Shown here: in pieces, positions 1-61,021 of the stretch
How positions within the stretch are numbered: position 1 is the first letter of the stretch
Layout: each line of letters starts with the position of its first letter
Origin: Candidatus Alectryobacillus sp.
GTDB taxonomy: Bacteria > Bacillota_I > Bacilli_A > RFN20 > CAG-826
Assembly (NCBI GenBank): GCA_036735985.1
Contig: DAINNH010000004.1
Span: 1-61,021, forward strand
Length of the DNA stretch: 61,021 nucleotides
Direction of reading: 5' to 3'
The notes under the pieces: generated by a model
Told to the model about the DNA's origin: nothing
What the model saw: only the letters and a program-made list of their open reading frames with translations
The model's database searches: none
Position numbers and translations under genes: made by a program

Positions 1-39
1 TTTTGAGTCGAGTTCGTTTACCAATTTCGACACTGAGGC
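1..39 (-). tRNA. tRNA-Leu(CAA), 5' part only (runs off the window edge)
   Basis: Reverse complement reads GCCTCAG-TG-TCG-AAATTGGTAAA-CGA-A-CTCGA-CT-CAA-AA: acceptor strand, 3-bp D stem typical of class II Leu tRNA, anticodon CAA. Confidence 0.85.
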
Positions 40-50
40 ATAAATAATAG

Positions 51-85
51 AAGGTGATTAATTTCTTTGAAATCAATCACCTTTT
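51..85. terminator. Intrinsic terminator-like hairpin between malQ and tRNA-Leu
   Basis: AAGGTGATT(51-59)/AATCACCTT(75-83) with inner ATTTC/GAAAT stem. Confidence 0.6.
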
Positions 86-117
86 AATTATATCTAAATT
101 TTAATAATTATAAAGAA

Positions 118-1587
118 TTAATTATCACGATTACACTTTACAATCTTTTCTTTAAGCCATGGAACAAGTTTTTTAAACTCATCAAAGGAAACAAGTTTCC
201 ATTCCCAGTTTGGTGAACCAACAGTTGATGGTGTATTCATTTTCGCTGAGTCATCATAACTTAAGAAATCTTGCATTGGAATGATCGCAAAATCCGCACG
301 ATTATCGAAAGCTAAATTAACAAAATCTTTGGCAATGTCACTATCGTGGTAGCCTAAGCGAGCTAACTTATTAACAAGTTTATCATAATCAGGTTTTTTA
401 AGAGTTTTCACCCAACCATTAATCATTTCATTATCATGGGTTCCAGTATAACAAATTTGATTGTTAATATCTTTTACGCCATATTCTTGTTTATTATAGT
501 CAAAAGTAAATTGAAGAACGTTCATGCCTGGAAGATTGTAGTGATCACGTAGTTTTAGGACACTTGGGAAAAGATCACCTAAGTCCTCAGCCACAATATT
601 AATATGTGGATACGCGCGATATAATTCGTCAAATAAAGCATAGCCGGGAGCTGTTTTCCATTCACCTTCTACCGCTGTTGGACAAGATTCAGGAATCTTC
701 CAATAAGTATCGAAAGCTCTAAAGTGATCAATACGAATAATATCAAAAATCTTACTTGAAAAACCTAAACGGTCTATCCAGAAGAAGAAATTTTCTTTTT
801 GAATTTGTTCCCAATTATAAATCGGATTACCCCATCTTTGACCAGTTTTGGAGAAATAATCTGGTGGAACACCAGCAACAAATGCGGCAGTGCCATCTAA
901 TTGAAGTAAGAAGTCTTGTTGATTTTCCCAAACATCTAATGAATCAAGTCCGACATAGAATGGAACGTCGCCCATAATCATAATGCCCATCTTAATCGCA
1001 TATTCATGAAGAGCCGCCCATTGTTTAAAAACAACGTATTGAATCCACTTTTCATAATTAATCTTATCAAGGTATGGAGTTAAATCAAGTTTATGATCCT
1101 TGATATAGTTTTTCATATCTTCACGCCAATAACACCACATTTGGTTATCGTTTTCTTTTTTAAATGTGACATAAAGAGCATATTCATTAACCCATGAATT
1201 ATCTTTAACAAATTGATCGAATTCCTTAAAGTCTTTTCTATTGATGAAATTAGCATAAGCTTCTTTTAAATATTCTTCTTTAAAAGCTCGGACTTCTTGA
1301 TACATTGTAACCGTAGAATTCTTATTAAATTCTTTGATTTCATTTAATAAACCTTCTTGTTTTAACATATCAAGAGAAATGTATAGCTCATCCATTGCCT
1401 TGGATGAATATGGTTGATATGGTGAATTGCCAAATCCTAATGGATTAAGTGGTAAAATTTGCCATACCTTAATTTTAGATTCCTTTAAGATATCAATAAA
1501 CTCATAAGCATGAGGACCAAAATCACCAATACCTTGTTCACTTGGTAAGGATGAAATCGCTAATAAAACACCTGCAATTCTTCTCAT
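118..1587 (-). CDS. malQ: 4-alpha-glucanotransferase (amylomaltase, GH77)
   Basis: Motifs WQILPLNP, SPYQPYSS, GDVPFYV, GVPPDYFS.TGQRWGNP, RIDHFRAF, AEDLG, YTGTHDN. Start moved to ATG 1587 (MRRIAGV) because of SD AAGGAG. Confidence 0.95.
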   Translation of the reverse strand: MRRIAGVLLAISSLPSEQGIGDFGPHAYEFIDILKESKIKVWQILPLNPLGFGNSPYQPYSSKAMDELYISLDMLKQEGLLNEIKEFNKNSTVTMYQEVRAFKEEYLKEAYANFINRKDFKEFDQFVKDNSWVNEYALYVTFKKENDNQMWCYWREDMKNYIKDHKLDLTPYLDKINYEKWIQYVVFKQWAALHEYAIKMGIMIMGDVPFYVGLDSLDVWENQQDFLLQLDGTAAFVAGVPPDYFSKTGQRWGNPIYNWEQIQKENFFFWIDRLGFSSKIFDIIRIDHFRAFDTYWKIPESCPTAVEGEWKTAPGYALFDELYRAYPHINIVAEDLGDLFPSVLKLRDHYNLPGMNVLQFTFDYNKQEYGVKDINNQICYTGTHDNEMINGWVKTLKKPDYDKLVNKLARLGYHDSDIAKDFVNLAFDNRADFAIIPMQDFLSYDDSAKMNTPSTVGSPNWEWKLVSFDEFKKLVPWLKEKIVKCNRDN

Positions 1588-1671
1588 AACTTTCTCCTTT
1601 TTAACTATATAAATTCTACCATAGAAATACAAATATACTAGTCTAAACCAGAGTTTCAAATATATTAGAAT

Positions 1672-1696
1672 AAAGGCGTTTTTCAACGCCTTTTTC
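1672..1696. terminator. Intrinsic terminator after pullulanase
   Basis: AAAGGCGTT-tttc-AACGCCTTT perfect 9-bp stem with T-rich flanks. Confidence 0.75.
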
Positions 1697-1719
1697 CCAA
1701 ATACATTAATTTAGTAGAC

Positions 1720-4485
1720 TTATTTAATAGCAACAATCGTCTGGAAGGCGTTTAATTTAGTCGCACTTGATAAGGTTGCATAAATACCTAAAGTATCAAC
1801 TAAAACACTATATCCGCTAAAATCAATACTTCCTAAAGTACTAGATTTATAGCCATTAGCATGCGCGACTTTAATACTGCTATTATTAATCGTAAATGAA
1901 TAGGAAATATAATTACTATCTTCACCCACTTCAAATTTAATATTGGTACATTCAGCATTACTTAATGAGAAATATTTTGATTTAGTTTTGAGTTGGATTA
2001 AAGCACGATAGTTATTAAATAAACTTTGATGTTGTTCTTTTAAAGAATAATCTAAGGTGTTAATTTCATAAGAAGAGGAATATGAATTGCTAATACCTTG
2101 TTTGCTACGAAGGAATTCTTCGCCAGCTAACATAAAGCTTGTACCTTGAGATGTAAAGACAACGGCATTAGCTAATTGATTCATTTGTTCAATTTGATTA
2201 TCAGCTCTAATACCAGCAGCTTTAAAACGATCATATAAGGTATAGTTATCGTGACAAGTAACATAGTTAATGCACTTTTCGGATTCATAAACGGTGCTTG
2301 AACTAAAGACTTTTCCAGCAATTCCGGATTGAATATCACCAAGACTTGATGGGTAATCAGTTTCATCAATCCAGCCTTTTTCAGTTGAATCAGATAAACC
2401 ACCTTTAATTAAAGCATCTCTCATCTTATCGTTAAAAGAACCAAAACCTTCATATTTATTAATACTGGATTGAGCAGCACTTATTGTTTTTAAAGCACTA
2501 TCTCCGCCTGTCCATGGTTCACCATAAACACGCACAAATGGCGAAACGTTATCATGTAAGTTGGCTGTTAATTGATTCATGGTTTCAAGATCATGTAAGC
2601 CCATTAAATCGAATCTAAAGCCACCTAATTTATATTCGCTTGCCCAGAACTGTGTGGATTCAATCATGAATTTACGGAACATTGGTCTTTCACTGGCTGT
2701 TTCATTACCACAACCGGACCCATTGCTTGGGCCAACGGAAGTATAACGGAAATAATAATGAGGCATTAAGACATCAAAATTACATCCTGTTAAACCAGAA
2801 ACGTGATTATAAACCACATCCATAATAATATTAATTCCACTATTTACATAATCTTTAACAAGTGATTTAAATTCACGAATTTTAGTATAGCCATCGTAAG
2901 GATTAGCTGAATAAATGCCATCAAGAGCATTATAATTTAATGGATTATAACCCCAGTTAAATTCACGTTTAGTTCCATCCGTGCGATCAGCATCTGGAAG
3001 TTCATTATTAGCTTGATCAAAGATTGGAATAATTTGAACTGCATTAACATTTAAATCTTTAATATGATCAAAGCCGGTTGTAACTTGATGATATTTGGTG
3101 CCACTTTGATGGAAGCCTTCATAAAGTTTAGCATTTTGAGCTGTTCCACCCCAGGTTGACGAAGAAGTTAAATCCGCAATATGGGTTTCATAAACAACCA
3201 AATCACTTGGATTATATTCATTAATCTTAACTTCATCCCATCCGGTTGGATTAGTTTTGCTAAAATCAACAATCATACCACGTAAACCATCGATACCTGT
3301 AGATTTAGCATACGGATCAACAATTTCTTGATTTTCAAAACTCGAATTAGTAACAACATAAGTATAATATTTTCCAGCTAAATCGCCTTCAACAGTTGTT
3401 GAGAAGACTCCAAAATCACCTAAGGTCATATCATACTCTTTATAAGTATCATCGCCTTTAGTAGCACTAACAGCTACTGGGGTACCGTTATCATAAATTC
3501 TTAATTTAATGATACTCGAAACTGGTGACCAGACTCTAAAGGTGGTATTATCAACCGTATAAGAAGCTCCTAATTCACCATTATAATTGTAAGTAGCATT
3601 GAATTCGGCCGTATTAAATATTGCGCCATTATCGCAGGTTTTAGTTAATGTAGCTCCTGAAACTTGGAAAGTAATGTCAAGAGTGAAGACATCTTTAACA
3701 TCAGTTTTAGTTTTATCAATTAAATATACTAATTTAGTATTGCTTAAAGATAAAATATTCGCATCTGTTGAAGAAAGAGTGCTTGATTCAAGGAAAATAC
3801 TACCATTTTTAAAGATTGTAAACTTACTATATGGTTTATTCGTTAAGAAATAAATCTTTAATTGATCAAGAACATCATTATAAGTTAACATGAAATCTTT
3901 AACGATATCATTAACCTTGCCATCTGCTGAAACATAGATTGTTTTATCATTTGTTTTTAAATAAATATGATAATATTTGGCTTCATTTGGGGTATAGTCT
4001 TTTATAGTTATCGTACGATCACCATCTGGATCTTTATTAACATTATTCCAACCTGGACCATCTTTAACAATAAAAGAGACATCAACTGGGGTGCCAGCAG
4101 AAGTAAAATCTTTCCAACTATATTTAGCATAGGCTCCATAATCATCTAAGCCATTAAATTTATAATCAGCTCCATCTTTACCAGTCGCCCAAAGCCACAA
4201 ATAGTATTTATTATAATCGGCTCCTTTCTTTTCAAAGTGGAAAACAAAACCACCCGCAGGATCATCTGGTAAACTCGTTGTTTCAAGTCCACCTTGAGAT
4301 GTTTCTTCACTTGAGGTAGTTGTTTCTTCACTTGAGGTAGTTGTTTCTTCATTTGTTGTCTCGCTGGAAGTTTTACCTTCATCACTAGTGTCGCTACGAC
4401 TACTAGTCGATGAATCAACTCCACAGGATGTTAGAGCTAAAGCTAAAGTTAATAAAATAGTTTTAGCAAGTAATTTAATTCTCAT
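1720..4485 (-). CDS. pulA: Type I pullulanase (GH13), lipoprotein with N-terminal CBM41-like module
   Basis: Lipobox LALTSC, S/T-rich linker, CBM41-like YLWLW..G..F...DDYG, FRVWSP, IVDPYA, FNWGYNP, DVVYNH, GFRFDLMG, YGEPW, CHDN (catalytic D/E/D intact). Confidence 0.92.
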   Translation of the reverse strand: MRIKLLAKTILLTLALALTSCGVDSSTSSRSDTSDEGKTSSETTNEETTTSSEETTTSSEETSQGGLETTSLPDDPAGGFVFHFEKKGADYNKYYLWLWATGKDGADYKFNGLDDYGAYAKYSWKDFTSAGTPVDVSFIVKDGPGWNNVNKDPDGDRTITIKDYTPNEAKYYHIYLKTNDKTIYVSADGKVNDIVKDFMLTYNDVLDQLKIYFLTNKPYSKFTIFKNGSIFLESSTLSSTDANILSLSNTKLVYLIDKTKTDVKDVFTLDITFQVSGATLTKTCDNGAIFNTAEFNATYNYNGELGASYTVDNTTFRVWSPVSSIIKLRIYDNGTPVAVSATKGDDTYKEYDMTLGDFGVFSTTVEGDLAGKYYTYVVTNSSFENQEIVDPYAKSTGIDGLRGMIVDFSKTNPTGWDEVKINEYNPSDLVVYETHIADLTSSSTWGGTAQNAKLYEGFHQSGTKYHQVTTGFDHIKDLNVNAVQIIPIFDQANNELPDADRTDGTKREFNWGYNPLNYNALDGIYSANPYDGYTKIREFKSLVKDYVNSGINIIMDVVYNHVSGLTGCNFDVLMPHYYFRYTSVGPSNGSGCGNETASERPMFRKFMIESTQFWASEYKLGGFRFDLMGLHDLETMNQLTANLHDNVSPFVRVYGEPWTGGDSALKTISAAQSSINKYEGFGSFNDKMRDALIKGGLSDSTEKGWIDETDYPSSLGDIQSGIAGKVFSSSTVYESEKCINYVTCHDNYTLYDRFKAAGIRADNQIEQMNQLANAVVFTSQGTSFMLAGEEFLRSKQGISNSYSSSYEINTLDYSLKEQHQSLFNNYRALIQLKTKSKYFSLSNAECTNIKFEVGEDSNYISYSFTINNSSIKVAHANGYKSSTLGSIDFSGYSVLVDTLGIYATLSSATKLNAFQTIVAIK
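4301..4351. repeat. 21-bp tandem repeat (2.4 copies) encoding TTTSSEE linker of pullulanase
   Basis: GTTTCTTCACTTGAGGTAGTT at 4301-4321 and 4322-4342, partial third copy 4343-4351; in frame. Confidence 0.9.
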
Positions 4486-5234
4486 TTTAATTCCTCCAAT
4501 TTATTAAAATTTGTAGTGTAATCACCCGAAATCGACGTTTCGACACGTGTTTTCGCGGTGAGATTATTTGTAATTGAAAAAAGTGATAAAATCATTCCAT
4601 CTTTATTCACGCTAAATTGGTGTTTACCACTTATTTCGTTACCATCTTTATCCGTACCCCCAAAATTCACTTTATATGTTAGGATATCTTTTGTTTCATT
4701 AAGTGAGAAAAACGAATAATATTTGGCGCAATTTGCAATAATATAGTCACCATAATACGCCCCGCCACTATGATAACCCGATTCAAGTTTAATATAAAAC
4801 ACATTATTAATGGAGGTTTTAACATCGCTATCCAAATACTTTAAATCTGTTAAAGTACTATCCGTCTTTTTCATAGAATAAACACTATTATCACTTTTTA
4901 TGTACGTTAAAATTTCTTCTTGATGATAATTATATTGCCCATCTTTAGTACCATAATAAGTTCCCTCAACTTGGGTAATAGAATAGAAATACATTAAATC
5001 TTCTTTATTAAAGTAATTAGTGACACTTATTTTTCCTTCTAAATTATCATTTGAATAATAAGAGGAAGTAATATTTGTTGTCCCCATTACGACATTTTTA
5101 GCACTTGTATCATAACTAATGGCATCAACAAAATCTTTAATATCTCCTTCAGGGATCTTCTCACCACACGAGGTAAGAAGTCCACAAGATATTAAAGATA
5201 ATGTTAAAATCTTTAAAATATGTGAACTAGGCAT
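4482..5234 (-). CDS. Hypothetical lipoprotein (250 aa)
   Basis: Lipobox LLTSC after start MPSSHILK (ATG 5234, overlapping the upstream stop); its TGA overlaps the pulA ATG. No recognisable family. Confidence 0.8.
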   Translation of the reverse strand: MPSSHILKILTLSLISCGLLTSCGEKIPEGDIKDFVDAISYDTSAKNVVMGTTNITSSYYSNDNLEGKISVTNYFNKEDLMYFYSITQVEGTYYGTKDGQYNYHQEEILTYIKSDNSVYSMKKTDSTLTDLKYLDSDVKTSINNVFYIKLESGYHSGGAYYGDYIIANCAKYYSFFSLNETKDILTYKVNFGGTDKDGNEISGKHQFSVNKDGMILSLFSITNNLTAKTRVETSISGDYTTNFNKLEELK

Positions 5235-5901
5235 TATAGGTATACTTTGCTCCACCATAGATTGATTCACTATCTGGATCACTATGGGCATTAATTGTGG
5301 CAAAGCTTTCTTCAATTAAAAGACCGTATTTATCATAAGTAGCGGAACAATTCCATTTTCCGTGACCTTCCATATCCACTGGTCGATACATTTTTAAAAT
5401 CTTATTGGCGGCAAAGGAACGAATTGTAAAGCCGCCATCACTATTTAAGTAATAGTAAACTTTATCAATGCCATCTTTACGAATAAAGGCCGCTTCAAGA
5501 CGATATTTAGTAGCTAAAGTTAAGCCTTGAGTATCAATCGATGAGGAATTCCAATTCGCCGTTGTTAAATGTAATGGTAATCTTAAATAAAATGAAGAAT
5601 TGGATTTTGAAAATTCGCTTGGTGAGTCATTAAAAGCTTTAGGAGTACCTTTTGCGACCGTATCAACTGAAGTTTCAAACTTACCATCTTCATTGGCCAT
5701 AGCATAAAAATTAATGCTGCCTTTTACATCATAGGTCGATGGAATATAGGTTCCATCTAATTTTTGGATGACTTTAGCGGCAAAAGTATCGCCAACTGTT
5801 TCTTCATATCCAGGTAATGGGTTCTTACCATCAATTCCACAACTGACTAACGCCATCATTACAGCACTAAGCAGTAAGAAACGCCCTCCTATTTTTTTCA
5901 T
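5227..5901 (-). CDS. Hypothetical lipoprotein (224 aa)
   Basis: SD AAGGAGGA, signal peptide with lipobox ALVSC; no recognisable family. Confidence 0.82.
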   Translation of the reverse strand: MKKIGGRFLLLSAVMMALVSCGIDGKNPLPGYEETVGDTFAAKVIQKLDGTYIPSTYDVKGSINFYAMANEDGKFETSVDTVAKGTPKAFNDSPSEFSKSNSSFYLRLPLHLTTANWNSSSIDTQGLTLATKYRLEAAFIRKDGIDKVYYYLNSDGGFTIRSFAANKILKMYRPVDMEGHGKWNCSATYDKYGLLIEESFATINAHSDPDSESIYGGAKYTYNA

Positions 5902-5937
5902 ACACTTGTCCTCCTTAATAAATTAATGAATAAACGA

Positions 5938-8487
5938 CTAGTAAATCTTAATATCCATGCCTTTTTCAGTAATATGACATTTATTGATATCATAAGTAAC
6001 GAGAATTTTATCATCGACTTGAATACCATCAATGTTTTTAACTTCGACATAAATATTCTTAATTCCTTCGCCATCATCACATTCACAAAGGAGATATTTG
6101 TGAGTATCATAATCTAAAATTTGTTTAACTGTGGCTTCAAAACCTTCTTCTTGCGATAAGGTATAGCCATCGTGAGGAATCTCAACAAGATATTGTTTAG
6201 TAAAGACTTTAACGCCTAAACCTTGAATCATCTTATTAGAAATAGCATCACTCGAAAGAGTTACTAAATCTTTAATCTTAAAGAAGAAAATAATACCAGC
6301 ATGCATCTTTTCTTCATTAAAGGCTTTTAAAGTATCCTTATATTTTTGATTAAGTTCTTTCTTAATACGCTTAAATGGATAAGCTTTATCATTGCAAGTA
6401 GCCACCACATCGTTATATTTCTTATTAGCTGCTTCTTTATTACGTTTTAAGTTGCCTTTTAAGGAATTAACTTCGGTTTCAAAACGAATAGCTTCAAGAT
6501 TTAATCTCTTATCAAGTTCGTTATGTTTTTCGAGGTTAAAGTTCGAATTGAAATCATGGTGATCTTGAGCACGTTTACGATAAGCATCATGATCTTTATT
6601 AATAGCCTTAAAGTCCATAAAGGTCTTATTTTCTTCGTCTCTAATCTTGTTATAAGTTGTATTTACATCATTAATAATCTTTTCGTTATTATCTTTATGC
6701 TCTTCATTTAACTTTAATAAATTTTCTTTAAATTCAGCATTAAGTTGAGCCACTTCTTCGATCAAATTGGCTTTCGCTTCCATGATCACTGGCTTATTTT
6801 CTATAACGATAGGCGCACTATTAAACGTAGAATATTCCGTTTCTTTTGCTTTATATTCTTCAAGAATGCCTTGAAGAATAGGTGAATACTTAGCTTTAAC
6901 GTTATTTAAACGCTCTTCAAGAGTACTATTAAATTTATCACCAACATAAGATTTAGCAGTGGCATAGTTAAGGAACATCGCATTAAGACGATCATAAACT
7001 GGGATTGATTCTTTAACAACTTTAGCTCCACTAGTAAAGTTAAATTGAGTAAAGTCGAGTCCAAATTTTACTTTATTCCCAACTTTAATTTCACTATCAC
7101 TATGAGCAAAAAGTAAGACACCACTCACACTTAAATCAAGAAGGAAGTGGTCGCCCATCTTTTCACATTTCTTAACTTCCGCACTATATTCGCCACCATT
7201 AAGTAAGATTGAACTGGTTGGAACAAGAACATCATAACTACCCGATGTGACATCAATGGCGCTAGGAAGTTTAACTTCGAGACTGCCAATATGCATTAAA
7301 TGATCTTTAACTTCACTTACTACGAGATTTTCTTTTGGATCACGTGGCATAATAGAAACTTCGGATTGTTTATCAAACATATGGACTCTATTAAGGTTTA
7401 AAGCAGCTTTAACAACTTGGCCTTTCTCGATACCATAAGTATTTTTACCTTTAATAATAATACGGGTTGTAGTTTCACCAAAACCATCACCTTCCATATT
7501 AATATCACCATAAATAAGGGTTTCGTTACCAAGTTCCTCAAAGTGTGAAACTTTAACATCGATGGTCGTTGAACTATTTTTAACAATTTCAGGATCAACG
7601 CTGACATCTTCGCATCTTAAACCAACCCAAACAATGGTCTTATTATCAAAATAATGAGGTTGAACTTTATTTAAAGTTGCAAGTGGAAGTTTAACCGCTC
7701 CTTTACTCGAAATAAAGTTAATAGTCGCGACATCTTTATCCTTCGATAAAGTTGCTTCAAAGAAGTTCATTTGTGGAGTACCAATAAAGCCCGCAACGAA
7801 CTTATTATCTGGATAATCATACAAATTCTTAGGAGTATCAATTTGCATAATTTTTCCTAATTTCATAACAACAACACGAGTACCAAGAGTCATAGCTTCG
7901 ACTTGGTCGTGAGTAACATAAATAAAGGTTGTCCCTAATTGATCGTGAAGTTTAGCAATTTCACTACGCATTTGGGCACGTAATTTGGCATCAAGGTTAC
8001 TTAAAGGTTCATCAAGTAACATGACTTTCGGGTTACGTAAAATAGCTCGACCAAGAGCGACTCTTTGACGTTGACCACCGCTCATAGCACGTGGTTTACG
8101 ATCAAGATATTCCGTTAAGCCAAGGACGTCAGCCGCCCATAGAACTTTTTCGTGAATAACATCGTTTGGTACATGGCGTAATTTGAGACCAAACGCCATA
8201 TTTTCATAAACGGTCATATGAGGATAAAGAGCATAGTTTTGGAAAACCATGGCGATATCTCTCTCTTTAGGTTCAATATCATTCACGATACGATCCCCAA
8301 TATAGAGTTCACCTGCACTAATATCTTCAAGACCAGCAATCATTCTTAAAGTTGTTGATTTACCACATCCACTTGGACCAACAAAGACAATAAATTCCTT
8401 GTCCTTAATGTCCATTGTAAAGTCACTAACCGCTTTGGTACCATTTGGATAGACCTTATAAATGTGTTCTAAACGTAATCCTGCCAT
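5938..8487 (-). CDS. msmK: MsmK/MalK-type sugar ABC ATPase with very long C-terminal extension
   Basis: [62 protein letters not shown]; TOBE domain to about aa 383, then about 465 extra aa. Confidence 0.9.
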
Positions 8488-8504
8488 AATAAATTCCTCC
8501 TAAA

Positions 8505-10193
8505 TTACTTTAATATAGCAATTGAGTATGGGGGCATATGTAAGCTCCCATCACTATTTAAACTAAGATAACCTAATGTTTTATCAGCCACTAACTGGCC
8601 GACAACATTCTTGAAGCCCTTCGAGATAAATTCAACGTCTTGATAAGTGTCACTTGAACAATTATAGACGATGCCAAGGGCATCTTCGCCATCACCTTTC
8701 TTAACAAACAACTCACAACTTGGATCACGGACAATTTCAACTAACGTCGTATTGCCATGGGAAATTAGTGGGAATCTATTACGAAGATAAAGAGCTTTCT
8801 TATAATAAGATAGTATCGAATTATCATCACTAAGCTGTTCTTTCACACTTGGATAATAATAATGAGAAGTTGTAATGCCATCTGGTGAACGGGCGTTTCC
8901 AAGATTTTTATCTTCGCCCCATTGCATCGCAAGACGGACATTTTCATCTGGCTCTTCCCCAGCGTTTGTGCCAGTCATTCCAACTTCGTCCCCATAATAG
9001 GTGAAGGTTGAACCTTTAAACATCGAAAGGCAACCATATTGGAATTTAGATTTAGCAACTAGTTTTGGAAGAGTGGTAGTAAAGCGTGGAGTATCATGAT
9101 TATCGATGAAGGGAGCGCTAATGCCGCTTCCAAGCGATATTTCATCATTCGCTAGCATTAAATTATAATAAGATTTAATACCGCGACCATATGGAGATGT
9201 TACTCCAATGATTCCACTTGAATTCGTAACACTGGTATCGAAATTAAAGAACGAATCAATGCCACTTTCATAATAAGATTTAATTGTCGAAGTTCCACTC
9301 CAGCATTCACCAACTATGTAAGCCTCTGGATTAATCGATTTAACATATTCATTTAATTCCTTAAGATAAGCGATGTTTTTGCTATCTTGGCTTAAATAAT
9401 AGTATTTGACGGCATCAAGGCGGAACCCATCTATTCCACGATCGAGATAGAATTTCATAATATTGCGAAATTCAGCTCTCACGTATTGACTATCGAAATT
9501 GAATTCAGGCATTTTTGCGAAGTTGTCTTCCACATAGAAGGTATGATTCGCAACCTGATAAGCCGGACTTTCAAGATATCCAGGAATAGCTTCTTTCGTA
9601 TCATAAAAGGAATAAAAATCTTTAAATTTTTCTTCTTCACTAGTCAACGTTTCACCATCAAGCCACTTTTGATGAGCTAAGACAGCTTTAGTATAATAAG
9701 GATGAGATAATGAAGAATGATTTAGAACTAAATCCAGAATTAACTTAATGCCTCGAGCGTGACACTCTTTAATAAGATTATCTAAATCTTCTAAAGTGCC
9801 GTAGCTTTTATCAACATTGTAGTAATCAAGAATATCGTATTTATGATAAGAATTAGAAGTATTAATTGGCATGAGCCAAATTCCATTACAACCGAGATTT
9901 TTAATATAATCCAGTTTTAGTGTAACTCCGTTTAAATCGCCAATTTTATCAGCGTTGCTATCATAAAAACTTCGAACAAATATTTCATAATAATTACGAT
10001 AGTTATCGCTTGGCGTTGAAGGAGTAATAATCTCTTCAGTAATTTCCGAATTAGTTAGACTCGTTGAAGTATCACTAGTTGTATCAGTTGTTGTAGATTC
10101 TTTGCTACTATCTAATGAATTTTCTCCGCACGAGACAATGACTAACGAGGATAATAATGGAACAATAATACCTAGATATTTTTTAATCTTCAT
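8505..10193 (-). CDS. GH13 alpha-amylase family lipoprotein
   Basis: Lipobox VIVSC, S/T linker, YEIFVRSF.D, GIWLMPI, YHKYD, DLVLNH, GFRLDAVK, GECW, NHD. Confidence 0.9.
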   Translation of the reverse strand: MKIKKYLGIIVPLLSSLVIVSCGENSLDSSKESTTTDTTSDTSTSLTNSEITEEIITPSTPSDNYRNYYEIFVRSFYDSNADKIGDLNGVTLKLDYIKNLGCNGIWLMPINTSNSYHKYDILDYYNVDKSYGTLEDLDNLIKECHARGIKLILDLVLNHSSLSHPYYTKAVLAHQKWLDGETLTSEEEKFKDFYSFYDTKEAIPGYLESPAYQVANHTFYVEDNFAKMPEFNFDSQYVRAEFRNIMKFYLDRGIDGFRLDAVKYYYLSQDSKNIAYLKELNEYVKSINPEAYIVGECWSGTSTIKSYYESGIDSFFNFDTSVTNSSGIIGVTSPYGRGIKSYYNLMLANDEISLGSGISAPFIDNHDTPRFTTTLPKLVAKSKFQYGCLSMFKGSTFTYYGDEVGMTGTNAGEEPDENVRLAMQWGEDKNLGNARSPDGITTSHYYYPSVKEQLSDDNSILSYYKKALYLRNRFPLISHGNTTLVEIVRDPSCELFVKKGDGEDALGIVYNCSSDTYQDVEFISKGFKNVVGQLVADKTLGYLSLNSDGSLHMPPYSIAILK

Positions 10194-10196
10194 AAA

Positions 10197-11171
10197 CTAA
10201 CCTTTAACAGCACCACCAGTGACACCTTCAACATAGTATTTTTGTAACCAGAAGAAGAGAGCCATAATTGGGATTGAAACAAACACGCCAGCTGCACAGA
10301 AGACAGGGAAATATTTTTGACCATTTTCCTTAGTCATCATTTGTTGAAGGCCAACAGCAACGTTAAAGAGATCAGCATGACCTTGAGCAAGATAACTAGC
10401 GAGCATATAGTCGCCCCATGGGCCGACAAAGGCAAGTAAAATTGTATAAACGACAATTGGCTTAGAAAGTGGCATAATAACATGCCAGAAAATGGTATGT
10501 TTATTAGCGCCATCAATCATTGCGGCTTCATCTAGCGAATGGGAAATTGTATCGAAGAAGCCTTTAGCAATATAGTAGTTCATGGCTGAACCACCAATAT
10601 AAACAAGAATAAGACCAAAGACACCAGCATAACCTTGAGTTAAACCAAGCATCTTTAAAATGAAGTAAACAACGACCATTCCAAGGAAACCAGGGAACAT
10701 GCCGATAATAAGAATTAACTTCATATAATTACGTCTTGTTTTAAATCTTAAACGGGAGAAAGCATAAGCAGTCATAAGAGTTAAGACTGTTTGTAATATA
10801 GAAGTAACTAAAGCAATTACAAATGTATTAAGGAACCATCTCCAGAATGGATAAACTGTATCTGTAAATAAAGAAATGTAATTATTAAATGTCCAAACTT
10901 CTGGAATAAAAATAGCAGCTTGATAAGTTGTCGCAAAGGATTGGACAAGTAAATATAAGAATGGTAATAACCAAATAATAGATAAAACAACTAAGAAAAT
11001 ATAGGTAATAGTTTTTGAAATACCACTACGAATACGACGACGAGTACCTAAACGGGATTGTTCAGCGAAAGCTGAAGTATTCACGTTATCAGTCCCATGC
11101 GATCTTTGCATAATACGAGAGGTAATTTCTTCAGGAGAAGAACAAGCCAATTCTTTTTCATTAATACGCAT
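10197..11171 (-). CDS. malG: Maltodextrin ABC transporter permease (MalG/MalD-like)
   Basis: Six hydrophobic segments, EAA motif SLDEAAMIDGA, ends LQKYYVEGVTGGAVKG. Confidence 0.9.
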   Translation of the reverse strand: MRINEKELACSSPEEITSRIMQRSHGTDNVNTSAFAEQSRLGTRRRIRSGISKTITYIFLVVLSIIWLLPFLYLLVQSFATTYQAAIFIPEVWTFNNYISLFTDTVYPFWRWFLNTFVIALVTSILQTVLTLMTAYAFSRLRFKTRRNYMKLILIIGMFPGFLGMVVVYFILKMLGLTQGYAGVFGLILVYIGGSAMNYYIAKGFFDTISHSLDEAAMIDGANKHTIFWHVIMPLSKPIVVYTILLAFVGPWGDYMLASYLAQGHADLFNVAVGLQQMMTKENGQKYFPVFCAAGVFVSIPIMALFFWLQKYYVEGVTGGAVKG

Positions 11172-11173
11172 AA

Positions 11174-12712
11174 TTATTGGAAATCCTCCTCATTTTTAAC
11201 AGCACTTGATCTTCCGTAGAAGATAAGTGAAATAAAGGCGACAATAACGAAGACAATAATACCGATAACACTCGCGACGCCATAATCCTTATTAACGTTA
11301 GTCATAGCAATCTTATATAACCAGGTGATTAATAAGTCGGTTTGACCAGCACCAAAGATATCAGTCGAAATTGGAACACCACCAACATTTGTAAATAATG
11401 GATTACCACCACTAAGGAGGTAAATAACGTTAAAGTTATTAATATTACCAACGAATGATTGAATTAAATATGGTCCAGTAACAAATAACATATAAGGAAG
11501 AGTAATCTTCATATACATCTTAACTGGGCTGGCTCCATCGATTCTGGCTGATTCATATAAATCAGCTGGAATATTCATTAAAATACCAGAACACATTAAC
11601 ATGGTATAAGGAATACCAATCCACATATTAACAACAATGATTGTGATTTTAGCAATTAAACCATCTTCAAGGAATTTAATATTTGTGCTAATCCAGCCAA
11701 GATTCTTTAAGATGACGTTAAAGGCGCCAACATCGGTATTTAAGAATTTAGATAAGAAAAGTAAGGAAATAAATTGTGGAACAGCTATTGTTGTAATTAA
11801 AATAGTACGCCATAATTTCTTTAACTTAATTCCCTTCTTATTAATAATTAAAGCGACGATCATTCCTAAGAAATAGTTGGTGAATGTAGCAAAAAACGCC
11901 CAAACCAATGTCCAAAGTAAGATTTGACTAAAGACATAGGCAAACTCACCACTATTGCCACCTAAACCAAAAAGCTTTTCAAAATTATATACGCCAACCC
12001 AATCGAATAATTCTTTTGGAGCGTAGAATCCAGTTGAATAATTGGTAAAGGCAACCAAAATCATAAATATTAAAGGAATAATAGTAAAAATGCATAAGCC
12101 AAAGGTTGGGAAACCTAAAAGAACTTTATGGTAATTCTTACCAACTAAGTCATTTATAGTTTGTTTTTCCGAAACCACACGTCCTATGCGTTGTGAATTT
12201 TGTAAAGTAACACTATCTTCAATTTGCTTAACCCATAAAAAGACACATATGCCAATTAAAATAAAGGCTATGACAGAATTCAATAAAATAGTAAAACTAT
12301 CATCATGGGAAGTAACAATTGCCACTGAAGTGTTTGGATCAACATATTCAGAATAAGCTGTGTTACCAAAAGTGCCAAGTTTACCTAAAGATGGTCCACC
12401 AATAAAAATCATAAATAGAATAAAGGCAACTTCATAAACTAAATTGAGAATACCTCGAAAAAATTCTTTCCTTGTAAATTCACCAAAACCCATTACGAGG
12501 AATGATAAACGAGTCTTCCAGTCACCATCAACAAAGTTATTATATAAGGTAACAAAAAAGTTGGTAATTTTCTTAAAGAATTTCATGAACGCATTTGGAA
12601 TACTCTTTGATATAAAATGCCAAATGCCTAGAGGAATCGCCTTAAAAAAAGATAATGTCTTATATAAAATCCTTTTAGGGGTTGAAAGTGAAAGATATTC
12701 AATAGTCGTCAT
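11174..12712 (-). CDS. malF: Maltodextrin ABC transporter permease (MalF/MalC-like)
   Basis: AFTNY, NMWIGIPY, LYESARIDGA, NINNFNVIYLL, TDLLITWLY motifs. Confidence 0.9.
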   Translation of the reverse strand: MTTIEYLSLSTPKRILYKTLSFFKAIPLGIWHFISKSIPNAFMKFFKKITNFFVTLYNNFVDGDWKTRLSFLVMGFGEFTRKEFFRGILNLVYEVAFILFMIFIGGPSLGKLGTFGNTAYSEYVDPNTSVAIVTSHDDSFTILLNSVIAFILIGICVFLWVKQIEDSVTLQNSQRIGRVVSEKQTINDLVGKNYHKVLLGFPTFGLCIFTIIPLIFMILVAFTNYSTGFYAPKELFDWVGVYNFEKLFGLGGNSGEFAYVFSQILLWTLVWAFFATFTNYFLGMIVALIINKKGIKLKKLWRTILITTIAVPQFISLLFLSKFLNTDVGAFNVILKNLGWISTNIKFLEDGLIAKITIIVVNMWIGIPYTMLMCSGILMNIPADLYESARIDGASPVKMYMKITLPYMLFVTGPYLIQSFVGNINNFNVIYLLSGGNPLFTNVGGVPISTDIFGAGQTDLLITWLYKIAMTNVNKDYGVASVIGIIVFVIVAFISLIFYGRSSAVKNEEDFQ

Positions 12713-12729
12713 ACATATCTCTCCTTTTT

Positions 12730-12765
12730 AAAAATTATGGCGTAGAGAAACCCCTACGCCATAAT
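12730..12765 (-). terminator. Strong hairpin between malE and malF (partial terminator / mRNA stabiliser)
   Basis: 12-bp perfect stem ATTATGGCGTAG/CTACGCCATAAT followed on the minus strand by TTTT, then the malF SD. Confidence 0.7.
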
Positions 12766-12776
12766 AAATTAATTAA

Positions 12777-14072
12777 CTATTTACTTGCGATAACGGAATC
12801 GTTAAATGTCTTACAAGCAGCGGCAAGATTTTCTTCAGTGACTGTTCCATCGATCATACCATTGATTAATGTAGCAGGAGCGCTCCAGAAGTTGCCTGGA
12901 ACTGAAGTTTGAGCATGTGCAAATGTGCCTTGTTCAGAAAGAACGGCGATATTAGCATTAGCTTTAACTGTAGCATCAGCAGCAGCAGCGATATTGCATG
13001 GAGCTGTTTGATATTCAGCAAAACGTTTTAATTGAGCTTCTTTGCCAGAAAGATATTCGGCAAGTCTGTGAGCAGCAACTAACTTATCAGCATCACCCTT
13101 TGCTGGGTTAACACCAAATAATTTACCACCTAAGAATGCACCAAGATGTTTTGTTGTTCCATCGACTGTAACTGTTGGCATAACGGCACAACCATAATTG
13201 TCACCTAAAGCGGCTTTATAGTTTGCAATATCCCATGTACCAGCCATACAAGCAATAAGACCATTGGCCTCTGTTGGAGGTTCCATTGTCTTTGTCCAAG
13301 AAGCATCTTTAACAATCTTCATGATAGCTTTAGCAGCAGCAATACCTTTAGCACCATCGAAATCAGCAGTTGTTGATTGAACGACACCATCAGCATCATA
13401 AACGATCTTATAGTCAGCGCCGAATGTGAACATAGCAGCACCGCCCCAGAATCCTTCTGGTAAATTATAGCCAACTTTCTTACCAAGGGTACCAGCTTTA
13501 GCTAATAATTTTTCCATTGAGCTAACATCATCAGCACTTAAGACTGACTTATCATATTGTAAATAATATGTGTTATCACCAGTGTAGGCATAAGCATAAT
13601 ATTCATCATTGAATGTAGCAGCATCTTGACCAAATTTATTGATGTTTTCTTCGATATAAGTCTTGAATTCACCAGAAACTTTAGCAAGAGCACCAGCCTT
13701 GAATAAGCCAGCTAATTTATCAGCAGCAAATTCATAGACGTCTGGTCCTGTTGTCCAGTCTGTGACTTCTGAGTCAATTTTATCTGGACCATGTTCGACA
13801 TAATTGATGGTGTAAGTATTCTTATCACCAGCAGCAGCACGAGCAGCTTTGAAGTCTTCAAATAAATCTTGGTTGAAAGTTTTGTTTGAAGCTGTACCAG
13901 AATATTCAATAGTAATTGCTTTTCCTGGTTCTACTGAAGTAGTAGGTTGTGAAGTTGTTCCATCGTCTTTTGATGTTGTAGCAGGGGTTGATGTTGTTCC
14001 ACCACAGCTAACAAGAGTAAAAGCCATTGCGCTAGACGCGGCAACGACCAATAATCTAAATGCTTTTTTCAT
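12777..14072 (-). CDS. malE: Maltose/maltodextrin-binding lipoprotein
   Basis: Lipobox TLVSC, PDVYEFAAD, YAY, GGKLFGVN; first gene of the malEFG cluster; codon usage typical of highly expressed genes. Confidence 0.85.
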   Translation of the reverse strand: MKKAFRLLVVAASSAMAFTLVSCGGTTSTPATTSKDDGTTSQPTTSVEPGKAITIEYSGTASNKTFNQDLFEDFKAARAAAGDKNTYTINYVEHGPDKIDSEVTDWTTGPDVYEFAADKLAGLFKAGALAKVSGEFKTYIEENINKFGQDAATFNDEYYAYAYTGDNTYYLQYDKSVLSADDVSSMEKLLAKAGTLGKKVGYNLPEGFWGGAAMFTFGADYKIVYDADGVVQSTTADFDGAKGIAAAKAIMKIVKDASWTKTMEPPTEANGLIACMAGTWDIANYKAALGDNYGCAVMPTVTVDGTTKHLGAFLGGKLFGVNPAKGDADKLVAAHRLAEYLSGKEAQLKRFAEYQTAPCNIAAAADATVKANANIAVLSEQGTFAHAQTSVPGNFWSAPATLINGMIDGTVTEENLAAACKTFNDSVIASK

Positions 14073-14147
14073 AAAAATTTTTAAATTTTCCTCCTTACAT
14101 TTTAGATCTATATTTAATATCCAACGTGGGATATAAATACCATAATT

Positions 14148-14161
14148 TGTAAGCGGTTACA
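14148..14161. promoter_or_regulatory. cre / LacI-family operator upstream of malE
   Basis: TGTAAGCGGTTACA fully matches the consensus TGWAANCGNTNWCA. Confidence 0.75.
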
Positions 14162-14236
14162 TTTTTTCTCAATTAAAAACTAAACCGCTGAATGAATAAA
14201 GAATATAATCAAACAAGATATCGTTTAACTGCTATT

Positions 14237-14264
14237 ATTATAAATCAACCTTTAAGTTTTTCAA
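14237..14264 (-). promoter_or_regulatory. Putative sigmaA promoter of mal operon
   Basis: Minus strand TTGAAA-N16-TATAAT. Confidence 0.55.
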
Positions 14265-14304
14265 TTATTTTTTACTATTTATAACTTAGTTATAGTCAAT
14301 AATT

Positions 14305-16005
14305 CTATTTTATTTTAAATAAATAGCACTCAAAAGGACGCAAATTAATAAAATTATTATCAATAATTTCATCTTTATAATTATGAAGCAAAACTTCACT
14401 ATTTGGGAAATAATTCCTAAATGATAGGGATTCGCTAGTAAAATTAGACACAACCATAATAGAAGTTCCACTTCCTAAATGTGTATAAGCAAAAACTTTA
14501 TTATTTTCGGGTTCAACTATTTCAAAAGGATAATTAAAAATTGCATTTAAAATATCGTAATTATGTCTTAATTTAGTTGCAGATCGAAAATAATTTAAAA
14601 TTGAATCACAATCCTTATCTTCATCTTTTTCATTGCAAATTGGATAATAAGAAACGTTTTTAATATATGGCTTATTCGTTGAAAATCCTCCATATTTTTC
14701 GTTGCTCCAACAAAATGGCGCTCGGGCATTCTGACGAGAACATCTTTTAAAGAAACGCATTAATATTTCATCACTTAATTGAGGATTAGCTAGTTTAAAG
14801 TTACGATCACTAACATTAACAAAATCAGATAAAGAAGAATAATCAACGTTAGACATGCCTATTTCATCACCATATAAAATAAAAGGCATTCCATACATAA
14901 ACAATAAGGTAGTAGATAACATTTTCGCAGATTCATTGCGGTATAAAACACTGCCATATTGTGATAAGCAACGTGGTTGATCATGGTTATTCCAATATAA
15001 AGGCATATCAGCCTCTTTATTACAAATGTCATACCATCTCTTAAAAATTGATTTTAAATTAACAACATTTGTTTTAATTTCACTATCTTCTTTTTCAAAA
15101 GAGCCATACGCTCCATTTTCCCAGCAAGTATCAAAATTAAAAACCATATTAATTGAGCCTTTAGTATAACTAGAATAATTTAAAGCTCCTTCTGATGAAA
15201 TACATCCTCCAACTTCACCAATAGTAATCGCGTTATATTTTTTAAAGACATTTTCATTAAATTCTTTTAAATAATCATAAAGACGTGGACGATTAGAATA
15301 ACGTCCCATATCAAAAACTAAACCATCTAAATCAGCTGGAAGATTTGAATCTTCAAAAGAAACATCTTTCGCTAAATGTGCAATCGCGTCAAGACGAAAG
15401 CCATCCACTCCTAATTGAAGCCAAAAAGTAGCAACTTGTTCCATTTGTTCACGTAATGCAAGGTTTTCATAATTTAAATCAGGCATTTTCTTTGAGAAAA
15501 TATGAAAGAAATATTCATCAATTTGAGGAACATATTCCCAACAAGAAGTATCAAAAAATCCTTTCCAATTATTTGGAGGAAGTTTCTCGCCATTAGGTCC
15601 AATCTTACCTTTTTTAAAAAAGTAATATCCATGTTCCTTAGAATTAACATCTTCACAAGCTTTTTTAAACCATGGATGTTCACTACTTGTATGATTTAAT
15701 ACGAGATCCAATAAAATTTTAATGCCTAATCCGTGAGCTACTTTGATTAATTCTTTCATGTCATCAAGGGTTCCAAACATTGGATTAATATCATAAAAAT
15801 CACTAACATCATAACCATCATCATCCATTGGAGATTTAAAAATTGGGCAAATCCAAATAAGGTCAACATTTAATGATTTAATATATGGCAATTTCTCAAT
15901 TATGCCTTGTAAATCGCCAATTCCATCACCATTGCTATCTTTAAAAGAAGCAGGAAATATTTGATAACAAACATATGAATTATAAGCGTGATCAAGTTTA
16001 TTCAT
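14305..16005 (-). CDS. malL: GH13 alpha-glucosidase / oligo-1,6-glucosidase family
   Basis: YQIFPASF.DSNGDGIGD, DDDGYDVSD, DLVLNHTS, NNW, MPDLN, GFRLDAI, GEV, NNHDQPR. Ala (not Val) after the nucleophile suggests alpha-1,4 preference. Start set at ATG 16005, 1 nt after the MFS stop. Confidence 0.85.
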   Translation of the reverse strand: MNKLDHAYNSYVCYQIFPASFKDSNGDGIGDLQGIIEKLPYIKSLNVDLIWICPIFKSPMDDDGYDVSDFYDINPMFGTLDDMKELIKVAHGLGIKILLDLVLNHTSSEHPWFKKACEDVNSKEHGYYFFKKGKIGPNGEKLPPNNWKGFFDTSCWEYVPQIDEYFFHIFSKKMPDLNYENLALREQMEQVATFWLQLGVDGFRLDAIAHLAKDVSFEDSNLPADLDGLVFDMGRYSNRPRLYDYLKEFNENVFKKYNAITIGEVGGCISSEGALNYSSYTKGSINMVFNFDTCWENGAYGSFEKEDSEIKTNVVNLKSIFKRWYDICNKEADMPLYWNNHDQPRCLSQYGSVLYRNESAKMLSTTLLFMYGMPFILYGDEIGMSNVDYSSLSDFVNVSDRNFKLANPQLSDEILMRFFKRCSRQNARAPFCWSNEKYGGFSTNKPYIKNVSYYPICNEKDEDKDCDSILNYFRSATKLRHNYDILNAIFNYPFEIVEPENNKVFAYTHLGSGTSIMVVSNFTSESLSFRNYFPNSEVLLHNYKDEIIDNNFINLRPFECYLFKIK

Positions 16006-16006
16006 T

Positions 16007-17278
16007 TTAAATATTTGCACTATTATCTTTTTTATTTATTTCCAAAGATTCTTGTGCGTCCTCCTTTTTATCGTTTTTATAAGATTTATATGTGAAAATA
16101 TAAAGCGTTACTGCCAATATTTGACATATAAATGATACCAAACAAAATGCCAATAAACTAACATTATATAAATATCCAAGTAACCATGAGCCTAAAAACC
16201 AAAATAGACCAAGGAAAGTATCATAAATGCCAAAGCCTTTCGAACGGTTTTCTTTAGTTGTAATAGTCGTAACTACCGCCTTAAAAACTGATTCAACTGC
16301 CCCCATACCAACACCCCAGAGAACAACACCTACTATAATTTGCCATAAAGAATTTGCATAAAAAATAAAAAACGAAAATGGCGAGGCAATTAAACACGAA
16401 ATCACTAAACTTAAAAAATTCTTTTTATCATAAAGATAGCCAAATATTAAAGCAGATAAGGCATCAATAAGCATCGCCAAAGAATAAAGTAGAGCCAAAT
16501 AATTTTCTGGTACTAATTTTAGTTCTGCTGCTCTAACAGTTATTAATGAAAAGTCAACGAATCCAAAACCAAAGAGACAAATTGAAATAATAAAAAGAAC
16601 GAATGTTTTATTAATAATTTTTGAATTAACCTTTGTTTTGCTAGGTTTTTCAAAATTTTCCGGATGTGGAAAACGCGTTTTTGCAATTATAAGAAAAATG
16701 AAACAAGTTAAGGCTGGAATTCCAAGAATTGCAAAAGTAATTAAGTAAGTTTTAAATTGCGTATCTTGTACTAAATAAGTCGCGCAAAGAAAAACAATAA
16801 TTGGGCCTAAAAAAGCTCCAAACTGATCAATAAATTCTTGAATTGCGAAACTTTTACCAACGCCTTCTTGGGTGCTCGCAAAAGAGACAAGTGAATCTTT
16901 AGCTGGTTTTTTAATCGCTTTTCCAACTTTTTCCATCGTAATGAAAAAACAAGCTAAAATCCAACCATTCTCAGGAACAAGTGCTAATAAAGGGATACAT
17001 ATTAAATCTAAGACATATCCCAAAATAGTAATTAACCAATATTTTTTAGTTTTATCAGCTACATAACCCGTTAAAATACGTAAAGTATAGCCAATAAACA
17101 TACCTAAACCCGAAACAAAACCAATTGCGGTTGTATTAGCTCCACTAAGAGTTAAAAAGTCGCCAATTACGGAATTGGCGCCCTCGTGAGTCATGTCGCT
17201 AAAAAGCGAAACAAAACCCATTAATAATATAAAGATAAAGGCTTGAGAAAATATTCTTTTGTTCTCATTTTTCTTCAT
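16007..17278 (-). CDS. MFS transporter
   Basis: About 12 hydrophobic segments, GYVADKTKKYW loop motif, GKAIKKPAKDSL, GYLYDKK second-half motif. Confidence 0.88.
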   Translation of the reverse strand: MKKNENKRIFSQAFIFILLMGFVSLFSDMTHEGANSVIGDFLTLSGANTTAIGFVSGLGMFIGYTLRILTGYVADKTKKYWLITILGYVLDLICIPLLALVPENGWILACFFITMEKVGKAIKKPAKDSLVSFASTQEGVGKSFAIQEFIDQFGAFLGPIIVFLCATYLVQDTQFKTYLITFAILGIPALTCFIFLIIAKTRFPHPENFEKPSKTKVNSKIINKTFVLFIISICLFGFGFVDFSLITVRAAELKLVPENYLALLYSLAMLIDALSALIFGYLYDKKNFLSLVISCLIASPFSFFIFYANSLWQIIVGVVLWGVGMGAVESVFKAVVTTITTKENRSKGFGIYDTFLGLFWFLGSWLLGYLYNVSLLAFCLVSFICQILAVTLYIFTYKSYKNDKKEDAQESLEINKKDNSANI

Positions 17279-17348
17279 ACATGATTATTTTAGTCCTTTT
17301 TACATAGAATAGAGCACAAAAAAATTGCAAAATGTACTTTAATTTTTA

Positions 17349-17377
17349 TTGAAATAAAGAGTCAAAAAATGTATTAT
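17349..17377 (+). promoter_or_regulatory. Putative sigmaA promoter of typA
   Basis: TTGAAA-N17-TATTAT. Confidence 0.55.
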
Positions 17378-17409
17378 ATTACACGTGCTTAATAAAGGAG
17401 GCTACATGT

Positions 17410-19239
17410 ATGGATATTAGAAACGTCGCAATTATTGCTCACGTCGATCATGGTAAGACTACACTTGTTAGCCAACTTTTAAAATTTGCAGGTGCTTTTA
17501 GAGATCCTTCTCAACTCGCTTCTGATTTCGTTGATACAAACCCAATCGAACGTGAAAGAGGAATCACCATTTTAGCAAAAACCACTTCAATGGACTATAA
17601 AGGTACAAAAATTCATATTTTAGACACTCCAGGGCATGCTGATTTCGGCGGCGAAGTTGAAAGAATCATGCACATGGTGGATGGTTGTATATTAGTCGTG
17701 GATGCCTTTGAAGGAACAATGCCACAAACACGTTTTGTTCTTAAAAAAGCCCTCGAATCTCATGTTAAACCAATTGTGGTTATTAATAAAATTGATCGAC
17801 CAAACGCCGATGCTTCAAAAGCAGTCGACGAAGTCCTCAATTTATTTATTGAACTTGGTGCTCCAGATGAATTCTTAGATTTTAAAGTTGTTTACACAAG
17901 TGCTTTAAAAGGGACTTCGTCGCTTTCACCAAAACCTGAAGATCAACAATTAGGTATGGCTCCAGTCCTCGATTTAATTCTTTCGGAGATTCCAGCTCCA
18001 AATGTTGATCCAAATGGACCTTTCCAATTTCAACCAGCTTTATTAGATTATAACGATTTCGTTGGTAGAATTGGCATCGGTTTAATTAAAAGAGGAACTG
18101 TCAAAGTAAATGATACAGTCACATGTATGAGACTTGATGGGACTAATAAACAATTTAAAGTTTTAAAACTTTATGGTTATTCAGGTATTAGCCGTGTTGA
18201 AATTGCTCAAGCCTCAGCTGGCGATATTATCGCAGTAGCTGGCTTAGTTGATATTAATGTCGGCGAAACACTTTGTGCTCCAACTAATCTTGAAGCTCTT
18301 CCAATTCTAAGAATTGATGAGCCAACTCTTCAAATGACTTTTGGAACTAATTCTTCACCACTTGCTGGCAAAGATGGTAAAAATCTAACTGCTCGCAAAA
18401 TTGAAGAAAGACTATTCCGTGAAGTTCAAAGAGATGTTTCATTAAGAGTAAAGAGAATTGAAAATGCTGAGCAATGGATTGTTTCAGGCCGTGGTGAATT
18501 ACATTTAGGCATATTAATTGAAAATATGAGACGTGAAGATTTTGAACTTGAAGTTTCAAAACCAGAAGTCATTATAAAAGAGATTGATGGCGTAAAATGT
18601 GAACCTTATGAAGATTTATTAATTGATATTCCAAATGATTATACTGGAACAATTATGGATGCTCTTGGATTCAGAAATGCCGAACTTCAAAACATGGATG
18701 CTAATGATTTAACAACTAAATTATTTTATGTTATTCCTTCACGTGGTTTGATTGGTTTTATTTCAAATTTCCTTACTTTAACAAAAGGATATGGAATTAT
18801 TTCTCATACATACCGCGAATATCGTCCAATGATTAAAGCTAATGTTGGCGAACGTCAAGTCGGTGTCCTTGTTAGTGTTGATGGTGGACCATCAACTCCA
18901 TATGCGATTGAACACGTTGAAGATCGTGGTGTCTTGTTTATCGATCCTAAGACTGAAGTCTATGAAGGCATGATTGTCGGTGAAAATAAATATGACATTG
19001 ATTTAGCTGTTAACGTTACTCAAACAAAGCCACAAACAAACGTTCGTAGTTCAAATAAAGATGTTACGGTTGTCTTAAAATCTCCACGCAAAATGTCACT
19101 TGAGGCTTGCCTTGATTACATTAATCGTGATGAACTTGTTGAAATTACTCCAGAAACGTATAGAATGCGTAAAAAGATTCTTGATACAGCTGAACGTAAG
19201 AAATTTGACTTTAAAAAGAGAAACGGACTCGTTCAATAA
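17410..19239 (+). CDS. typA: Translational GTPase TypA/BipA
   Basis: [61 protein letters not shown]. Confidence 0.97.
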
Positions 19240-19242
19240 CAA

Positions 19243-19271
19243 AAAAATCCTTGCAAATCGCAAGGATTTTT
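19243..19271. terminator. Bidirectional intrinsic terminator
   Basis: AAAAATCCTTGC-aaatc-GCAAGGATTTTT between convergent genes. Confidence 0.85.
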
Positions 19272-19289
19272 ATTTGATTGACAATTCAA

Positions 19290-20033
19290 CTAATTTATAC
19301 TCATTGAAGTTAAAAACTTTTCTGTTTTTTCGTTTTTTGGACAATTAAAGACTTGATCAGGTGTCCCATCTTCAATAATACGACGATCAGCGACATATAT
19401 AATTCTTGTGGCGATGTTTTTAGCAAAATTCATTTCGTGGGTCACAATAACCATCGTCATTCCTTCTTTTGCTAGATCCTTAATAACATTCAAAACCTCC
19501 CCAACCATTTCTGGGTCGAGGGCACTTGTTGGTTCATCAAAAAGCATGATTTCTGGTTTCATGCATAAAGCACGAGCGATAGCAACTCTTTGCTTTTGAC
19601 CACCGGATAATTTTGTAACACGATTTGTCAAAAAGTCTGCCATTCCCACTTTTTTTAGATTCTCAAGACTGGTTGCGGTAGCTTCTTCTTTTGTTTTCTT
19701 GAGTACTTTCATTTGCGCTAAATTACAATTACCCAAAACATTATAATTGGAAAATAAATTGAAATTTTGGAATACCATGCCAATATGGGTACGGATTTCA
19801 TCGACATTAAATCCTCGATCCATGATATTCTTTCCTTTAAAATATATTTCACCACTTGTTGGCTGTTCAAGAAGATTTAAGCATCTTAATAATGTTGATT
19901 TGCCACCACCCGAAGCCCCAATAATAACGATAACTTCACCACGATGAATTTCAAAAGATACTCCATCAAGAACAACTTGATCGCCAAAATCTTTACGTAA
20001 ATTATGAACTGAAATTAACACATCATCACTCAT
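19290..20033 (-). CDS. Polar amino acid ABC transporter ATPase
   Basis: [57 protein letters not shown]. Confidence 0.93.
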   Translation of the reverse strand: MSDDVLISVHNLRKDFGDQVVLDGVSFEIHRGEVIVIIGASGGGKSTLLRCLNLLEQPTSGEIYFKGKNIMDRGFNVDEIRTHIGMVFQNFNLFSNYNVLGNCNLAQMKVLKKTKEEATATSLENLKKVGMADFLTNRVTKLSGGQKQRVAIARALCMKPEIMLFDEPTSALDPEMVGEVLNVIKDLAKEGMTMVIVTHEMNFAKNIATRIIYVADRRIIEDGTPDQVFNCPKNEKTEKFLTSMSIN

Positions 20034-20769
20034 CTAAAGTCACCACCTTTAACTTTTTGCGGTCATGGACATCAAAATCAAGTTTTTTCTCAATTTGACG
20101 TAACGAAATCGAACAAATTAAAGTAACACACAAATACATAAATGCCACAATTAAATATAACTGAAGAGTCATATAAGTTTGCCCAGCAATTAAATTGCCA
20201 ACATAATAAAGTTCACTTACGGCTATAACATTTAATACAGATGAATCCTTAATATTTACAATAAGTTCGTTCCCAATTGTTGGGATAGAGATTTTTAAAG
20301 CTTGTGGTATAACAATAAAGAAATTAGTCTTTAAATTCGACATACCAAGGCTGCGCCCAGCTTCAATTTGGCCTTTGTCAACAGCATTAATTCCACTACG
20401 GACAATTTCAGCCATATAAGCCGCAGTATTTAAACTAATAACAATTAAACCACAAATCAAAGGATTCCAATTTAAGCCTAAAGCCGCACCACCAAAATAG
20501 ACAACCATCGCCTGAACCATCATTGGTGTTCCTCTAAAGAATTCAATATAACATGTCGATAAAATTGAAAAGAAGTGTTTAAAAAACGCCACGATTCTTT
20601 TATCTTTTTTCTTATCTACCTTTAAATTACGTAAAATAGCTAAACCCATTCCAAGGATTAATCCAACTACGGTGCCAACAATAGCTAAAAGAATGGTATA
20701 GCCTAAACCTACTAATAATTTAACGTAGTTATTGGCTAAGATATAACCAATGTCTTTAAAAATATCCAT
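20026..20769 (-). CDS. Polar amino acid ABC transporter permease
   Basis: FRGTPMMVQ, AYMAEIVRSGI, GQIEAGRSLG, GNELIVNIKDSS. Confidence 0.93.
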   Translation of the reverse strand: MDIFKDIGYILANNYVKLLVGLGYTILLAIVGTVVGLILGMGLAILRNLKVDKKKDKRIVAFFKHFFSILSTCYIEFFRGTPMMVQAMVVYFGGAALGLNWNPLICGLIVISLNTAAYMAEIVRSGINAVDKGQIEAGRSLGMSNLKTNFFIVIPQALKISIPTIGNELIVNIKDSSVLNVIAVSELYYVGNLIAGQTYMTLQLYLIVAFMYLCVTLICSISLRQIEKKLDFDVHDRKKLKVVTLDE

Positions 20770-21593
20770 TATTTAGTGTTAGCTCTAAGAATGGCACCAT
20801 CCATTAAAGACTGACGAGTTTCTTCATTTATTTCACTTAAAGCAGTATTCAATTTATCTCTTAAAGTCGTATTGCCTTCTTTAACAGCAACAGCAACTCC
20901 TAGTTCATTATTATCTAAATTTTGAAAACCATTTTCTTTAGTAAAGGTAATTAATTTTAAATCACTATTACTATTAACAATTGAACGTGCAACAGGGTAT
21001 TCAGCTGTCATGGCATCACTAGCACCACTAGTTACGCTTAAAGCACAATCACCAAATGATTTTAAAGGACTTTGATGAATGACATTTGGAATTTGATCAA
21101 TGATATCATCAGTTAAAGTCGAAAGTTGAGAAACAACTTTGGCTCCTGTTAAATCCGCTAAAGATGCACTAGAAGCATATTTACTATCATTACGCACAAT
21201 AACGGTCATTTGTGAAGTGTAGTAATTCGATGTAAAATCAACAGACTTATCTCTTTCTTCACTATAAGACATACCAGCAATAATACAATTTATTAAATTA
21301 GTATTTAATGATGGGATTAAAGACTCCCAGACAATTCTTTTAATTGTTACACTATATCCTAATTTTTCAGCGAGAGCTTTGCTAATTTGAATATCATAAC
21401 CATCAGCAAAGTCACTACTATCAGCAATTGGTAATGTGTAATCATTACTTGACGAAACGGTCCAATTAAATGGTGAATAATTGCATTCAAGACCGACTAC
21501 AAGGGCATTATCGTTATTATTGGAACCACACGATGATAAACACATCGTGCCAATAAAAGATAATGCAATTGATAAGACTAATTTTCTACGCAT
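20769..21593 (-). CDS. Amino acid (probably lysine) ABC transporter substrate-binding lipoprotein
   Basis: Lipobox LSSC, VGLECNYSPFNW, GYDIQI, IIAGMS...R; ATG 21593 chosen from SD AGGGAGGA; downstream of a lysine riboswitch. Confidence 0.88.
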   Translation of the reverse strand: MRRKLVLSIALSFIGTMCLSSCGSNNNDNALVVGLECNYSPFNWTVSSSNDYTLPIADSSDFADGYDIQISKALAEKLGYSVTIKRIVWESLIPSLNTNLINCIIAGMSYSEERDKSVDFTSNYYTSQMTVIVRNDSKYASSASLADLTGAKVVSQLSTLTDDIIDQIPNVIHQSPLKSFGDCALSVTSGASDAMTAEYPVARSIVNSNSDLKLITFTKENGFQNLDNNELGVAVAVKEGNTTLRDKLNTALSEINEETRQSLMDGAILRANTK

Positions 21594-21614
21594 ATTTGTA
21601 TCCTCCCTTTGTAG

Positions 21615-21647
21615 AAAAAAAGATTGCATCATCTATCAATGCAATCT
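21615..21647 (-). terminator. Riboswitch expression-platform terminator
   Basis: AGATTGCAT-N9-ATGCAATCT followed by a T6 tract on the minus strand, just before the SD. Confidence 0.8.
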
Positions 21648-21683
21648 CAATTCACAAAAAATAGTGAATACAAACATTACATT

Positions 21684-21841
21684 AATAGCGCCTCTACTTA
21701 AATGTAAGTAGGAGTGATCAAAGATTTTATCTCGATCCCCAATCAGCTTAAATACCTTTAAACTGTTTCGGCAACGTCACCTTTCATTTCCTTCAATGGA
21801 TGTCTCCTCAGGAAACTACTATTTTCAGTTGCGCCTCTATC
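21684..21841 (-). ncRNA. Lysine riboswitch (L-box), with variant 3' core
   Basis: GATAGAGGCGCAAC...AGTA...GAAAGG...GCCGAA...TTGGG P4 hairpin, P5 CTACTTA/TAAGTAG, CGCTAT closing P1; upstream promoter TTGAAA-N16-TATTAT (21856-21883). Confidence 0.85.
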
Positions 21842-21895
21842 AATCTACGTTTTATATAATAATGATTATGAACGACATTTCAATAATTATTTTAA

Positions 21896-23098
21896 TTATT
21901 TTATTTCTTCGTCTTTAATGAGGCGAAGTGGGTCTAAGCAAGTTTGAACTTCATTAATGTTTTCTTTTTTGAAAATAGTAGCCATTTTATCGACAAATCC
22001 TGGTACTTCTTCATTCTTAACAAAGCAAATAATGGTACCACCAAAGCCACCACCATGTACACGAACAGCACCATCTTTAATATTTTCACGAGCCATATGA
22101 AGAGCTAATTCAAAATTATTAGTCTTTTCACCTTCAAGCAAAACGTTCTTTAAATAATTTTCACTTGAAAGACCAGACTCATTAACTTCTTTAAAGAATC
22201 CTTTAATATTATTATTCTTGATATCGCTAAAAGCCTGCAGAACTCGATTATCTTCCATAAAGAAATGGAACGCACGTGACCAAGCACGTGGATTTTTGCT
22301 CTTTTCAACTTTATATTTTTCCAAGAATTCTTTTTCGTTTACTTCACGTAAATATTTCTTATTAAAAAGTGAAGCAATAAACTTCATGTCCTTTGGAATT
22401 GAAGTATAAGCATCAGGCGTTCCGCTATGATCAGTCATCGAATTAATAAGAATAATTTTATATCCATCAAAGTTTGGAGCGATTAATGTGACTACTGGAT
22501 TTTCTTGATCTTTAAAATCAACAAGAGAAAATCCTTTAGAACAGCAGCCAATTTGATCTAATAGACCACTCGATTTTCCAAAATATACGTTTTCAGCATA
22601 ACGAGCGATTTTAGCAATTGTTACAGTATCCATCTTATCGTTATTGAAATAATAAGATAAAATCTTGCAAATTAAAACACAATATGCGGCACTGGATGAA
22701 ACACCCGCTCCTTTATAAATATTGCTGTCCATCGTTGCAAAAATAGGCCCAATTTTATAACCTAATTCTAGGAAACGGAACAAAATACCACGAACCAAGG
22801 CAATCGATTTGCCTTGTTCGGATTCTCTTTTAACTAAATCATTAATCTTAATATCAATTTCATGATATCCTTCGCTCTTAAGGACAAAACGATTATCCTT
22901 GCCTAAGCTTACTGCGGCAAACATATTAAGATTATCAACACTAGAAACCATGCAAATTCCACTATTGTGATCAACGTGGTTACCAATAATTTCAAGACGG
23001 CCAGTTGATTTAAAATGAAGACGTGGCATGTCGTTGAATGTTTCTTTAAATAATGAATCGATGTGATTAATGCGTGCGATTTCTTCTGGTTTTAACAT
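21896..23098 (-). CDS. galK: Galactokinase (GHMP kinase)
   Basis: GRLEIIGNHVDHNSG, GAGVSSSAA, SGLLDQ, VRVHGGGFGG; adjacent to galT and galM. Confidence 0.9.
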   Translation of the reverse strand: MLKPEEIARINHIDSLFKETFNDMPRLHFKSTGRLEIIGNHVDHNSGICMVSSVDNLNMFAAVSLGKDNRFVLKSEGYHEIDIKINDLVKRESEQGKSIALVRGILFRFLELGYKIGPIFATMDSNIYKGAGVSSSAAYCVLICKILSYYFNNDKMDTVTIAKIARYAENVYFGKSSGLLDQIGCCSKGFSLVDFKDQENPVVTLIAPNFDGYKIILINSMTDHSGTPDAYTSIPKDMKFIASLFNKKYLREVNEKEFLEKYKVEKSKNPRAWSRAFHFFMEDNRVLQAFSDIKNNNIKGFFKEVNESGLSSENYLKNVLLEGEKTNNFELALHMARENIKDGAVRVHGGGFGGTIICFVKNEEVPGFVDKMATIFKKENINEVQTCLDPLRLIKDEEIK

Positions 23099-23100
23099 AA

Positions 23101-24612
23101 TTATTTCCTCTCAAAGCCAGTGGCTTTCATAAACTTGTCTAAATGCTCAACTTGATTTTCTTTAAAAACAGCTGTATTTTTCAAAATTTCTCTACCGATC
23201 ATCGATATATGATCATAAACTTGTTGATGAATATCCTTACGAATATCGACTTTTTCCTTTAATGCAGCCATCATTTCCTTATGTGGAATAAGATTTGGAT
23301 GTTCAGTTAAATACTCGTTAAGATCTAAATTTTCTGCAAGATACTTCGAAATTAAATCAATTTCGCTTTCTAATCTTCCTGGTAAAATAAATAAACCCTG
23401 AGCTTCAATTAAACCTATACCCTCTTTCTTTATATTAAAGTATTCTGGGTGAACATGGAAAATACCTTCAGGATAATCACTAGAAGTGCAATTGCAACGC
23501 AAGATAAGGAATAATTTATAAACGCCATTGTCTTTACGAAGAATAGGTGTAATTGTATTGTGACGAACATCATCATCCATCGCTTTAATACCTAATTCAA
23601 TATCATCAAAACCTTTCCAAGAGGTAAGAATTTCATGATAAATTTCTTTTAATTCATTCACATCTTTTGTTTCAATTTCAATACATGAGTTAAACCAATC
23701 AAGATAAAAAACCTTACTATTCTTAACTTTTTGGGAAAAATATTCAAATTTTGGTCCGGCTAACATGACTGGTAAAATATGCGTTCCACCTTGATAGTGT
23801 TCATGAGATAAAATTGATCCACCAACAATTGGTAAATCGGCATTTGAACCGAGAAAGAAATGTGGATACTGATCAACAAAAGAAACTAAGTTATCCAAAG
23901 TACCTTCATTAATTACCATTGGTGAATGAACTTTGTTTAATAAGATAATATGATTTTCATAGTATACATAAGGTGATAATTGAAGATACCATTCATTTCC
24001 GTTTAAAGTTACAGAAACTAAGCGGATTGAAGAGCGTGGAGCTTTATTAAATTTGCCATAGTAGCCTTCGTTTTCATAACAAAGCACACACTTAGGGCAA
24101 TCATCACTCGTTGACTTTATCAATAAAGCTTTAGCAATATCCGCATTTGATTTCTCAGGTTTTGATAAATTAATTGTATATTCGACTAAATTTTTATCAA
24201 ATATTGTATTCCATTTAATATTTTTATTAATATTAAATAAATTAATATAATTGGAATTGACCCCTAATTTTTTTAAATAAAGAATCGCATCAAAATCAGA
24301 TTTTACATAAAGATCATTAAATTCTTTATCAACCATAGATGGCATAGGTTCAAGCAAACCAAACACTTTATCAATTAAAGCTTCAATTTGAAAGTCATCG
24401 GTTTCAATTTTATTATCAATGATATAATTTCGAAGAATTATGTAAGCGTCGTGTGGTGAGACGGCTGCAATCGAGAGCGTATCAGCTACAAAAGGCTCAT
24501 TATCGTACGTTTTTAAAAGATGAAAAATTTCGTTGCGAACATAGTTAGCGTCTAGTTTATTTAAATTTAAATTTAATAAACCATAATTAATTAAGGTATC
24601 AATTACAGTCAT
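23101..24612 (-). CDS. galT: Galactose-1-phosphate uridylyltransferase (class II, Firmicutes type)
   Basis: TINLSKPEK, CPKCVLC.ENEGY, LQ.SPYVYY.NH, GSNADLPIVGGSILSHEHYQGG, GIFH.HP, KKEGIGLIE. Confidence 0.93.
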   Translation of the reverse strand: MTVIDTLINYGLLNLNLNKLDANYVRNEIFHLLKTYDNEPFVADTLSIAAVSPHDAYIILRNYIIDNKIETDDFQIEALIDKVFGLLEPMPSMVDKEFNDLYVKSDFDAILYLKKLGVNSNYINLFNINKNIKWNTIFDKNLVEYTINLSKPEKSNADIAKALLIKSTSDDCPKCVLCYENEGYYGKFNKAPRSSIRLVSVTLNGNEWYLQLSPYVYYENHIILLNKVHSPMVINEGTLDNLVSFVDQYPHFFLGSNADLPIVGGSILSHEHYQGGTHILPVMLAGPKFEYFSQKVKNSKVFYLDWFNSCIEIETKDVNELKEIYHEILTSWKGFDDIELGIKAMDDDVRHNTITPILRKDNGVYKLFLILRCNCTSSDYPEGIFHVHPEYFNIKKEGIGLIEAQGLFILPGRLESEIDLISKYLAENLDLNEYLTEHPNLIPHKEMMAALKEKVDIRKDIHQQVYDHISMIGREILKNTAVFKENQVEHLDKFMKATGFERK

Positions 24613-24614
24613 AA

Positions 24615-25595
24615 TTATTTACCAATAACTTCAAATGAATAGTCGATGAAGTTAGTCCTTGTTGTATTAGCTTTAATAAACATTTTATCGAAATTAAATG
24701 GTTCAATTTGTGGTTCAATCGCAATTGCATCATATTGTTTATCATATCCACGTCCTAAGATATGATCCCCAACTTTAGCATAGTTATTGCTATAGCAAAC
24801 AACGCCATCATAATCGGTAGAAATATTAATAATAAACTTATCACCTTTTAAACAAACAGCTTGTTCCCCACTATTTAAGCGCCATGGATGATCATAACCA
24901 CAAGCATGATGAGGATAAGTTTTACGAATATCGTTTCCAATTAATTTAGGAGTTCTAAAATCAAAAACACTATCAACTGGAATATATTTCTTTAAAAGAA
25001 GCTGTTCATCCAATAAGCCAAATGAATCAGCTTTAATTTGAAGCGTTTCTTGTAATACCTTTTGATCAGGTGAGGCATTAAAATAACTGTGATTAGTTAA
25101 AGAATAGAAAGAATCATGTTTCGGGGTGATGCTTTGCGTGCAAATCATATGTAAACTTCTCTTGAAAATCTTATAAGAAATAACAATTTGTGCATCAAAG
25201 AGACCATCATTTACAGTATCGACATAATCACGGGTAAATGTAATAGTTTTAGAATCAAATTTTTCATCAATTTTTTCTATATTAAATTCAAGAAAACTGA
25301 TTCCCTCTTCACCGCTATGAAGAACATTATTATTTTCGTTTGGTTTATTTTTTAATTGGATATTGCCAAATTTTGAAACAATTTTTCCATCTTTAATACG
25401 TCCGCAAATTGGTCCAACAGTTTTGCCATAATATGAGGTGGAAGTAATAAATTTTGCCTTATGCATTGGTGAAAATGTAACGTAATTGTCATCAATCTTA
25501 ATAGAATAAATAGCGGCACCGAAATTGCAAAACATAACTTCCATGCCACAATTGTTCTTCACTTTTACATACTTTGCATGTGTTAAACTATCCAT
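24615..25595 (-). CDS. galM: Aldose 1-epimerase (mutarotase)
   Basis: YYGKTVGPICGRI, LHSG, LTNHSYFN, GYDHPW, AIAIEPQ. Confidence 0.88.
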   Translation of the reverse strand: MDSLTHAKYVKVKNNCGMEVMFCNFGAAIYSIKIDDNYVTFSPMHKAKFITSTSYYGKTVGPICGRIKDGKIVSKFGNIQLKNKPNENNNVLHSGEEGISFLEFNIEKIDEKFDSKTITFTRDYVDTVNDGLFDAQIVISYKIFKRSLHMICTQSITPKHDSFYSLTNHSYFNASPDQKVLQETLQIKADSFGLLDEQLLLKKYIPVDSVFDFRTPKLIGNDIRKTYPHHACGYDHPWRLNSGEQAVCLKGDKFIINISTDYDGVVCYSNNYAKVGDHILGRGYDKQYDAIAIEPQIEPFNFDKMFIKANTTRTNFIDYSFEVIGK

Positions 25596-25598
25596 AAA

Positions 25599-26804
25599 CT
25601 AATCCTCCTTAATATATTTGTTTATAATAGATATCAATTCTTTTTCACTAAATAAAATCGGAACTGGATAAAGTGGAGTTGATTCATGATAGGCTTTAGA
25701 TGCAATCACACTAACATCTTCATTCTTAATTTCTTTTATTCTCTTTGGCAGGCCAAACTTAGTATTTAAACCTTCAATATAAGAAATAAATAATTCTGCA
25801 TTAGCTTTTGGTTCATCGCTAATACCTGCTAATCCTATATATTTGGCAACTTTGTCCAATTTAACGTAGATTCGCTTGAAATCTTGTCGAAGGAAAATAG
25901 GTAACAAAATAGCACATAAATAACCATGTGGTAAATTATAAAGAGCGCCACAGGCATGGGCAATAGCATGAACATATCCAACATAGGCTCGAGTGAAAGA
26001 CATACCTGCATAAAAAGATGCATTTAATAAATTAGATTTCGCAACTAAGTTTGTTGGATTATCATAGGCAACTTCCAAGTTTTCATAAATTAATTTAATG
26101 GCTTTAAAAGACAATTCACGAGTTTCTTTCGTCGAAGAATTGCCAATATATGATTCAAGAGCATGTGTTAAGGCATCAAGTGCTGTTGTCGAAAGTACAC
26201 TATTTGGGAGTTTTGCAATTAATTTTGGCTCGAAAACTGCATATTTGGGAATAAGGTGTAAATCATTAATTGAAAATTTTTCATGAGTAACTTCATTGCG
26301 GACAACGGCCGCAATAGTTGCTTCACTGCCTGTTCCACAAGTTGTTGGAATTGCAATCATAAGAGGAATATTATGATGCACTTTAAAAAGACCTTTAAAG
26401 GCGTTTAAATCTTTCTTAGGATTCACAATTAAAGCTCCGATGGCCTTAGAAGCATCCATTACACTGCCGCCACCAACCGCAATTAAAGAATCACATTTAT
26501 TATCTAAATAAATTTGTTTACCTTCATAAACCTCTTTAAATGTTGGATTAGGTTCAACATCTAAAAACTCACTAAAATCAATATTAGCCGCTTTTAGTGT
26601 CTCTTCTAATTCCACAAGTAAACCAAACTTTTTAATGTTTGAATCACTCACAATTAAACAATGATGTTTATGTTCATTATTTAAAATATTAGAACATTCA
26701 GCAACCGCTTGAAAAGCGATAGGCTTACGAAAACGAAGAAATTTCGCGGCAATTCTCATGATAAATTGGAAACTTCGGACATTAAATCTTTTAAATGCAT
26801 TCAT
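25599..26804 (-). CDS. Iron-containing alcohol dehydrogenase family protein
   Basis: VEPNPT, AVGGGSVMDASK, IPTTCGTGSEAT, DALTHALE, GYVHAIAH, HGYLCA. Start ATG 26804 from SD GGTGGAG. Confidence 0.88.
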   Translation of the reverse strand: MNAFKRFNVRSFQFIMRIAAKFLRFRKPIAFQAVAECSNILNNEHKHHCLIVSDSNIKKFGLLVELEETLKAANIDFSEFLDVEPNPTFKEVYEGKQIYLDNKCDSLIAVGGGSVMDASKAIGALIVNPKKDLNAFKGLFKVHHNIPLMIAIPTTCGTGSEATIAAVVRNEVTHEKFSINDLHLIPKYAVFEPKLIAKLPNSVLSTTALDALTHALESYIGNSSTKETRELSFKAIKLIYENLEVAYDNPTNLVAKSNLLNASFYAGMSFTRAYVGYVHAIAHACGALYNLPHGYLCAILLPIFLRQDFKRIYVKLDKVAKYIGLAGISDEPKANAELFISYIEGLNTKFGLPKRIKEIKNEDVSVIASKAYHESTPLYPVPILFSEKELISIINKYIKED

Positions 26805-26808
26805 AATT

Positions 26809-29478
26809 TTACTCCACCGATTTAAGGGATTCGACCATAGGAACACGACGAATAGAGAATGACAATAAGATATTTACAACTAAAGCCGTTCCGACACTAA
26901 TAATAGCTGATAAGCCATACGTTAAATTTGAAATATAGTAAATAAATGAGACTAAGTTATTTTGGTTAACACTTAGCACCAAGTACTCCATTGGGAAGCC
27001 AAGCAAAAGTCCAAATATCGTACCAACACACGTGAGAATTATAACCTCGTAAATTAAGCTTTTCGCAATCTCAATTGTTGAGAAGCCCAAAACTTTTAAT
27101 GTTGCTATTTCACGCATACGTTCTTTAAAGTTAAGGAGAGCTAAATTTATTAAACAAACCACTGCTAGCAAAAGTGCAAAGATTTTAACCGTATTGGTCA
27201 TTTCTTTAACACTACTAACATACCCTTCAATTGTATCACGCATTTGTTTTTTTGTAATGACAAGTGATAACCCAGATATATTACTAGTAATATATTCGCC
27301 CATTTTTTCAACGCTTTCAACACTTACACTATCACCAACATCAATAAAGCACGCAGTTGGCTTATTATATAATTCAGTAAAATCACTATCCTCACTATGA
27401 ACAAAAATAGCCGACATCGAAAATCTTTCATAGATTATACTAATTGTTTTATGCAATACTTTACCATTTAAAGATATATTTAAAGTATCACCTTCACTTA
27501 CTTTTAAGTCTTCGGCTTTACTCTTTGGTAACATAATCGTATTTGCTGGGAAAGTACAATCAAAAACTTTATCATCATAGGTCTTTTGATTTACTGAATA
27601 TATTGAGGCATTATATTGGCCACTTTCACCAAATTGAATGGTACTAATTCCAACACCAACTGGATAAATTTCTTTAATCGTTCCAATTTTAGCTAATTCA
27701 GTATCATTTTTAATAGTATCAGCAATAGTCGAACTCGCAGCCGAATAAGTAATTGAAATATCTGAATCATAATACATCTTTAAATCGTGGGAAATTCCAT
27801 AATTAATGGTATCTTCAATACCAAAACCACACACCAATAAGGAGGTACAACCCATAATGCCAATTACGACCATTAATGATTTTGTAAAATAAACACGGAT
27901 GTTTCTTAAAGCAATCTTCAATGACATAAAAGACATAATTTTTGGAGAATTTCTTCGTGGCTTCATCTTCATTCTTGGAGATTGTGGAAGCATTGATTGA
28001 GCTGGCGTAATATGTAATTCTTTTCCTAAAATAATTATCGTAATAAGTGAAACCATTACAATAATTGAAACCACCATAATTAAGGCAGCAAAGACTGGGA
28101 AATAGTAGGTAGTTGAAGTAATCGAATAAAGAATTTGATACTTAATATCCATAATGTAAGGAATAATGCATGGCCCTAGCACACAACCTAAAATACATCC
28201 GATTAAAGATAAAGTTACGCCGGTAAAAAGATAATGAGTCATAATTTCATGATTAGTTAAGCCTAAAGCTTTTAAAGTGCCAATAACGTTATGATCTTTT
28301 AGAATTAATTGAGTAATAGTGGTAATTGAAATAAGCACAGCCACCAACAAGAAGACTAACGGAAAAACAAAAGAAAGAGCCGCAGCCTGATCGATATCGT
28401 TTTGAATTGAAACGTTGGATGGTAAATTTTCTAAATCAGTAAGATAAAGCATATTACCAGTCGAGGTTGTAGAAGCGGCTTTACCTTTAAAATAAGTACG
28501 AATTTTATCACAAGCAGCAGGTAAATCAACTTTCGCTGTTTTTGAAAACTTCACAAGAATCTGATTATACATATCTCGATTAGGAGCATAGTTGTATATA
28601 GTTTCAATATTTTCTTTAGTAATATTTGGATAATCATTGTGAATTGCATTATAGAAATCATCTAATAAACCTACCAAGAAAGTTTTTTTGGATAATACTG
28701 AGATAGGCGAACTATTTTTACCACTAGCAATATTTTCAGGATGGTCCATAAAATTAGTTACTTTAGCATTAAAGTTGATTGTCGTAAATTCAGTTTCTGT
28801 AAAGAATTTATGGACTGAAGCTTTCATATTTTTAACTTGTTCTTCACTAAATAAAACATGGTTTGGATTAAAATCAGCCATAACTTGGTCGATATTGGCA
28901 AGCATTGTATTTTCCATAGCTGTTTTCGAACTAGAAATATCGATTGAAATTGGAATCTCTGTTCCAATTTTAATCGTTTTGGCTCCCGCTGTTTTATTGT
29001 ATAAAGCAACAGTTGTACGATCGACTAAAAAGAATTCACCATTATTAGAATTTAAGATGTCACTCTTTATATAAGCCCCACTTTTATTTGGATCATCAAT
29101 ATAAATATTACTGGCACGATCGATATGCGGAAAATAGTCCGTTATCGCTAAATTTGAATTAGCTGATTGAACTTTACTTGGCATTATCAAACGTTTTTCA
29201 CTAGTAATGTCATATTCATATGGAAAGAGATTTTTGATATTTTCTTCATCTTTATCCTTTTCATTAATCAAATCATAGGTCAAGAAAATATCAGCAACAT
29301 TTCCATTATCATACATGTCATTTACACGAGCTTTTAAAGAAGAGTAGTTCGCTTGAAGGCCAACAAAAAGAGTAACCGCGATACCGATAATAAAAACAAT
29401 TGAGATGAATTGTTTTACCGAGGATTTTAAATCGCGAAATGTCTTCTTAAATAACATCTTTAAAACATCTTTATCCAT
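26809..29478 (-). CDS. FtsX/MacB-family ABC exporter permease (two FtsX halves)
   Basis: N-terminal TM, two large extracellular domains, IGTLKALG and REIATLKVLGF repeats. Confidence 0.88.
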   Translation of the reverse strand: MDKDVLKMLFKKTFRDLKSSVKQFISIVFIIGIAVTLFVGLQANYSSLKARVNDMYDNGNVADIFLTYDLINEKDKDEENIKNLFPYEYDITSEKRLIMPSKVQSANSNLAITDYFPHIDRASNIYIDDPNKSGAYIKSDILNSNNGEFFLVDRTTVALYNKTAGAKTIKIGTEIPISIDISSSKTAMENTMLANIDQVMADFNPNHVLFSEEQVKNMKASVHKFFTETEFTTINFNAKVTNFMDHPENIASGKNSSPISVLSKKTFLVGLLDDFYNAIHNDYPNITKENIETIYNYAPNRDMYNQILVKFSKTAKVDLPAACDKIRTYFKGKAASTTSTGNMLYLTDLENLPSNVSIQNDIDQAAALSFVFPLVFLLVAVLISITTITQLILKDHNVIGTLKALGLTNHEIMTHYLFTGVTLSLIGCILGCVLGPCIIPYIMDIKYQILYSITSTTYYFPVFAALIMVVSIIVMVSLITIIILGKELHITPAQSMLPQSPRMKMKPRRNSPKIMSFMSLKIALRNIRVYFTKSLMVVIGIMGCTSLLVCGFGIEDTINYGISHDLKMYYDSDISITYSAASSTIADTIKNDTELAKIGTIKEIYPVGVGISTIQFGESGQYNASIYSVNQKTYDDKVFDCTFPANTIMLPKSKAEDLKVSEGDTLNISLNGKVLHKTISIIYERFSMSAIFVHSEDSDFTELYNKPTACFIDVGDSVSVESVEKMGEYITSNISGLSLVITKKQMRDTIEGYVSSVKEMTNTVKIFALLLAVVCLINLALLNFKERMREIATLKVLGFSTIEIAKSLIYEVIILTCVGTIFGLLLGFPMEYLVLSVNQNNLVSFIYYISNLTYGLSAIISVGTALVVNILLSFSIRRVPMVESLKSVE

Positions 29479-29481
29479 TTT

Positions 29482-30189
29482 TTACCACTCTATTTCATCA
29501 ACTTCTTTTGGAGAAGCAACCATTTCATCACTTATAATTTTGCCATCCGCCAAACGAATTAAATGATTAGCGATATTAGCGATATTCGAATTGTGTGTTA
29601 CAACAACTACCGTAAATTTTTCTTCTTTAGCTAACTTTTTAAGTAAAGTTAAGATATTTTTACCTGTTGCACTATCAAGAGCTCCAGTTGGTTCATCACA
29701 AAGAAGAAGAGAAGGCATCTTTACGATTGCTCGCGCAATGGCAACTCTTTGTTGTTCACCACCAGATAGTTGACCTGGAAAATTATTAACACGATTCCCT
29801 AGACCGACGGCATCAAGAGCATCTTTGGCATCCATATGTGGCTGATTTTTACAGGCCGATTCTTGGAGCATAACATTTTCAAGAGCCGTTAATGATGGAA
29901 TTAAATTATAAAATTGAAAAACAAAACCGATTTGAGAACGACGAAATTTTCCTAAGTCAGCACTTTTTAAAGAAGTAATTTCTTTGCCATTTAATTCATA
30001 CGTCCCTGATGTAGCTTTATCCATTCCACCCAAAATATTTAAAACAGTAGATTTTCCAGCGCCACTTGCGCCAAGAATAACCACGAATTCACCTTTTTCA
30101 ATTTTAAAAGAAACCCCATTAAGTGCATTAATGAGTGTATCACCAGAAACATAAGTTTTAACTACATTATTAATCTCAAGAAACGCCAT
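29482..30189 (-). CDS. ABC exporter ATPase (LolD/MacB-type)
   Basis: [46 protein letters not shown]. Confidence 0.93.
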
Positions 30190-30200
30190 ATTTTACTCCT

Positions 30201-31754
30201 TTAAAACATTGCTGCAAATACTCTAATTAGAGCTCGAAAAGCACGAATAAATATATTAGTCTTTAAAGCTTCAGGAAGAGTATAGGGTATTGAATTACTA
30301 AACATATAATCAAAATCATTTTTAATATCATTTATACAATCACATTTATACATAAAAACCGCATTTTCCATGTGAAGATAGAGACTTCTTAAATCTAAGT
30401 TAATTGTACCAACGCAAGCATAGGTGTCATCGGTTAAGAAACATTTATCATGAATAAAGGAATCTTTATAACGATAAATTTTTACTCCAGCTCTTAATAA
30501 AACTGGTAAATAAGAAAGAGTCAATTGATAAGTAATTGCTTTATCAGGAACTCCTGGAATAACAAGGCGAACATCAACACCGCTATGTGCTGCATTTGTT
30601 AAAGCGACAATCATATCATTATCAGGTACGATGTAAGGCGAACAGATATATACTGATTTCTTAGCTTTATAAATTAAGTCTAAATAAACATTTTCGCCAA
30701 TAGATTCATAATCGTAAGGAATATCTCCAAAAGTTTGGATATAACCACTTGGATTAATTTTGTCAGTTAGGAGTTCTTTATTTTTCTCGTAAGAATAAAG
30801 GTCGAAATCTTCCATTTTCTTTGAAATATTAATCCATTGGGAAAGAAATAAAGAAGTCATACCAAAAACAGCTGGACCCTTAAGCATTAAACAGTTATCT
30901 TTCCATTCATTGCCAAATTTCTTTACAACATTTACGTATTCATCAGCTAAATTAATCCCACCGGTAAATCCAACCACTCCATCAATAATCATAAATTTTC
31001 TATGATCACGGTTGTTCATTTTTAAAGTAATAATTGGGTAATAACGATTGAACACGTAACATTTAATGCCATAACTTTCCAGTTCATGATTAAAGAACCA
31101 CGGAACTTTTGACATACATCCAAAGTCATCATAAATAAGACGAACATCAACGCCTTCTTTAACTTTAGCCTTTAATATTTCAAGTATAGAATTAAAGAAT
31201 TCGCCACGCTCAATAATAAAATATTCAATAAAAATAAATTTCTTAGCTTTTCTTAGTTCTTCAAGCATAACCGGCCAAACTTTTTGACCTAATTCAAAAT
31301 AAGTTGCCTCACTTTGGGCATAACAGGTCGTTTTGCTTGATTTGTATATTGAAGACGAAATTCGATAAGCTGTAACATCTTTTTTTTCTAATTCTTTTAA
31401 AGAATTGTCTTCGTAGGAATATTTCGCAATCGAATTTCGATACATCCCCGTTTTTCTTTTTTGGTGTTTCGTTGTACGTTTGTTGGCGAACAAAAACCAT
31501 AATACAAAGCCACCACCAAGAGGTAATAAAGCAATGCATGAAATCCAAGCTAGTTTATATGGACCAGCACTTTGACCATTAATAATGAAAATAATGCCCA
31601 AAATATCAAGCAAATAAAATGCCAAAACTGTCCAAACACCATAAGATGTTGGAACAAGATACAAACAAAATAGCACAATTAATACTAATTGTGAAAAGAG
31701 AATTAACCCTAATATAAAGAAACGTGAAGTGATAAATTTAAGGAATTTTCTCAT
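30201..31754 (-). CDS. cls: Cardiolipin synthase (phospholipase D family)
   Basis: N-terminal TMs, two HKD motifs: RDHRKFMIID and FIHDKCFLTDD...GTINLD.RS. Confidence 0.9.
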   Translation of the reverse strand: MRKFLKFITSRFFILGLILFSQLVLIVLFCLYLVPTSYGVWTVLAFYLLDILGIIFIINGQSAGPYKLAWISCIALLPLGGGFVLWFLFANKRTTKHQKRKTGMYRNSIAKYSYEDNSLKELEKKDVTAYRISSSIYKSSKTTCYAQSEATYFELGQKVWPVMLEELRKAKKFIFIEYFIIERGEFFNSILEILKAKVKEGVDVRLIYDDFGCMSKVPWFFNHELESYGIKCYVFNRYYPIITLKMNNRDHRKFMIIDGVVGFTGGINLADEYVNVVKKFGNEWKDNCLMLKGPAVFGMTSLFLSQWINISKKMEDFDLYSYEKNKELLTDKINPSGYIQTFGDIPYDYESIGENVYLDLIYKAKKSVYICSPYIVPDNDMIVALTNAAHSGVDVRLVIPGVPDKAITYQLTLSYLPVLLRAGVKIYRYKDSFIHDKCFLTDDTYACVGTINLDLRSLYLHMENAVFMYKCDCINDIKNDFDYMFSNSIPYTLPEALKTNIFIRAFRALIRVFAAMF

Positions 31755-31844
31755 GTCTTTATTTTAGCATTATAGATAAGTAATAACTATGAAAAAAGGC
31801 ACATAAAATATAATATTTATATCTAGGATATAACTTGTTCAAAA

Positions 31845-34800
31845 TTATAATTTGGTACTATTTAATTTAGAGTTTATTTTTTTTATGAAAGATTCATTAA
31901 TTTTCATATTTTTACGATCAAAAGTCATTATTCCGTTTACTTCATCTTCTATGTCTGTAAATTGAGTATAAATACAACCACATAAACCATTAGGAATAGC
32001 TGGAAAAATTTGTTTTTCAAATAATGACTTATAGCCGAGTGATAATTCATAGTTTGTGTCAAATTTCTTATATCCGTAAGGTTTTTTACCATAGAAACTA
32101 TCATTCAAATACAATGCATATCCGCCAAATTCCGATAATAAAATCGCACGTGTTTTGTCTGGATGTTTTATGTTGATTTTTTTGAAATAAATATGTTTTG
32201 ATACAAAATCACCACACTTTTGATCATACCAGCCAGAGTTAGCATCAACTAAGCGAGTGCTATCACTGCTTAATAATTCCTCATATACTTTTCTAGTATC
32301 AAATTGACCCCAACCTTCATTAAAAATTGTATACATAATGACAGATGGATGATTATAAACAAAATCAACGGTTAAAAGCATATTTTGCATAAACATTAAA
32401 CGTCCATCTACATTCTGGCGACCGAATAAACGATATTTGTTATCTTTAATCTTTAATGGAACAATTGCTGGTGCGCTAATAATAAGTTTATTATAATTCT
32501 CACCACCATTAACAAAATCTTGAATAACCAGAATACCAACTTTATCACAATAGTAATAGAAACGATCATTTTCAACTTTTATATGTAAGCGAATGGTATT
32601 GAATCCTAAATCTTTAATTTTTTGGATATCAAAAAGCATATCTTCATCTTTTTGAGGAGTTAAATTGCCTTTATAATAATAAGCTTGATTCAATACACCA
32701 TTTAAAAATATCATATTATTATTCAAGAAAACTCTACGGATCCCATTCGAATCTTTATCAATTTTTATCTCACGCATTCCAAAATATGTTTCAACTACAT
32801 CGTCTTTAAAAGTAATGGTTGCATAATAAAGATAAGGAGATTCAGGCGACCAAAACATCGGATTTTTAATGCTGACTTCAGTTTCAACATTACTTGGAAT
32901 CGTGGCTTCAAAATCTTTTCCACTGACAATCACATCACCTTTAACATTACATTTAGCGAAAACACCAACAGTTCCTTTTCCAATATGAGGAGTAAATTTA
33001 ACATATTCAATAAATTCTTTAGGAGTTGATTCTAACCAAACGCTTTTATAAATACCGCTCGAAGTGGTGTACCAAATTCCACCGCGATGGACACGTTGTT
33101 TACCAAAAGCGAAATATGATAAATCACTATAATCTGCTACCTTAACAACAATATCAAAACAACCATCACTAATATCATCGGTAATATCAATTTTAAAATC
33201 AGTATAACCAGAATTATGAATCGTCTTTAGGGCTCCATTAATATAAACCGAAGCAATTTGATCGACACCATCAAAATGTAAAAAAACACGGCCTTTATTG
33301 AAACTATTATCAACAGTAAATACTTTATGATAATAAATGAATTCGCCCTCTTTTAAAACAGCGGAAATATTAGATAGTTCTGATTCAATTGCATATGGAA
33401 CAACAATTTTTCGAGTATAGAAATATGGAAGACGATTTTCAGAAGAAATTTCACAATCCCAGATTCCGTTTAATGAGACATAACTATTACGTTTAAATTG
33501 TGGACGAGGATATTCAGGTAATGGATTCTTGCACTCTTTAAGATTTTGAGGATTTGGATGTAAAATTCCGTTGTTATTGCGATCATTCTTACGATTAATT
33601 TTTAAAGCAAAGATAATTGGAATTATAGACAATAAAGCGATAACCGATGCAAAAATAAATAAATAAGGGGTTGGAAGTTTCGTTGTTCCAGAAATAGCAT
33701 CATCATATGTATTTGTGGACATAGAATCAATAATAGCCTTACCAATAAATGGACCTGTACACATTGGTATAGCTACTTGGAAAATCATACGAATTCCTTG
33801 GAAAGAGCCTTCTTCACCGACTGGCGTATAATCACGAATATTTGCATTAATGGCCCCATTTTCGGCCATATAACCAGCCATCATAATAGATCCAACAACA
33901 ATAAATATCGCTACTTGATTTGCACCAACAAAAAACATTGAAAGCAATCCAACTGCAAAAATAAGACAGGATGGAATAAGAGCACGCAATTTTCCAAACT
34001 TATCCATTATAAAGCCAAATAAAACTGAGAATATTGCGCCTAAAATTAAAACACTTCCTAGCGAAATCGAGAACCAAATACCACTAATCTGCAGAGTTTC
34101 TTGAACATAAATCATTAAATAAGGCATAAAAACATTGGTTGCAATACAATAAAATAAATAAACGGAAAGGAGAACATAAAGAATTTTATTTTTCTTTATA
34201 TTTTCAATTTTGAAACCATAAAATAAGTTATTAAAGAACGAACTATGTTCTTCATCAACAACTTTTTCTTCTTTCGGAAGAAGAAAAATCGCAGCGATTC
34301 CTGCACTAAATGTAATACCGCCAATAATATAAAAGAAAATATCCCAGTGAGCTGGAGTAGTAGATGTCGAAACTGTAAGATTATTTAAAATGCCAAAAAC
34401 GAGGAGCATAGCAATAAGAGGGAAGATAGATAATACACCTTCAACCCTACCACGATTTTTGCTATTCGTTGTTTTTGTAACGTAAGCATTAAAACATGCA
34501 TCGTTGGCTGAACTACCAAAGAAAGTCATAATACAATCAAGACTAATAACAAGCAAAGAAGCAATCTTAGCAGCTTCTAAAGCCGAAACAGCAAATTGAG
34601 TTTCTAAAGTATCAACTTTAATAAAGCCAAAAGCTAAAGTCGAAATGCCCCATAAAATATATCCAACAACGATAAAGATTTTCTTTTTACCAACTTTATC
34701 ACTGAATGATCCAACTAATAGCGTTGTAATAACCGCAACAATCGCACTTGCTGCTTCAGTAATTGCGATATATAAAGAATAATCATTCCCAACACCGAAA

Positions 34801-34952
34801 GAAAAAATAAAGGTGTTTAGGTACATATTTTCAATAACCCAAGCAATTTGTCCAATTAAACCAATAACAATGTAAGATAACCACATGCGTGGCTTTATTC
34901 GACTTTCTCTGTCCTTTGATTTATCGTATAGTGCAGCGTTGTCTTTTTTCAT
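31845..34952 (-). CDS. Fusion: MFS sugar transporter + GH2 glycoside hydrolase
   Basis: N-half about 12 TM MFS (GSFSDKVGKK, RGRVEG, GFIMDKFG); C-half PEYPRPQ, LNGIW, LHFDGVDQ, GIYKSVWLE, GFNTIRLH, NHPSV..Y..FNEGW, SEFGG in one uninterrupted frame. Start ATG 34952 from SD AGGAGG (GTG 34958 possible). Confidence 0.88.
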   Translation of the reverse strand: MKKDNAALYDKSKDRESRIKPRMWLSYIVIGLIGQIAWVIENMYLNTFIFSFGVGNDYSLYIAITEAASAIVAVITTLLVGSFSDKVGKKKIFIVVGYILWGISTLAFGFIKVDTLETQFAVSALEAAKIASLLVISLDCIMTFFGSSANDACFNAYVTKTTNSKNRGRVEGVLSIFPLIAMLLVFGILNNLTVSTSTTPAHWDIFFYIIGGITFSAGIAAIFLLPKEEKVVDEEHSSFFNNLFYGFKIENIKKNKILYVLLSVYLFYCIATNVFMPYLMIYVQETLQISGIWFSISLGSVLILGAIFSVLFGFIMDKFGKLRALIPSCLIFAVGLLSMFFVGANQVAIFIVVGSIMMAGYMAENGAINANIRDYTPVGEEGSFQGIRMIFQVAIPMCTGPFIGKAIIDSMSTNTYDDAISGTTKLPTPYLFIFASVIALLSIIPIIFALKINRKNDRNNNGILHPNPQNLKECKNPLPEYPRPQFKRNSYVSLNGIWDCEISSENRLPYFYTRKIVVPYAIESELSNISAVLKEGEFIYYHKVFTVDNSFNKGRVFLHFDGVDQIASVYINGALKTIHNSGYTDFKIDITDDISDGCFDIVVKVADYSDLSYFAFGKQRVHRGGIWYTTSSGIYKSVWLESTPKEFIEYVKFTPHIGKGTVGVFAKCNVKGDVIVSGKDFEATIPSNVETEVSIKNPMFWSPESPYLYYATITFKDDVVETYFGMREIKIDKDSNGIRRVFLNNNMIFLNGVLNQAYYYKGNLTPQKDEDMLFDIQKIKDLGFNTIRLHIKVENDRFYYYCDKVGILVIQDFVNGGENYNKLIISAPAIVPLKIKDNKYRLFGRQNVDGRLMFMQNMLLTVDFVYNHPSVIMYTIFNEGWGQFDTRKVYEELLSSDSTRLVDANSGWYDQKCGDFVSKHIYFKKINIKHPDKTRAILLSEFGGYALYLNDSFYGKKPYGYKKFDTNYELSLGYKSLFEKQIFPAIPNGLCGCIYTQFTDIEDEVNGIMTFDRKNMKINESFIKKINSKLNSTKL

Positions 34953-34976
34953 AATCACAACCTCCTAATATATAAA

Positions 34977-35624
34977 TTAAATATTAAAAATATTAATAAT
35001 ATCGGTAAGAGAGTCAATAATAATCGATTTAGTTTTTTCTTCTAATAATTTACGCGAATTATGCCCATGGCAATATGATACGGCTTTAAATCCTAATTCT
35101 TTAGCTACTTCATAATCATGGATTGTATCCCCAATCATTATCGTTTCATCTTTATTAATAGGATGTTTCAAGAAGTATTCCTTGCCAGAATCAACTTTTG
35201 ATCCAGCAAATTTATTGTCAAAAGCAATGATGTCATCGAATTCTTCTAAAATTCCATAGCTACTTAATTGAGCTGTAATTAATGGACGATATGAAGCAGT
35301 TAAAATAACAACATGGATACCCTTTTTATGAAGATAATCTAAAAGTTCTTTAACATGAGGCGAAAGCTTACACTCTTCATTATGTGAACTATAGTAAGCA
35401 ATAAAATAATCAGAAACAAGAGAATAATTTATTTTAGTAAAATCAAACCCTATTTTTTCATAGTACGGGCGGACAGGAAAAGAGAAAGTATCCAGGTAGT
35501 ACTCTTTAGTAATTATATTATTAGGGTTAATGAATTTCTCCACGCAAGCATTCAAAGCTTCAAAAGACACATCGACATCATCAAGGATGGTGCCGTTAAA
35601 ATCAAAAACGATGTTTTTAATCAT
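34977..35624 (-). CDS. HAD-family hydrolase (phosphoglycolate phosphatase-like)
   Basis: FDFNGTILDD motif I, LTAS motif II, K, IGDTIHD motif IV. Confidence 0.85.
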   Translation of the reverse strand: MIKNIVFDFNGTILDDVDVSFEALNACVEKFINPNNIITKEYYLDTFSFPVRPYYEKIGFDFTKINYSLVSDYFIAYYSSHNEECKLSPHVKELLDYLHKKGIHVVILTASYRPLITAQLSSYGILEEFDDIIAFDNKFAGSKVDSGKEYFLKHPINKDETIMIGDTIHDYEVAKELGFKAVSYCHGHNSRKLLEEKTKSIIIDSLTDIINIFNI

Positions 35625-35629
35625 GTAAA

Positions 35630-35887
35630 TTAAGCTTTACGAATTTTGCCTTTTTTAGAATGTAACACAAAACCGCGATCATTTTTTTCACCAAGCTCTT
35701 TAGCATAATCTTGAGCTTCTTTTTGAGTGCGGAAGAGTTTAATAGCTTTAGCACCATTTGCAAGTTTTACTTCCCAAGCTGTCTTATCAGCATTTTGAGT
35801 AACGTGATAGCAGTTGATAACTTTTTTCTCTTTTGCAGGTGCTTCTTCTTTGGTTGCAGGTTTTGCAGTTACTTTTTTCTTTTCCAT
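35630..35887 (-). CDS. DUF2188-like small protein
   Basis: YHV...WEVK..G..A...F.TQKEA...AK.......LH...GKIR pattern. Confidence 0.75.
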   Translation of the reverse strand: MEKKKVTAKPATKEEAPAKEKKVINCYHVTQNADKTAWEVKLANGAKAIKLFRTQKEAQDYAKELGEKNDRGFVLHSKKGKIRKA

Positions 35888-35895
35888 TTTGTTCT

Positions 35896-38688
35896 CTATT
35901 CTCCTTTTCTGTTAAGTTCTTCCTTAACAATATTTCTAAAAGTAGTTTCGTCTACTTTTTTAGAACCAACTTTCTTACTTCTATTATATAACCATTTAAA
36001 GAAAATTATAATCTCGTGAATTATAAGAGGAATCATCGATACTAACACAAGATCGATCCATTGACGCCAATCGAGGTGTGTGCAATTGAAAATTTCATTA
36101 AAGGCATCAACTTCTGTTAATAAAACAGGGAAAATAAACGCAAAGATAAATGAAACGAGGAATAAATAATTACGTCCTTTAAATACTCTAAAGGCACTCT
36201 TCTTAATATTAGACATATTGAGCATATGGAATAATTCCGATAATCCAAGAACAACAAAGGCACATGTTTCAGATTCACGTAACAAAACTGGATCACTATT
36301 AAGAATGCTAATAATGGCATTTAAATCAAAACCAACACGTTGGACAGGATAGAATAAGAAAGCTAATAAGGTAATTAAACCAATAATTGTTCCATAGAAG
36401 AATAAGGTAAAATAACCACCATTTGCAAATAATCCTTCCTTTGGATCACGTGGTTTTTGCTTCATAATATCTGGATCTTTACGATCACTGCCTAAAGCAA
36501 TAGCTGGAAGTGAATCAGTAATTAAGTTAACAAATAAAATATGAATAGCTGCTAAAGGTGAAGGTAATCCTAAACAAACAGCCACGACCATGCAAATAAC
36601 TTCACCAATATTACTTGATAATAAGAATAAAATAGTCTTTTTAATGTTCTCATAAATACCACGGCCCTCTTCCACTGCTTTTTCAATGGAAGCAAAGTTA
36701 TCATCGCTAAGAACCATATCAGCGGCACCTTTCGCCACATCGGTTCCTGTAATACCCATCGCAATACCGATATCAGCACTCTTTAAAGAAGGAGCATCAT
36801 TAACACCATCACCGGTCATCGCTACAATATTGCCATTAGCTTTAAAGGCTTTAACAATTGAAACTTTATTTTCTGGAGAAACACGAGCATAAACACGAGT
36901 TGTTTTAACTTTCTCTCTTAATTCGTCAAACGATAAACTATTAATTTCATCGCCTGACATACATTGGTTTAAAGATTCAACAATACCTAATTCTTTAGCA
37001 ATAGCAAAAGCTGTATCTTTATGGTCGCCTGTAATCATTACAGTCTTAATTGAAGCATTCTTAAAGGCTTTAATAGCAGGTTTAGCTTCTTCACGAGGAG
37101 GATCAACCATGCCTACAAGACCATAAAATACTAAATCTTCTTCCTTTAACACTTTGTTACTAGAAAATGCCAAAGCTAAGACACGAAGGGCTTTAGCTGA
37201 CATTTCAGCTGCAGCACGATTTATATCTTCGACATCCTTATTTGTAATAGGGACAATCTTGCCTTTTTTATAAATAGAGGTTGTATGTTTTAAAATTTGA
37301 TCCATCGCACCCTTAGTGTAGTTGAGAAATTCTTTATCACTAATAGAGTGTTGAGTTGACATCATTTTACGAACACTATCAAATGGTAATTCATTTAAAC
37401 GAGGCGTTTTATGTTCAAGCACTGACTTTTTATTACCATATAAATTTGCAAATTCAACTAATGCAATTTCAGTAGGATCGCCATACGATTTATCATGTTC
37501 AATTGAAGCATTTGAACATAAGCAAAGACCATTTGCTAAATATTCAAGAACATCTTTATTTTCATTAAAAAAGGTTTTACTTACTTTTCTACCATCAGCA
37601 TAGGCTTCAACAACAGTCATTTTATTTTGGGTTAAAGTGCCAGTTTTATCAGAACAGACAACAGTAACAGCTCCTAATGTTTCAACACTAGGAAGTTTAC
37701 GAACAATAGTATTTGCCTTAACCATTCGTTGAACGCCCAAAGATAAAACAATGGTAACAACAGCAGGTAACCCTTCAGGAACGGCAGCAACAGCTAAAGA
37801 AATAGCTGTAATAAACATTGTAATAACACTAGTTAACATATTCTTCGATTGTAAATAAGCTTGAAGAATAGCAATAATAAAGAATAAGATAACTAAACCA
37901 ATAGTTATAAATCCTAATAATTTTGATAAACTAGCCAATTTCTTTTGAAGTGGTGTGCTTTCATCTTCGTTTGAAGTAAGCATGGTAGCAATACGTCCAA
38001 TTTCTGTATTCATACCAGTTGATATGGCAACGGCTTCACCATGTCCATAAGCAATAGGCGTAGACATATAAGCTAGATTAACACGATCACCAATGCCAAC
38101 TTCTTCAGACAAAACAACTTTGGCATCCTTTTCAACAGGAACAGATTCGCCTGTTAAAGATGATTCATCAGCTTTTAAATTAACACTAGTAATTAAACGG
38201 CAATCGGCAGGGATTTGGTTACCTTCTTCAAGAATTAAAACATCACCTGGAACTACTTCTTCGGCGGGAATGGTTTTAATATCGCCATTTCTTCTTACAA
38301 TAGCAGTAGGTGCGGCTAATTTCTTTAAAGCATCTAATGATTTTTCAGCTTTAATTTCTTGAATCGTTCCTATTGTTGCGTTCATAATAACAACAATTAA
38401 AATAACGATAGGATCAGCATAATCAATTGTAGCTACGCTCCAAACGTTTGTTGCTGGATTGTAAAATGAAACTACAAAAGAGATGATGGCGGCAGCAAAA
38501 AGAATATAAATCATAGGATCATTCATTTCACCTAAAAAGATGCGAATCCAAGATTTTTTCTTTTTCTCTGTCAGTTTATTGAGACCGTATTTTTGACGTC
38601 TCTTTAATACTTCTTCTTCGCTTAGACCATTATTAAAATTGGTCTCTAGCTCAGTCAACACTTCTTGACAGCTTTTGTTCTCGTACAT
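35896..38688 (-). CDS. P2A-type cation (Ca2+/Mn2+) transporting P-type ATPase (YoaB/YloB-like)
   Basis: ESSLTGES, AVAAVPEGL, DKTGTLT, KGA, MITGDH, ARVSPE, MTGDGVNDAP; preceded by a Mn2+ riboswitch. Confidence 0.93.
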   Translation of the reverse strand: MYENKSCQEVLTELETNFNNGLSEEEVLKRRQKYGLNKLTEKKKKSWIRIFLGEMNDPMIYILFAAAIISFVVSFYNPATNVWSVATIDYADPIVILIVVIMNATIGTIQEIKAEKSLDALKKLAAPTAIVRRNGDIKTIPAEEVVPGDVLILEEGNQIPADCRLITSVNLKADESSLTGESVPVEKDAKVVLSEEVGIGDRVNLAYMSTPIAYGHGEAVAISTGMNTEIGRIATMLTSNEDESTPLQKKLASLSKLLGFITIGLVILFFIIAILQAYLQSKNMLTSVITMFITAISLAVAAVPEGLPAVVTIVLSLGVQRMVKANTIVRKLPSVETLGAVTVVCSDKTGTLTQNKMTVVEAYADGRKVSKTFFNENKDVLEYLANGLCLCSNASIEHDKSYGDPTEIALVEFANLYGNKKSVLEHKTPRLNELPFDSVRKMMSTQHSISDKEFLNYTKGAMDQILKHTTSIYKKGKIVPITNKDVEDINRAAAEMSAKALRVLALAFSSNKVLKEEDLVFYGLVGMVDPPREEAKPAIKAFKNASIKTVMITGDHKDTAFAIAKELGIVESLNQCMSGDEINSLSFDELREKVKTTRVYARVSPENKVSIVKAFKANGNIVAMTGDGVNDAPSLKSADIGIAMGITGTDVAKGAADMVLSDDNFASIEKAVEEGRGIYENIKKTILFLLSSNIGEVICMVVAVCLGLPSPLAAIHILFVNLITDSLPAIALGSDRKDPDIMKQKPRDPKEGLFANGGYFTLFFYGTIIGLITLLAFLFYPVQRVGFDLNAIISILNSDPVLLRESETCAFVVLGLSELFHMLNMSNIKKSAFRVFKGRNYLFLVSFIFAFIFPVLLTEVDAFNEIFNCTHLDWRQWIDLVLVSMIPLIIHEIIIFFKWLYNRSKKVGSKKVDETTFRNIVKEELNRKGE

Positions 38689-38707
38689 AACAAAACTCCT
38701 TAATTAT

Positions 38708-38793
38708 TTTTGGTCTTGCTTATACATAAATGTATATAATTGCCCTGGTTGTTAACCGTGTTGTAGAGCAAAAATAGAGAGCTACTCCCCAAA
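38708..38793 (-). ncRNA. yybP-ykoY manganese riboswitch
   Basis: TTTGGGGAGTAGC...P3 TTGCTCT/AGGGCAA with CAACAC loop, P4 TATACAT/ATGTATA, AGCAAGACC; TATAAT just upstream; classic P-type ATPase context. Confidence 0.85.
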
Positions 38794-38849
38794 TCCTTAT
38801 TATTATACTAGAATTTAAAACATTTAACTTATTTTTTTAATAAATAATA

Positions 38850-40346
38850 TTATTTATTAAGTATCTTTGTATATGAAAGAGACAATGATGTGTCAATTTT
38901 GCTGCAGATTGTCATTTTTTGAGATTTTAGGTGATTAAAAGCTAAATTTGTTAAAACCATTTTTCCATCATTAATAAAGATTTCAATAGTGCTAACATCT
39001 AAATAAATATCCAAGCGAAGTATATTGGATGTAAATTTAGGCAATTGAATCATTTTACGATTACAACTATTTGGATCTTTCAAATCATTGGAAATAAACT
39101 TGTAATAAGTTTTGCTTCTATCTATTATTAAAGAATTAGAATTAACGTCAACGAAGATTTCAAAATACATTTCATCAGTTTTAAATAACTTAATTAAGTA
39201 TTGTTGTGAAGCAATCATTTTTAACGGAACAGTGATCAAGCAAGAGGAATCTGTTACAACATCAATGTCACAATCAAACTTTGTGATTGAATAATCTGTC
39301 ACAATGCTCTTCTTCATGAATTTTGTTAAGGTTTGGTAGGGTTTTTGTCTAATTTCGTCATTTTCATCGATCATCAATTCGCGTGGAAGCGAAAAACATC
39401 CACCCCATCCAAGATTTAAAGTACTATAAATATTCGCATGATTTTGTGAATTAACACTACCAATCATGAATATTTTTTCATTTTTATCTGCAATTGAAGG
39501 TGAACAAAAATCGAATCCATAATCCAAAATATGAATATCATTATTTGACAACTCTATATCATGTGGTTTAAAGCTTACAATAGTATAAAACGTCGCAAAT
39601 CCCCCATTATTTTCAAAGAATTTGCTATCAACTCCACATGCGTTAAAGATTAAAAGCAACCGACCATCTTTTAATAAAAGAGCATTAATGTGTTCGAAAT
39701 AATTTCCCATTGTTTTTTTGCCGAATATTCTCTTAAAAACCTTCCAATCCTTAAGATTTTTGCTAAAATACACCACAATTAAAGGGCTATTATGATGTGA
39801 AGTGCCAACCAATAGAAGATAACCACCATTATAAAGAATAATAGATGGGTTCTTAAATTCGGACTGATCTGCTTTTAAATAAAAGCCTTCACTTCTGCAA
39901 ACAGGATTAAATCCCACTTTGCCAAATATGCTTAAACTATCATCGCTAACTGCATAGCATTGTCCTTGAATAGGTTTTTTAGCATCGCCGCTAAAACCCG
40001 TATAAAACAAGAAAATACGATTGTCTTCATAAAAGCAATCACCGGCTAAGCATCCAGCAAAGTCATAATCTCTATCTGGAGCTAGAATTATTTCATTACT
40101 ATTAAATGTAATTAAGTCCATGCTTGTCACATGATTTATATAGCTATGATCAAAAGACAAGGAATATGGATTAGATTCAAAAAATAAATGAAATTTATTA
40201 TTAACAATGCATAAGCCAAAAGGATTATTAATCATTCCAAAAGATGAAGAAAAATGATAATTAGGCTTAAAAAGCTTACTAAGATTTTTCTTATTTTCAC
40301 TAATAAAAGAATTGGCGGCATCAATCGTGTATTTAGTATTTTCCAT
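38850..40346 (-). CDS. GH32 beta-fructofuranosidase-like protein, catalytic motifs degenerate
   Basis: GH32 order of motifs (FHLFFE, HVTS.DL, LFYTG, D.G.DF..P, GCFSLPREL, LDIYLDVSTIEIFINDG) but NDPNG is NNPFG and RDP is KNP. Confidence 0.8.
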   Translation of the reverse strand: MENTKYTIDAANSFISENKKNLSKLFKPNYHFSSSFGMINNPFGLCIVNNKFHLFFESNPYSLSFDHSYINHVTSMDLITFNSNEIILAPDRDYDFAGCLAGDCFYEDNRIFLFYTGFSGDAKKPIQGQCYAVSDDSLSIFGKVGFNPVCRSEGFYLKADQSEFKNPSIILYNGGYLLLVGTSHHNSPLIVVYFSKNLKDWKVFKRIFGKKTMGNYFEHINALLLKDGRLLLIFNACGVDSKFFENNGGFATFYTIVSFKPHDIELSNNDIHILDYGFDFCSPSIADKNEKIFMIGSVNSQNHANIYSTLNLGWGGCFSLPRELMIDENDEIRQKPYQTLTKFMKKSIVTDYSITKFDCDIDVVTDSSCLITVPLKMIASQQYLIKLFKTDEMYFEIFVDVNSNSLIIDRSKTYYKFISNDLKDPNSCNRKMIQLPKFTSNILRLDIYLDVSTIEIFINDGKMVLTNLAFNHLKSQKMTICSKIDTSLSLSYTKILNK

Positions 40347-40408
40347 GTACTTATTTTAGTACATTTTTATATTTATTTAAATAAGTGTTTATTATACAAT
40401 TTACTTAT

Positions 40409-41191
40409 ATGGAAAATAATTATTTGTTACAAGTAAAAAACGTTAGTAAGACGTTTAAAATTTCAAAAAAACAACAAAAATTAAATTTTCAAAATGAAAA
40501 TTTTATTATTGCAGTTAATAACGTTAGTTTTAATTTAATTCGCGGTGAGATTTATGGTCTTTTAGGACCAAATGGAGCCGGTAAAACCACTACTTTACGT
40601 ATGATTGCTACTCTAATCCATCCAGATAAAGGAGATATTGTTTTAGATGATATTTCTTATAAAGATGATATTGCAAAAATTCGTAATAGAATTGGTTTTT
40701 TAACTAGTGAGTTAAAACTCGAAGATTATTTTACTCCAAATTATCTTTTTGATTTTTTTGCAGAACTTCATCATATAGATAAAGTCGAAGCTGCAAAACG
40801 TAAAGAAAGTCTTTTTAGAAAATTTGGTATTGATAAATTTCAAGAAGTGAAGGTTGCCAATCTTTCAACTGGCATGAAGCAAAAATTATCAATTGTTATT
40901 TCTATTTTACATGATCCAGAATTAATTATTTTTGATGAACCAACGAATGGTCTTGATGTTATTACCGCGAAAGTTGTAACAGATTATCTTTTGGAACTAA
41001 AATCGATGGGCAAAACTATTATTATTTCAACCCACATCTTTGAGTTAGCCGAAAAGCTTTCTGATCGCATTGGTATTATTATTAAAGGCAAACTTGTTGA
41101 AGAAGGCACAATTAAAGAATTAACTAAAGACAAATCCTTAGAAGATCATTTCTTTGATTTGTATTCCAAGGAGGTTGGTGATAATGAGTAA
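40409..41191 (+). CDS. ABC transporter ATPase (NatA-like)
   Basis: GPNGAGKTTTLRMI, LSTGMKQK, FDEPTNGLD, STH. Start ATG 40409 preferred over GTG 40385. Confidence 0.9.
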   Translation: MENNYLLQVKNVSKTFKISKKQQKLNFQNENFIIAVNNVSFNLIRGEIYGLLGPNGAGKTTTLRMIATLIHPDKGDIVLDDISYKDDIAKIRNRIGFLTSELKLEDYFTPNYLFDFFAELHHIDKVEAAKRKESLFRKFGIDKFQEVKVANLSTGMKQKLSIVISILHDPELIIFDEPTNGLDVITAKVVTDYLLELKSMGKTIIISTHIFELAEKLSDRIGIIIKGKLVEEGTIKELTKDKSLEDHFFDLYSKEVGDNE

Positions 41192-42347
41192 TTTTTGGAC
41201 CATTGTAAAGAAAGAATTTCGCCGTTTCTTTACTGACTATCGCCTAGTTGCTTCCCTTGTGCTTCCTGGTATATTAATCTATGTTTTTTATTCGATTATG
41301 GGATCAATCATGCCATCGATTACAAATAATAAAATTAATGATGGTAATGAATTTAAAGTTGCATATGTCAACCGTTCCTCAACATTTTCTACTATTTTAG
41401 ATACAGCACTTTCTCAAAAATATAATGTTACTAATTACGACATTGAATATAGTAATTTAGAAGATGCTAAGGGCAAAGTTAAAAACAAAACATATGATAT
41501 TCTCTTTAATTTTGAAGAAAATTTTGATGCTAAAGTTGAAGCTATTAAAAATAATACTTCAACAACACAACCTACAGTTATAACTTATTATTTAAGTACG
41601 AGTGATACTTCGGCTTTTGTTTATACGCTGTCTGATAAAATACTTGTTAATTTTAATGTAAAAACGTATCAATCCACAACAACTGATGTCGCCGATCAAA
41701 ACGGAACGGTTTTAAAGATTATTTCGTCAGTTTTACCAATGATTGTTATTTCTTTGTTGTTCTCAACTTGCTTATCAATATGTCCAGAATCTATTGCTGG
41801 TGAAAAAGAAAGAGGAACTATCGCTACTTTACTTATTACACCTATAAAAAGATCTGAATTAGCTGGGGGAAAAATATTTGCACTTAGCGTAATTTCTTCG
41901 ATTGGAGCGCTGTTTTCCTTCGTAGGTGTTGTTTTATCGTTACCAAAAATAATGAATGTTTCAACTACTAGCGTATTCTTTTTATCTCCACTTCAATATC
42001 TCTTTATGTTTTTAATCCTTTTTGTAACTGTTATCATGATTGTTTCCTTTATGTGTGTGCTTTCAACCTATGCTCGAACAATTAAAGAAGCCAACTCAAT
42101 TATTGGAACTACAATGCCAATTGTATTGATATTTAGTTTAATTTCTTCATTTGTGCCAAATAATTCAATTTGGATTTCCTTTATTCCAATTTACAATGTT
42201 TCCACTGCACTAACTCAATTAATAAATAGTCAATATGATGCATTATTTATCTCTTTAACTATTGCCTCAACAGCTCTATATTCGGTTTTATTTATCTTTA
42301 TTGTTATTAAAATGTTTAACAATGAAAAAATAATGTTTAACAAATAA
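41184..42347 (+). CDS. ABC-2 type permease (NatB-like)
   Basis: KKEFRRFF.D.R, SIAGEKERGTIATLL.TPI.R; SD AAGGAGG; start overlaps the natA stop. Confidence 0.88.
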   Translation: MSNFWTIVKKEFRRFFTDYRLVASLVLPGILIYVFYSIMGSIMPSITNNKINDGNEFKVAYVNRSSTFSTILDTALSQKYNVTNYDIEYSNLEDAKGKVKNKTYDILFNFEENFDAKVEAIKNNTSTTQPTVITYYLSTSDTSAFVYTLSDKILVNFNVKTYQSTTTDVADQNGTVLKIISSVLPMIVISLLFSTCLSICPESIAGEKERGTIATLLITPIKRSELAGGKIFALSVISSIGALFSFVGVVLSLPKIMNVSTTSVFFLSPLQYLFMFLILFVTVIMIVSFMCVLSTYARTIKEANSIIGTTMPIVLIFSLISSFVPNNSIWISFIPIYNVSTALTQLINSQYDALFISLTIASTALYSVLFIFIVIKMFNNEKIMFNK

Positions 42348-42385
42348 ATAATAAAATTTTAAATAATGATTTATAATATTTATAC

Positions 42386-43990
42386 ATGTATAAAGTAATA
42401 ATTGTTGATGATGAATATCCAGTTCGCGAAAGACTATTAGATCTTTTAGACAAACTAAAAGATTCTTTTGAAGTAGTCGGTTCTTTTGAAAATGGATATG
42501 ACGCGCTAGTTAGTGGCATAACGCTTTCTCCTGATTTAATTATTACCGACATTAAAATGCCATATATTGATGGTATTGAACTTATTAAAAGAGCTAAATT
42601 GGAGCTACCACTTGTCGAAAGTATTATTATTAGTGGTTTTGATTCGTTTGATTATGCTAAACAAGCAATATCTCTAGGAGTAGTAGGATATATTTCAAAA
42701 CCAATCACTTTTGATGAATTAAAAACTACTCTATATAAAGCTAAAGATGAACTTGACAACAAGTACAGCGTTGATAAAAACATTCAAGATTTGCAAAAAC
42801 AAGCTGATTCTGCTTTGCTTTTAATTCAAGAAAACGATTTATGTCGCTTAATTACAATGAAAGATTTATCCGATAATATGATTAATAAATTAGAAGAAGA
42901 TCATATTAAATTAGACTTTTCGTTTTTAACTTTAGGAATTTTTGATTTAGATGATGATGCTGATTCTTTATCGAATGATCAAGTTGAACTTGTTATTTTT
43001 TGTTTAAGAAAATATATATCTGAAACTTTTTCAGGTATATCCAAATACTCATTTTATTTCTTTACTCGTGGCAACGAATCTGGAATTTTTATTCTTTCAG
43101 ACAGTAGCGTTACGAAAAAAGAATTACAGCAAATCCTCAGTGAAATTACTGCAAAAATTGAAAAAACCTGCAAAACCTCAATATCTATTGGTATAAGTGA
43201 ATTTGTTAATGCCCAAATAAATGGTATTAAATCAGTTAGTTTCCGTAAACTATATCGTCATGCTAAAAGAGCTTTGGAATACCGTACAATTGTTGGCGGC
43301 AATATCGTTTTGTTCTTTAGTGATGTCAATATTAATAAATCTTTTACAGGTAAAATTGATGATAACGAATATAAGAATGTTAGTTATGAAATTTTATATG
43401 GAAAAATTGATGCAGCAAAAGATAAAATAAAATCTATCTTAAATACCGTTACTCCTGAATCCTTTAAAGATACGTATTATTTTATTTTAAATAACCTACT
43501 GGATGCTATTTTAAAATCGTGTGTTTCTTTACAAACTCTTTACGAAACATATATGCCACACATTGATATTGTTCAAAAACTATTTACAACAAAAACATTT
43601 GATGCTACCGAAGATTTATTGGATCAATTAGTTGATAATATTGCAAAGATAAATGGATCTTCTCGTCAAAATAGAGTTGATTCTTCATTTAATCAAATAA
43701 AGAACTATATCGAAACGAATTACAAAAATTCTTTGCTATCGCTTGAAGATGTTGCGAATGAATTAGGCTATAGTATTTCCTATATTAGTGCAATATTAAA
43801 AAAGAACAATACTTCTTTTACAAAATATCTTACTGATGTTAGAATGCAGCAGGCTACTATTCTTTTGGCAAAAGAAGAGAATAAATTAATTAATATTTCA
43901 AACGAAATTGGATATGAAGATCCTTATTATTTTTCACATTGTTTTAAGAAGTATTTTGGAGTCTCCCCACAAGAGTATCGTAAAAAATGA
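42386..43990 (+). CDS. YesN-type response regulator (receiver + AraC HTH)
   Basis: IIVDDE, DLIITDIKMP.IDG, ISGF..F.YA, KPI; C-terminal GYEDPYYFSHCFKKYFGVSPQEYR. Confidence 0.93.
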   Translation: MYKVIIVDDEYPVRERLLDLLDKLKDSFEVVGSFENGYDALVSGITLSPDLIITDIKMPYIDGIELIKRAKLELPLVESIIISGFDSFDYAKQAISLGVVGYISKPITFDELKTTLYKAKDELDNKYSVDKNIQDLQKQADSALLLIQENDLCRLITMKDLSDNMINKLEEDHIKLDFSFLTLGIFDLDDDADSLSNDQVELVIFCLRKYISETFSGISKYSFYFFTRGNESGIFILSDSSVTKKELQQILSEITAKIEKTCKTSISIGISEFVNAQINGIKSVSFRKLYRHAKRALEYRTIVGGNIVLFFSDVNINKSFTGKIDDNEYKNVSYEILYGKIDAAKDKIKSILNTVTPESFKDTYYFILNNLLDAILKSCVSLQTLYETYMPHIDIVQKLFTTKTFDATEDLLDQLVDNIAKINGSSRQNRVDSSFNQIKNYIETNYKNSLLSLEDVANELGYSISYISAILKKNNTSFTKYLTDVRMQQATILLAKEENKLINISNEIGYEDPYYFSHCFKKYFGVSPQEYRKK

Positions 43991-45702
43991 GTAAACATCA
44001 ACATTTTTCAATTAGGGCTCAATTACTAAGCGCTTCCATACTATTTTTTAGTTTGTTTGTCTTTACTTTAGCTTATACTTCATATGTTTTGTATAGCAAC
44101 AATGTTAATGAAGTCACTAACAACCAAATTATTTATTCTTCAAAACAGACTTTTAAAAACTATGAATCTTATTTCGATAATGTTATTCAAGTATCTGATG
44201 CAATACAAGTTCACATGGCGAACGCTGATCCTGTAACAAATAAAGCCGCAGAAACCCAATATTTTGATAATATTATGGCTTTTAAAAGTGAAATTTTAAG
44301 CATAGCTTTATTTGATACAAAAGGATATTGTGTAGTTAATAATACTAATTCAACATTCTCTGAGTCTTATAAGGATGTAAATTGGTATAAAGCGGCATAC
44401 GAAAACCAAATAATTGATAATTTCTCGATTATTGATACTTATGGTGATAAATATTCATTTACTCTTTCCAAATATATTTCATATAACAATGGTAAAAATT
44501 ATGGAATATTAAAATTAGATTATGATTTTACGAAAATCATTAATCTTATTCCACAAAACGATTTAGGAACTGATGGCCATATTTCGATTTACGACGAAAA
44601 TTACAACGTTGTTTATTCTTCAAATCGTGATTACGTCGATCTTGAAATAAATGATATTAAAAACATCGCCTTAGGAAATAAGATCGTCACAATCAATCAC
44701 ATTCCATTTTCTGTTGTCGTTTCGACAATATCTAAAACAACATGGAAAGTTGCAATTTTTAACAATATTCAAAGTGTTTATGATGTTATTAATCGTTTTA
44801 TCTCTATTGTTGTCATTAGTGGTATTGCCTTCTTAGTTTTATTTGCTGTCATTATGTTCTTTGTTTCATCAAGCATTTCTTCGCCAATTACTCAACTTAC
44901 TAAAGAAATGAAGCAAATTGAAAACTTAAATTACGAAAATTCTCTTTCCACAAATTTAAGAGGTTCAAAAGAATCGGTTGAATTAACTAAATCATTTCAA
45001 CAAATGATGATCCGTATTAAAGAATTGGCTAATAAAATCATTTTAGAACAGCAAGCTCAAAGAAAATCAGAACTAAAAGCTCTTCAAAATCAAATTAACC
45101 CTCATTTCCTTTATAATACCCTCGATTCAATTGTTTACTTAATTGATAATAATGAAAATGAAAAAGCTGAAAAAATGATTATTGCTCTTTCAAAATTCTT
45201 CCGAATTTCTATTTCTCAAGGTAAAACCATCATTCCAATTAGTAAGGAAATAGAGCATGTTTATAATTACCTTTTGATTCAAAAAATGAGGTTTGGTAGT
45301 ACTTTTGATTTTACGATTGATGTTCAAGAAAATATCAATAATTACAATGTTCCTAAGCTAATTCTTCAACCAATTGTCGAAAATGCAATTGCCCATGGTC
45401 TTCAAGGATTGGAAACAAAGGGTGAAATTCACATAAAGGGATATACTAAAGATAAAAATATAATTTTTGAAATTAGTGATAATGGTTTTGGCATGCTTCC
45501 AGAAAAAATAGAGGAAATCTATGCTAGTTTTAAAGATCTATCAATTCATTCAGGTGTTGGTTTACAAAATGTTTATAATCGTATCCATATTTATTATGGC
45601 GAAGAGGCTCATATTGAAATTCAATCTGATTTAGATAAAGGAAGCAACATCGTAATTTATATACCAATTGAGGGGGCTATTAAAAATGAAGAAGAAATTT
45701 AG
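43987..45702 (+). CDS. YesM/LytS-type sensor histidine kinase
   Basis: Two TMs with extracellular Cache-like region, HAMP, LQNQINPHFLYNTL, LQPIVENAI.HG, DNG.G, GVGL.NV. Confidence 0.93.
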   Translation: MSKHQHFSIRAQLLSASILFFSLFVFTLAYTSYVLYSNNVNEVTNNQIIYSSKQTFKNYESYFDNVIQVSDAIQVHMANADPVTNKAAETQYFDNIMAFKSEILSIALFDTKGYCVVNNTNSTFSESYKDVNWYKAAYENQIIDNFSIIDTYGDKYSFTLSKYISYNNGKNYGILKLDYDFTKIINLIPQNDLGTDGHISIYDENYNVVYSSNRDYVDLEINDIKNIALGNKIVTINHIPFSVVVSTISKTTWKVAIFNNIQSVYDVINRFISIVVISGIAFLVLFAVIMFFVSSSISSPITQLTKEMKQIENLNYENSLSTNLRGSKESVELTKSFQQMMIRIKELANKIILEQQAQRKSELKALQNQINPHFLYNTLDSIVYLIDNNENEKAEKMIIALSKFFRISISQGKTIIPISKEIEHVYNYLLIQKMRFGSTFDFTIDVQENINNYNVPKLILQPIVENAIAHGLQGLETKGEIHIKGYTKDKNIIFEISDNGFGMLPEKIEEIYASFKDLSIHSGVGLQNVYNRIHIYYGEEAHIEIQSDLDKGSNIVIYIPIEGAIKNEEEI

Positions 45703-46714
45703 ATATCTTTTAGTAATGGGTAGTATGACTCTTTTATGTAGCTGTCAACAAACAGTACCTTCTGTATCCTTATTTTTATATAGTTCTCAAGACACATTCA
45801 TTAAAGCCTTAAATAGTGAAACTACAACTTTGCTTTCACAAAAATATACATTTAAAACTTATTTTGCAGAATCATCTCAATTAACACAAAACGATCAAAT
45901 CGTGAATTCTATTGAAAAAGATAAACCATCATTATTGATTGTAAATACAGTCGATCGTTTATCTTCTTCAACGATTTGCGATAAGGCTGCTAACAATAAT
46001 TTACCAGTGATTTTTATAAATCGTGAACCTTTAGAAAGTGCTATTAAAGATCGTCCAAACGTTTATTATGTCGGAGCTAACGCTACCGAAGAAGGTAAAT
46101 TACAAGCCAAAATTGCTCACAATCTTTTTAATGGAACCTCGAATTTCGCCTCTTCTTCTTTTGATAAGAATAAAGATGGTAAGGTCCAATTAATTTTAGT
46201 TAAAGGCGAACAAGGCCATCAAGATGCTGAAGAAAGAAGCAAATATTGTATTTCAGCTTTAGAAAGTTATGGTTATGATGTTGAAATCATAAGTACGATT
46301 ACCTGTGATTGGGAACGTACCACAGCCCGTAATGAATTTAAAAAAATTTATACAAATAGCTTAGATCAAAACGGAGCAAGTAACATTGAACTTGTTTTTT
46401 CAAATAATGATGATATGGCTTTAGGATGCATTGATTATTTAAAATCCTTAACTAATTATAATCAGGAACAACCTTTGTATCAGGCTTATTTCCCAATTAT
46501 TGGTGTAGATTACACCGCAGTTGGAAAACAATCTATTATGGCCAACGAACTTTATGGAACCGTTGAAAATCAAAGTGCTATTCAAGCTGATGCGATATAT
46601 GAATTGACCAAAACTATTTTGAATAAAGAAAGCTTTGCTAACTTTAAATATACATTCGATAATGGTAAATATATCCATATTAACGGCGTTATACGAACCA
46701 AAGATTCTATTTAA
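45686..46714 (+). CDS. Glucose/galactose-binding lipoprotein (canonical MglB topology), likely sensory component of the TCS
   Basis: Lipobox LLCSC; DTF, FINREP, DKNKDG Ca-loop, GHQDAEER, W, NNDDMA, GVD, ENQ; start overlaps the kinase 3' end. Confidence 0.85.
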   Translation: MKKKFRYLLVMGSMTLLCSCQQTVPSVSLFLYSSQDTFIKALNSETTTLLSQKYTFKTYFAESSQLTQNDQIVNSIEKDKPSLLIVNTVDRLSSSTICDKAANNNLPVIFINREPLESAIKDRPNVYYVGANATEEGKLQAKIAHNLFNGTSNFASSSFDKNKDGKVQLILVKGEQGHQDAEERSKYCISALESYGYDVEIISTITCDWERTTARNEFKKIYTNSLDQNGASNIELVFSNNDDMALGCIDYLKSLTNYNQEQPLYQAYFPIIGVDYTAVGKQSIMANELYGTVENQSAIQADAIYELTKTILNKESFANFKYTFDNGKYIHINGVIRTKDSI

Positions 46715-46743
46715 TTTTTTATAAAATTAATATCTTAAAAATT

Positions 46744-46778
46744 TTCCACAAAGACAAAAAAGTCTTGTGGAATTTTTT
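46744..46778 (+). terminator. Intrinsic terminator
   Basis: TTCCAC-A-AAGAC/GTCTT-GTGGAA stem followed by T6. Confidence 0.75.
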
Positions 46779-46810
46779 ATGAATTTAATAGAGATTTTTC
46801 TATTCTTAAT

Positions 46811-46824
46811 TGTAAGCGCTTTCA
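46811..46824. promoter_or_regulatory. cre / LacI-family operator upstream of mglB
   Basis: TGTAAGCGCTTTCA fully matches TGWAANCGNTNWCA and lies just before a TACAAT -10 (46826-46831). Confidence 0.75.
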
Positions 46825-46898
46825 ATACAATATTAACGATAAGATGATAGTCCTAGAGACATCATCGAAAATAAGGAATTATAGGAGGAAAATTTTTA

Positions 46899-48113
46899 AT
46901 GAAAAAAACATTAATTCCATTATTAGCCGTTGCTATGGCTGGCTTATTAGTTAGCTGTGGTGGAACATCAGGCACAACAGTTGCCAACAAAGATAAACCA
47001 TTAGTTTGGTTTAACAGACAACCATCTGATCCAGAAACTGGTAAGATTGATAGTGCTGCTATGACATTCAATGATTTTACTTATTATTCAGGATTTGATG
47101 CTGCTGCTGGCGGCGCTGTCCAAGGCAAGTTAATCACTGACTATTTAGCTTCACAAACAGCTACTCTTGATAGAAATGGTGATGGTAAGATCGGTTACGT
47201 CTTAGCTATTGGCGATATCGCTCATAACGATTCCAAAGCTAGAACAAAAGGTATTCGTCAAGCTTTAGGTACATGGGATACAACCGCTGCTGATGGTTAT
47301 GCTCCAAGTGCTAAGAAAGCTGGTTCAGTCAAAGTCGGTACAACAGATTATGTCGTTGAAGAATTAGCCGCTCAAGAAATGAAGTCAACTGCTGGTGCTA
47401 CATGGGATGCAGCCACTGCTGGTGATGCTCTTGATACATGGGTCAACTCACTCGGTACCAAGATTGATATGATTATTTCTAATAACGATGGTATGGCTAT
47501 GGGTATGCTTGGTAAGAACTCTTGCCCAGTCGTCCCAGTCTTCGGTTATGATGCTAACCCAGATGCAGTTGATTCAGTCAAAGTTACAACTGGTAAACAT
47601 TTAACTGGTACAGTCTCACAAAACGTCGGTGCTCAAGCTGCCTTAACACTCCAAATCTTAAGAAATGGTTTTGATGGCGAAAAAGGTGCCAATGTTTATA
47701 AGAAGGGTATCTCTGAAGCTGATAAGTGGGGCAATAAGATTACTCCAACAATCGCTTATGTCGAAGCTGATAGAGCTTTATTAGCTGCTAATAGTGCTGT
47801 TACAGCCGCCAACGCTGATCAATATGTTTCAGGCAGTTGGGATAGCGGTATTAAACAAATCTCTGGCGAAAAGAAGAATGTCTTAATTACTCTTTACAAC
47901 GCTGGTGATACATTCTTATCTGGTTCCTATAAGCCAGCTCTCGAACATTACGCAACTCTTCTTAATATCACATTAACTTGGGCTGAAGGTGATGGACAAT
48001 CTGAACAAGGCTGCTTAGATAAGTTTATTAACCTTGGCAAATATGATGGTTATGCAATCAACCTTGTTAGAACAAACAACGCTGCTTCATACACCAACTT
48101 ATTAAATAAGTAA
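46899..48113 (+). CDS. mglB: Glucose/galactose-binding lipoprotein, circularly permuted (MglB-2 type)
   Basis: Lipobox LLVSC; WFNRQP, DRNGDG, HNDSKART, TWD, NNDGMA, GYDA; the canonical N-terminal segment (ITLYNAGDTF...YAINLV) is at the C-terminus. Confidence 0.87.
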   Translation: MKKTLIPLLAVAMAGLLVSCGGTSGTTVANKDKPLVWFNRQPSDPETGKIDSAAMTFNDFTYYSGFDAAAGGAVQGKLITDYLASQTATLDRNGDGKIGYVLAIGDIAHNDSKARTKGIRQALGTWDTTAADGYAPSAKKAGSVKVGTTDYVVEELAAQEMKSTAGATWDAATAGDALDTWVNSLGTKIDMIISNNDGMAMGMLGKNSCPVVPVFGYDANPDAVDSVKVTTGKHLTGTVSQNVGAQAALTLQILRNGFDGEKGANVYKKGISEADKWGNKITPTIAYVEADRALLAANSAVTAANADQYVSGSWDSGIKQISGEKKNVLITLYNAGDTFLSGSYKPALEHYATLLNITLTWAEGDGQSEQGCLDKFINLGKYDGYAINLVRTNNAASYTNLLNK

Positions 48114-48130
48114 TTAATTAGATTAATTAA

Positions 48131-48160
48131 CATCATAGGTGGTGCAAACCACCTATGATG
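48131..48160 (+). terminator. Strong hairpin between mglB and mglA (partial terminator / stabiliser)
   Basis: 13-bp perfect stem CATCATAGGTGGT/ACCACCTATGATG with GCAA tetraloop. Confidence 0.75.
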
Positions 48161-48182
48161 CTTATTTTTAAAAGGAGAAGAT

Positions 48183-49679
48183 ATGGAAAAAGATATTGTA
48201 TTAAAAATATCTGGTTTAAGTAAATCCTTTGGAAAAAACAGAGTTTTATCAAATATTAATCTAGAAGTTGAACGCGGAACTGTTATGGGCCTTATGGGTG
48301 AAAACGGTGCAGGTAAGTCAACAATGATGAAATGCCTTTTTGGTATTTATGCCAAGGATGAAGGCAGTTTTTTTCTTGACGGGAAACCTATTAATTTCTC
48401 TGGACCAAAAGAAGCCCTTGAAAATGGCGTCGCCATGGTTCACCAAGAATTAAACCAATGTCTTGATCGTTCTGTTGGTGATAACCTTTTCTTAGGTCGT
48501 TATCCTACAAAATTTGGCGTCATCGATGAAGATAAAATTGATAAAAAATGTAAAACTCTTTTTAGAACATTGAAAATGAATGTTAATCCAAAGACAATTA
48601 TGAGAACGATGTCTGTCTCCGCCCGACAAATGGTTGAAATTGCCAAAGCAATTTCATACAATGCGAAAATTATTGTTCTCGACGAACCTACATCATCATT
48701 AACCGAAAGAGAAGTTAAGAAGCTATTTTCTATTATTAGCGACTTAAGGAAAAAAGGTATTAGTTTCATTTATATTTCTCACAAAATGGATGAAGTTTTT
48801 GATATTTGTGATTATGTATCAGTTCTTAGAGATGGTCAATTGATTACTACTAAGAAAACTTCAGAAACAAACATGAATGAATTAGTAGCCGCAATGGTCG
48901 GACGTAGTCTTGATCAACGTTTCCCTGAAATTACTAATAATCCAGGTCATGAAATTCTCAAAATAGAGAATTTGTCGACAAAATATGCACCATACTTACA
49001 AGATATATCATTATCTGTCAAAAAAGGTGAAATCTTTGGTATTTATGGTCTAGTTGGAGCTGGTAGAAGTGAGCTTCTTGAATGTCTGTTTGGTTTAAGA
49101 ACAATTGCTGCTGGTAAAATTATTTATTCTGGCCGTAGTATTAAATTTAATTCTGCTGCTGAAGCTATGAAATATGGCTTCGCCATGGTTACTGAGGAAC
49201 GTAAGTTCAATGGTATGTTCGGAAAATCCGACTTAACATTTAATACATGTATTGCTAATCTTGATTCTTATAAAACTATTGGCGTTCTTTCCAAGAGTAA
49301 GATGAAATTAGCAACGAAAGATGAAATTAAATTAATGCATACAAAATGTATGGATGAAAATGATCCTATCACTGCCCTCTCTGGTGGTAACCAACAAAAA
49401 GTTATTATTGGTAAGTGGTTTGAGCGTAGTCCTGATATCTTCTTGATGGATGAACCTACACGTGGTATCGATGTCTTAGCCAAATATCAAATATACGAAT
49501 TAATCAACAAAATTGCTTCAGAAGGTAAAACAGTTATAGTTGTAAGTTCAGAAATGCCTGAAATCTTGGGTATTACTAATCGTATTGCTGTTATGTCGAA
49601 CTATCATTTAGCTGGTATTGTTGATACAAAGAGCACAAGCCAAGAAGAGCTTCTCAGACTTTGTGCCAAGTACTTATAA
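48183..49679 (+). CDS. mglA: Galactoside ABC transporter ATPase (two NBDs)
   Basis: GENGAGKSTMMKCLFGIY, VHQELNQ, LDEPTSSL, YISHKMDE, VTEERK, LSGGNQQKV, DEPTRGIDV. Confidence 0.93.
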   Translation: MEKDIVLKISGLSKSFGKNRVLSNINLEVERGTVMGLMGENGAGKSTMMKCLFGIYAKDEGSFFLDGKPINFSGPKEALENGVAMVHQELNQCLDRSVGDNLFLGRYPTKFGVIDEDKIDKKCKTLFRTLKMNVNPKTIMRTMSVSARQMVEIAKAISYNAKIIVLDEPTSSLTEREVKKLFSIISDLRKKGISFIYISHKMDEVFDICDYVSVLRDGQLITTKKTSETNMNELVAAMVGRSLDQRFPEITNNPGHEILKIENLSTKYAPYLQDISLSVKKGEIFGIYGLVGAGRSELLECLFGLRTIAAGKIIYSGRSIKFNSAAEAMKYGFAMVTEERKFNGMFGKSDLTFNTCIANLDSYKTIGVLSKSKMKLATKDEIKLMHTKCMDENDPITALSGGNQQKVIIGKWFERSPDIFLMDEPTRGIDVLAKYQIYELINKIASEGKTVIVVSSEMPEILGITNRIAVMSNYHLAGIVDTKSTSQEELLRLCAKYL

Positions 49680-49692
49680 TAAGGAGAATCTT

Positions 49693-52011
49693 ATGGAAAA
49701 ACAAGAAATCGCATTATTAAGTAACGCCGAATTTACAAAGACTGCAGAAGAGATGAAAAAGTCTTATCAGACTTTACTTGAAAATAAAATTAAGTTAATT
49801 CAATTGCAAAATAAAAAAGGAGCCTTGTCTAAAGATGAAAATTCTCAAGATAAACTCACTAAAATTGAAACTGAAATTATCAATTTAAAAGAAGTAATTG
49901 CTACTGCTGAGTCGAAAATAAAAGACGACGCTACAACAAGCTATAAAGCCGTTAAGGCTGCTTGGGTTATCGAGAAAAAGGCAATTGATGAACAATATAA
50001 AGCCGATTTAGCGGCTTTAAGTGCTAAATATCAAGAAAAAGTCGCTAGTATCGATAAAAAAAATAAAGAAGAATTATTTAAAGCAAAATTACAATTTGGC
50101 CATGAAACTGGTGAAATTATTAATGCTCGTCACAATAAATATCTTCAATATTATTGTTTAGTTAATACCATTCTTAACTTTAAACTTCCAGTTTTAGATG
50201 CTTTAAAGCTTAAACTTGAAAGAATGGAATATCGCGCAGCTTTATCTAAACACAAATATTTAGATATATTTGAAGAAGATAAAGAAGTCAATGAAACAAG
50301 TCTTGCTAAAGCGAACTTAGCAAAATGTGAATCATTACGTAAGGATTCCATTTATGCCGTCTCTGATCTTGAGGAAGAAATAGCTTCATTAAAGAACAAT
50401 AAGCAAATTGATGATAATACTAAAGTTACTATCATTGCTAATGATAAAGATCGCATTAAAGAAGCAAAAGCTCGTAAAGTTTTTCAAAGACACGAATTAC
50501 GCTACTTCATTGCTGAAGCCGCTACTTTCATTAAGATTGATGACAATAGCCGTTATGTTCTTAAAAAACGTGAAGTCAAAGCTACACTAGCTAAAGAGAA
50601 TAACGATTATAAAGAATTATCTAAAAAAATCGAAGAAGAACATCTTCAAAACGTTACTCAAATCAACGCCGGGCATCAACCTGAAATTGTCGGAGCTGGT
50701 GAAGATAAAGTAGCTCTTAAAAAAGCTCAAGATTCATTAAAAGATGAATTACGTGATGAAAAGTTCTCGTATAAATCAAAAGTTCAAGACGCCAAACGTG
50801 CTCACATGGAAGTTATTGCCAAGAATAAAGATGAACTTCATTCTATTTATCTTGAAAAATTCAACTATTTAACTAACCTTCGTGGTGGCAAAGTCAGTTA
50901 TTTCGAAAATACTGAATATAAGTTTAAAGAATATGCTTACAAATTCAATGCTGCGAAATTCTTTACAAATAATGCTTTGTACATTATTATTTCGTTAGCT
51001 CTTATCGTTGGTATTATTCTTTCTGGCTTCAACTCAACCTATACAAGTTGGTCAACTGATTATTGGATCTTAACATGGCCAAATATCTGGTCATTATTAG
51101 AGCAATGTTCATCTCGTATCTTCTTTGCTCTTGGTGTTGCCGGCTTAATCTTACTCGCTGGTACCGACCTCTCAATTGGTCGTATGCTCGGTATGGGTTC
51201 TGTCGTTACAGCAATGATTCTCCATCCAGGTGATAACGTTATTCAAGTCTTTGGCTTAGCTAAAATGAATTTTGATTCTTGGCCAATGGCTTCTCGTATT
51301 ATTCTTGCTATTTTAATCTCTGTTGTTTTATGTACAATATTCTCATCTATTGCTGGTTTCTTCTCCGCAAAGTTCAAGATGCACCCATTCATTTCAACCT
51401 TATCAACTCAACTTATTATTTATGGTTTAATGATGGTTGCGACAAAAGGTGTTAATAGTGGTACTATTGATAACTCAATTAAAGCCTCTACGGATGGTAG
51501 CCTTACCTTTGGTGGCACATTATCAAATGCTGGCTTCTTAACTGGTTTCCCAATTCTATTTGTCTATACACTTATTGCCATCTTAATTATTTCATTTATT
51601 TGGAATAAGACTAAGTTTGGTAAGAACATGTACGCTGTCGGTGGTAACGCTGAAGCCGCAAGTGTCTCAGGTATTTCTGTATTCTGGACAACTCTTGGTG
51701 TCTTCATTCTTGCTGGTATCTGCTATGGTTTCGGTTCATTCTTTGAAACTGTTAGATCAGGTGTTGGTAGTGCTAATACCGGATTCGGCTGGGAACTTGA
51801 TGCTATTGCTGCTTGTGTTGTTGGTGGTATTTCATTCAATGGTGGTATTGGTAAAATTAAAGGTGCCGTCATTGGTGTCTTCATCTTCCAAGGCTTGACA
51901 TACGTTCTTTCTTACATTGGAGTCGATGTCAATACACAATTCATTATTAAAGGTATCATTCTCTTAACTGCTGTTACACTTGACTGTATCAAATATATTA
52001 AGAAGAAGTAA
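49693..52011 (+). CDS. mglC: Galactoside ABC transporter permease with about 425-aa helical N-terminal extension
   Basis: C-terminal permease (GTDLSIGR, KFGKNMYAVGGN.EAA, G.ELDAIAACVVGGISF.GG.G); K/E/A-rich N-terminus. ATG 49693 from SD AAGGAG. Confidence 0.88.
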   Translation: MEKQEIALLSNAEFTKTAEEMKKSYQTLLENKIKLIQLQNKKGALSKDENSQDKLTKIETEIINLKEVIATAESKIKDDATTSYKAVKAAWVIEKKAIDEQYKADLAALSAKYQEKVASIDKKNKEELFKAKLQFGHETGEIINARHNKYLQYYCLVNTILNFKLPVLDALKLKLERMEYRAALSKHKYLDIFEEDKEVNETSLAKANLAKCESLRKDSIYAVSDLEEEIASLKNNKQIDDNTKVTIIANDKDRIKEAKARKVFQRHELRYFIAEAATFIKIDDNSRYVLKKREVKATLAKENNDYKELSKKIEEEHLQNVTQINAGHQPEIVGAGEDKVALKKAQDSLKDELRDEKFSYKSKVQDAKRAHMEVIAKNKDELHSIYLEKFNYLTNLRGGKVSYFENTEYKFKEYAYKFNAAKFFTNNALYIIISLALIVGIILSGFNSTYTSWSTDYWILTWPNIWSLLEQCSSRIFFALGVAGLILLAGTDLSIGRMLGMGSVVTAMILHPGDNVIQVFGLAKMNFDSWPMASRIILAILISVVLCTIFSSIAGFFSAKFKMHPFISTLSTQLIIYGLMMVATKGVNSGTIDNSIKASTDGSLTFGGTLSNAGFLTGFPILFVYTLIAILIISFIWNKTKFGKNMYAVGGNAEAASVSGISVFWTTLGVFILAGICYGFGSFFETVRSGVGSANTGFGWELDAIAACVVGGISFNGGIGKIKGAVIGVFIFQGLTYVLSYIGVDVNTQFIIKGIILLTAVTLDCIKYIKKK

Positions 52012-52028
52012 TTCTTAATCAATAAAAT

Positions 52029-52060
52029 AAAGGCATTTCCGTTCTGGAAATGCCTTTTTT
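52029..52060. terminator. Intrinsic terminator (bidirectional)
   Basis: AAAGGCATTTCC-gttct-GGAAATGCCTTT plus T tract, between convergent genes. Confidence 0.85.
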
Positions 52061-52126
52061 AATAAACCTGCAAAAATAGTGTATTTGAGAAATTGTTTTA
52101 TAAAAGCAATGCAATTCTTAAATATT

Positions 52127-53026
52127 TTACTTTTGTAATTCCGCAACATAATTGCGTTCAATTAAATTTTTTGCAAAGTTAAGAGATTGCATAAAGTTGC
52201 CATATTTTACTCCTTCATTAAGAGCAAATATTTGAGTAGAATAGCCTAATAAGAAGTAACCATTACTTATCATATTATAATCAAAAGTATTGCCTAAAAA
52301 TTTATTAACATCTTTTAAAAGCCAATTACCAAATTTAAAGAAAACTGATTTGTCAATTTCCACCTTGCGAGCGGCATTATAACAAGAAAACGTACCACGA
52401 GCTGTACTAATAACAATATTAGCTGTTCTAGAATCGGTGATAATTAAGTCACTTGTGCCATTTAAAAAAGTTTCATAACTCGTAACACCTAAATTAGTTG
52501 TCCCATCTTCAAGTTTAATATTGCTAAAATCATAATTATCAAAGCAACTAAAATTAATACGTCTTAAGCCTACAACTTTACGTAAGAAAACATATCCATA
52601 GTGATATAAATCACTAATCTTTTTCTCATCTAATGTATTATTGATACCACAATCTAATAATAATGTTGCTTTATTAAAGACTTTAGTCGAATAAAGCAAA
52701 GCATAAGCTTTTGTATCACAAATGGAAGTAAATTCTTCTTCAGCTTTTTTGGCAATTTCTTCACGTGATCCAAAGGTCAATAAAGCCTCTGCGTTAAGTG
52801 TTTTAGCTTGTTTAATTGCTTCGTTGAGATAATCTTCATCCGTTCCGTTTTGTGACATATCTATGACTTTTATGCCTTGTGTTTCTTTCAAAGAAACATT
52901 GTCTTTTTCATTGCCAACACAAATAATATTGTAAAGGGGGTTATGATGAGCAAAAACCTTTAAAACTTGCTTTAAATCATTAATTCCTTGCGCTTTTAGA
53001 CCTAAATTAATTACAATCGTTTTCAT
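52127..53026 (-). CDS. Divergent PlsX-like protein
   Basis: LLLDCGIN (cf. LLD.GAN), DLIITDSRTANIV (cf. DVVVTDGFTGNV), FDY...NGYFLLG (cf. .DY...GGA.LLG); DAMGGD and NIG.E..KG motifs absent. Confidence 0.6.
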   Translation of the reverse strand: MKTIVINLGLKAQGINDLKQVLKVFAHHNPLYNIICVGNEKDNVSLKETQGIKVIDMSQNGTDEDYLNEAIKQAKTLNAEALLTFGSREEIAKKAEEEFTSICDTKAYALLYSTKVFNKATLLLDCGINNTLDEKKISDLYHYGYVFLRKVVGLRRINFSCFDNYDFSNIKLEDGTTNLGVTSYETFLNGTSDLIITDSRTANIVISTARGTFSCYNAARKVEIDKSVFFKFGNWLLKDVNKFLGNTFDYNMISNGYFLLGYSTQIFALNEGVKYGNFMQSLNFAKNLIERNYVAELQK

Positions 53027-53185
53027 ATTTTCACCTTTATTTTATTATACAATAACAAGAACTCAACACATATAGAATAAAAGAGAATTTTCTCTTAAAA
53101 AAATCTACAATTTGACATGATTTGGGAATAAATATTTTTAACATAAACAATAGAAACTTGTTAAAATATTAAGGAGGACAAAGAT

Positions 53186-53725
53186 ATGAAAGCATTAATG
53201 ATTATTACGAATGGTTTTGAAGAAGTAGAAGCTGTCGGAACAATCGGCATTTTTCGACGAGCCCATCTTGAGATGGATGTCGCCTCCCTTCATGAGCATT
53301 CTGCCAAAGGTCGTTTTGGAGTGGTGGTTTCGGAATTAAAAAATATTAAAGAAATTAACCCAAAGAATTATGATTGTTTAATTATTCCTGGTGGTCCGGA
53401 ATATGTTGAATTTGAAGCTAGCAAAGAAGTTAAAGATTTAATTCTTTATTTTCATAATAACAATAAATATATCGCAGCAATTTGTGCTGCGCCGACTATA
53501 CTTGGTCATATGGGTTTGCTTAAAGGCAAAAACTATGTTTGCTTTAAATCAATGAATGAAGATTTTGGCGGAACATTCGTTGACCAATATTCAGTAGTGG
53601 ATGGTAAACTCATTACGGGAATAAGTGCCGCCGGAACGATAGATTTTGCACTAAATATTGTTGAAGCACTGGGCGGAAAAGAGCTCAAAGAAAAAGAAAT
53701 AACCTCAATTTATTATCGTAAATAA
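53186..53725 (+). CDS. DJ-1/PfpI (YajL/ThiJ) family protein
   Basis: GFEEVEA, IIPGG, AAICAAP nucleophile Cys; SD AAGGAGG. Confidence 0.9.
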   Translation: MKALMIITNGFEEVEAVGTIGIFRRAHLEMDVASLHEHSAKGRFGVVVSELKNIKEINPKNYDCLIIPGGPEYVEFEASKEVKDLILYFHNNNKYIAAICAAPTILGHMGLLKGKNYVCFKSMNEDFGGTFVDQYSVVDGKLITGISAAGTIDFALNIVEALGGKELKEKEITSIYYRK

Positions 53726-53728
53726 AAC

Positions 53729-53760
53729 AAAAACAAGAACCATTATGGTTCTTGTTTTTT
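53729..53760. terminator. Bidirectional intrinsic terminator
   Basis: AAAAACAAGAACCA-tta-TGGTTCTTGTTTTT. Confidence 0.85.
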
Positions 53761-53777
53761 TATGAAATTATTCTTAA

Positions 53778-54467
53778 CTAAAATATAATCCCGTCGTTAC
53801 TTGCCATCATTATTAATGGTATTGTAATCATGGCTAAAGCTACTAGATAAGTAAGCATAATGTAGAAGTTTTCGCGTTTAAAGTGCTTATTAATAGTGGT
53901 GTTGGCAACTAAAAAATCACTGGCAATAAATACTATATAGCCAGTTCCAATAATTGATCCACTAATAACTTCTCCATATTTAATTAAAACAAAAGCAATA
54001 ATTAAGTTTGTTAACATAAGTCCTAAATAAATTGGGCTTAAACCCATAATAATTAATGGTTTATTTTTATTTATTAAGACATTCACAACGCAGGCAATAA
54101 CAACCACGATAGGGATAATAATATAAAAATAATAAGGAATAACAGTGTATTTATTTAGAATAAGCATTAATGTTGTTAAAAATGCAATATGCATTAATCC
54201 AAATAGTGAAGTCCCAATTAACAGCATTTTATTGGTATTGGTATTTCTTCTAAATAATAAGAAATAATCACCTACACATCCAATTAAAACACCAACATAA
54301 ACTAATGGTTGACGTGGTTCAAGAAATATCAAAGATATGGCTAAAAGGAAAGAACAAGGACATTTAAAAATCATTCGGTATTTTTCATTTTCATTATAAG
54401 AAAAATAAATTTCAAATGCCCCAGCTACTAAAAACAAAGCAAAGAAAATGTAAAAACCGATTAACAT
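53778..54467 (-). CDS. YhhN / lysoplasmalogenase family membrane protein
   Basis: FKC, GDYFLL, F..H..F, F..SDFL, M.TY.. pattern across 7-8 TMs. Confidence 0.75.
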   Translation of the reverse strand: MLIGFYIFFALFLVAGAFEIYFSYNENEKYRMIFKCPCSFLLAISLIFLEPRQPLVYVGVLIGCVGDYFLLFRRNTNTNKMLLIGTSLFGLMHIAFLTTLMLILNKYTVIPYYFYIIIPIVVVIACVVNVLINKNKPLIIMGLSPIYLGLMLTNLIIAFVLIKYGEVISGSIIGTGYIVFIASDFLVANTTINKHFKRENFYIMLTYLVALAMITIPLIMMASNDGIIF

Positions 54468-54470
54468 ATT

Positions 54471-55457
54471 TTAATCCTCACCTGCATGACGACCTTTAGA
54501 TAATGATTTTAAGATCTCTTGTGGTTTATCAAAGGTCACCATACGATTAATATCCGCATCCGTTAAATATGTTATAGTATTTTTGCCATTATGTTTTGAC
54601 ATATACATAGCAATATCTGCGAAAATTAAAGCATTTTCCCCTTTGTATAAATCAGAGGCTGGTTGGTAATAAATATATCCAATTGAAGCACTAACCTTTC
54701 GTGTTGGAATAAATATTTCTGAAATACAAGTTTGGATTTTTTTAATATATAATTCTAAAGTTTTTCTAGTAATAGGTTTAGCTGTCATAAAGATAAATTC
54801 ATCACCAGACTTACGATACACAATAATGTTTTCATCCGAAACTTCAGCAATAATTCTACGACCAATTTCTGAAAGAACTTCATCGCCTTTATTATGACCA
54901 TAAGTATCATTAATGTCCTTAAAATTATCAACATCAAAAACCCCTAAGTACTGATTCTTTGTACATATCTTAAAATGATATTTAAAAGTGGTGTAATTAA
55001 ATAAACCCGAAAGCATATCTTTATAAGATTGTGAATAAAGATCTTCCATATTAAAAAGCCTAGTATCAAGTTTTTCCATTACAAAATACATAATATTATT
55101 TTCAGGAAAACGATAAGTTTTTAAAGTAAAGAAATATTTAACGCCTTCAAAATTTAAAGGTAAATAGAAGTCACCATATTGATTGGTTGAACCAAGTTCT
55201 TCTCTAAATTCTTTTAACAAGAGTTCAATACCACTTAACTCACACATTTCACTCTTACGATCAATATGTTCCAATAAATAATTTAAATTAGGAATAGTAT
55301 CATCAATACCAAAACTAGCAAAATCCGAAAAAACCAAATTAATAGGATTAGTTAAAACATTTCCTATTAACTGGGCACTAAAAATTACAATATTTTTATT
55401 TGCTAAAAATATATCATTTAATAAATCTACAGATGAATTTTTATCATTGTCTTTCAT
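54471..55457 (-). CDS. GGDEF-domain protein (SGDEF variant)
   Basis: DMLSGLFN, FDVDNFKDINDTYGH.KGDEVL, YRKSGDEF, SASIG, ADIAMYMSK..GKN. Confidence 0.85.
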   Translation of the reverse strand: MKDNDKNSSVDLLNDIFLANKNIVIFSAQLIGNVLTNPINLVFSDFASFGIDDTIPNLNYLLEHIDRKSEMCELSGIELLLKEFREELGSTNQYGDFYLPLNFEGVKYFFTLKTYRFPENNIMYFVMEKLDTRLFNMEDLYSQSYKDMLSGLFNYTTFKYHFKICTKNQYLGVFDVDNFKDINDTYGHNKGDEVLSEIGRRIIAEVSDENIIVYRKSGDEFIFMTAKPITRKTLELYIKKIQTCISEIFIPTRKVSASIGYIYYQPASDLYKGENALIFADIAMYMSKHNGKNTITYLTDADINRMVTFDKPQEILKSLSKGRHAGED

Positions 55458-55508
55458 ATTTTGTTATACATATTTTACTTTAAAATGCTGCAATAATAAA
55501 TATAATTT

Positions 55509-55982
55509 TCATTTAAAGTATTTATCAATATAAACGTATTCGTCATAACACTTTAAAACATCAGGTGTTGGAATTTCAAACTTCTCAAAAAGTTTAAGTA
55601 AAACATCCTCTGGAACGTATTTTAATGGATTTCTCTTTTTATTATTTTCAAGAATCTCATTTAAAGGTTTAGCAATAACGACTAAAGTACGAGTATCATA
55701 ATCTTTAGCGAGTTGAGCGTACTTAATTCGCAACGAATTTAAATCAATACACGCATCAAGAATAACAGTTACATCACTTAATAAAGCATATTCAAGAATT
55801 AATTTTTCAACCGTTTCCCAGACTTCAGCTTGTTTAGAAAAATCTTGGTATTGCCCAGTTATTTTATGTCGAACTTCATCGCTGGAAATTACTTTTGTTC
55901 CTGGATGAGTGGCGCAATATCTTTTTGCCCACGTAGATTTGCCACTACCTGGACAGGCCGAAAGAACGATAAATTTTTTCAT
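55509..55982 (-). CDS. AAA_33 / polynucleotide kinase-like P-loop protein
   Basis: ACPGSGKSTW Walker A, ISSDEVR, VILDA, N..R, VPEDV. Confidence 0.75.
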   Translation of the reverse strand: MKKFIVLSACPGSGKSTWAKRYCATHPGTKVISSDEVRHKITGQYQDFSKQAEVWETVEKLILEYALLSDVTVILDACIDLNSLRIKYAQLAKDYDTRTLVVIAKPLNEILENNKKRNPLKYVPEDVLLKLFEKFEIPTPDVLKCYDEYVYIDKYFK

Positions 55983-56107
55983 ACCTTATCATTATATGAT
56001 AAAAATACCTAAACCCCAAACCTCATTTTAAATATTTTACCCTAAAAAAATTATGGGTTTTTGATATAAACCAAAAACCCTGCTAACCCTTAATTATTTT
56101 AGTATTT

Positions 56108-57286
56108 TTAGCCAATATAGTTTTCATCAAAATTGATGACTACTTGGTATTTATTATTAACTTTTTGAATATTCTCTCGTACTATTTTAGCTAATGATGA
56201 AATTTCCATTTTAAAATCATTAGGAATAACTAAATCAAAAATTACATTTGTATGTGTTGGACCACTCACGACACGTAGATCATGGAAGGACAAACCTGGA
56301 TTAATTTCTTTTAAAGTATTTTCAATTACATCCTTTAACATTGGAAGTTCTGTTGAACGCGTATCAATTGGATCCATATGTACAGTTAATAAAACACCAT
56401 ATTTATTCTTAATATGTTGTTCAATTAAATCAACCATATCATGCGATTCAAACAAGTTTTTGTATCCATCTATTTCGACATGCACAGTCATAAAAACTTT
56501 AGTAGGACCATAAGAATGAACCATAACATCATGAACACCTAAGACGCCTTTATTACTTAAAATATCATTAATAATTGTCTTAACAAAATCACTATCTGGG
56601 GTCAATCCAATTAATGGTGAAGCCGTTTCACGAATCATTTTTATGCCTGAATACATAATAAATAAAGCTACGATAATACTAACACCAGCATCGAGCCACC
56701 ATAGATTTGGATAGAAAAATTGAAAAATACTCGCAATTAAAACACAACCAGTTGTAATGCAATCGTTAAATGAATCTTGCATTGAAGCTTTTAAAGTTAC
56801 ACTATTAATAGCCTTTCCTAAACCATAATAAAATAAACCTAGCACAACTTTGCCAATAATTGAAACACCTAAAATAACGAAAGCCCAAATATTATATTGG
56901 GTAACTTGTTCTTGAGCGATAAGTTTAGTAATAGATGTATATCCAAGTAAAACAGCAACTGCAATAATAACAAAAGAAATAATCATTCCGGCGATATATT
57001 CAATTCTTTCATGCCCATACGGATGATCTTTATCCGCTGGTTTTGAAGCAATTTTAAAACCGATTAAATTAACAAAACATGAAAATAAATCGGTTAAGTT
57101 ATTAATTGCGTCGCTAATAATTGACATTGATAAAGTTAATATACCAATTGTTAATTTAATCGCAAATAAAGTTAGATTCATGATTATGCCACCAATAGCA
57201 GCCATTACTCCATGGCTTTCACGAACCTTTTGGTTACCGATATCTTGATAATTTTTAATAAAAAGCTTTCTTAGAAACGTTATCAT
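56108..57286 (-). CDS. Cation diffusion facilitator (CDF) family transporter
   Basis: SDAINNLTD, KPADKDHPYGHERIEY, DS.ND, HD.MVH.YGP, VHVE, HMDP. Confidence 0.92.
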   Translation of the reverse strand: MITFLRKLFIKNYQDIGNQKVRESHGVMAAIGGIIMNLTLFAIKLTIGILTLSMSIISDAINNLTDLFSCFVNLIGFKIASKPADKDHPYGHERIEYIAGMIISFVIIAVAVLLGYTSITKLIAQEQVTQYNIWAFVILGVSIIGKVVLGLFYYGLGKAINSVTLKASMQDSFNDCITTGCVLIASIFQFFYPNLWWLDAGVSIIVALFIMYSGIKMIRETASPLIGLTPDSDFVKTIINDILSNKGVLGVHDVMVHSYGPTKVFMTVHVEIDGYKNLFESHDMVDLIEQHIKNKYGVLLTVHMDPIDTRSTELPMLKDVIENTLKEINPGLSFHDLRVVSGPTHTNVIFDLVIPNDFKMEISSLAKIVRENIQKVNNKYQVVINFDENYIG

Positions 57287-57419
57287 ATTTTATTAGTTTA
57301 AATACCTTTGCTTTTAAACATTACTAATTATTATTATATTACACAAAATAATTATCAAGAAATATTTAAGAATACTTTTACATTTATTAATAATTTGTGT
57401 TATTATAGTAAAGCAACAT

Positions 57420-57496
57420 TGCAGGGTAGAGCAGCCCGGTAGCTCGTCGGGCCCATAACCCGGAGGCCGCTGGTTCAAATCCAGCCCCTGCGACCA
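57420..57496 (+). tRNA. Initiator tRNA-fMet (CAT)
   Basis: Full cloverleaf ending ACCA; three G-C pairs in the anticodon stem, A11-T24, non-Watson-Crick 1-72 pair; extended -10 TGnTATTAT at 57398-57406. Confidence 0.93.
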
Positions 57497-57505
57497 AATA
57501 AATTT

Positions 57506-57529
57506 AACATCCTTCGGGATGTTTTTTTT
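57506..57529 (+). terminator. Intrinsic terminator after tRNA-fMet
   Basis: AACATCC-TTCG-GGATGTT followed by a T tract. Confidence 0.9.
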
Positions 57530-57699
57530 ATTTTCTAATTTCCAAAATAAACTAAATCTGCAAAGTAATTTAAATAAAAAGTCTCAAATAAAAGGCTTTT
57601 GTAAGGTTTTTTATATAAGATTGTTTCATATTTTTGCCTTGCTATAAATATTTTGTTCGCTTAGAATAAAAACAGTCAATATAGACATAAGGAGTGTTT

Positions 57700-58131
57700 A
57701 TGAAACCTTTAGATATTTATGGAGTGAAGAAAGATCTAACCTACACTTTAATATTCGCAGGAGCTAGTTTTATTCTTCCAATTCTATTTTCTATTTTTGC
57801 AGGATTAGGCTTTAGCGTCTACTTTGTTCCAGCCATTTTATCATTTATATTATTTCCATTATTGGATTTATATTTATTGTATGGTGCCTTTTTTAAATAT
57901 GACAAATATAAAAAGTTAAAAGGAACAACTCAAAAAATAAATATCTCTCGAGTTGTAAAACCATCAATTAAACCTGGATGTATTTTCGTAAAACTTGATG
58001 GTGATGATATAGATCACGAAGTCATTGGAAATCTTGATTCAAAATTTATTTTATCTTCCCGTTCTGGTGATCCAATTCAAGTATTTGTTAGCGAGCAAAA
58101 ACAAGTTATAATGTTAGAAAAACAAAATTAA
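57700..58131 (+). CDS. Hypothetical membrane protein (2 TM + soluble beta-rich C-terminus)
   Basis: SD AAGGAG before ATG 57700; two hydrophobic segments; followed by a terminator. Confidence 0.7.
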   Translation: MKPLDIYGVKKDLTYTLIFAGASFILPILFSIFAGLGFSVYFVPAILSFILFPLLDLYLLYGAFFKYDKYKKLKGTTQKINISRVVKPSIKPGCIFVKLDGDDIDHEVIGNLDSKFILSSRSGDPIQVFVSEQKQVIMLEKQN

Positions 58132-58147
58132 AAAATATTAAATAATT

Positions 58148-58178
58148 ACCGCTTTCGACAAAAGAAAGCGGTTTTTAT
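58148..58178 (+). terminator. Intrinsic terminator
   Basis: ACCGCTTTC-N7-GAAAGCGGT followed by TTTT. Confidence 0.8.
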
Positions 58179-58230
58179 TTTATTACAACATCCGTTTGTA
58201 TCGATATTTTTAAAATATTTTAAAAAATAT

Positions 58231-58257
58231 TTAGCAAACATATTGACAGAGTGCTAA
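58231..58257. promoter_or_regulatory. CIRCE element 1 (HrcA operator), contains the -35 box
   Basis: TTAGCAAAC-N9-GAGTGCTAA; N9 spacer contains TTGACA. Confidence 0.8.
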
Positions 58258-58270
58258 TTTAGTCTATAAT
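58243..58270 (+). promoter_or_regulatory. sigmaA promoter of hsp20
   Basis: TTGACA-N16-TATAAT, both boxes perfect consensus. Confidence 0.8.
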
Positions 58271-58274
58271 ATAG

Positions 58275-58301
58275 TTAGCACTTAGGAAATTAGAGTGCTA
58301 A
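58275..58301. promoter_or_regulatory. CIRCE element 2 (HrcA operator)
   Basis: TTAGCACTT-N9-GAGTGCTAA, between the -10 box and SD AGGAGG. Confidence 0.88.
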
Positions 58302-58318
58302 TTAGGAGGATATAGATT

Positions 58319-58753
58319 ATGAAAGATTATGATGTTTGTCGTCGTGAAGGTTGGAATGAATTAGATCCATTCTTAAAAGAATTATTTGGAGCTGAAACAT
58401 TAAATGAAACAAAAGCCCACGGCTTAATGAAAACTGATATAAAAGAAAATGATGATGATTATGAGGTAACAATTGATTTACCAAGCATTAAGAAAGAAGA
58501 TGTTAAGGTTTCTTTTGAAAATGGTTATTTAAATGTTAATGTTTCTCATAATGCAAATAACGATGAAAAGGATAAAAAAGGTAATTATATCCGTCGTGAA
58601 CGTTATTTTGGATCATATTCACGTTCTTACTATATTGGTGAAGATGTTTCTAAAGAGAATATTAGTGCCAAACTTGAAAATGGTACATTAAATCTCATTA
58701 TTAAGAAAGCTGTTAAACAAACAGAAGAAACTAAGTATATAGCGATTCAATAA
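58319..58753 (+). CDS. Hsp20 / alpha-crystallin small heat-shock protein
   Basis: MKTDIKE, IDLPS.KKEDVKV, YIRRERYFGSYSRS, ISAKLENGTL; CIRCE-controlled. Confidence 0.93.
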   Translation: MKDYDVCRREGWNELDPFLKELFGAETLNETKAHGLMKTDIKENDDDYEVTIDLPSIKKEDVKVSFENGYLNVNVSHNANNDEKDKKGNYIRRERYFGSYSRSYYIGEDVSKENISAKLENGTLNLIIKKAVKQTEETKYIAIQ

Positions 58754-58798
58754 AACTAAAGCAAAACTTTAGTTTCCACATATATGTTTTTCCAAGGG

Positions 58799-58823
58799 GA
58801 AGAGGCTAAATGCCTCTTTTTCT
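58799..58823 (+). terminator. Intrinsic terminator after hsp20
   Basis: AAGAGGC-taaat-GCCTCTT followed by T tract; a second AT-rich hairpin at 58753-58775. Confidence 0.7.
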
Positions 58824-58915
58824 TGTATTATCTAAAATATTGGAAAATTCGTCGTATTATGTTTACATAATTTTTATTTTATTATAGAATAATTGAGATT
58901 TAGGAGGGTAAAAAA

Positions 58916-59512
58916 ATGAATTTATTTTTACTTGACGCAGGTGCTATTATTGGTATCGTTGTTGGTTGCGTTTTAGGTGTAATTGTTATTGTTGTTGTCG
59001 CTATTATCGTCTGGTGGATTAAAACCATGAACTGGTTTAACCGTATGGTTGAACAAGTTAATGAATCCTTATCTGGTATTGATGTCGCTTTAACTAAAAG
59101 ATTTGATTTACTTACTAAGCAATTAGGTGTTGTTAAAGGCTATGCTAAGCATGAATACGAAACTTTAACTAAAACAATTGAAGCTCGTCGTCCATCTTCA
59201 CAATCAACTTTGGCTGATAAAGAAGCCTCTGCAAATGCTATGACTGATGTCTTAAGACAATTATCAGTTGTTGTTGAATCTTATCCAAATTTAAAAGCCG
59301 ATGCTCAATTTACATCTTTATCAAATCAAATTGTTGATATTGAAGAGCAATTACAAGCTGCTCGTCGTCTTTACAACTCCAATGTTAAATATTTCAACCA
59401 AAGATTAGTCACATGGCCAGCCAGCATTGTTGGTAAGCACTATGGGCATTCTAAATTCGAATTCTTTGAAGCTGAAGAATCTAAGAGAGCCGATGTTAAG
59501 ATTGAATTTTAA
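58916..59512 (+). CDS. lemA: LemA family protein
   Basis: N-terminal TM, IDVALTKRFDLL, VVESYPNLKA, ARRLYNS.V..FN.....WP..IV. Confidence 0.92.
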   Translation: MNLFLLDAGAIIGIVVGCVLGVIVIVVVAIIVWWIKTMNWFNRMVEQVNESLSGIDVALTKRFDLLTKQLGVVKGYAKHEYETLTKTIEARRPSSQSTLADKEASANAMTDVLRQLSVVVESYPNLKADAQFTSLSNQIVDIEEQLQAARRLYNSNVKYFNQRLVTWPASIVGKHYGHSKFEFFEAEESKRADVKIEF

Positions 59513-59526
59513 TCGGTTAAAATAAC

Positions 59527-60456
59527 ATGGCTACAGAAGTTGCAGATAAAACTATTGAAAGTCTTGAAGCTAAACGTCAAGAAGTTGCTAAAAAATGTAA
59601 AAGCCTCGATATTATTAGTATTATTTTTGGAATAATATCGGTAATAATTTTGCTTGTGGCTATTTTTGTCCAAATTGAAGCACTTTTCATAACATTTGGC
59701 GTTATTCTTGCGATTGCTTTCGTTTGCGAAATTATTTCGGCTGGACAAAAAGTTGGTTTTAAACGTACATTAGTTGATAATCTGTATAATGCTTATGCCA
59801 CTATAATTTACCAAAATCCTTATAAAATCCCAGAAAACGGCATTGATCCAAAATACATTGCCGCTTCCCAATTTTATAAACCATGGGATAGATATCTTGG
59901 AAAAAATTTCTTTCGGGCTACTTATAATGGCGTCGAATTTTATTCTAGTGACTTTGAGTTACAAGATTATCATTACGATTCCGAAAATAAAACGTCTTAT
60001 TATACAACTTATGCGAAAGGAATATTCTTTGTCTTTAATCTTCATAAAGCTATTCGCCATGATTTTATTGTTCAAGAAAAGTCTTTCGGATTTGAAATTT
60101 CTGGAGTCCATCAATTAAACAAGATTGAATTTGAATCTTTTGAGTATAACAAAAAATACAATACAACTTGTGATGATAAACTTTATGCCTTCTATATTGG
60201 CACTCCAAAGTTTATTGAAGGAATGATGCAATTCGAAAATTCTTTTGCCGGAACTACCTCTTTAAGAATTGTTGGTGACAAAGTGTATGTGGCGATTAAT
60301 AATTATTCTAGTAAGTTTAAATTTAGAATTAAGACTCCTATCACTCAAGAATATTTACATCAAATTCTCGATGAGATTGCGATGCCAAAAAGAATTATCG
60401 ATATGCTTGATCTTGATAACGATAAACTTAATAAATATGTTGAAGGAGAAATTTAA
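59527..60456 (+). CDS. DUF3137-like membrane protein (common lemA partner)
   Basis: Two N-terminal TMs, G.F.VF, EFES.E.NK.Y.....D...A.YI.TP.F.E. Confidence 0.7.
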   Translation: MATEVADKTIESLEAKRQEVAKKCKSLDIISIIFGIISVIILLVAIFVQIEALFITFGVILAIAFVCEIISAGQKVGFKRTLVDNLYNAYATIIYQNPYKIPENGIDPKYIAASQFYKPWDRYLGKNFFRATYNGVEFYSSDFELQDYHYDSENKTSYYTTYAKGIFFVFNLHKAIRHDFIVQEKSFGFEISGVHQLNKIEFESFEYNKKYNTTCDDKLYAFYIGTPKFIEGMMQFENSFAGTTSLRIVGDKVYVAINNYSSKFKFRIKTPITQEYLHQILDEIAMPKRIIDMLDLDNDKLNKYVEGEI

Positions 60457-60458
60457 TT

Positions 60459-60890
60459 ATGTTAATTGATACATTAAAAAAAGACAATATGCTAGCTTTA
60501 AAAGATCATAATACATCTAAAAGAGCCATATTATCGATAGTTATAAATAAATGGATGGTGGCTAGTACTGATGCAAAGGTTAAAGCCGCAGGTGGCGTTA
60601 GTGAAGCGGATATTATTTCCATGATTCAAAAAACCATCAAAGAAGTTGAAGAAGAAAAACTTGATTACGAAAAAGTAAACAATTCTATTAAATCTAAAGA
60701 CTGTGATTATCAAATTGAAGTTCTTCAATCTTATTTACCAAAAATGTTGTCAAAGGAAGAAATTAAGTCTATAATTGATACGCTTGAGGATAAATCTGTA
60801 CCAGCAGTTATGAAGCATTTTAAGACTAATTATGCTGGAAAAGTAGACATGGGTTTAGTTCTTCAAGTAACCAAAGAGATTAATGCTTAG
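60459..60890 (+). CDS. GatB/YqeY domain protein
   Basis: LKKD.M.ALK, EI.VL.SYLPK.LS.EEI, VMK.......GK.D. Confidence 0.85.
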   Translation: MLIDTLKKDNMLALKDHNTSKRAILSIVINKWMVASTDAKVKAAGGVSEADIISMIQKTIKEVEEEKLDYEKVNNSIKSKDCDYQIEVLQSYLPKMLSKEEIKSIIDTLEDKSVPAVMKHFKTNYAGKVDMGLVLQVTKEINA

Positions 60891-60946
60891 TTAATAGCTT
60901 CCGATTCCAAAAGGCGAAATTAGCTATTTGCATTAATTCGCCCTTT

Positions 60947-61020
60947 GGGGGTGTAGTACAATGGTAGTACAATGGTCTCCAAAACCACTGACGAGTGTTC
61001 GATTCATTCCACCCCCGCCA
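60947..61020 (+). tRNA. tRNA-Trp (CCA)
   Basis: 74-nt cloverleaf, loop CT-CCA-AA, G73, encoded CCA; A27.C43 mismatch at the top of the anticodon stem. Confidence 0.93.
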
Positions 61021-61021
61021 T

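Follow-up and report, generated by a model that had tools for sequence, protein, structure and literature searches.

The window, a stretch of 61,021 nucleotides from a Candidatus Alectryobacillus sp., a gut bacterium whose genome is small, encodes an ABC importer ATPase of 849 aa. We read it as the MalK/MsmX orthologue of a maltodextrin importer, in which the regulatory domain has been copied twice and a helical hairpin added, the resulting tail probably acting as a docking scaffold (a reading to which we give a probability of roughly 0.55). What is known here is the MalK/MsmX ATPase core; what appears to be new, as judged from sequence and structural models, is a tripled regulatory domain with a helical arm, a build shared by no fewer than 86 related species. 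A literature search found no description of this architecture, hereafter NBD-RD1-U2-arm-U3.

The ATPase core and its operon

The gene and the segments of its product are as follows:

5938..8487 (-), long MalK/MsmX-type ABC importer ATPase, whole coding sequence, 849 aa plus stop (ORF list)
7783..8487 (-), nucleotide-binding domain (NBD), aa 1-235 (Pfam ABC_tran, E 8.5e-31)
7360..7782 (-), RD1, the canonical MalK regulatory domain, aa 236-376 (Pfam OB_MalK and a weak TOBE_2 match)
7333..7359 (-), proline-rich conserved linker, aa 377-385 (I379, P381 and P384, and N387 just after it, at least 90% conserved in a 77-sequence alignment)
6967..7332 (-), U2, second regulatory-domain-like beta unit, aa 386-507 (AlphaFold2, hhalign)
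6292..6966 (-), alpha-helical hairpin arm, aa 508-732 (AlphaFold2, pLDDT mostly >90)
6550..6633 (-), arm tip, aa 619-646, with the loop NKD at 630-632; most conserved portion of the arm
5941..6291 (-), U3, third regulatory-domain-like unit, aa 733-849 (AlphaFold2 beta unit with a helix at 747-763; hhalign)
6163..6249 (-), most conserved stretch of the tail, within U3, aa 747-775 (77-sequence alignment)

The frame is single and uninterrupted, with an AGGAGG ribosome-binding site 7-8 nt upstream. The catalytic motifs, which the first-pass annotation had described as intact, were all located in the NBD: Walker A (aa 37-44), the Q-loop (Q83), the signature (MSGGQ, 135-139), Walker B (155-161), the D-loop (163-166) and the H-loop (H193). 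The NBD has a dN/dS of 0.024 and, among 76 orthologues, a mean identity of 88%. The OB_MalK match of RD1 (aa 236-294) scores 26.8 bits, just below the cut-off of 27; the UgpC and MalK models of NCBIfam cover aa 1-376 end to end (E 2e-135 and 3e-117). PRK11650, the model of the UgpC subfamily, reaches 451 bits over this region against a cut-off of 432, and the MalK equivalog model aligns from end to end as well, yet under its cut-off. The same region is 53% identical to Bacillus subtilis MsmX. In Foldseek, the full AlphaFold2 (AF2) model aligned with MsmX and MalK chains at TMt 0.85-0.95 and 42-55% identity (0.90-0.95 for MsmX 6yir and 7x0q, with about 377 columns superposed); these alignments place MalK on the N-terminal half only, and the tail needed a separate model.

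Over aa 1-376, the long ATPase thus has the NBD and regulatory-domain build of MsmX, MsmK and MalK (PDB 6yir, 7x0q, 1q12 and 2r6g), and it shares with them the catalytic motifs and an operon that also encodes permeases of the MalF/MalG type and a binding protein. On the evidence of the NBD, RD1 and the permease and binding-protein neighbours, it is a MalK/MsmX-type (CUT1) importer ATPase, with ATP-dependent sugar uptake as its predicted activity. It departs from the known members in length: the usual CUT1 ATPase has about 350-380 aa (an NBD and one regulatory domain) and the solved MalK and MsmX chains have 353-375 aa, whereas the long ATPase adds 473 aa and is about 2.3 times the normal size, in agreement with the first-pass estimate of more than twice.

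The neighbouring genes are:

12777..14072 (-), solute-binding protein (Pfam SBP_bac_8; syntenic at 70 of 80 loci)
11174..12712 (-), MalF-type permease (Pfam BPD_transp_1; syntenic at 72 of 80 loci)
10197..11171 (-), MalG-type permease (Pfam BPD_transp_1; syntenic at 72 of 80 loci)
8505..10193 (-), GH13 alpha-amylase with a lipoprotein signal, directly upstream of the ATPase (Pfam Alpha-amylase, E 5e-83; lipobox in the translation; syntenic at 74 of 80 loci)
5227..5901 (-), lipoprotein A, 224 aa, directly downstream of the ATPase (lipobox LVSCG)
4482..5315 (-), lipoprotein B, whose translation probably begins only at the ATG near 5234 (lipobox)
1720..4485 (-), pullulanase-type GH13 lipoprotein (Pfam PUD, CBM_48 and Alpha-amylase; 42 loci)
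118..1686 (-), MalQ, 4-alpha-glucanotransferase (Pfam Glyco_hydro_77, E 1e-143)

The operon runs in the order solute-binding protein, MalF, MalG, GH13 amylase, long ATPase, two lipoproteins and pullulanase; MalQ, too, lies on the downstream side. Lipoproteins A and B belong to no known family and have no match in Pfam; tblastn matches to A lie in the corresponding place at 37 loci, B has tblastn matches in 43 loci and is 38% identical to an Anaeroplasma bactoclasticum neighbour, and small ORFs with a lipobox lie downstream of the ATPase in most of 72 loci. This gene context indicates that the long ATPase serves the maltodextrin/starch importer encoded in its own operon. The neighbours are all starch or maltodextrin genes, and the partnership with UgpA, UgpE and UgpB that goes with sn-glycerol-3-phosphate is absent; the automatic name "UgpC" is therefore probably wrong on substrate. 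Although the UgpC subfamily model is matched, the tail has no counterpart in UgpC and the context is not ugpBAE. The earlier idea of a shared ATPase is not supported, the gene being fixed in one maltodextrin operon at 70-74 of 80 loci, in contrast to B. subtilis MsmX, a 'multitask' ATPase with a stand-alone gene (PMC7658222). That ATPases of this type can be exchanged between species is established (PMC7658222).

The layout of the tail

The 473 aa beyond position 376 are made up of two more regulatory-domain copies and a helical hairpin of 225 aa. In the AF2 models, which are of the monomer (pLDDT 88-93 overall, 92.7 for the tail-only model), aa 386-507 are all-beta, aa 520-730 fold into four long helices, and a single helix accompanies the beta structure of aa 734-841. 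The tail-only model matched 32 PDB chains of the MalK/MsmX family at E<1e-3 and probability 1.0, over 100-137 columns and with an rmsd mostly of 3-5 A, the output leaving unspecified whether U2 or U3 is the unit aligned; it also matched the di-TOBE protein ModE (1o7l) at E 9e-3. By profile-profile comparison with hhalign, RD1 resembles U2 (E 9.9e-5) and U3 (E 4.7e-6), and U2 and U3 resemble each other (E 4.5e-10), a significance that needed the 77-sequence profiles, as single sequences or 9-sequence profiles gave only E 0.005-0.05. Family models and sequence searches were silent: with a threshold as lax as E<=10, the TOBE and OB_MalK models of Pfam detected neither aa 377-508 nor aa 729-849, and the tail as a whole had no match in Pfam or NCBIfam; phmmer against PDB sequences returned 0 matches. 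Models and profiles together show that the MalK regulatory domain, with its OB/TOBE-like fold, is present in two more copies, U2 and U3. The first-pass annotation had placed a second TOBE-like unit at about aa 385-500 and a third near the C-terminus, and both are borne out; that these segments might not fold as OB/TOBE domains is excluded by AF2, Foldseek and the profile comparison. ModE, ModC and ModG likewise carry tandem small beta-barrels at the C-terminus of a transport-related protein, but U2 and U3 have no evident oxyanion-binding motif and no Pfam TOBE match, and here an arm is inserted between the units.

The helical run of about 220 aa, rich in K, E and N, that had been noted at 6930-6285 corresponds to aa 520-735 and is helical in AF2, with helices at 520-552, 558-629, 633-702 and 704-730. 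It had been called a coiled-coil insert; it is a long helical hairpin, and in all four helices the hydrophobic period is 3.65-3.75 residues, with low power at 3.5. Thus, the arm is an antiparallel alpha-hairpin and not a classic, left-handed heptad coiled coil; a hendecad-like, nearly straight arrangement fits better. With 110 residues per side it would reach roughly 15-16 nm, if the helices are collinear. Its length is 222-229 aa in 77 of 77 sequences, with the identity of the arm to that of the window protein dropping to 16%. K, E and N abound in the arm; for the window protein its net charge comes to about +1, and the family mean is +5 over 225 residues. An arm so nearly neutral does not point to a ligand such as a membrane or a nucleic acid, and binding to either by the arm was rejected on this ground.

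The tip is better conserved (mean column conservation 0.58) than the four helices of the arm (0.37-0.50), with E619, N630, D632, R639 and F646 conserved in at least 90% of the sequences. Its motif, NKDxD...R, contains no CxxC and no Cys or His metal hook, and its conservation could reflect structure alone, the hairpin being closed by helix caps together with a small hydrophobic staple. An ABC ATPase head with a very long antiparallel hairpin and a conserved apex is also found in SMC, Rad50 and MukB. The arm of SMC and Rad50 interrupts the ATPase domain between Walker A and the signature and has a hinge or a zinc hook at its end, whereas the NBD of the long ATPase is continuous (aa 1-235) and its arm lies between regulatory copies. 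No homology to SMC or Rad50 was detectable, the Foldseek matches being to generic helices at rmsd >25 A; a Foldseek comparison with viral structures likewise gave generic long-helix matches only (rmsd >13 A).

Conservation and origin of the tail

A genome scan found the tail conserved in 86 species genomes; the scan patterns were taken from aa 747-775 of U3 in five long forms, and the count is biased towards long forms with that motif. The distribution of orthologue lengths, a check suggested at the outset, is narrow: 75 of the 76 complete copies from other species genomes have 841-853 aa, and the full-length form is present in about 90 further protein clusters. The dN/dS values of U2 (0.12), the arm (0.125) and U3 (0.058) imply purifying selection on every segment of the tail. 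Within U3, positions conserved in at least 90% of the sequences are D747, I749, N751, K752, Q755, G758, V761, F762, K764, P771 and H772. The tripled domain is carried by gut and rumen Bacilli and Mollicutes, including Anaeroplasmataceae, Candidatus Onthovivens, Candidatus Enterosoma and Candidatus Pelethenecus, and most of these genomes have the arm; one species of the family, Anaeroplasma bactoclasticum, is cultured. The literature search turned up no trace of the coiled-coil inserts in Mollicute ABC ATPases of which the first-pass annotation had been reminded, and among the 66 matches of an exhaustive search there was no Mycoplasma-type protein of about 585 aa.

Five relatives of MsmK (P0037, P0056, P0063, P0064 and P0112) are shorter, with 619-634 aa, and have the order NBD-RD1-U2-U3. 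They lack the arm and instead connect U2 and U3 through a short beta-turn, with some 20 aa of linker, and the conserved helix motif of U3 is weaker in them; their genes sit in the same kind of maltodextrin operon. Because this turn joins the two units in the short forms, the alignment of long and short proteins shows that the arm is an insertion into the U2-U3 beta-turn, which adjusts the earlier placement of the insert inside the regulatory domain. We read the origin of the tail as two steps: the regulatory domain was first copied twice (RD1-U2-U3) to give the form of 619-634 aa that persists in related loci, and the 225-aa antiparallel hairpin then grew from the turn between U2 and U3.

Possible roles of the tail

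We infer that the most likely role of the tail is that of a cytoplasmic regulatory and docking scaffold. In a MalFG-(MsmK)2 complex, U2 and U3 would enlarge the cytoplasmic regulatory base beneath both NBDs, and each MsmK subunit would project one arm of fixed length into the cytoplasm. Docking of other proteins would then fall to this arm and to the strongly conserved surface of U3 (aa 747-775), and could couple the activity or position of the transporter to a partner, possibly another copy of the arm. The model for such docking is Escherichia coli MalK, whose single regulatory domain binds MalT and EIIA-Glc. C-terminal domains of importer ATPases are regulatory in other cases as well, such as MetN (C2) and ModC (PMC10710835).

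A second explanation, possible but distinctly less probable, is self-association, in which the arms pair through the conserved tip or lengthwise. Within one transporter this would clamp the MsmK dimer or swap U2 and U3 between subunits; between transporters it would cluster importers beneath the amylase and pullulanase lipoproteins of the surface. Rad50 arms join at their apex, and an ABC ATPase bearing a long antiparallel hairpin whose apex is conserved invites the analogy, but a metal hook of Cys or His is missing from the tip and the structural matches to SMC and Rad50 are, as described above, generic. The strictly kept arm length would suit a geometric role. Membrane-anchored starch enzymes are always present in the operon; cytoplasmic arms, however, cannot directly touch extracellular lipoproteins. 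A precedent for domain swapping is offered by FbpC, where the regulatory domain is domain-swapped (PMC2896483).

It is also conceivable, though we consider it improbable, that the arm is a fixed-length tether whose conserved tip joins arms or docks a cytoplasmic partner, ordering importers into defined assemblies under the membrane. Somewhat more doubtful still is a small-molecule sensor, in which a di-TOBE-like pocket of U2 and U3 would bind a metabolite (a sugar or sugar phosphate) and trans-inhibit the ATPase, the arm being a strut only. In ModC and MetN, trans-inhibition does work through such domains (TOBE and C2; PMC10710835), trans-inhibited importers having their substrate site where the regulatory domains meet, and the match of the tail model to ModE points the same way; against this, Pfam TOBE models miss both units, no known ligand-binding motif was recognised, and the 225-aa, length-conserved arm is left unexplained. 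Finally, an artefact in which mis-assembly joined two genes, or a decaying, functionless low-complexity K/E-rich expansion, would agree with the K/E/N-rich arm and with a tail that has no Pfam family, but can be given almost no credence, since the same full-length ORF recurs at almost one length in 76 independent genomes and in the further clusters, and the arm combines a dN/dS of 0.12 with AF2 confidence >90; orthologue lengths and clusters rule out the gene-fusion artefact, including the assembly error raised in the first-pass annotation.

Among ABC importer ATPases MalK is the textbook case, and the coupling of transport to gene regulation and catabolite control is modelled on its single regulatory domain. 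In the long ATPase, the constant length of the arm against a drifting sequence implies a function in geometry or docking and, to our knowledge, no ABC importer is known to have one of that kind. If the tether reading were true, it would be a new way to regulate or position an ABC importer and a mechanical analogue of the Rad50/SMC arms, evolved independently from a regulatory domain, and the assemblies would lie under the membrane of bacteria that include the wall-less Anaeroplasma. If the tail only stabilises the dimer, the annotation would still stand corrected, with a clear case in which a domain was duplicated and then received an insertion. Gut metagenomes contain many members of the family, which is mislabelled 'UgpC', and its cultured member, A. 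bactoclasticum, makes the question open to experiment.

The long ATPase and its operon

The reading frame at 5938..8487 (minus strand) runs uninterrupted for 849 aa from an ATG preceded, at 7–8 nt, by a ribosome-binding site (AGGAGG). The NCBIfam UgpC and MalK models cover its aa 1–376 end to end (E 2.3e-135 and 2.8e-117), and the following features were located in the protein:

aa 21–162, ABC_tran (Pfam)
aa 37–44, Walker A, GPSGCGKS
Q83, Q-loop
aa 135–139, signature, MSGGQ
aa 155–161, Walker B, VMLLDEP
aa 163–166, D-loop, SNLD
H193, H-loop
aa 236–294, OB_MalK (Pfam)
TOBE_2, weak Pfam match

The full-length AlphaFold2 model (mean pLDDT 88.5, pTM 0.69) superposes, over about 377–390 Foldseek columns, on Bacillus subtilis MsmX (6yir; 53% identity, TMt 0.90), a Clostridium thermocellum ATPase (7x0q; TMt 0.95) and Escherichia coli MalK. 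These solved proteins have 353–375 aa each, so that the long ATPase is about 2.3 times their size; the first-pass annotation, which had reported intact catalytic motifs in a protein more than twice the normal length, was right on both counts. By homology, aa 1–376 are assigned to the MalK/MsmX family and predicted to work like that family, and the protein is a complete MalK-type ATPase, presumably an active one. In the window, the genes follow one another on one strand:

14305–16020, minus, GH13 alpha-glucosidase
12777–14072, minus, sugar-binding protein (SBP)
11174–12712, minus, MalF-type permease
10197–11171, minus, MalG-type permease
8505–10193, minus, lipoprotein GH13 amylase, preceding the long ATPase
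5938–8487, minus, long ATPase
5227–5901, minus, lipoprotein A, no Pfam family, directly downstream of the long ATPase
4482–5315, minus, lipoprotein B, likewise
1720–4485, minus, lipoprotein pullulanase
118–1686, minus, MalQ

The SBP, MalF, MalG and amylase genes lie at the same offsets in 70–74 of 80 related loci; the long ATPase is therefore a fixed part of a maltodextrin/starch-utilisation operon and not an orphan, which speaks against its earlier description as a shared ATPase. Both small downstream genes keep their position in most related loci. In the 72 loci that extend far enough beyond the ATPase, most copies have a lipobox-like motif and a large glycosidase usually comes next; by tblastn, lipoprotein A was detected in 37 and lipoprotein B in 43 of the 80 loci. 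Each may be a starch-binding protein of the cell surface or an accessory protein of this locus. Between its lipobox and catalytic domains, the pullulanase has an N-terminal, repetitive Ser/Thr/Glu-rich linker, TTSSEETTTSSEETTTSSEE, probably a flexible stalk keeping the enzyme off the membrane. With 451 bits against a cut-off of 432, the NCBIfam subfamily model is only just passed, which is why relatives of the long ATPase are automatically named 'sn-glycerol-3-phosphate ABC transporter ATP-binding protein UgpC'; the label is probably wrong as to substrate, and the operon context points to maltodextrin.

Two other reading frames in the window are unusual. One (31845–34958, minus; 1037 aa) joins an MFS sugar transporter (aa 26–455) to a GH2 glycosidase (aa 522–932), an uncommon transporter–glycosidase combination and perhaps the second case of domain fusion in this genome. 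The other (49618–52011, plus; 797 aa), in a CUT2-type sugar ABC cluster adjoining a YesM/YesN-like two-component system (42386–45702), matches BPD_transp_2 only at aa 493–785, some 490 residues without a reported domain preceding it.

Architecture of the tail

Searches of Pfam, NCBIfam and PDB sequences gave no match to the tail (aa 377–849), for which AlphaFold2 predicts:

aa 386–507, U2, all-beta
aa 508–515, 520–552, 558–629, 633–702 and 704–730, helices of the arm, with a three-residue loop at 630–632
aa 734–841, U3 beta unit, with a single helix (747–763) inside

A tail-only model (pLDDT 92.7) agrees with this picture. U2 and U3 mirror the secondary-structure order of RD1, the canonical regulatory domain (aa 236–376). 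They escape the Pfam TOBE and OB_MalK models, so the kinship is visible only by profile–profile and fold comparison. With 77-sequence profiles, RD1 matched U2 (E 9.9e-5, 111 columns) and U3 (E 4.7e-6, 110 columns), and U2 matched U3 (E 4.5e-10, 100 columns). Against the PDB, the tail-only model gave 32 Foldseek matches at E<1e-3, the aligned unit not being given in the output; all were MalK, MsmX, SugC, GlcV or FbpC chains or MalK-fusion constructs (100–137 columns, rmsd mostly 3–5 Å, probability 1.0, 10–20% identity), and the next match was ModE (E 9e-3). The protein's regulatory domain is thus present twice more in the tail, in line with the second and third TOBE-like units first proposed from the sequence.

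In four relatives of 619–634 aa (P0037, P0056, P0063, P0064), some 20 aa link U2 to U3; in the alignment this linker lies between the closing strand of U2 and the opening strand of U3 (conserved FFF motif, aa 734–736). The roughly 225 additional residues of the long forms fall exactly there, and the alignment identifies the arm as an insertion between U2 and U3. The operon of another short form, P0112 (634 aa), is of the same kind as that in the window (MalQ, GH13, SBP, MalF, MalG, GH13, then ATPase). Likely, the regulatory domain was triplicated first and a helical hairpin then grew from the connecting turn.

The arm measures 222–229 aa in all 77 aligned sequences, at identities to the window protein down to 16%, and its net charge is near zero. 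The family-averaged hydrophobic period is 3.65–3.75 residues in all four arm helices, not 3.5, and so suits a nearly straight antiparallel alpha-hairpin more than a coiled coil of classic heptads; of the coiled-coil insert suggested earlier, the long helical segment stands, whereas a classic coiled coil is not supported. If the modelled helices are collinear, the arm would span roughly 15–16 nm, with 110 residues per side (aa 520–629). Its best-conserved part is the tip (E619, N630, D632, R639 and F646 at least 90% conserved; F626 and K631 at least 75%), whereas the best-conserved stretch of the entire tail lies in U3 (aa 747–775, DxISNKxIQxLGxKVFTKxYxxExPHD).

Distribution and constraint

Exhaustive phmmer searching of 1.84 billion representative proteins found 66 tail relatives, eight of which are about 850 aa long and match the whole tail (24–47% identity). 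When one genome per GTDB species was scanned with sequence patterns, 86 species proved to encode the tail; 80 loci were retained and 76 complete genes extracted, 75 of which encode 841–853 aa. A profile search of 5.8 billion proteins returned 98, about 85 complete (843–859 aa), those with names being "UgpC" or "multiple sugar transport ATP-binding protein". Named carriers comprise Anaeroplasmataceae, including Anaeroplasma bactoclasticum, and Candidatus Pelethenecus, Candidatus Onthovivens and Candidatus Enterosoma, beside many gut and rumen MAGs labelled Bacilli, Mollicutes, Acholeplasmatales or Erysipelotrichaceae; the window's species is absent among the named genomes, and the top tail identity is 47%.

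Mean identity to the window protein, and dN/dS from 27–29 moderately diverged pairs, by segment
NBD (nucleotide-binding domain, aa 1–235): 88%; 0.024
RD1: 45%; 0.071
U2: 29%; 0.122
Arm: 29%; 0.125
U3: 44%; 0.058

Recurrence across species, constant length and low dN/dS (0.058–0.125 in the tail) exclude a decaying insertion and the assembly-error fusion that the first-pass annotation had named as a possible refutation.

Some relatives depart from this pattern. An otherwise full-length orthologue of 820 aa (P0005, from one 2.8-kb contig), the sole clear exception in arm length, has a 27-residue gap in the third arm helix (aa 646–672 of the window protein). Three bins labelled Alistipes onderdonkii, Oscillospiraceae and Bacteroides uniformis (L043, L052, L080) carry the locus at 28–30% tail identity; these contigs are probably mis-binned, since the long ATPase is otherwise found in Bacilli and Mollicutes only. 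Three short metagenomic proteins join arm pieces (56–57% identity in P0028 and P0030, 44% in P0055) to a lipoprotein signal, an unknown 245-aa N-terminal domain or a fragment of a second ABC ATPase; assembly chimeras are the probable explanation, real mosaics a possible one. Among the phmmer relatives, the divergent P0041 (946 aa) shares the U2–arm–U3 tail, its arm being longer. Read by eye, its ATPase motifs seem degraded, with LSEDT at the signature, IDDP at Walker B and a THD H-loop lacking; it may be a pseudo-ATPase paralogue.

Possible role of the tail

Constraint is strong on the length of the arm, its tip and one surface of U3. Length kept far better than sequence is typical of spacers and tethers. 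MalK of E. coli has MalT and EIIA-Glc as binding partners. The MetN C2 and ModC C-terminal domains act in trans-inhibition (PMC10710835). Because C-terminal domains of importer ATPases have such roles, and because arm length is so well kept, we favour a scaffold. In MalFG–(MsmK)2, the extra domains would widen the cytoplasmic base holding the ATPase dimer together, and one rigid arm would project from each MsmK subunit; arm and conserved U3 surface would form a protein–protein scaffold, tying transport either to a partner or to further copies of the scaffold. To the combined statement, a MalK-type maltodextrin ATPase with a triplicated regulatory domain and an inserted hairpin as docking scaffold, we give a probability of about 0.55. 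The tail architecture and the transporter assignment are near certain; docking by arm and U3 is tentative and less likely than not.

The same length and tip constraint could be read as self-association of the arms, whether to clamp the dimer, swap domains or cluster transporters, which we consider rather unlikely. A small-molecule sensor of di-TOBE type formed by U2 and U3, in which the arm would be a strut, seems improbable, and an artefact is scarcely credible for a tail of such recurrence.

Like the long ATPase, SMC and Rad50 combine an ATPase with long antiparallel arms whose apex is conserved. However, their arm is inserted within the ATPase domain and terminates in a hinge or zinc hook, whereas the NBD of the long ATPase is continuous and its tip is without CxxC; the likeness is an analogy only (Foldseek rmsd >25 Å). 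We found no description of a U2–arm–U3 tail in the literature, and the tail is without a described counterpart. So far it is a structural oddity with a putative function, one that would surprise ABC-transporter specialists and is testable, since one carrier species is cultured.

Follow-up and report, generated by a model that had tools for sequence, protein, structure and literature searches.

A single-chain MFS transporter–GH2 glycosidase fusion in Candidatus Alectryobacillus: a putative import-and-cleave module for β-D-galactofuranosides

We analyzed a 61,021-nucleotide stretch of Candidatus Alectryobacillus sp. DNA (contig DAINNH010000004.1; hereafter the window), in which one complete gene encodes an MFS transporter domain and a GH2 glycosidase in a single polypeptide (Table 1). 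The longest frame, 31845..34958 on the minus strand, opens at a GTG and encodes 1037 aa, but the ATG at position 34952 is the likely start of a 1035-aa product. An ORF of 3.1 kb carrying two strong domain matches cannot have originated by chance in DNA of 31% GC. A JGI contig from an independent assembly (L001) is 99.69% identical to the window across 10.7 kb and differs within the fusion gene by seven substitutions and no indels, which keeps the frame. A sequence-only reading of this DNA had described an uninterrupted MFS + GH2 frame of ~1035 aa, and the ORF, the Pfam domain map, and the independent contig confirm that this single-polypeptide fusion gene is real. Promoter-like sites show no excess over expectation (57 versus 47 ± 7.5 in shuffled sequence), and a scan from the fusion gene to the downstream cls revealed no convincing terminator.

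Table 1 Features of the MFS–GH2 fusion gene and the gal genes of the window
Feature	Position	Strand	Remarks
MFS–GH2 fusion CDS, complete	31845..34952	-	1035 aa + stop
Ribosome-binding site AGGAGG	34961..34966	-	Strong; 8-nt spacer to ATG 34952
MFS transporter domain, res. ~17–457	33582..34904	-	12 TM helices
TM1 motif GQxAWxxENMY	34821-34862	-	Invariant; MFS domain
Motif-A-like GxxSDKxGKKK	34680-34712	-	MFS domain; GSFSDKVGKKK, res. 81–91
Basic N/K-rich cytoplasmic linker (predicted), res. 458–477 (RNNNGILHPNPQNLKECKNP)	33522..33581	-	~20 residues
GH2 enzyme, res. 478–1035	31848..33521	-	Begins at conserved LPEYPRPQ
K618 and Y628	33069..33101	-	Align with ORF1110 K212 and Y228, O3/O6 ligands of Galf (PMC11627007)
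N878-E879, 'NE' acid/base motif FNEGW	32316..32321	-	Align with N463/E464 of ORF1110 (PMC11627007)
E941, predicted nucleophile, SEFGG	32130..32132	-	Aligns with E530 of ORF1110 (PMC11627007)
YTQFTDIEDEVNG segment with E1004 and T996	31932..31970	-	E1004 aligns with E594 of ORF1110 (PMC11627007)
galK	21896-23098	Same as fusion gene
galT	23101-24612	Same as fusion gene
galM	24615-25595	Same as fusion gene

An MFS protein is expected to have twelve TM helices, arranged as two halves of six around a cytoplasmic loop, and motif A between TM2 and TM3; the transporter moiety fits this layout, with 12 predicted helices and the motif A-like sequence. Pfam MFS_1 matches residues 26–395 (E 1e-42, 146.7 bits), and D139, N150, D151, E171, and R388 are invariant. 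A weaker match to MFS_2 (PF13347) covers residues 166–455 only (31.3 bits, cut-off 27), the glucuronide-transporter model reaches 22 bits where its cut-off is 528, and weak NCBIfam matches include sugar-efflux transporters. Used by itself, the MFS domain matched no PDB sequence at E ≤ 10. A 12-sequence MFS profile retrieved only marginal matches to LmrP (1.4e-3) and SfMCT (0.011), with no MelB or other GPH structure matched and no glycolipid or lysolipid transporter at E ≤ 1. It forms a small subfamily, for which a search at E ≤ 1e-30 counted 166 representatives in 1.84 billion, and sequence comparison places it apart, as a group that is not demonstrably GPH or LacY. Because the domain has no close solved or characterized relative, its substrate class and coupling ion are not readable from homology.

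Hydropathy analysis resolves twelve helices; the even-numbered loops and both termini are rich in K/R, and TM12 is followed by a basic tail. The AlphaFold model likewise contains 12 helices (mean pLDDT 90.3, pTM 0.78), in agreement with the ~12-TM transporter first proposed. The predicted topology is N-in, C-in, which places the GH2 on the cytoplasmic side, a location supported by the positive-inside charges, the twelve TM segments, and the lack of a signal peptide in the split GH2 partners described below. The linker between the two moieties is partly ordered in the AlphaFold model (pLDDT 71–84) and is free of stop codons, in-frame ATGs, and Shine-Dalgarno sequences, so the GH2 lacks a start of its own, as had been noted from the sequence. 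The linker sequence varies among homologues, and it is built from the C-terminal tail of the MFS protein and the N-terminal tail of a once-separate GH2.

The GH2 moiety retains the complete three-domain fold, consisting of a jelly-roll (GH2_N, res. 522–646), an Ig-like domain (GH2, res. 681–729), and a (β/α)8 TIM barrel (GH2_C, res. 743–932), all above the Pfam cut-offs, and its AlphaFold model matches GH2 structures. The best PDB sequence match is 7SF2 (E 3.6e-98), followed by 9J6N/9J6M, the structures of the β-D-galactofuranosidase ORF1110 from Streptomyces sp. JHA19 (~1e-85), and then 7XYR; all rank far above glucuronidases and galactosidases. In Foldseek comparisons, the target-normalized TM-score is ~0.9 to 7SF2 and 9J6M and ~0.7 to glucuronidases. 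By these comparisons the enzyme belongs to the furanosidase clade, CAZy GH2 group III (GH2_18/GH2_19), whose sole reported activities are β-D-galactofuranosidase and α-L-arabinofuranosidase (PMC12243196). This sets it apart from generic β-galactosidases and glucuronidases.

The active site was compared with that of ORF1110, whose residues K212, Y228, H401, N463, E464, E530, Y551, and E594 correspond to K618, Y628, H790, N878, E879, E941, Y961, and E1004. The acid/base FNEGW and nucleophile-like SEFGG motifs recognized earlier are present and aligned with E464 and E530. Among 83 fused homologues, seven of the eight aligned Galf-site residues are invariant; the eighth, Y961, shows conservation of 90% or more. 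In ORF1110, K212, Y228, Y551, and E594 contact O5/O6, where Galf differs from Araf, with E594 itself among these O5/O6 ligands (PMC11627007). T996, in the same segment as E1004, is probably the Thr typical of the clade (PMC12243196). Since all eight residues that bind the Galf mimic in ORF1110 are kept, the likely substrate is a small β-D-galactofuranoside, not a classical β-galactoside. The determinants of Galf versus Araf specificity in this clade are not established (PMC12243196), so the conserved ligands are no proof of specificity.

Full-length fusions are found in more than 120 database clusters at 90% identity; the fused homologues are 39–53% identical and labelled merely 'MFS transporter'. 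The sequence-only reading knew of no characterized transporter of this architecture, and none was found, but the homologue search revealed an architecture that is widespread, not rare. The literature searched contained no paper on an MFS–glycosidase fusion or a galactofuranoside secondary transporter. We surveyed 80 species-level loci from Bacillota, Actinomycetota, and a Treponema MAG. The two moieties are fused in 18/80 and form unfused MFS + GH2 pairs in 57/80, which are arranged MFS→GH2 in 54 cases, GH2→MFS in two, and convergently in one. The MFS→GH2 junctions mostly measure −4, −8, 0, or +1 nt, the 4-nt overlap being frequent; the ORF table counts locus L010 among the fused ones and L064 and L070, whose two genes overlap by 4 nt, among the split ones. 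Split GH2 partners have a short hydrophilic N-terminus, their own ribosome-binding site, and no signal peptide, which argues that the enzyme acts inside the cell and that its partner must import the substrate. An NJ tree of the relatives, distance-based and free of support values, is consistent with fusion and fission having occurred several times. Carriers include Oscillospiraceae, Erysipelotrichales-like Bacilli, and Agromyces (gut and soil bacteria), with most homologues coming from gut and rumen.

The window contains another transporter–glycosidase pair, an MFS gene at 16007-17278 followed by a GH13 gene, once taken for an unfused analogue that hinted at a fusion route. We rejected this MFS protein as a paralogue, as it has no significant similarity to the fused transporter (E 0.17); the true unfused forms are the homologous MFS→GH2 pairs of other genomes. 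The most likely start of the GH13 gene is an ATG 2 nt past the stop of the MFS gene, rather than the GTG that overlaps it.

No neighbor besides the MFS/GH2 pair itself is conserved over the 80 loci, a shared P-type ATPase is confined to the three closest relatives, and the Pfam-annotated neighborhoods of three fused homologues contain housekeeping genes. The loci often have neither a regulator nor another sugar-catabolic gene, an uncommon setting for a nutrient-scavenging cassette. Within the window, galK, galT, and galM lie ~6.2 kb downstream of the fusion gene, separated from it by five unrelated genes and probably outside its operon. Of the proposed channeling to galMTK, the presence of the genes ~6 kb away is confirmed; the link itself is one of proximity, which is not conserved in other genomes. 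The window also encodes GH77, pullulanase, GH13, and GH32 enzymes acting on plant or storage carbohydrates, a cardiolipin synthase (cls), and an FtsX-type ABC system, and contains no UDP-galactopyranose mutase.

The most economical reading of these data, to which we assign a probability of about 0.6, remains the import-and-cleave module originally suggested, with a β-D-galactofuranoside as its cargo. The 12-helix secondary transporter would import a small glycoside, most probably a β-D-galactofuranoside, for example a di- or oligosaccharide capped with Galf and derived from microbial or fungal glycans, and the tethered GH2, acting as a cytoplasmic exo-glycosidase, would cleave it just inside the membrane. 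The freed galactofuranose could then equilibrate to galactopyranose and enter the Leloir pathway (galM, galK, galT). The fusion is the single-chain counterpart of a conserved MFS→GH2 cassette with translational coupling, guaranteeing 1:1 stoichiometry and co-localization, and the tether may bring a kinetic gain. In a stricter and improbable version, the GH2 active site docks on the cytoplasmic exit of the transporter and hydrolyzes the substrate before it reaches the bulk cytoplasm. Such 'vectorial hydrolysis' would in effect prevent the reversal of uptake and be the glycosidase equivalent of group translocation. The pTM of 0.78 and the partly ordered linker of the model would fit domains held in a fixed arrangement, and the repeated independent fusions suggest a selective benefit.

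Three other explanations were weighed. That the fusion is an artefact of a frameshift, a mis-assembly, or a pseudogene-like read-through of two genes deserves attention because many relatives are two genes parted by a mere stop codon or a 4-nt overlap, so that a single sequencing error could imitate a fusion. This explanation is hardly credible: an assembly artefact is contradicted by the unbroken frame of the independent 99.7%-identical contig and by an architecture shared among more than 120 clusters from many samples and taxa, at 39–53% identity, with linker lengths conserved at 29–45 residues among homologues. A change of substrate within the same import-and-cleave scheme is a more serious contender, yet still an unlikely one. 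Here the cargo would be an α-L-arabinofuranoside, from the arabinan, arabinoxylan, or arabinogalactan of plants, or some other small glycoside. Araf-oligosaccharides are plentiful in the gut and rumen habitats of most homologues, the rest of the window is devoted to plant and storage carbohydrates, and GH2 group III unites Galf-ases and Araf-ases with unsettled specificity determinants (PMC12243196). Against Araf, the four residues equivalent to the O5/O6 ligands of ORF1110, which bind a group absent from Araf, are conserved over the 83 homologues (PMC11627007), and no arabinose-catabolic, GH43, or GH51 genes are linked to the fusion or its relatives in the loci examined.

The remaining explanation assigns the protein to the cell envelope, where it would recycle or trim fragments of the cell's own Galf-glycolipid, lipoteichoic acid, or wall polysaccharide, or where the MFS domain would be an exporter or flippase with a GH2-processed cargo. 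Neighboring genes lend it some color, namely the cardiolipin synthase and FtsX-type ABC system near the fusion gene in the window, tmk-holB in an Erysipelotrichaceae genome, and glycosyltransferases with a UDP-sugar dehydrogenase in a Dethiobacteria genome, as do the weak matches to sugar-efflux transporters. In addition, glycolipids and lysolipids are cargoes of MFS proteins such as LtaA and LplT, and the wall glycopolymers of Agromyces and other Microbacteriaceae are rich in Galf. However, these housekeeping and envelope neighbors are not conserved, the MFS profile retrieved no glycolipid or lysolipid transporter from the PDB at E ≤ 1, and the window has no UDP-galactopyranose mutase. The Agromyces ORF directly downstream resembles, by eye, a LacI-type repressor, which, if correct, is typical of a catabolic cassette. 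We consider an envelope role quite improbable and favor import and cleavage of a β-D-galactofuranoside.

Galf is a component of the glycans of fungi and bacteria that mammals lack; the number of known Galf-ases is small, and we know of no secondary transporter for Galf-glycosides. If confirmed, the fusion would be a natural single-chain transporter–glycosidase and a compact model in which to ask whether covalently coupled uptake and hydrolysis channel the substrate, and it would define a dedicated route of galactofuranoside use in Oscillospiraceae, Erysipelotrichales-like Bacilli, and Agromyces. More than 100 database entries named just 'MFS transporter' hide a complete GH2 enzyme. Surveys of GH2 enzymes may overlook these fusion proteins; a survey of GH2 subfamilies dropped proteins with TM segments from its secretion-signal analysis and makes no mention of MFS or transporter fusions (PMC12243196).

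Among known systems, ORF1110 (GH2_18; 9J6M/9J6N) shares the three-domain fold of the GH2 moiety (TM-score ~0.9) at ~32% identity, and the GH2 moiety keeps its two catalytic residues and the six others that bind the inhibitor. A signal peptide directs the secretion of ORF1110, which also carries a CBM42-like domain at its C-terminus (PMC11627007), whereas the window GH2 has neither and is tethered to a transporter. BACCELL_01794 from Bacteroides cellulosilyticus (7SF2) gives the best sequence and structure match over the whole GH2 part, but this stand-alone protein, deposited as 'beta-galactosidase' or 'GH2 sugar-binding domain protein', has no reported activity and so conveys no functional information. 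The logic of import followed by cytoplasmic GH2 cleavage is that of E. coli uidA-uidB (a GH2 glucuronidase and a glucuronide transporter) and lacZ-lacY. Their layout resembles that of the split homologues, whereas here a furanosidase-clade GH2 shares one chain with its transporter. LacS of Streptococcus thermophilus, a sugar transporter with a C-terminal cytoplasmic IIA-like domain that is regulatory and phosphorylatable, sets a precedent for a soluble C-terminal domain on a sugar symporter, but that domain is no hydrolase of the cargo. A further parallel is LplT-Aas, a lysophospholipid transporter and an acyltransferase that are separate or, in some bacteria, fused. There too, an MFS protein is coupled, sometimes covalently, to a cargo-processing enzyme at the inner face of the membrane, although the cargo is a lipid, the chemistry differs, and no sequence relationship to the fusion was detected.

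The fusion gene, which encodes an MFS transporter and a GH2 glycosidase on one chain, lies in a single unbroken ORF (window 31845–34958, minus strand) whose first listed in-frame start is GTG. The ATG two codons past this GTG, at 34952, follows an AGGAGG (34961–34966) at a spacing of 8 nt and is therefore the most likely start; it gives a product of 1035 aa, as long as the one called for the gene on a public JGI contig. Pfam recognizes an MFS domain followed by three GH2 modules, and Kyte-Doolittle hydropathy gives 12 membrane helices. The N/K-rich junction between the two halves lacks a stop, an in-frame Met, and a Shine-Dalgarno sequence. A sequence-only reading had described one continuous frame of about 1035 aa, in which an MFS of about 12 TM helices runs into a complete GH2 with no Met or Shine-Dalgarno sequence between them; re-examination of the ORF, domains, junction, and motifs (FNEGW and SEFGG, both found where it had placed them) bore out every checkable detail. 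Lys and Arg residues are concentrated at the N-terminus, in loops 2-3, 4-5, 6-7, 8-9, and 10-11, and in the tail past TM12; the predicted topology is N-in, C-in, standard for MFS, which would place the GH2 in the cytoplasm.

Features of the fusion protein and of other gene clusters in the window
Feature	Residues	Window (nt)	Strand	Detail
MFS_1	26–395			Pfam, 147 bits
MFS_2	to 455			Pfam, weaker match
TM11–TM12 hairpin	415–425	~33678–33710
Junction	458–477	33522–33581	-	N/K-rich
Three GH2 modules	522–932			Pfam
P-type cation ATPase		35896–38688	-
Unmatched ORFs		4482–5315; 5227–5901	-
849-aa protein		5938–8487	-	ABC ATPase domain in residues 21–195 only
Sugar ABC transporter, binding-protein-dependent		10197–14072		solute-binding protein, two permeases
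MFS/GH13 pair		14305–17278	-	MFS gene 16007–17278, then α-glucosidase-like GH13
Fe-alcohol dehydrogenase		25599–26846	-	GTG start
FtsX-type permease		26809–29478	-	889 aa
Sugar-sensing and uptake cluster		42386–52011	+
AraC-type response regulator		42386–43990	+
Cache/His_kinase sensor		43987–45702	+
Peripla_BP_4 binding-protein-like gene		45668–46714	+

The fusion is real. A contig from a separate assembly (JGI Ga0610560_001357) is 99.69% identical to window 27821–38565, with 32 mismatches and one gap in total, and within the fusion gene it differs by 7 substitutions and no indel; an artefact is practically excluded. The search for full-length MFS+GH2 homologues suggested alongside the sequence-only reading was run against 5.8 billion proteins. 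Of 787 relatives at E ≤ 1e-10, the 120 top-ranking ones are without exception full-length fusions of ~1000 aa (query coverage 97–100%, identity 39–53%) carrying both MFS and GH2 Pfam domains. Sources that name the fused relatives (from Erysipelotrichaceae, Oscillibacter, Oscillospiraceae, and Dethiobacteria) call them only 'MFS transporter' or 'MFS family permease'. Among 83 aligned fusions, 29–45 residues separate TM12 from a conserved PLxEYPRPQ motif. The architecture is common in public data and not unique to the window, which makes it less surprising and one member more worth characterizing. Full-text literature searching found neither an MFS-glycosidase fusion nor a secondary transporter for galactofuranosides in any paper. 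A recent review of Galf-ases covers stand-alone enzymes only (PMC12290620), and the GH2 subfamily paper excluded TM-segment proteins from its secretion analysis and leaves MFS or transporter fusions unmentioned (PMC12243196).

Eighty loci fetched from species-representative genomes were sorted by fused or split layout. A single fused ORF occurs in 18 and adjacent genes in the order MFS then GH2 in 54; GH2 precedes MFS in two, the genes converge in one, five hold GH2 only, and one MFS only. Every Agromyces and Microbacterium genome in this set carries the two as separate genes, as does a Treponema MAG. Split junctions measure mostly -4 nt (start codon overlapping stop), -8, 0, or +1, and the GH2 gene has a GGAGG-type ribosome-binding site within the 3' end of the MFS gene. 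At three loci (L007 5930–5935, L012 4108–4113, L048 11315–11320) the MFS stop directly abuts an in-frame GH2 ATG, and a single substitution in that stop would be enough to restore a fusion; the related L009, L015, and L016 have 9–12 nt between genes, also in frame. Split GH2 proteins carry 7–25 hydrophilic residues ahead of EYPRPQ, with no signal peptide in the N-termini examined. Their N-terminus (LYTPWGExLD..PLxEYPRPQ) is recognizably the second half of the linker of Clostridia-type fusions, which places the fusion point, by sequence, exactly at the old gene boundary. An approximate neighbor-joining tree of the GH2 half, computed without support values, distributes the fused genes over five or more separate clades and nests one split clade among them, suggesting repeated fusion and fission. 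In two Clostridiales MAGs (L021 9962–13019, L022 6377–9452) GH2 precedes MFS with ~35 nt overlap, and in a Staphylococcaceae MAG (L060 9944–13025) the genes converge; even rearranged loci keep the two genes together.

The best PDB match of the GH2 part is the uncharacterized BACCELL_01794 (7SF2, E = 3.6e-98), followed by the β-D-galactofuranosidase ORF1110 of Streptomyces sp. JHA19 (9J6N/9J6M, ~1e-85) and 7XYR (2e-49); glucuronidases and galactosidases score 1e-19 or worse. An AlphaFold model built with 83 homologues as input (mean pLDDT 90.3, pTM 0.78) gives target-normalized TM-scores of ~0.9 against 7SF2 and 9J6M and ~0.7 against glucuronidases. In the 2025 GH2 subdivision, 9J6M (GH2_18) and 7XYR (GH2_19) form 'group III', for which only β-D-galactofuranosidase and α-L-arabinofuranosidase activities are reported (PMC12243196). 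The inhibitor-bound ORF1110 structure identifies as ligands E464 (acid/base), E530 (nucleophile), N463, H401, K212, Y228, Y551, and E594, the last four holding O5/O6, the group that separates Galf from Araf (PMC11627007). Aligned with PDB chain index equal to residue number minus 23, E464, E530, N463, and H401 correspond to E879, E941, N878, and H790 of the window protein, and K212, Y228, Y551, and E594 to K618, Y628, Y961, and E1004. Across the 83-sequence alignment seven of these positions are invariant and Y961 is conserved at ≥90%; to the extent that sequence can tell, this is thus a Galf-ase active site, and it points to a substrate with terminal β-D-Galf. Araf is a possible substrate, since the specificity determinants of group III are still open (PMC12243196), and some other glycoside is a further rival candidate.

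The MFS domain alone has no PDB sequence match at E ≤ 10. A profile of 12 homologues finds marginal PDB matches only, to LmrP and a lactate transporter, and NCBIfam matches (glucuronide transporter, sugar-efflux, metabolite:H+ symporters) fall far under cut-offs. HMMER, run exhaustively over 1.84 billion cluster representatives, found only 890 relatives at E ≤ 1e-3, of which 166 reach E ≤ 1e-30, full-length members being either 420–510 aa or ~1000 aa; by these comparisons the MFS half belongs to a small, discrete subfamily. Invariant polar residues in or beside helices (the TM1 motif GQxAWxxENMY, E41 included, and D139, N150, D151, E171, R388) are candidates for sugar and cation binding. In the AlphaFold model, the extracellular TM11–TM12 loop forms a short β-hairpin bordered by conserved Y416 and P427 (motif TYxDLGxxKxVPTP), unusual for an MFS loop, that might act as a lid or substrate-recognition element.

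The window (GC ~31%) comes from an uncultured low-GC Bacilli member, whose BipA shares 73–75% identity with proteins labeled 'Bacilli bacterium' and 'Candidatus Onthovivens'. It is rich in carbohydrate genes: GH77, a pullulanase, two GH13 enzymes, GH32, galK, galT, galM, a CUT2-type ABC sugar transporter with a sensor system, and a second sugar ABC transporter, possibly for maltodextrin because GH13 genes flank it. Immediately upstream of the fusion gene are genes for a P-type ATPase, a DUF2188 protein, and a HAD hydrolase; next to it on the downstream side come a cardiolipin-synthase-like PLD protein and an FtsX-type ABC system. No neighbor is conserved except the ATPase, adjacent only in the window and the three closest relatives (L002 6172–8916, L003, L004), a lineage-specific synteny and not a functional link; in other genomes housekeeping genes surround the fused gene. 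The proposed channeling of a β-galactoside to galMTK about 6 kb away holds for distance (~6.2 kb, same strand); five unrelated genes intervene and the association is not conserved.

Following the sensor genes, the CUT2-type transporter, the class of the E. coli galactofuranose transporter YtfQRT-YjfF, comprises a binding protein (Peripla_BP_4 and Peripla_BP_7 domains), a two-domain ATPase, and an ORF that is unusually long at 797 aa and has BPD_transp_2 (residues 493–785) as its sole Pfam match; the TTG start of this ORF gives a 62-nt overlap with the preceding ATPase gene and may therefore be mis-set. The MFS/GH13 pair had been taken as an unfused analogue of the fusion; the two MFS proteins fail to align (E = 0.17) and the pair is unrelated. 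The listed GTG of this GH13 overlaps the MFS gene by 14 nt, and an ATG 2 nt past the MFS stop (TAAAATG) is the more likely start. The Fe-alcohol-dehydrogenase ORF lies immediately upstream of galM-galT-galK; its listed start is probably mis-set, since it produces a 38-nt overlap with the end of the FtsX-type permease gene. Neither the ~650 residues beyond the ATPase domain of the 849-aa protein nor the two ORFs beside it have a Pfam match.

The best-supported reading is that the fusion protein is a self-contained import-and-cleave module. The topology and the split partners free of signal peptides predict an intracellular GH2, in which case the linked transporter must supply the substrate; MFS proteins carry only small solutes, so this would be a mono- to oligosaccharide-sized glycoside. 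A rival reading gives the protein a part in turning over Galf-containing envelope polymers made by the cell itself, or in export. In the import-and-cleave module, the MFS half would import a small glycoside, the cytoplasmic GH2 half would cleave terminal β-D-Galf, and the freed galactose would be usable via GalM, GalK, and GalT. The tether could give stoichiometry, co-localization, or true channeling. This logic is that of lacZY and uidAB, the classical precedents for a transporter working with a glycosidase. LacS has a C-terminal cytoplasmic add-on to a sugar transporter, and LplT-Aas is an MFS-enzyme coupling.
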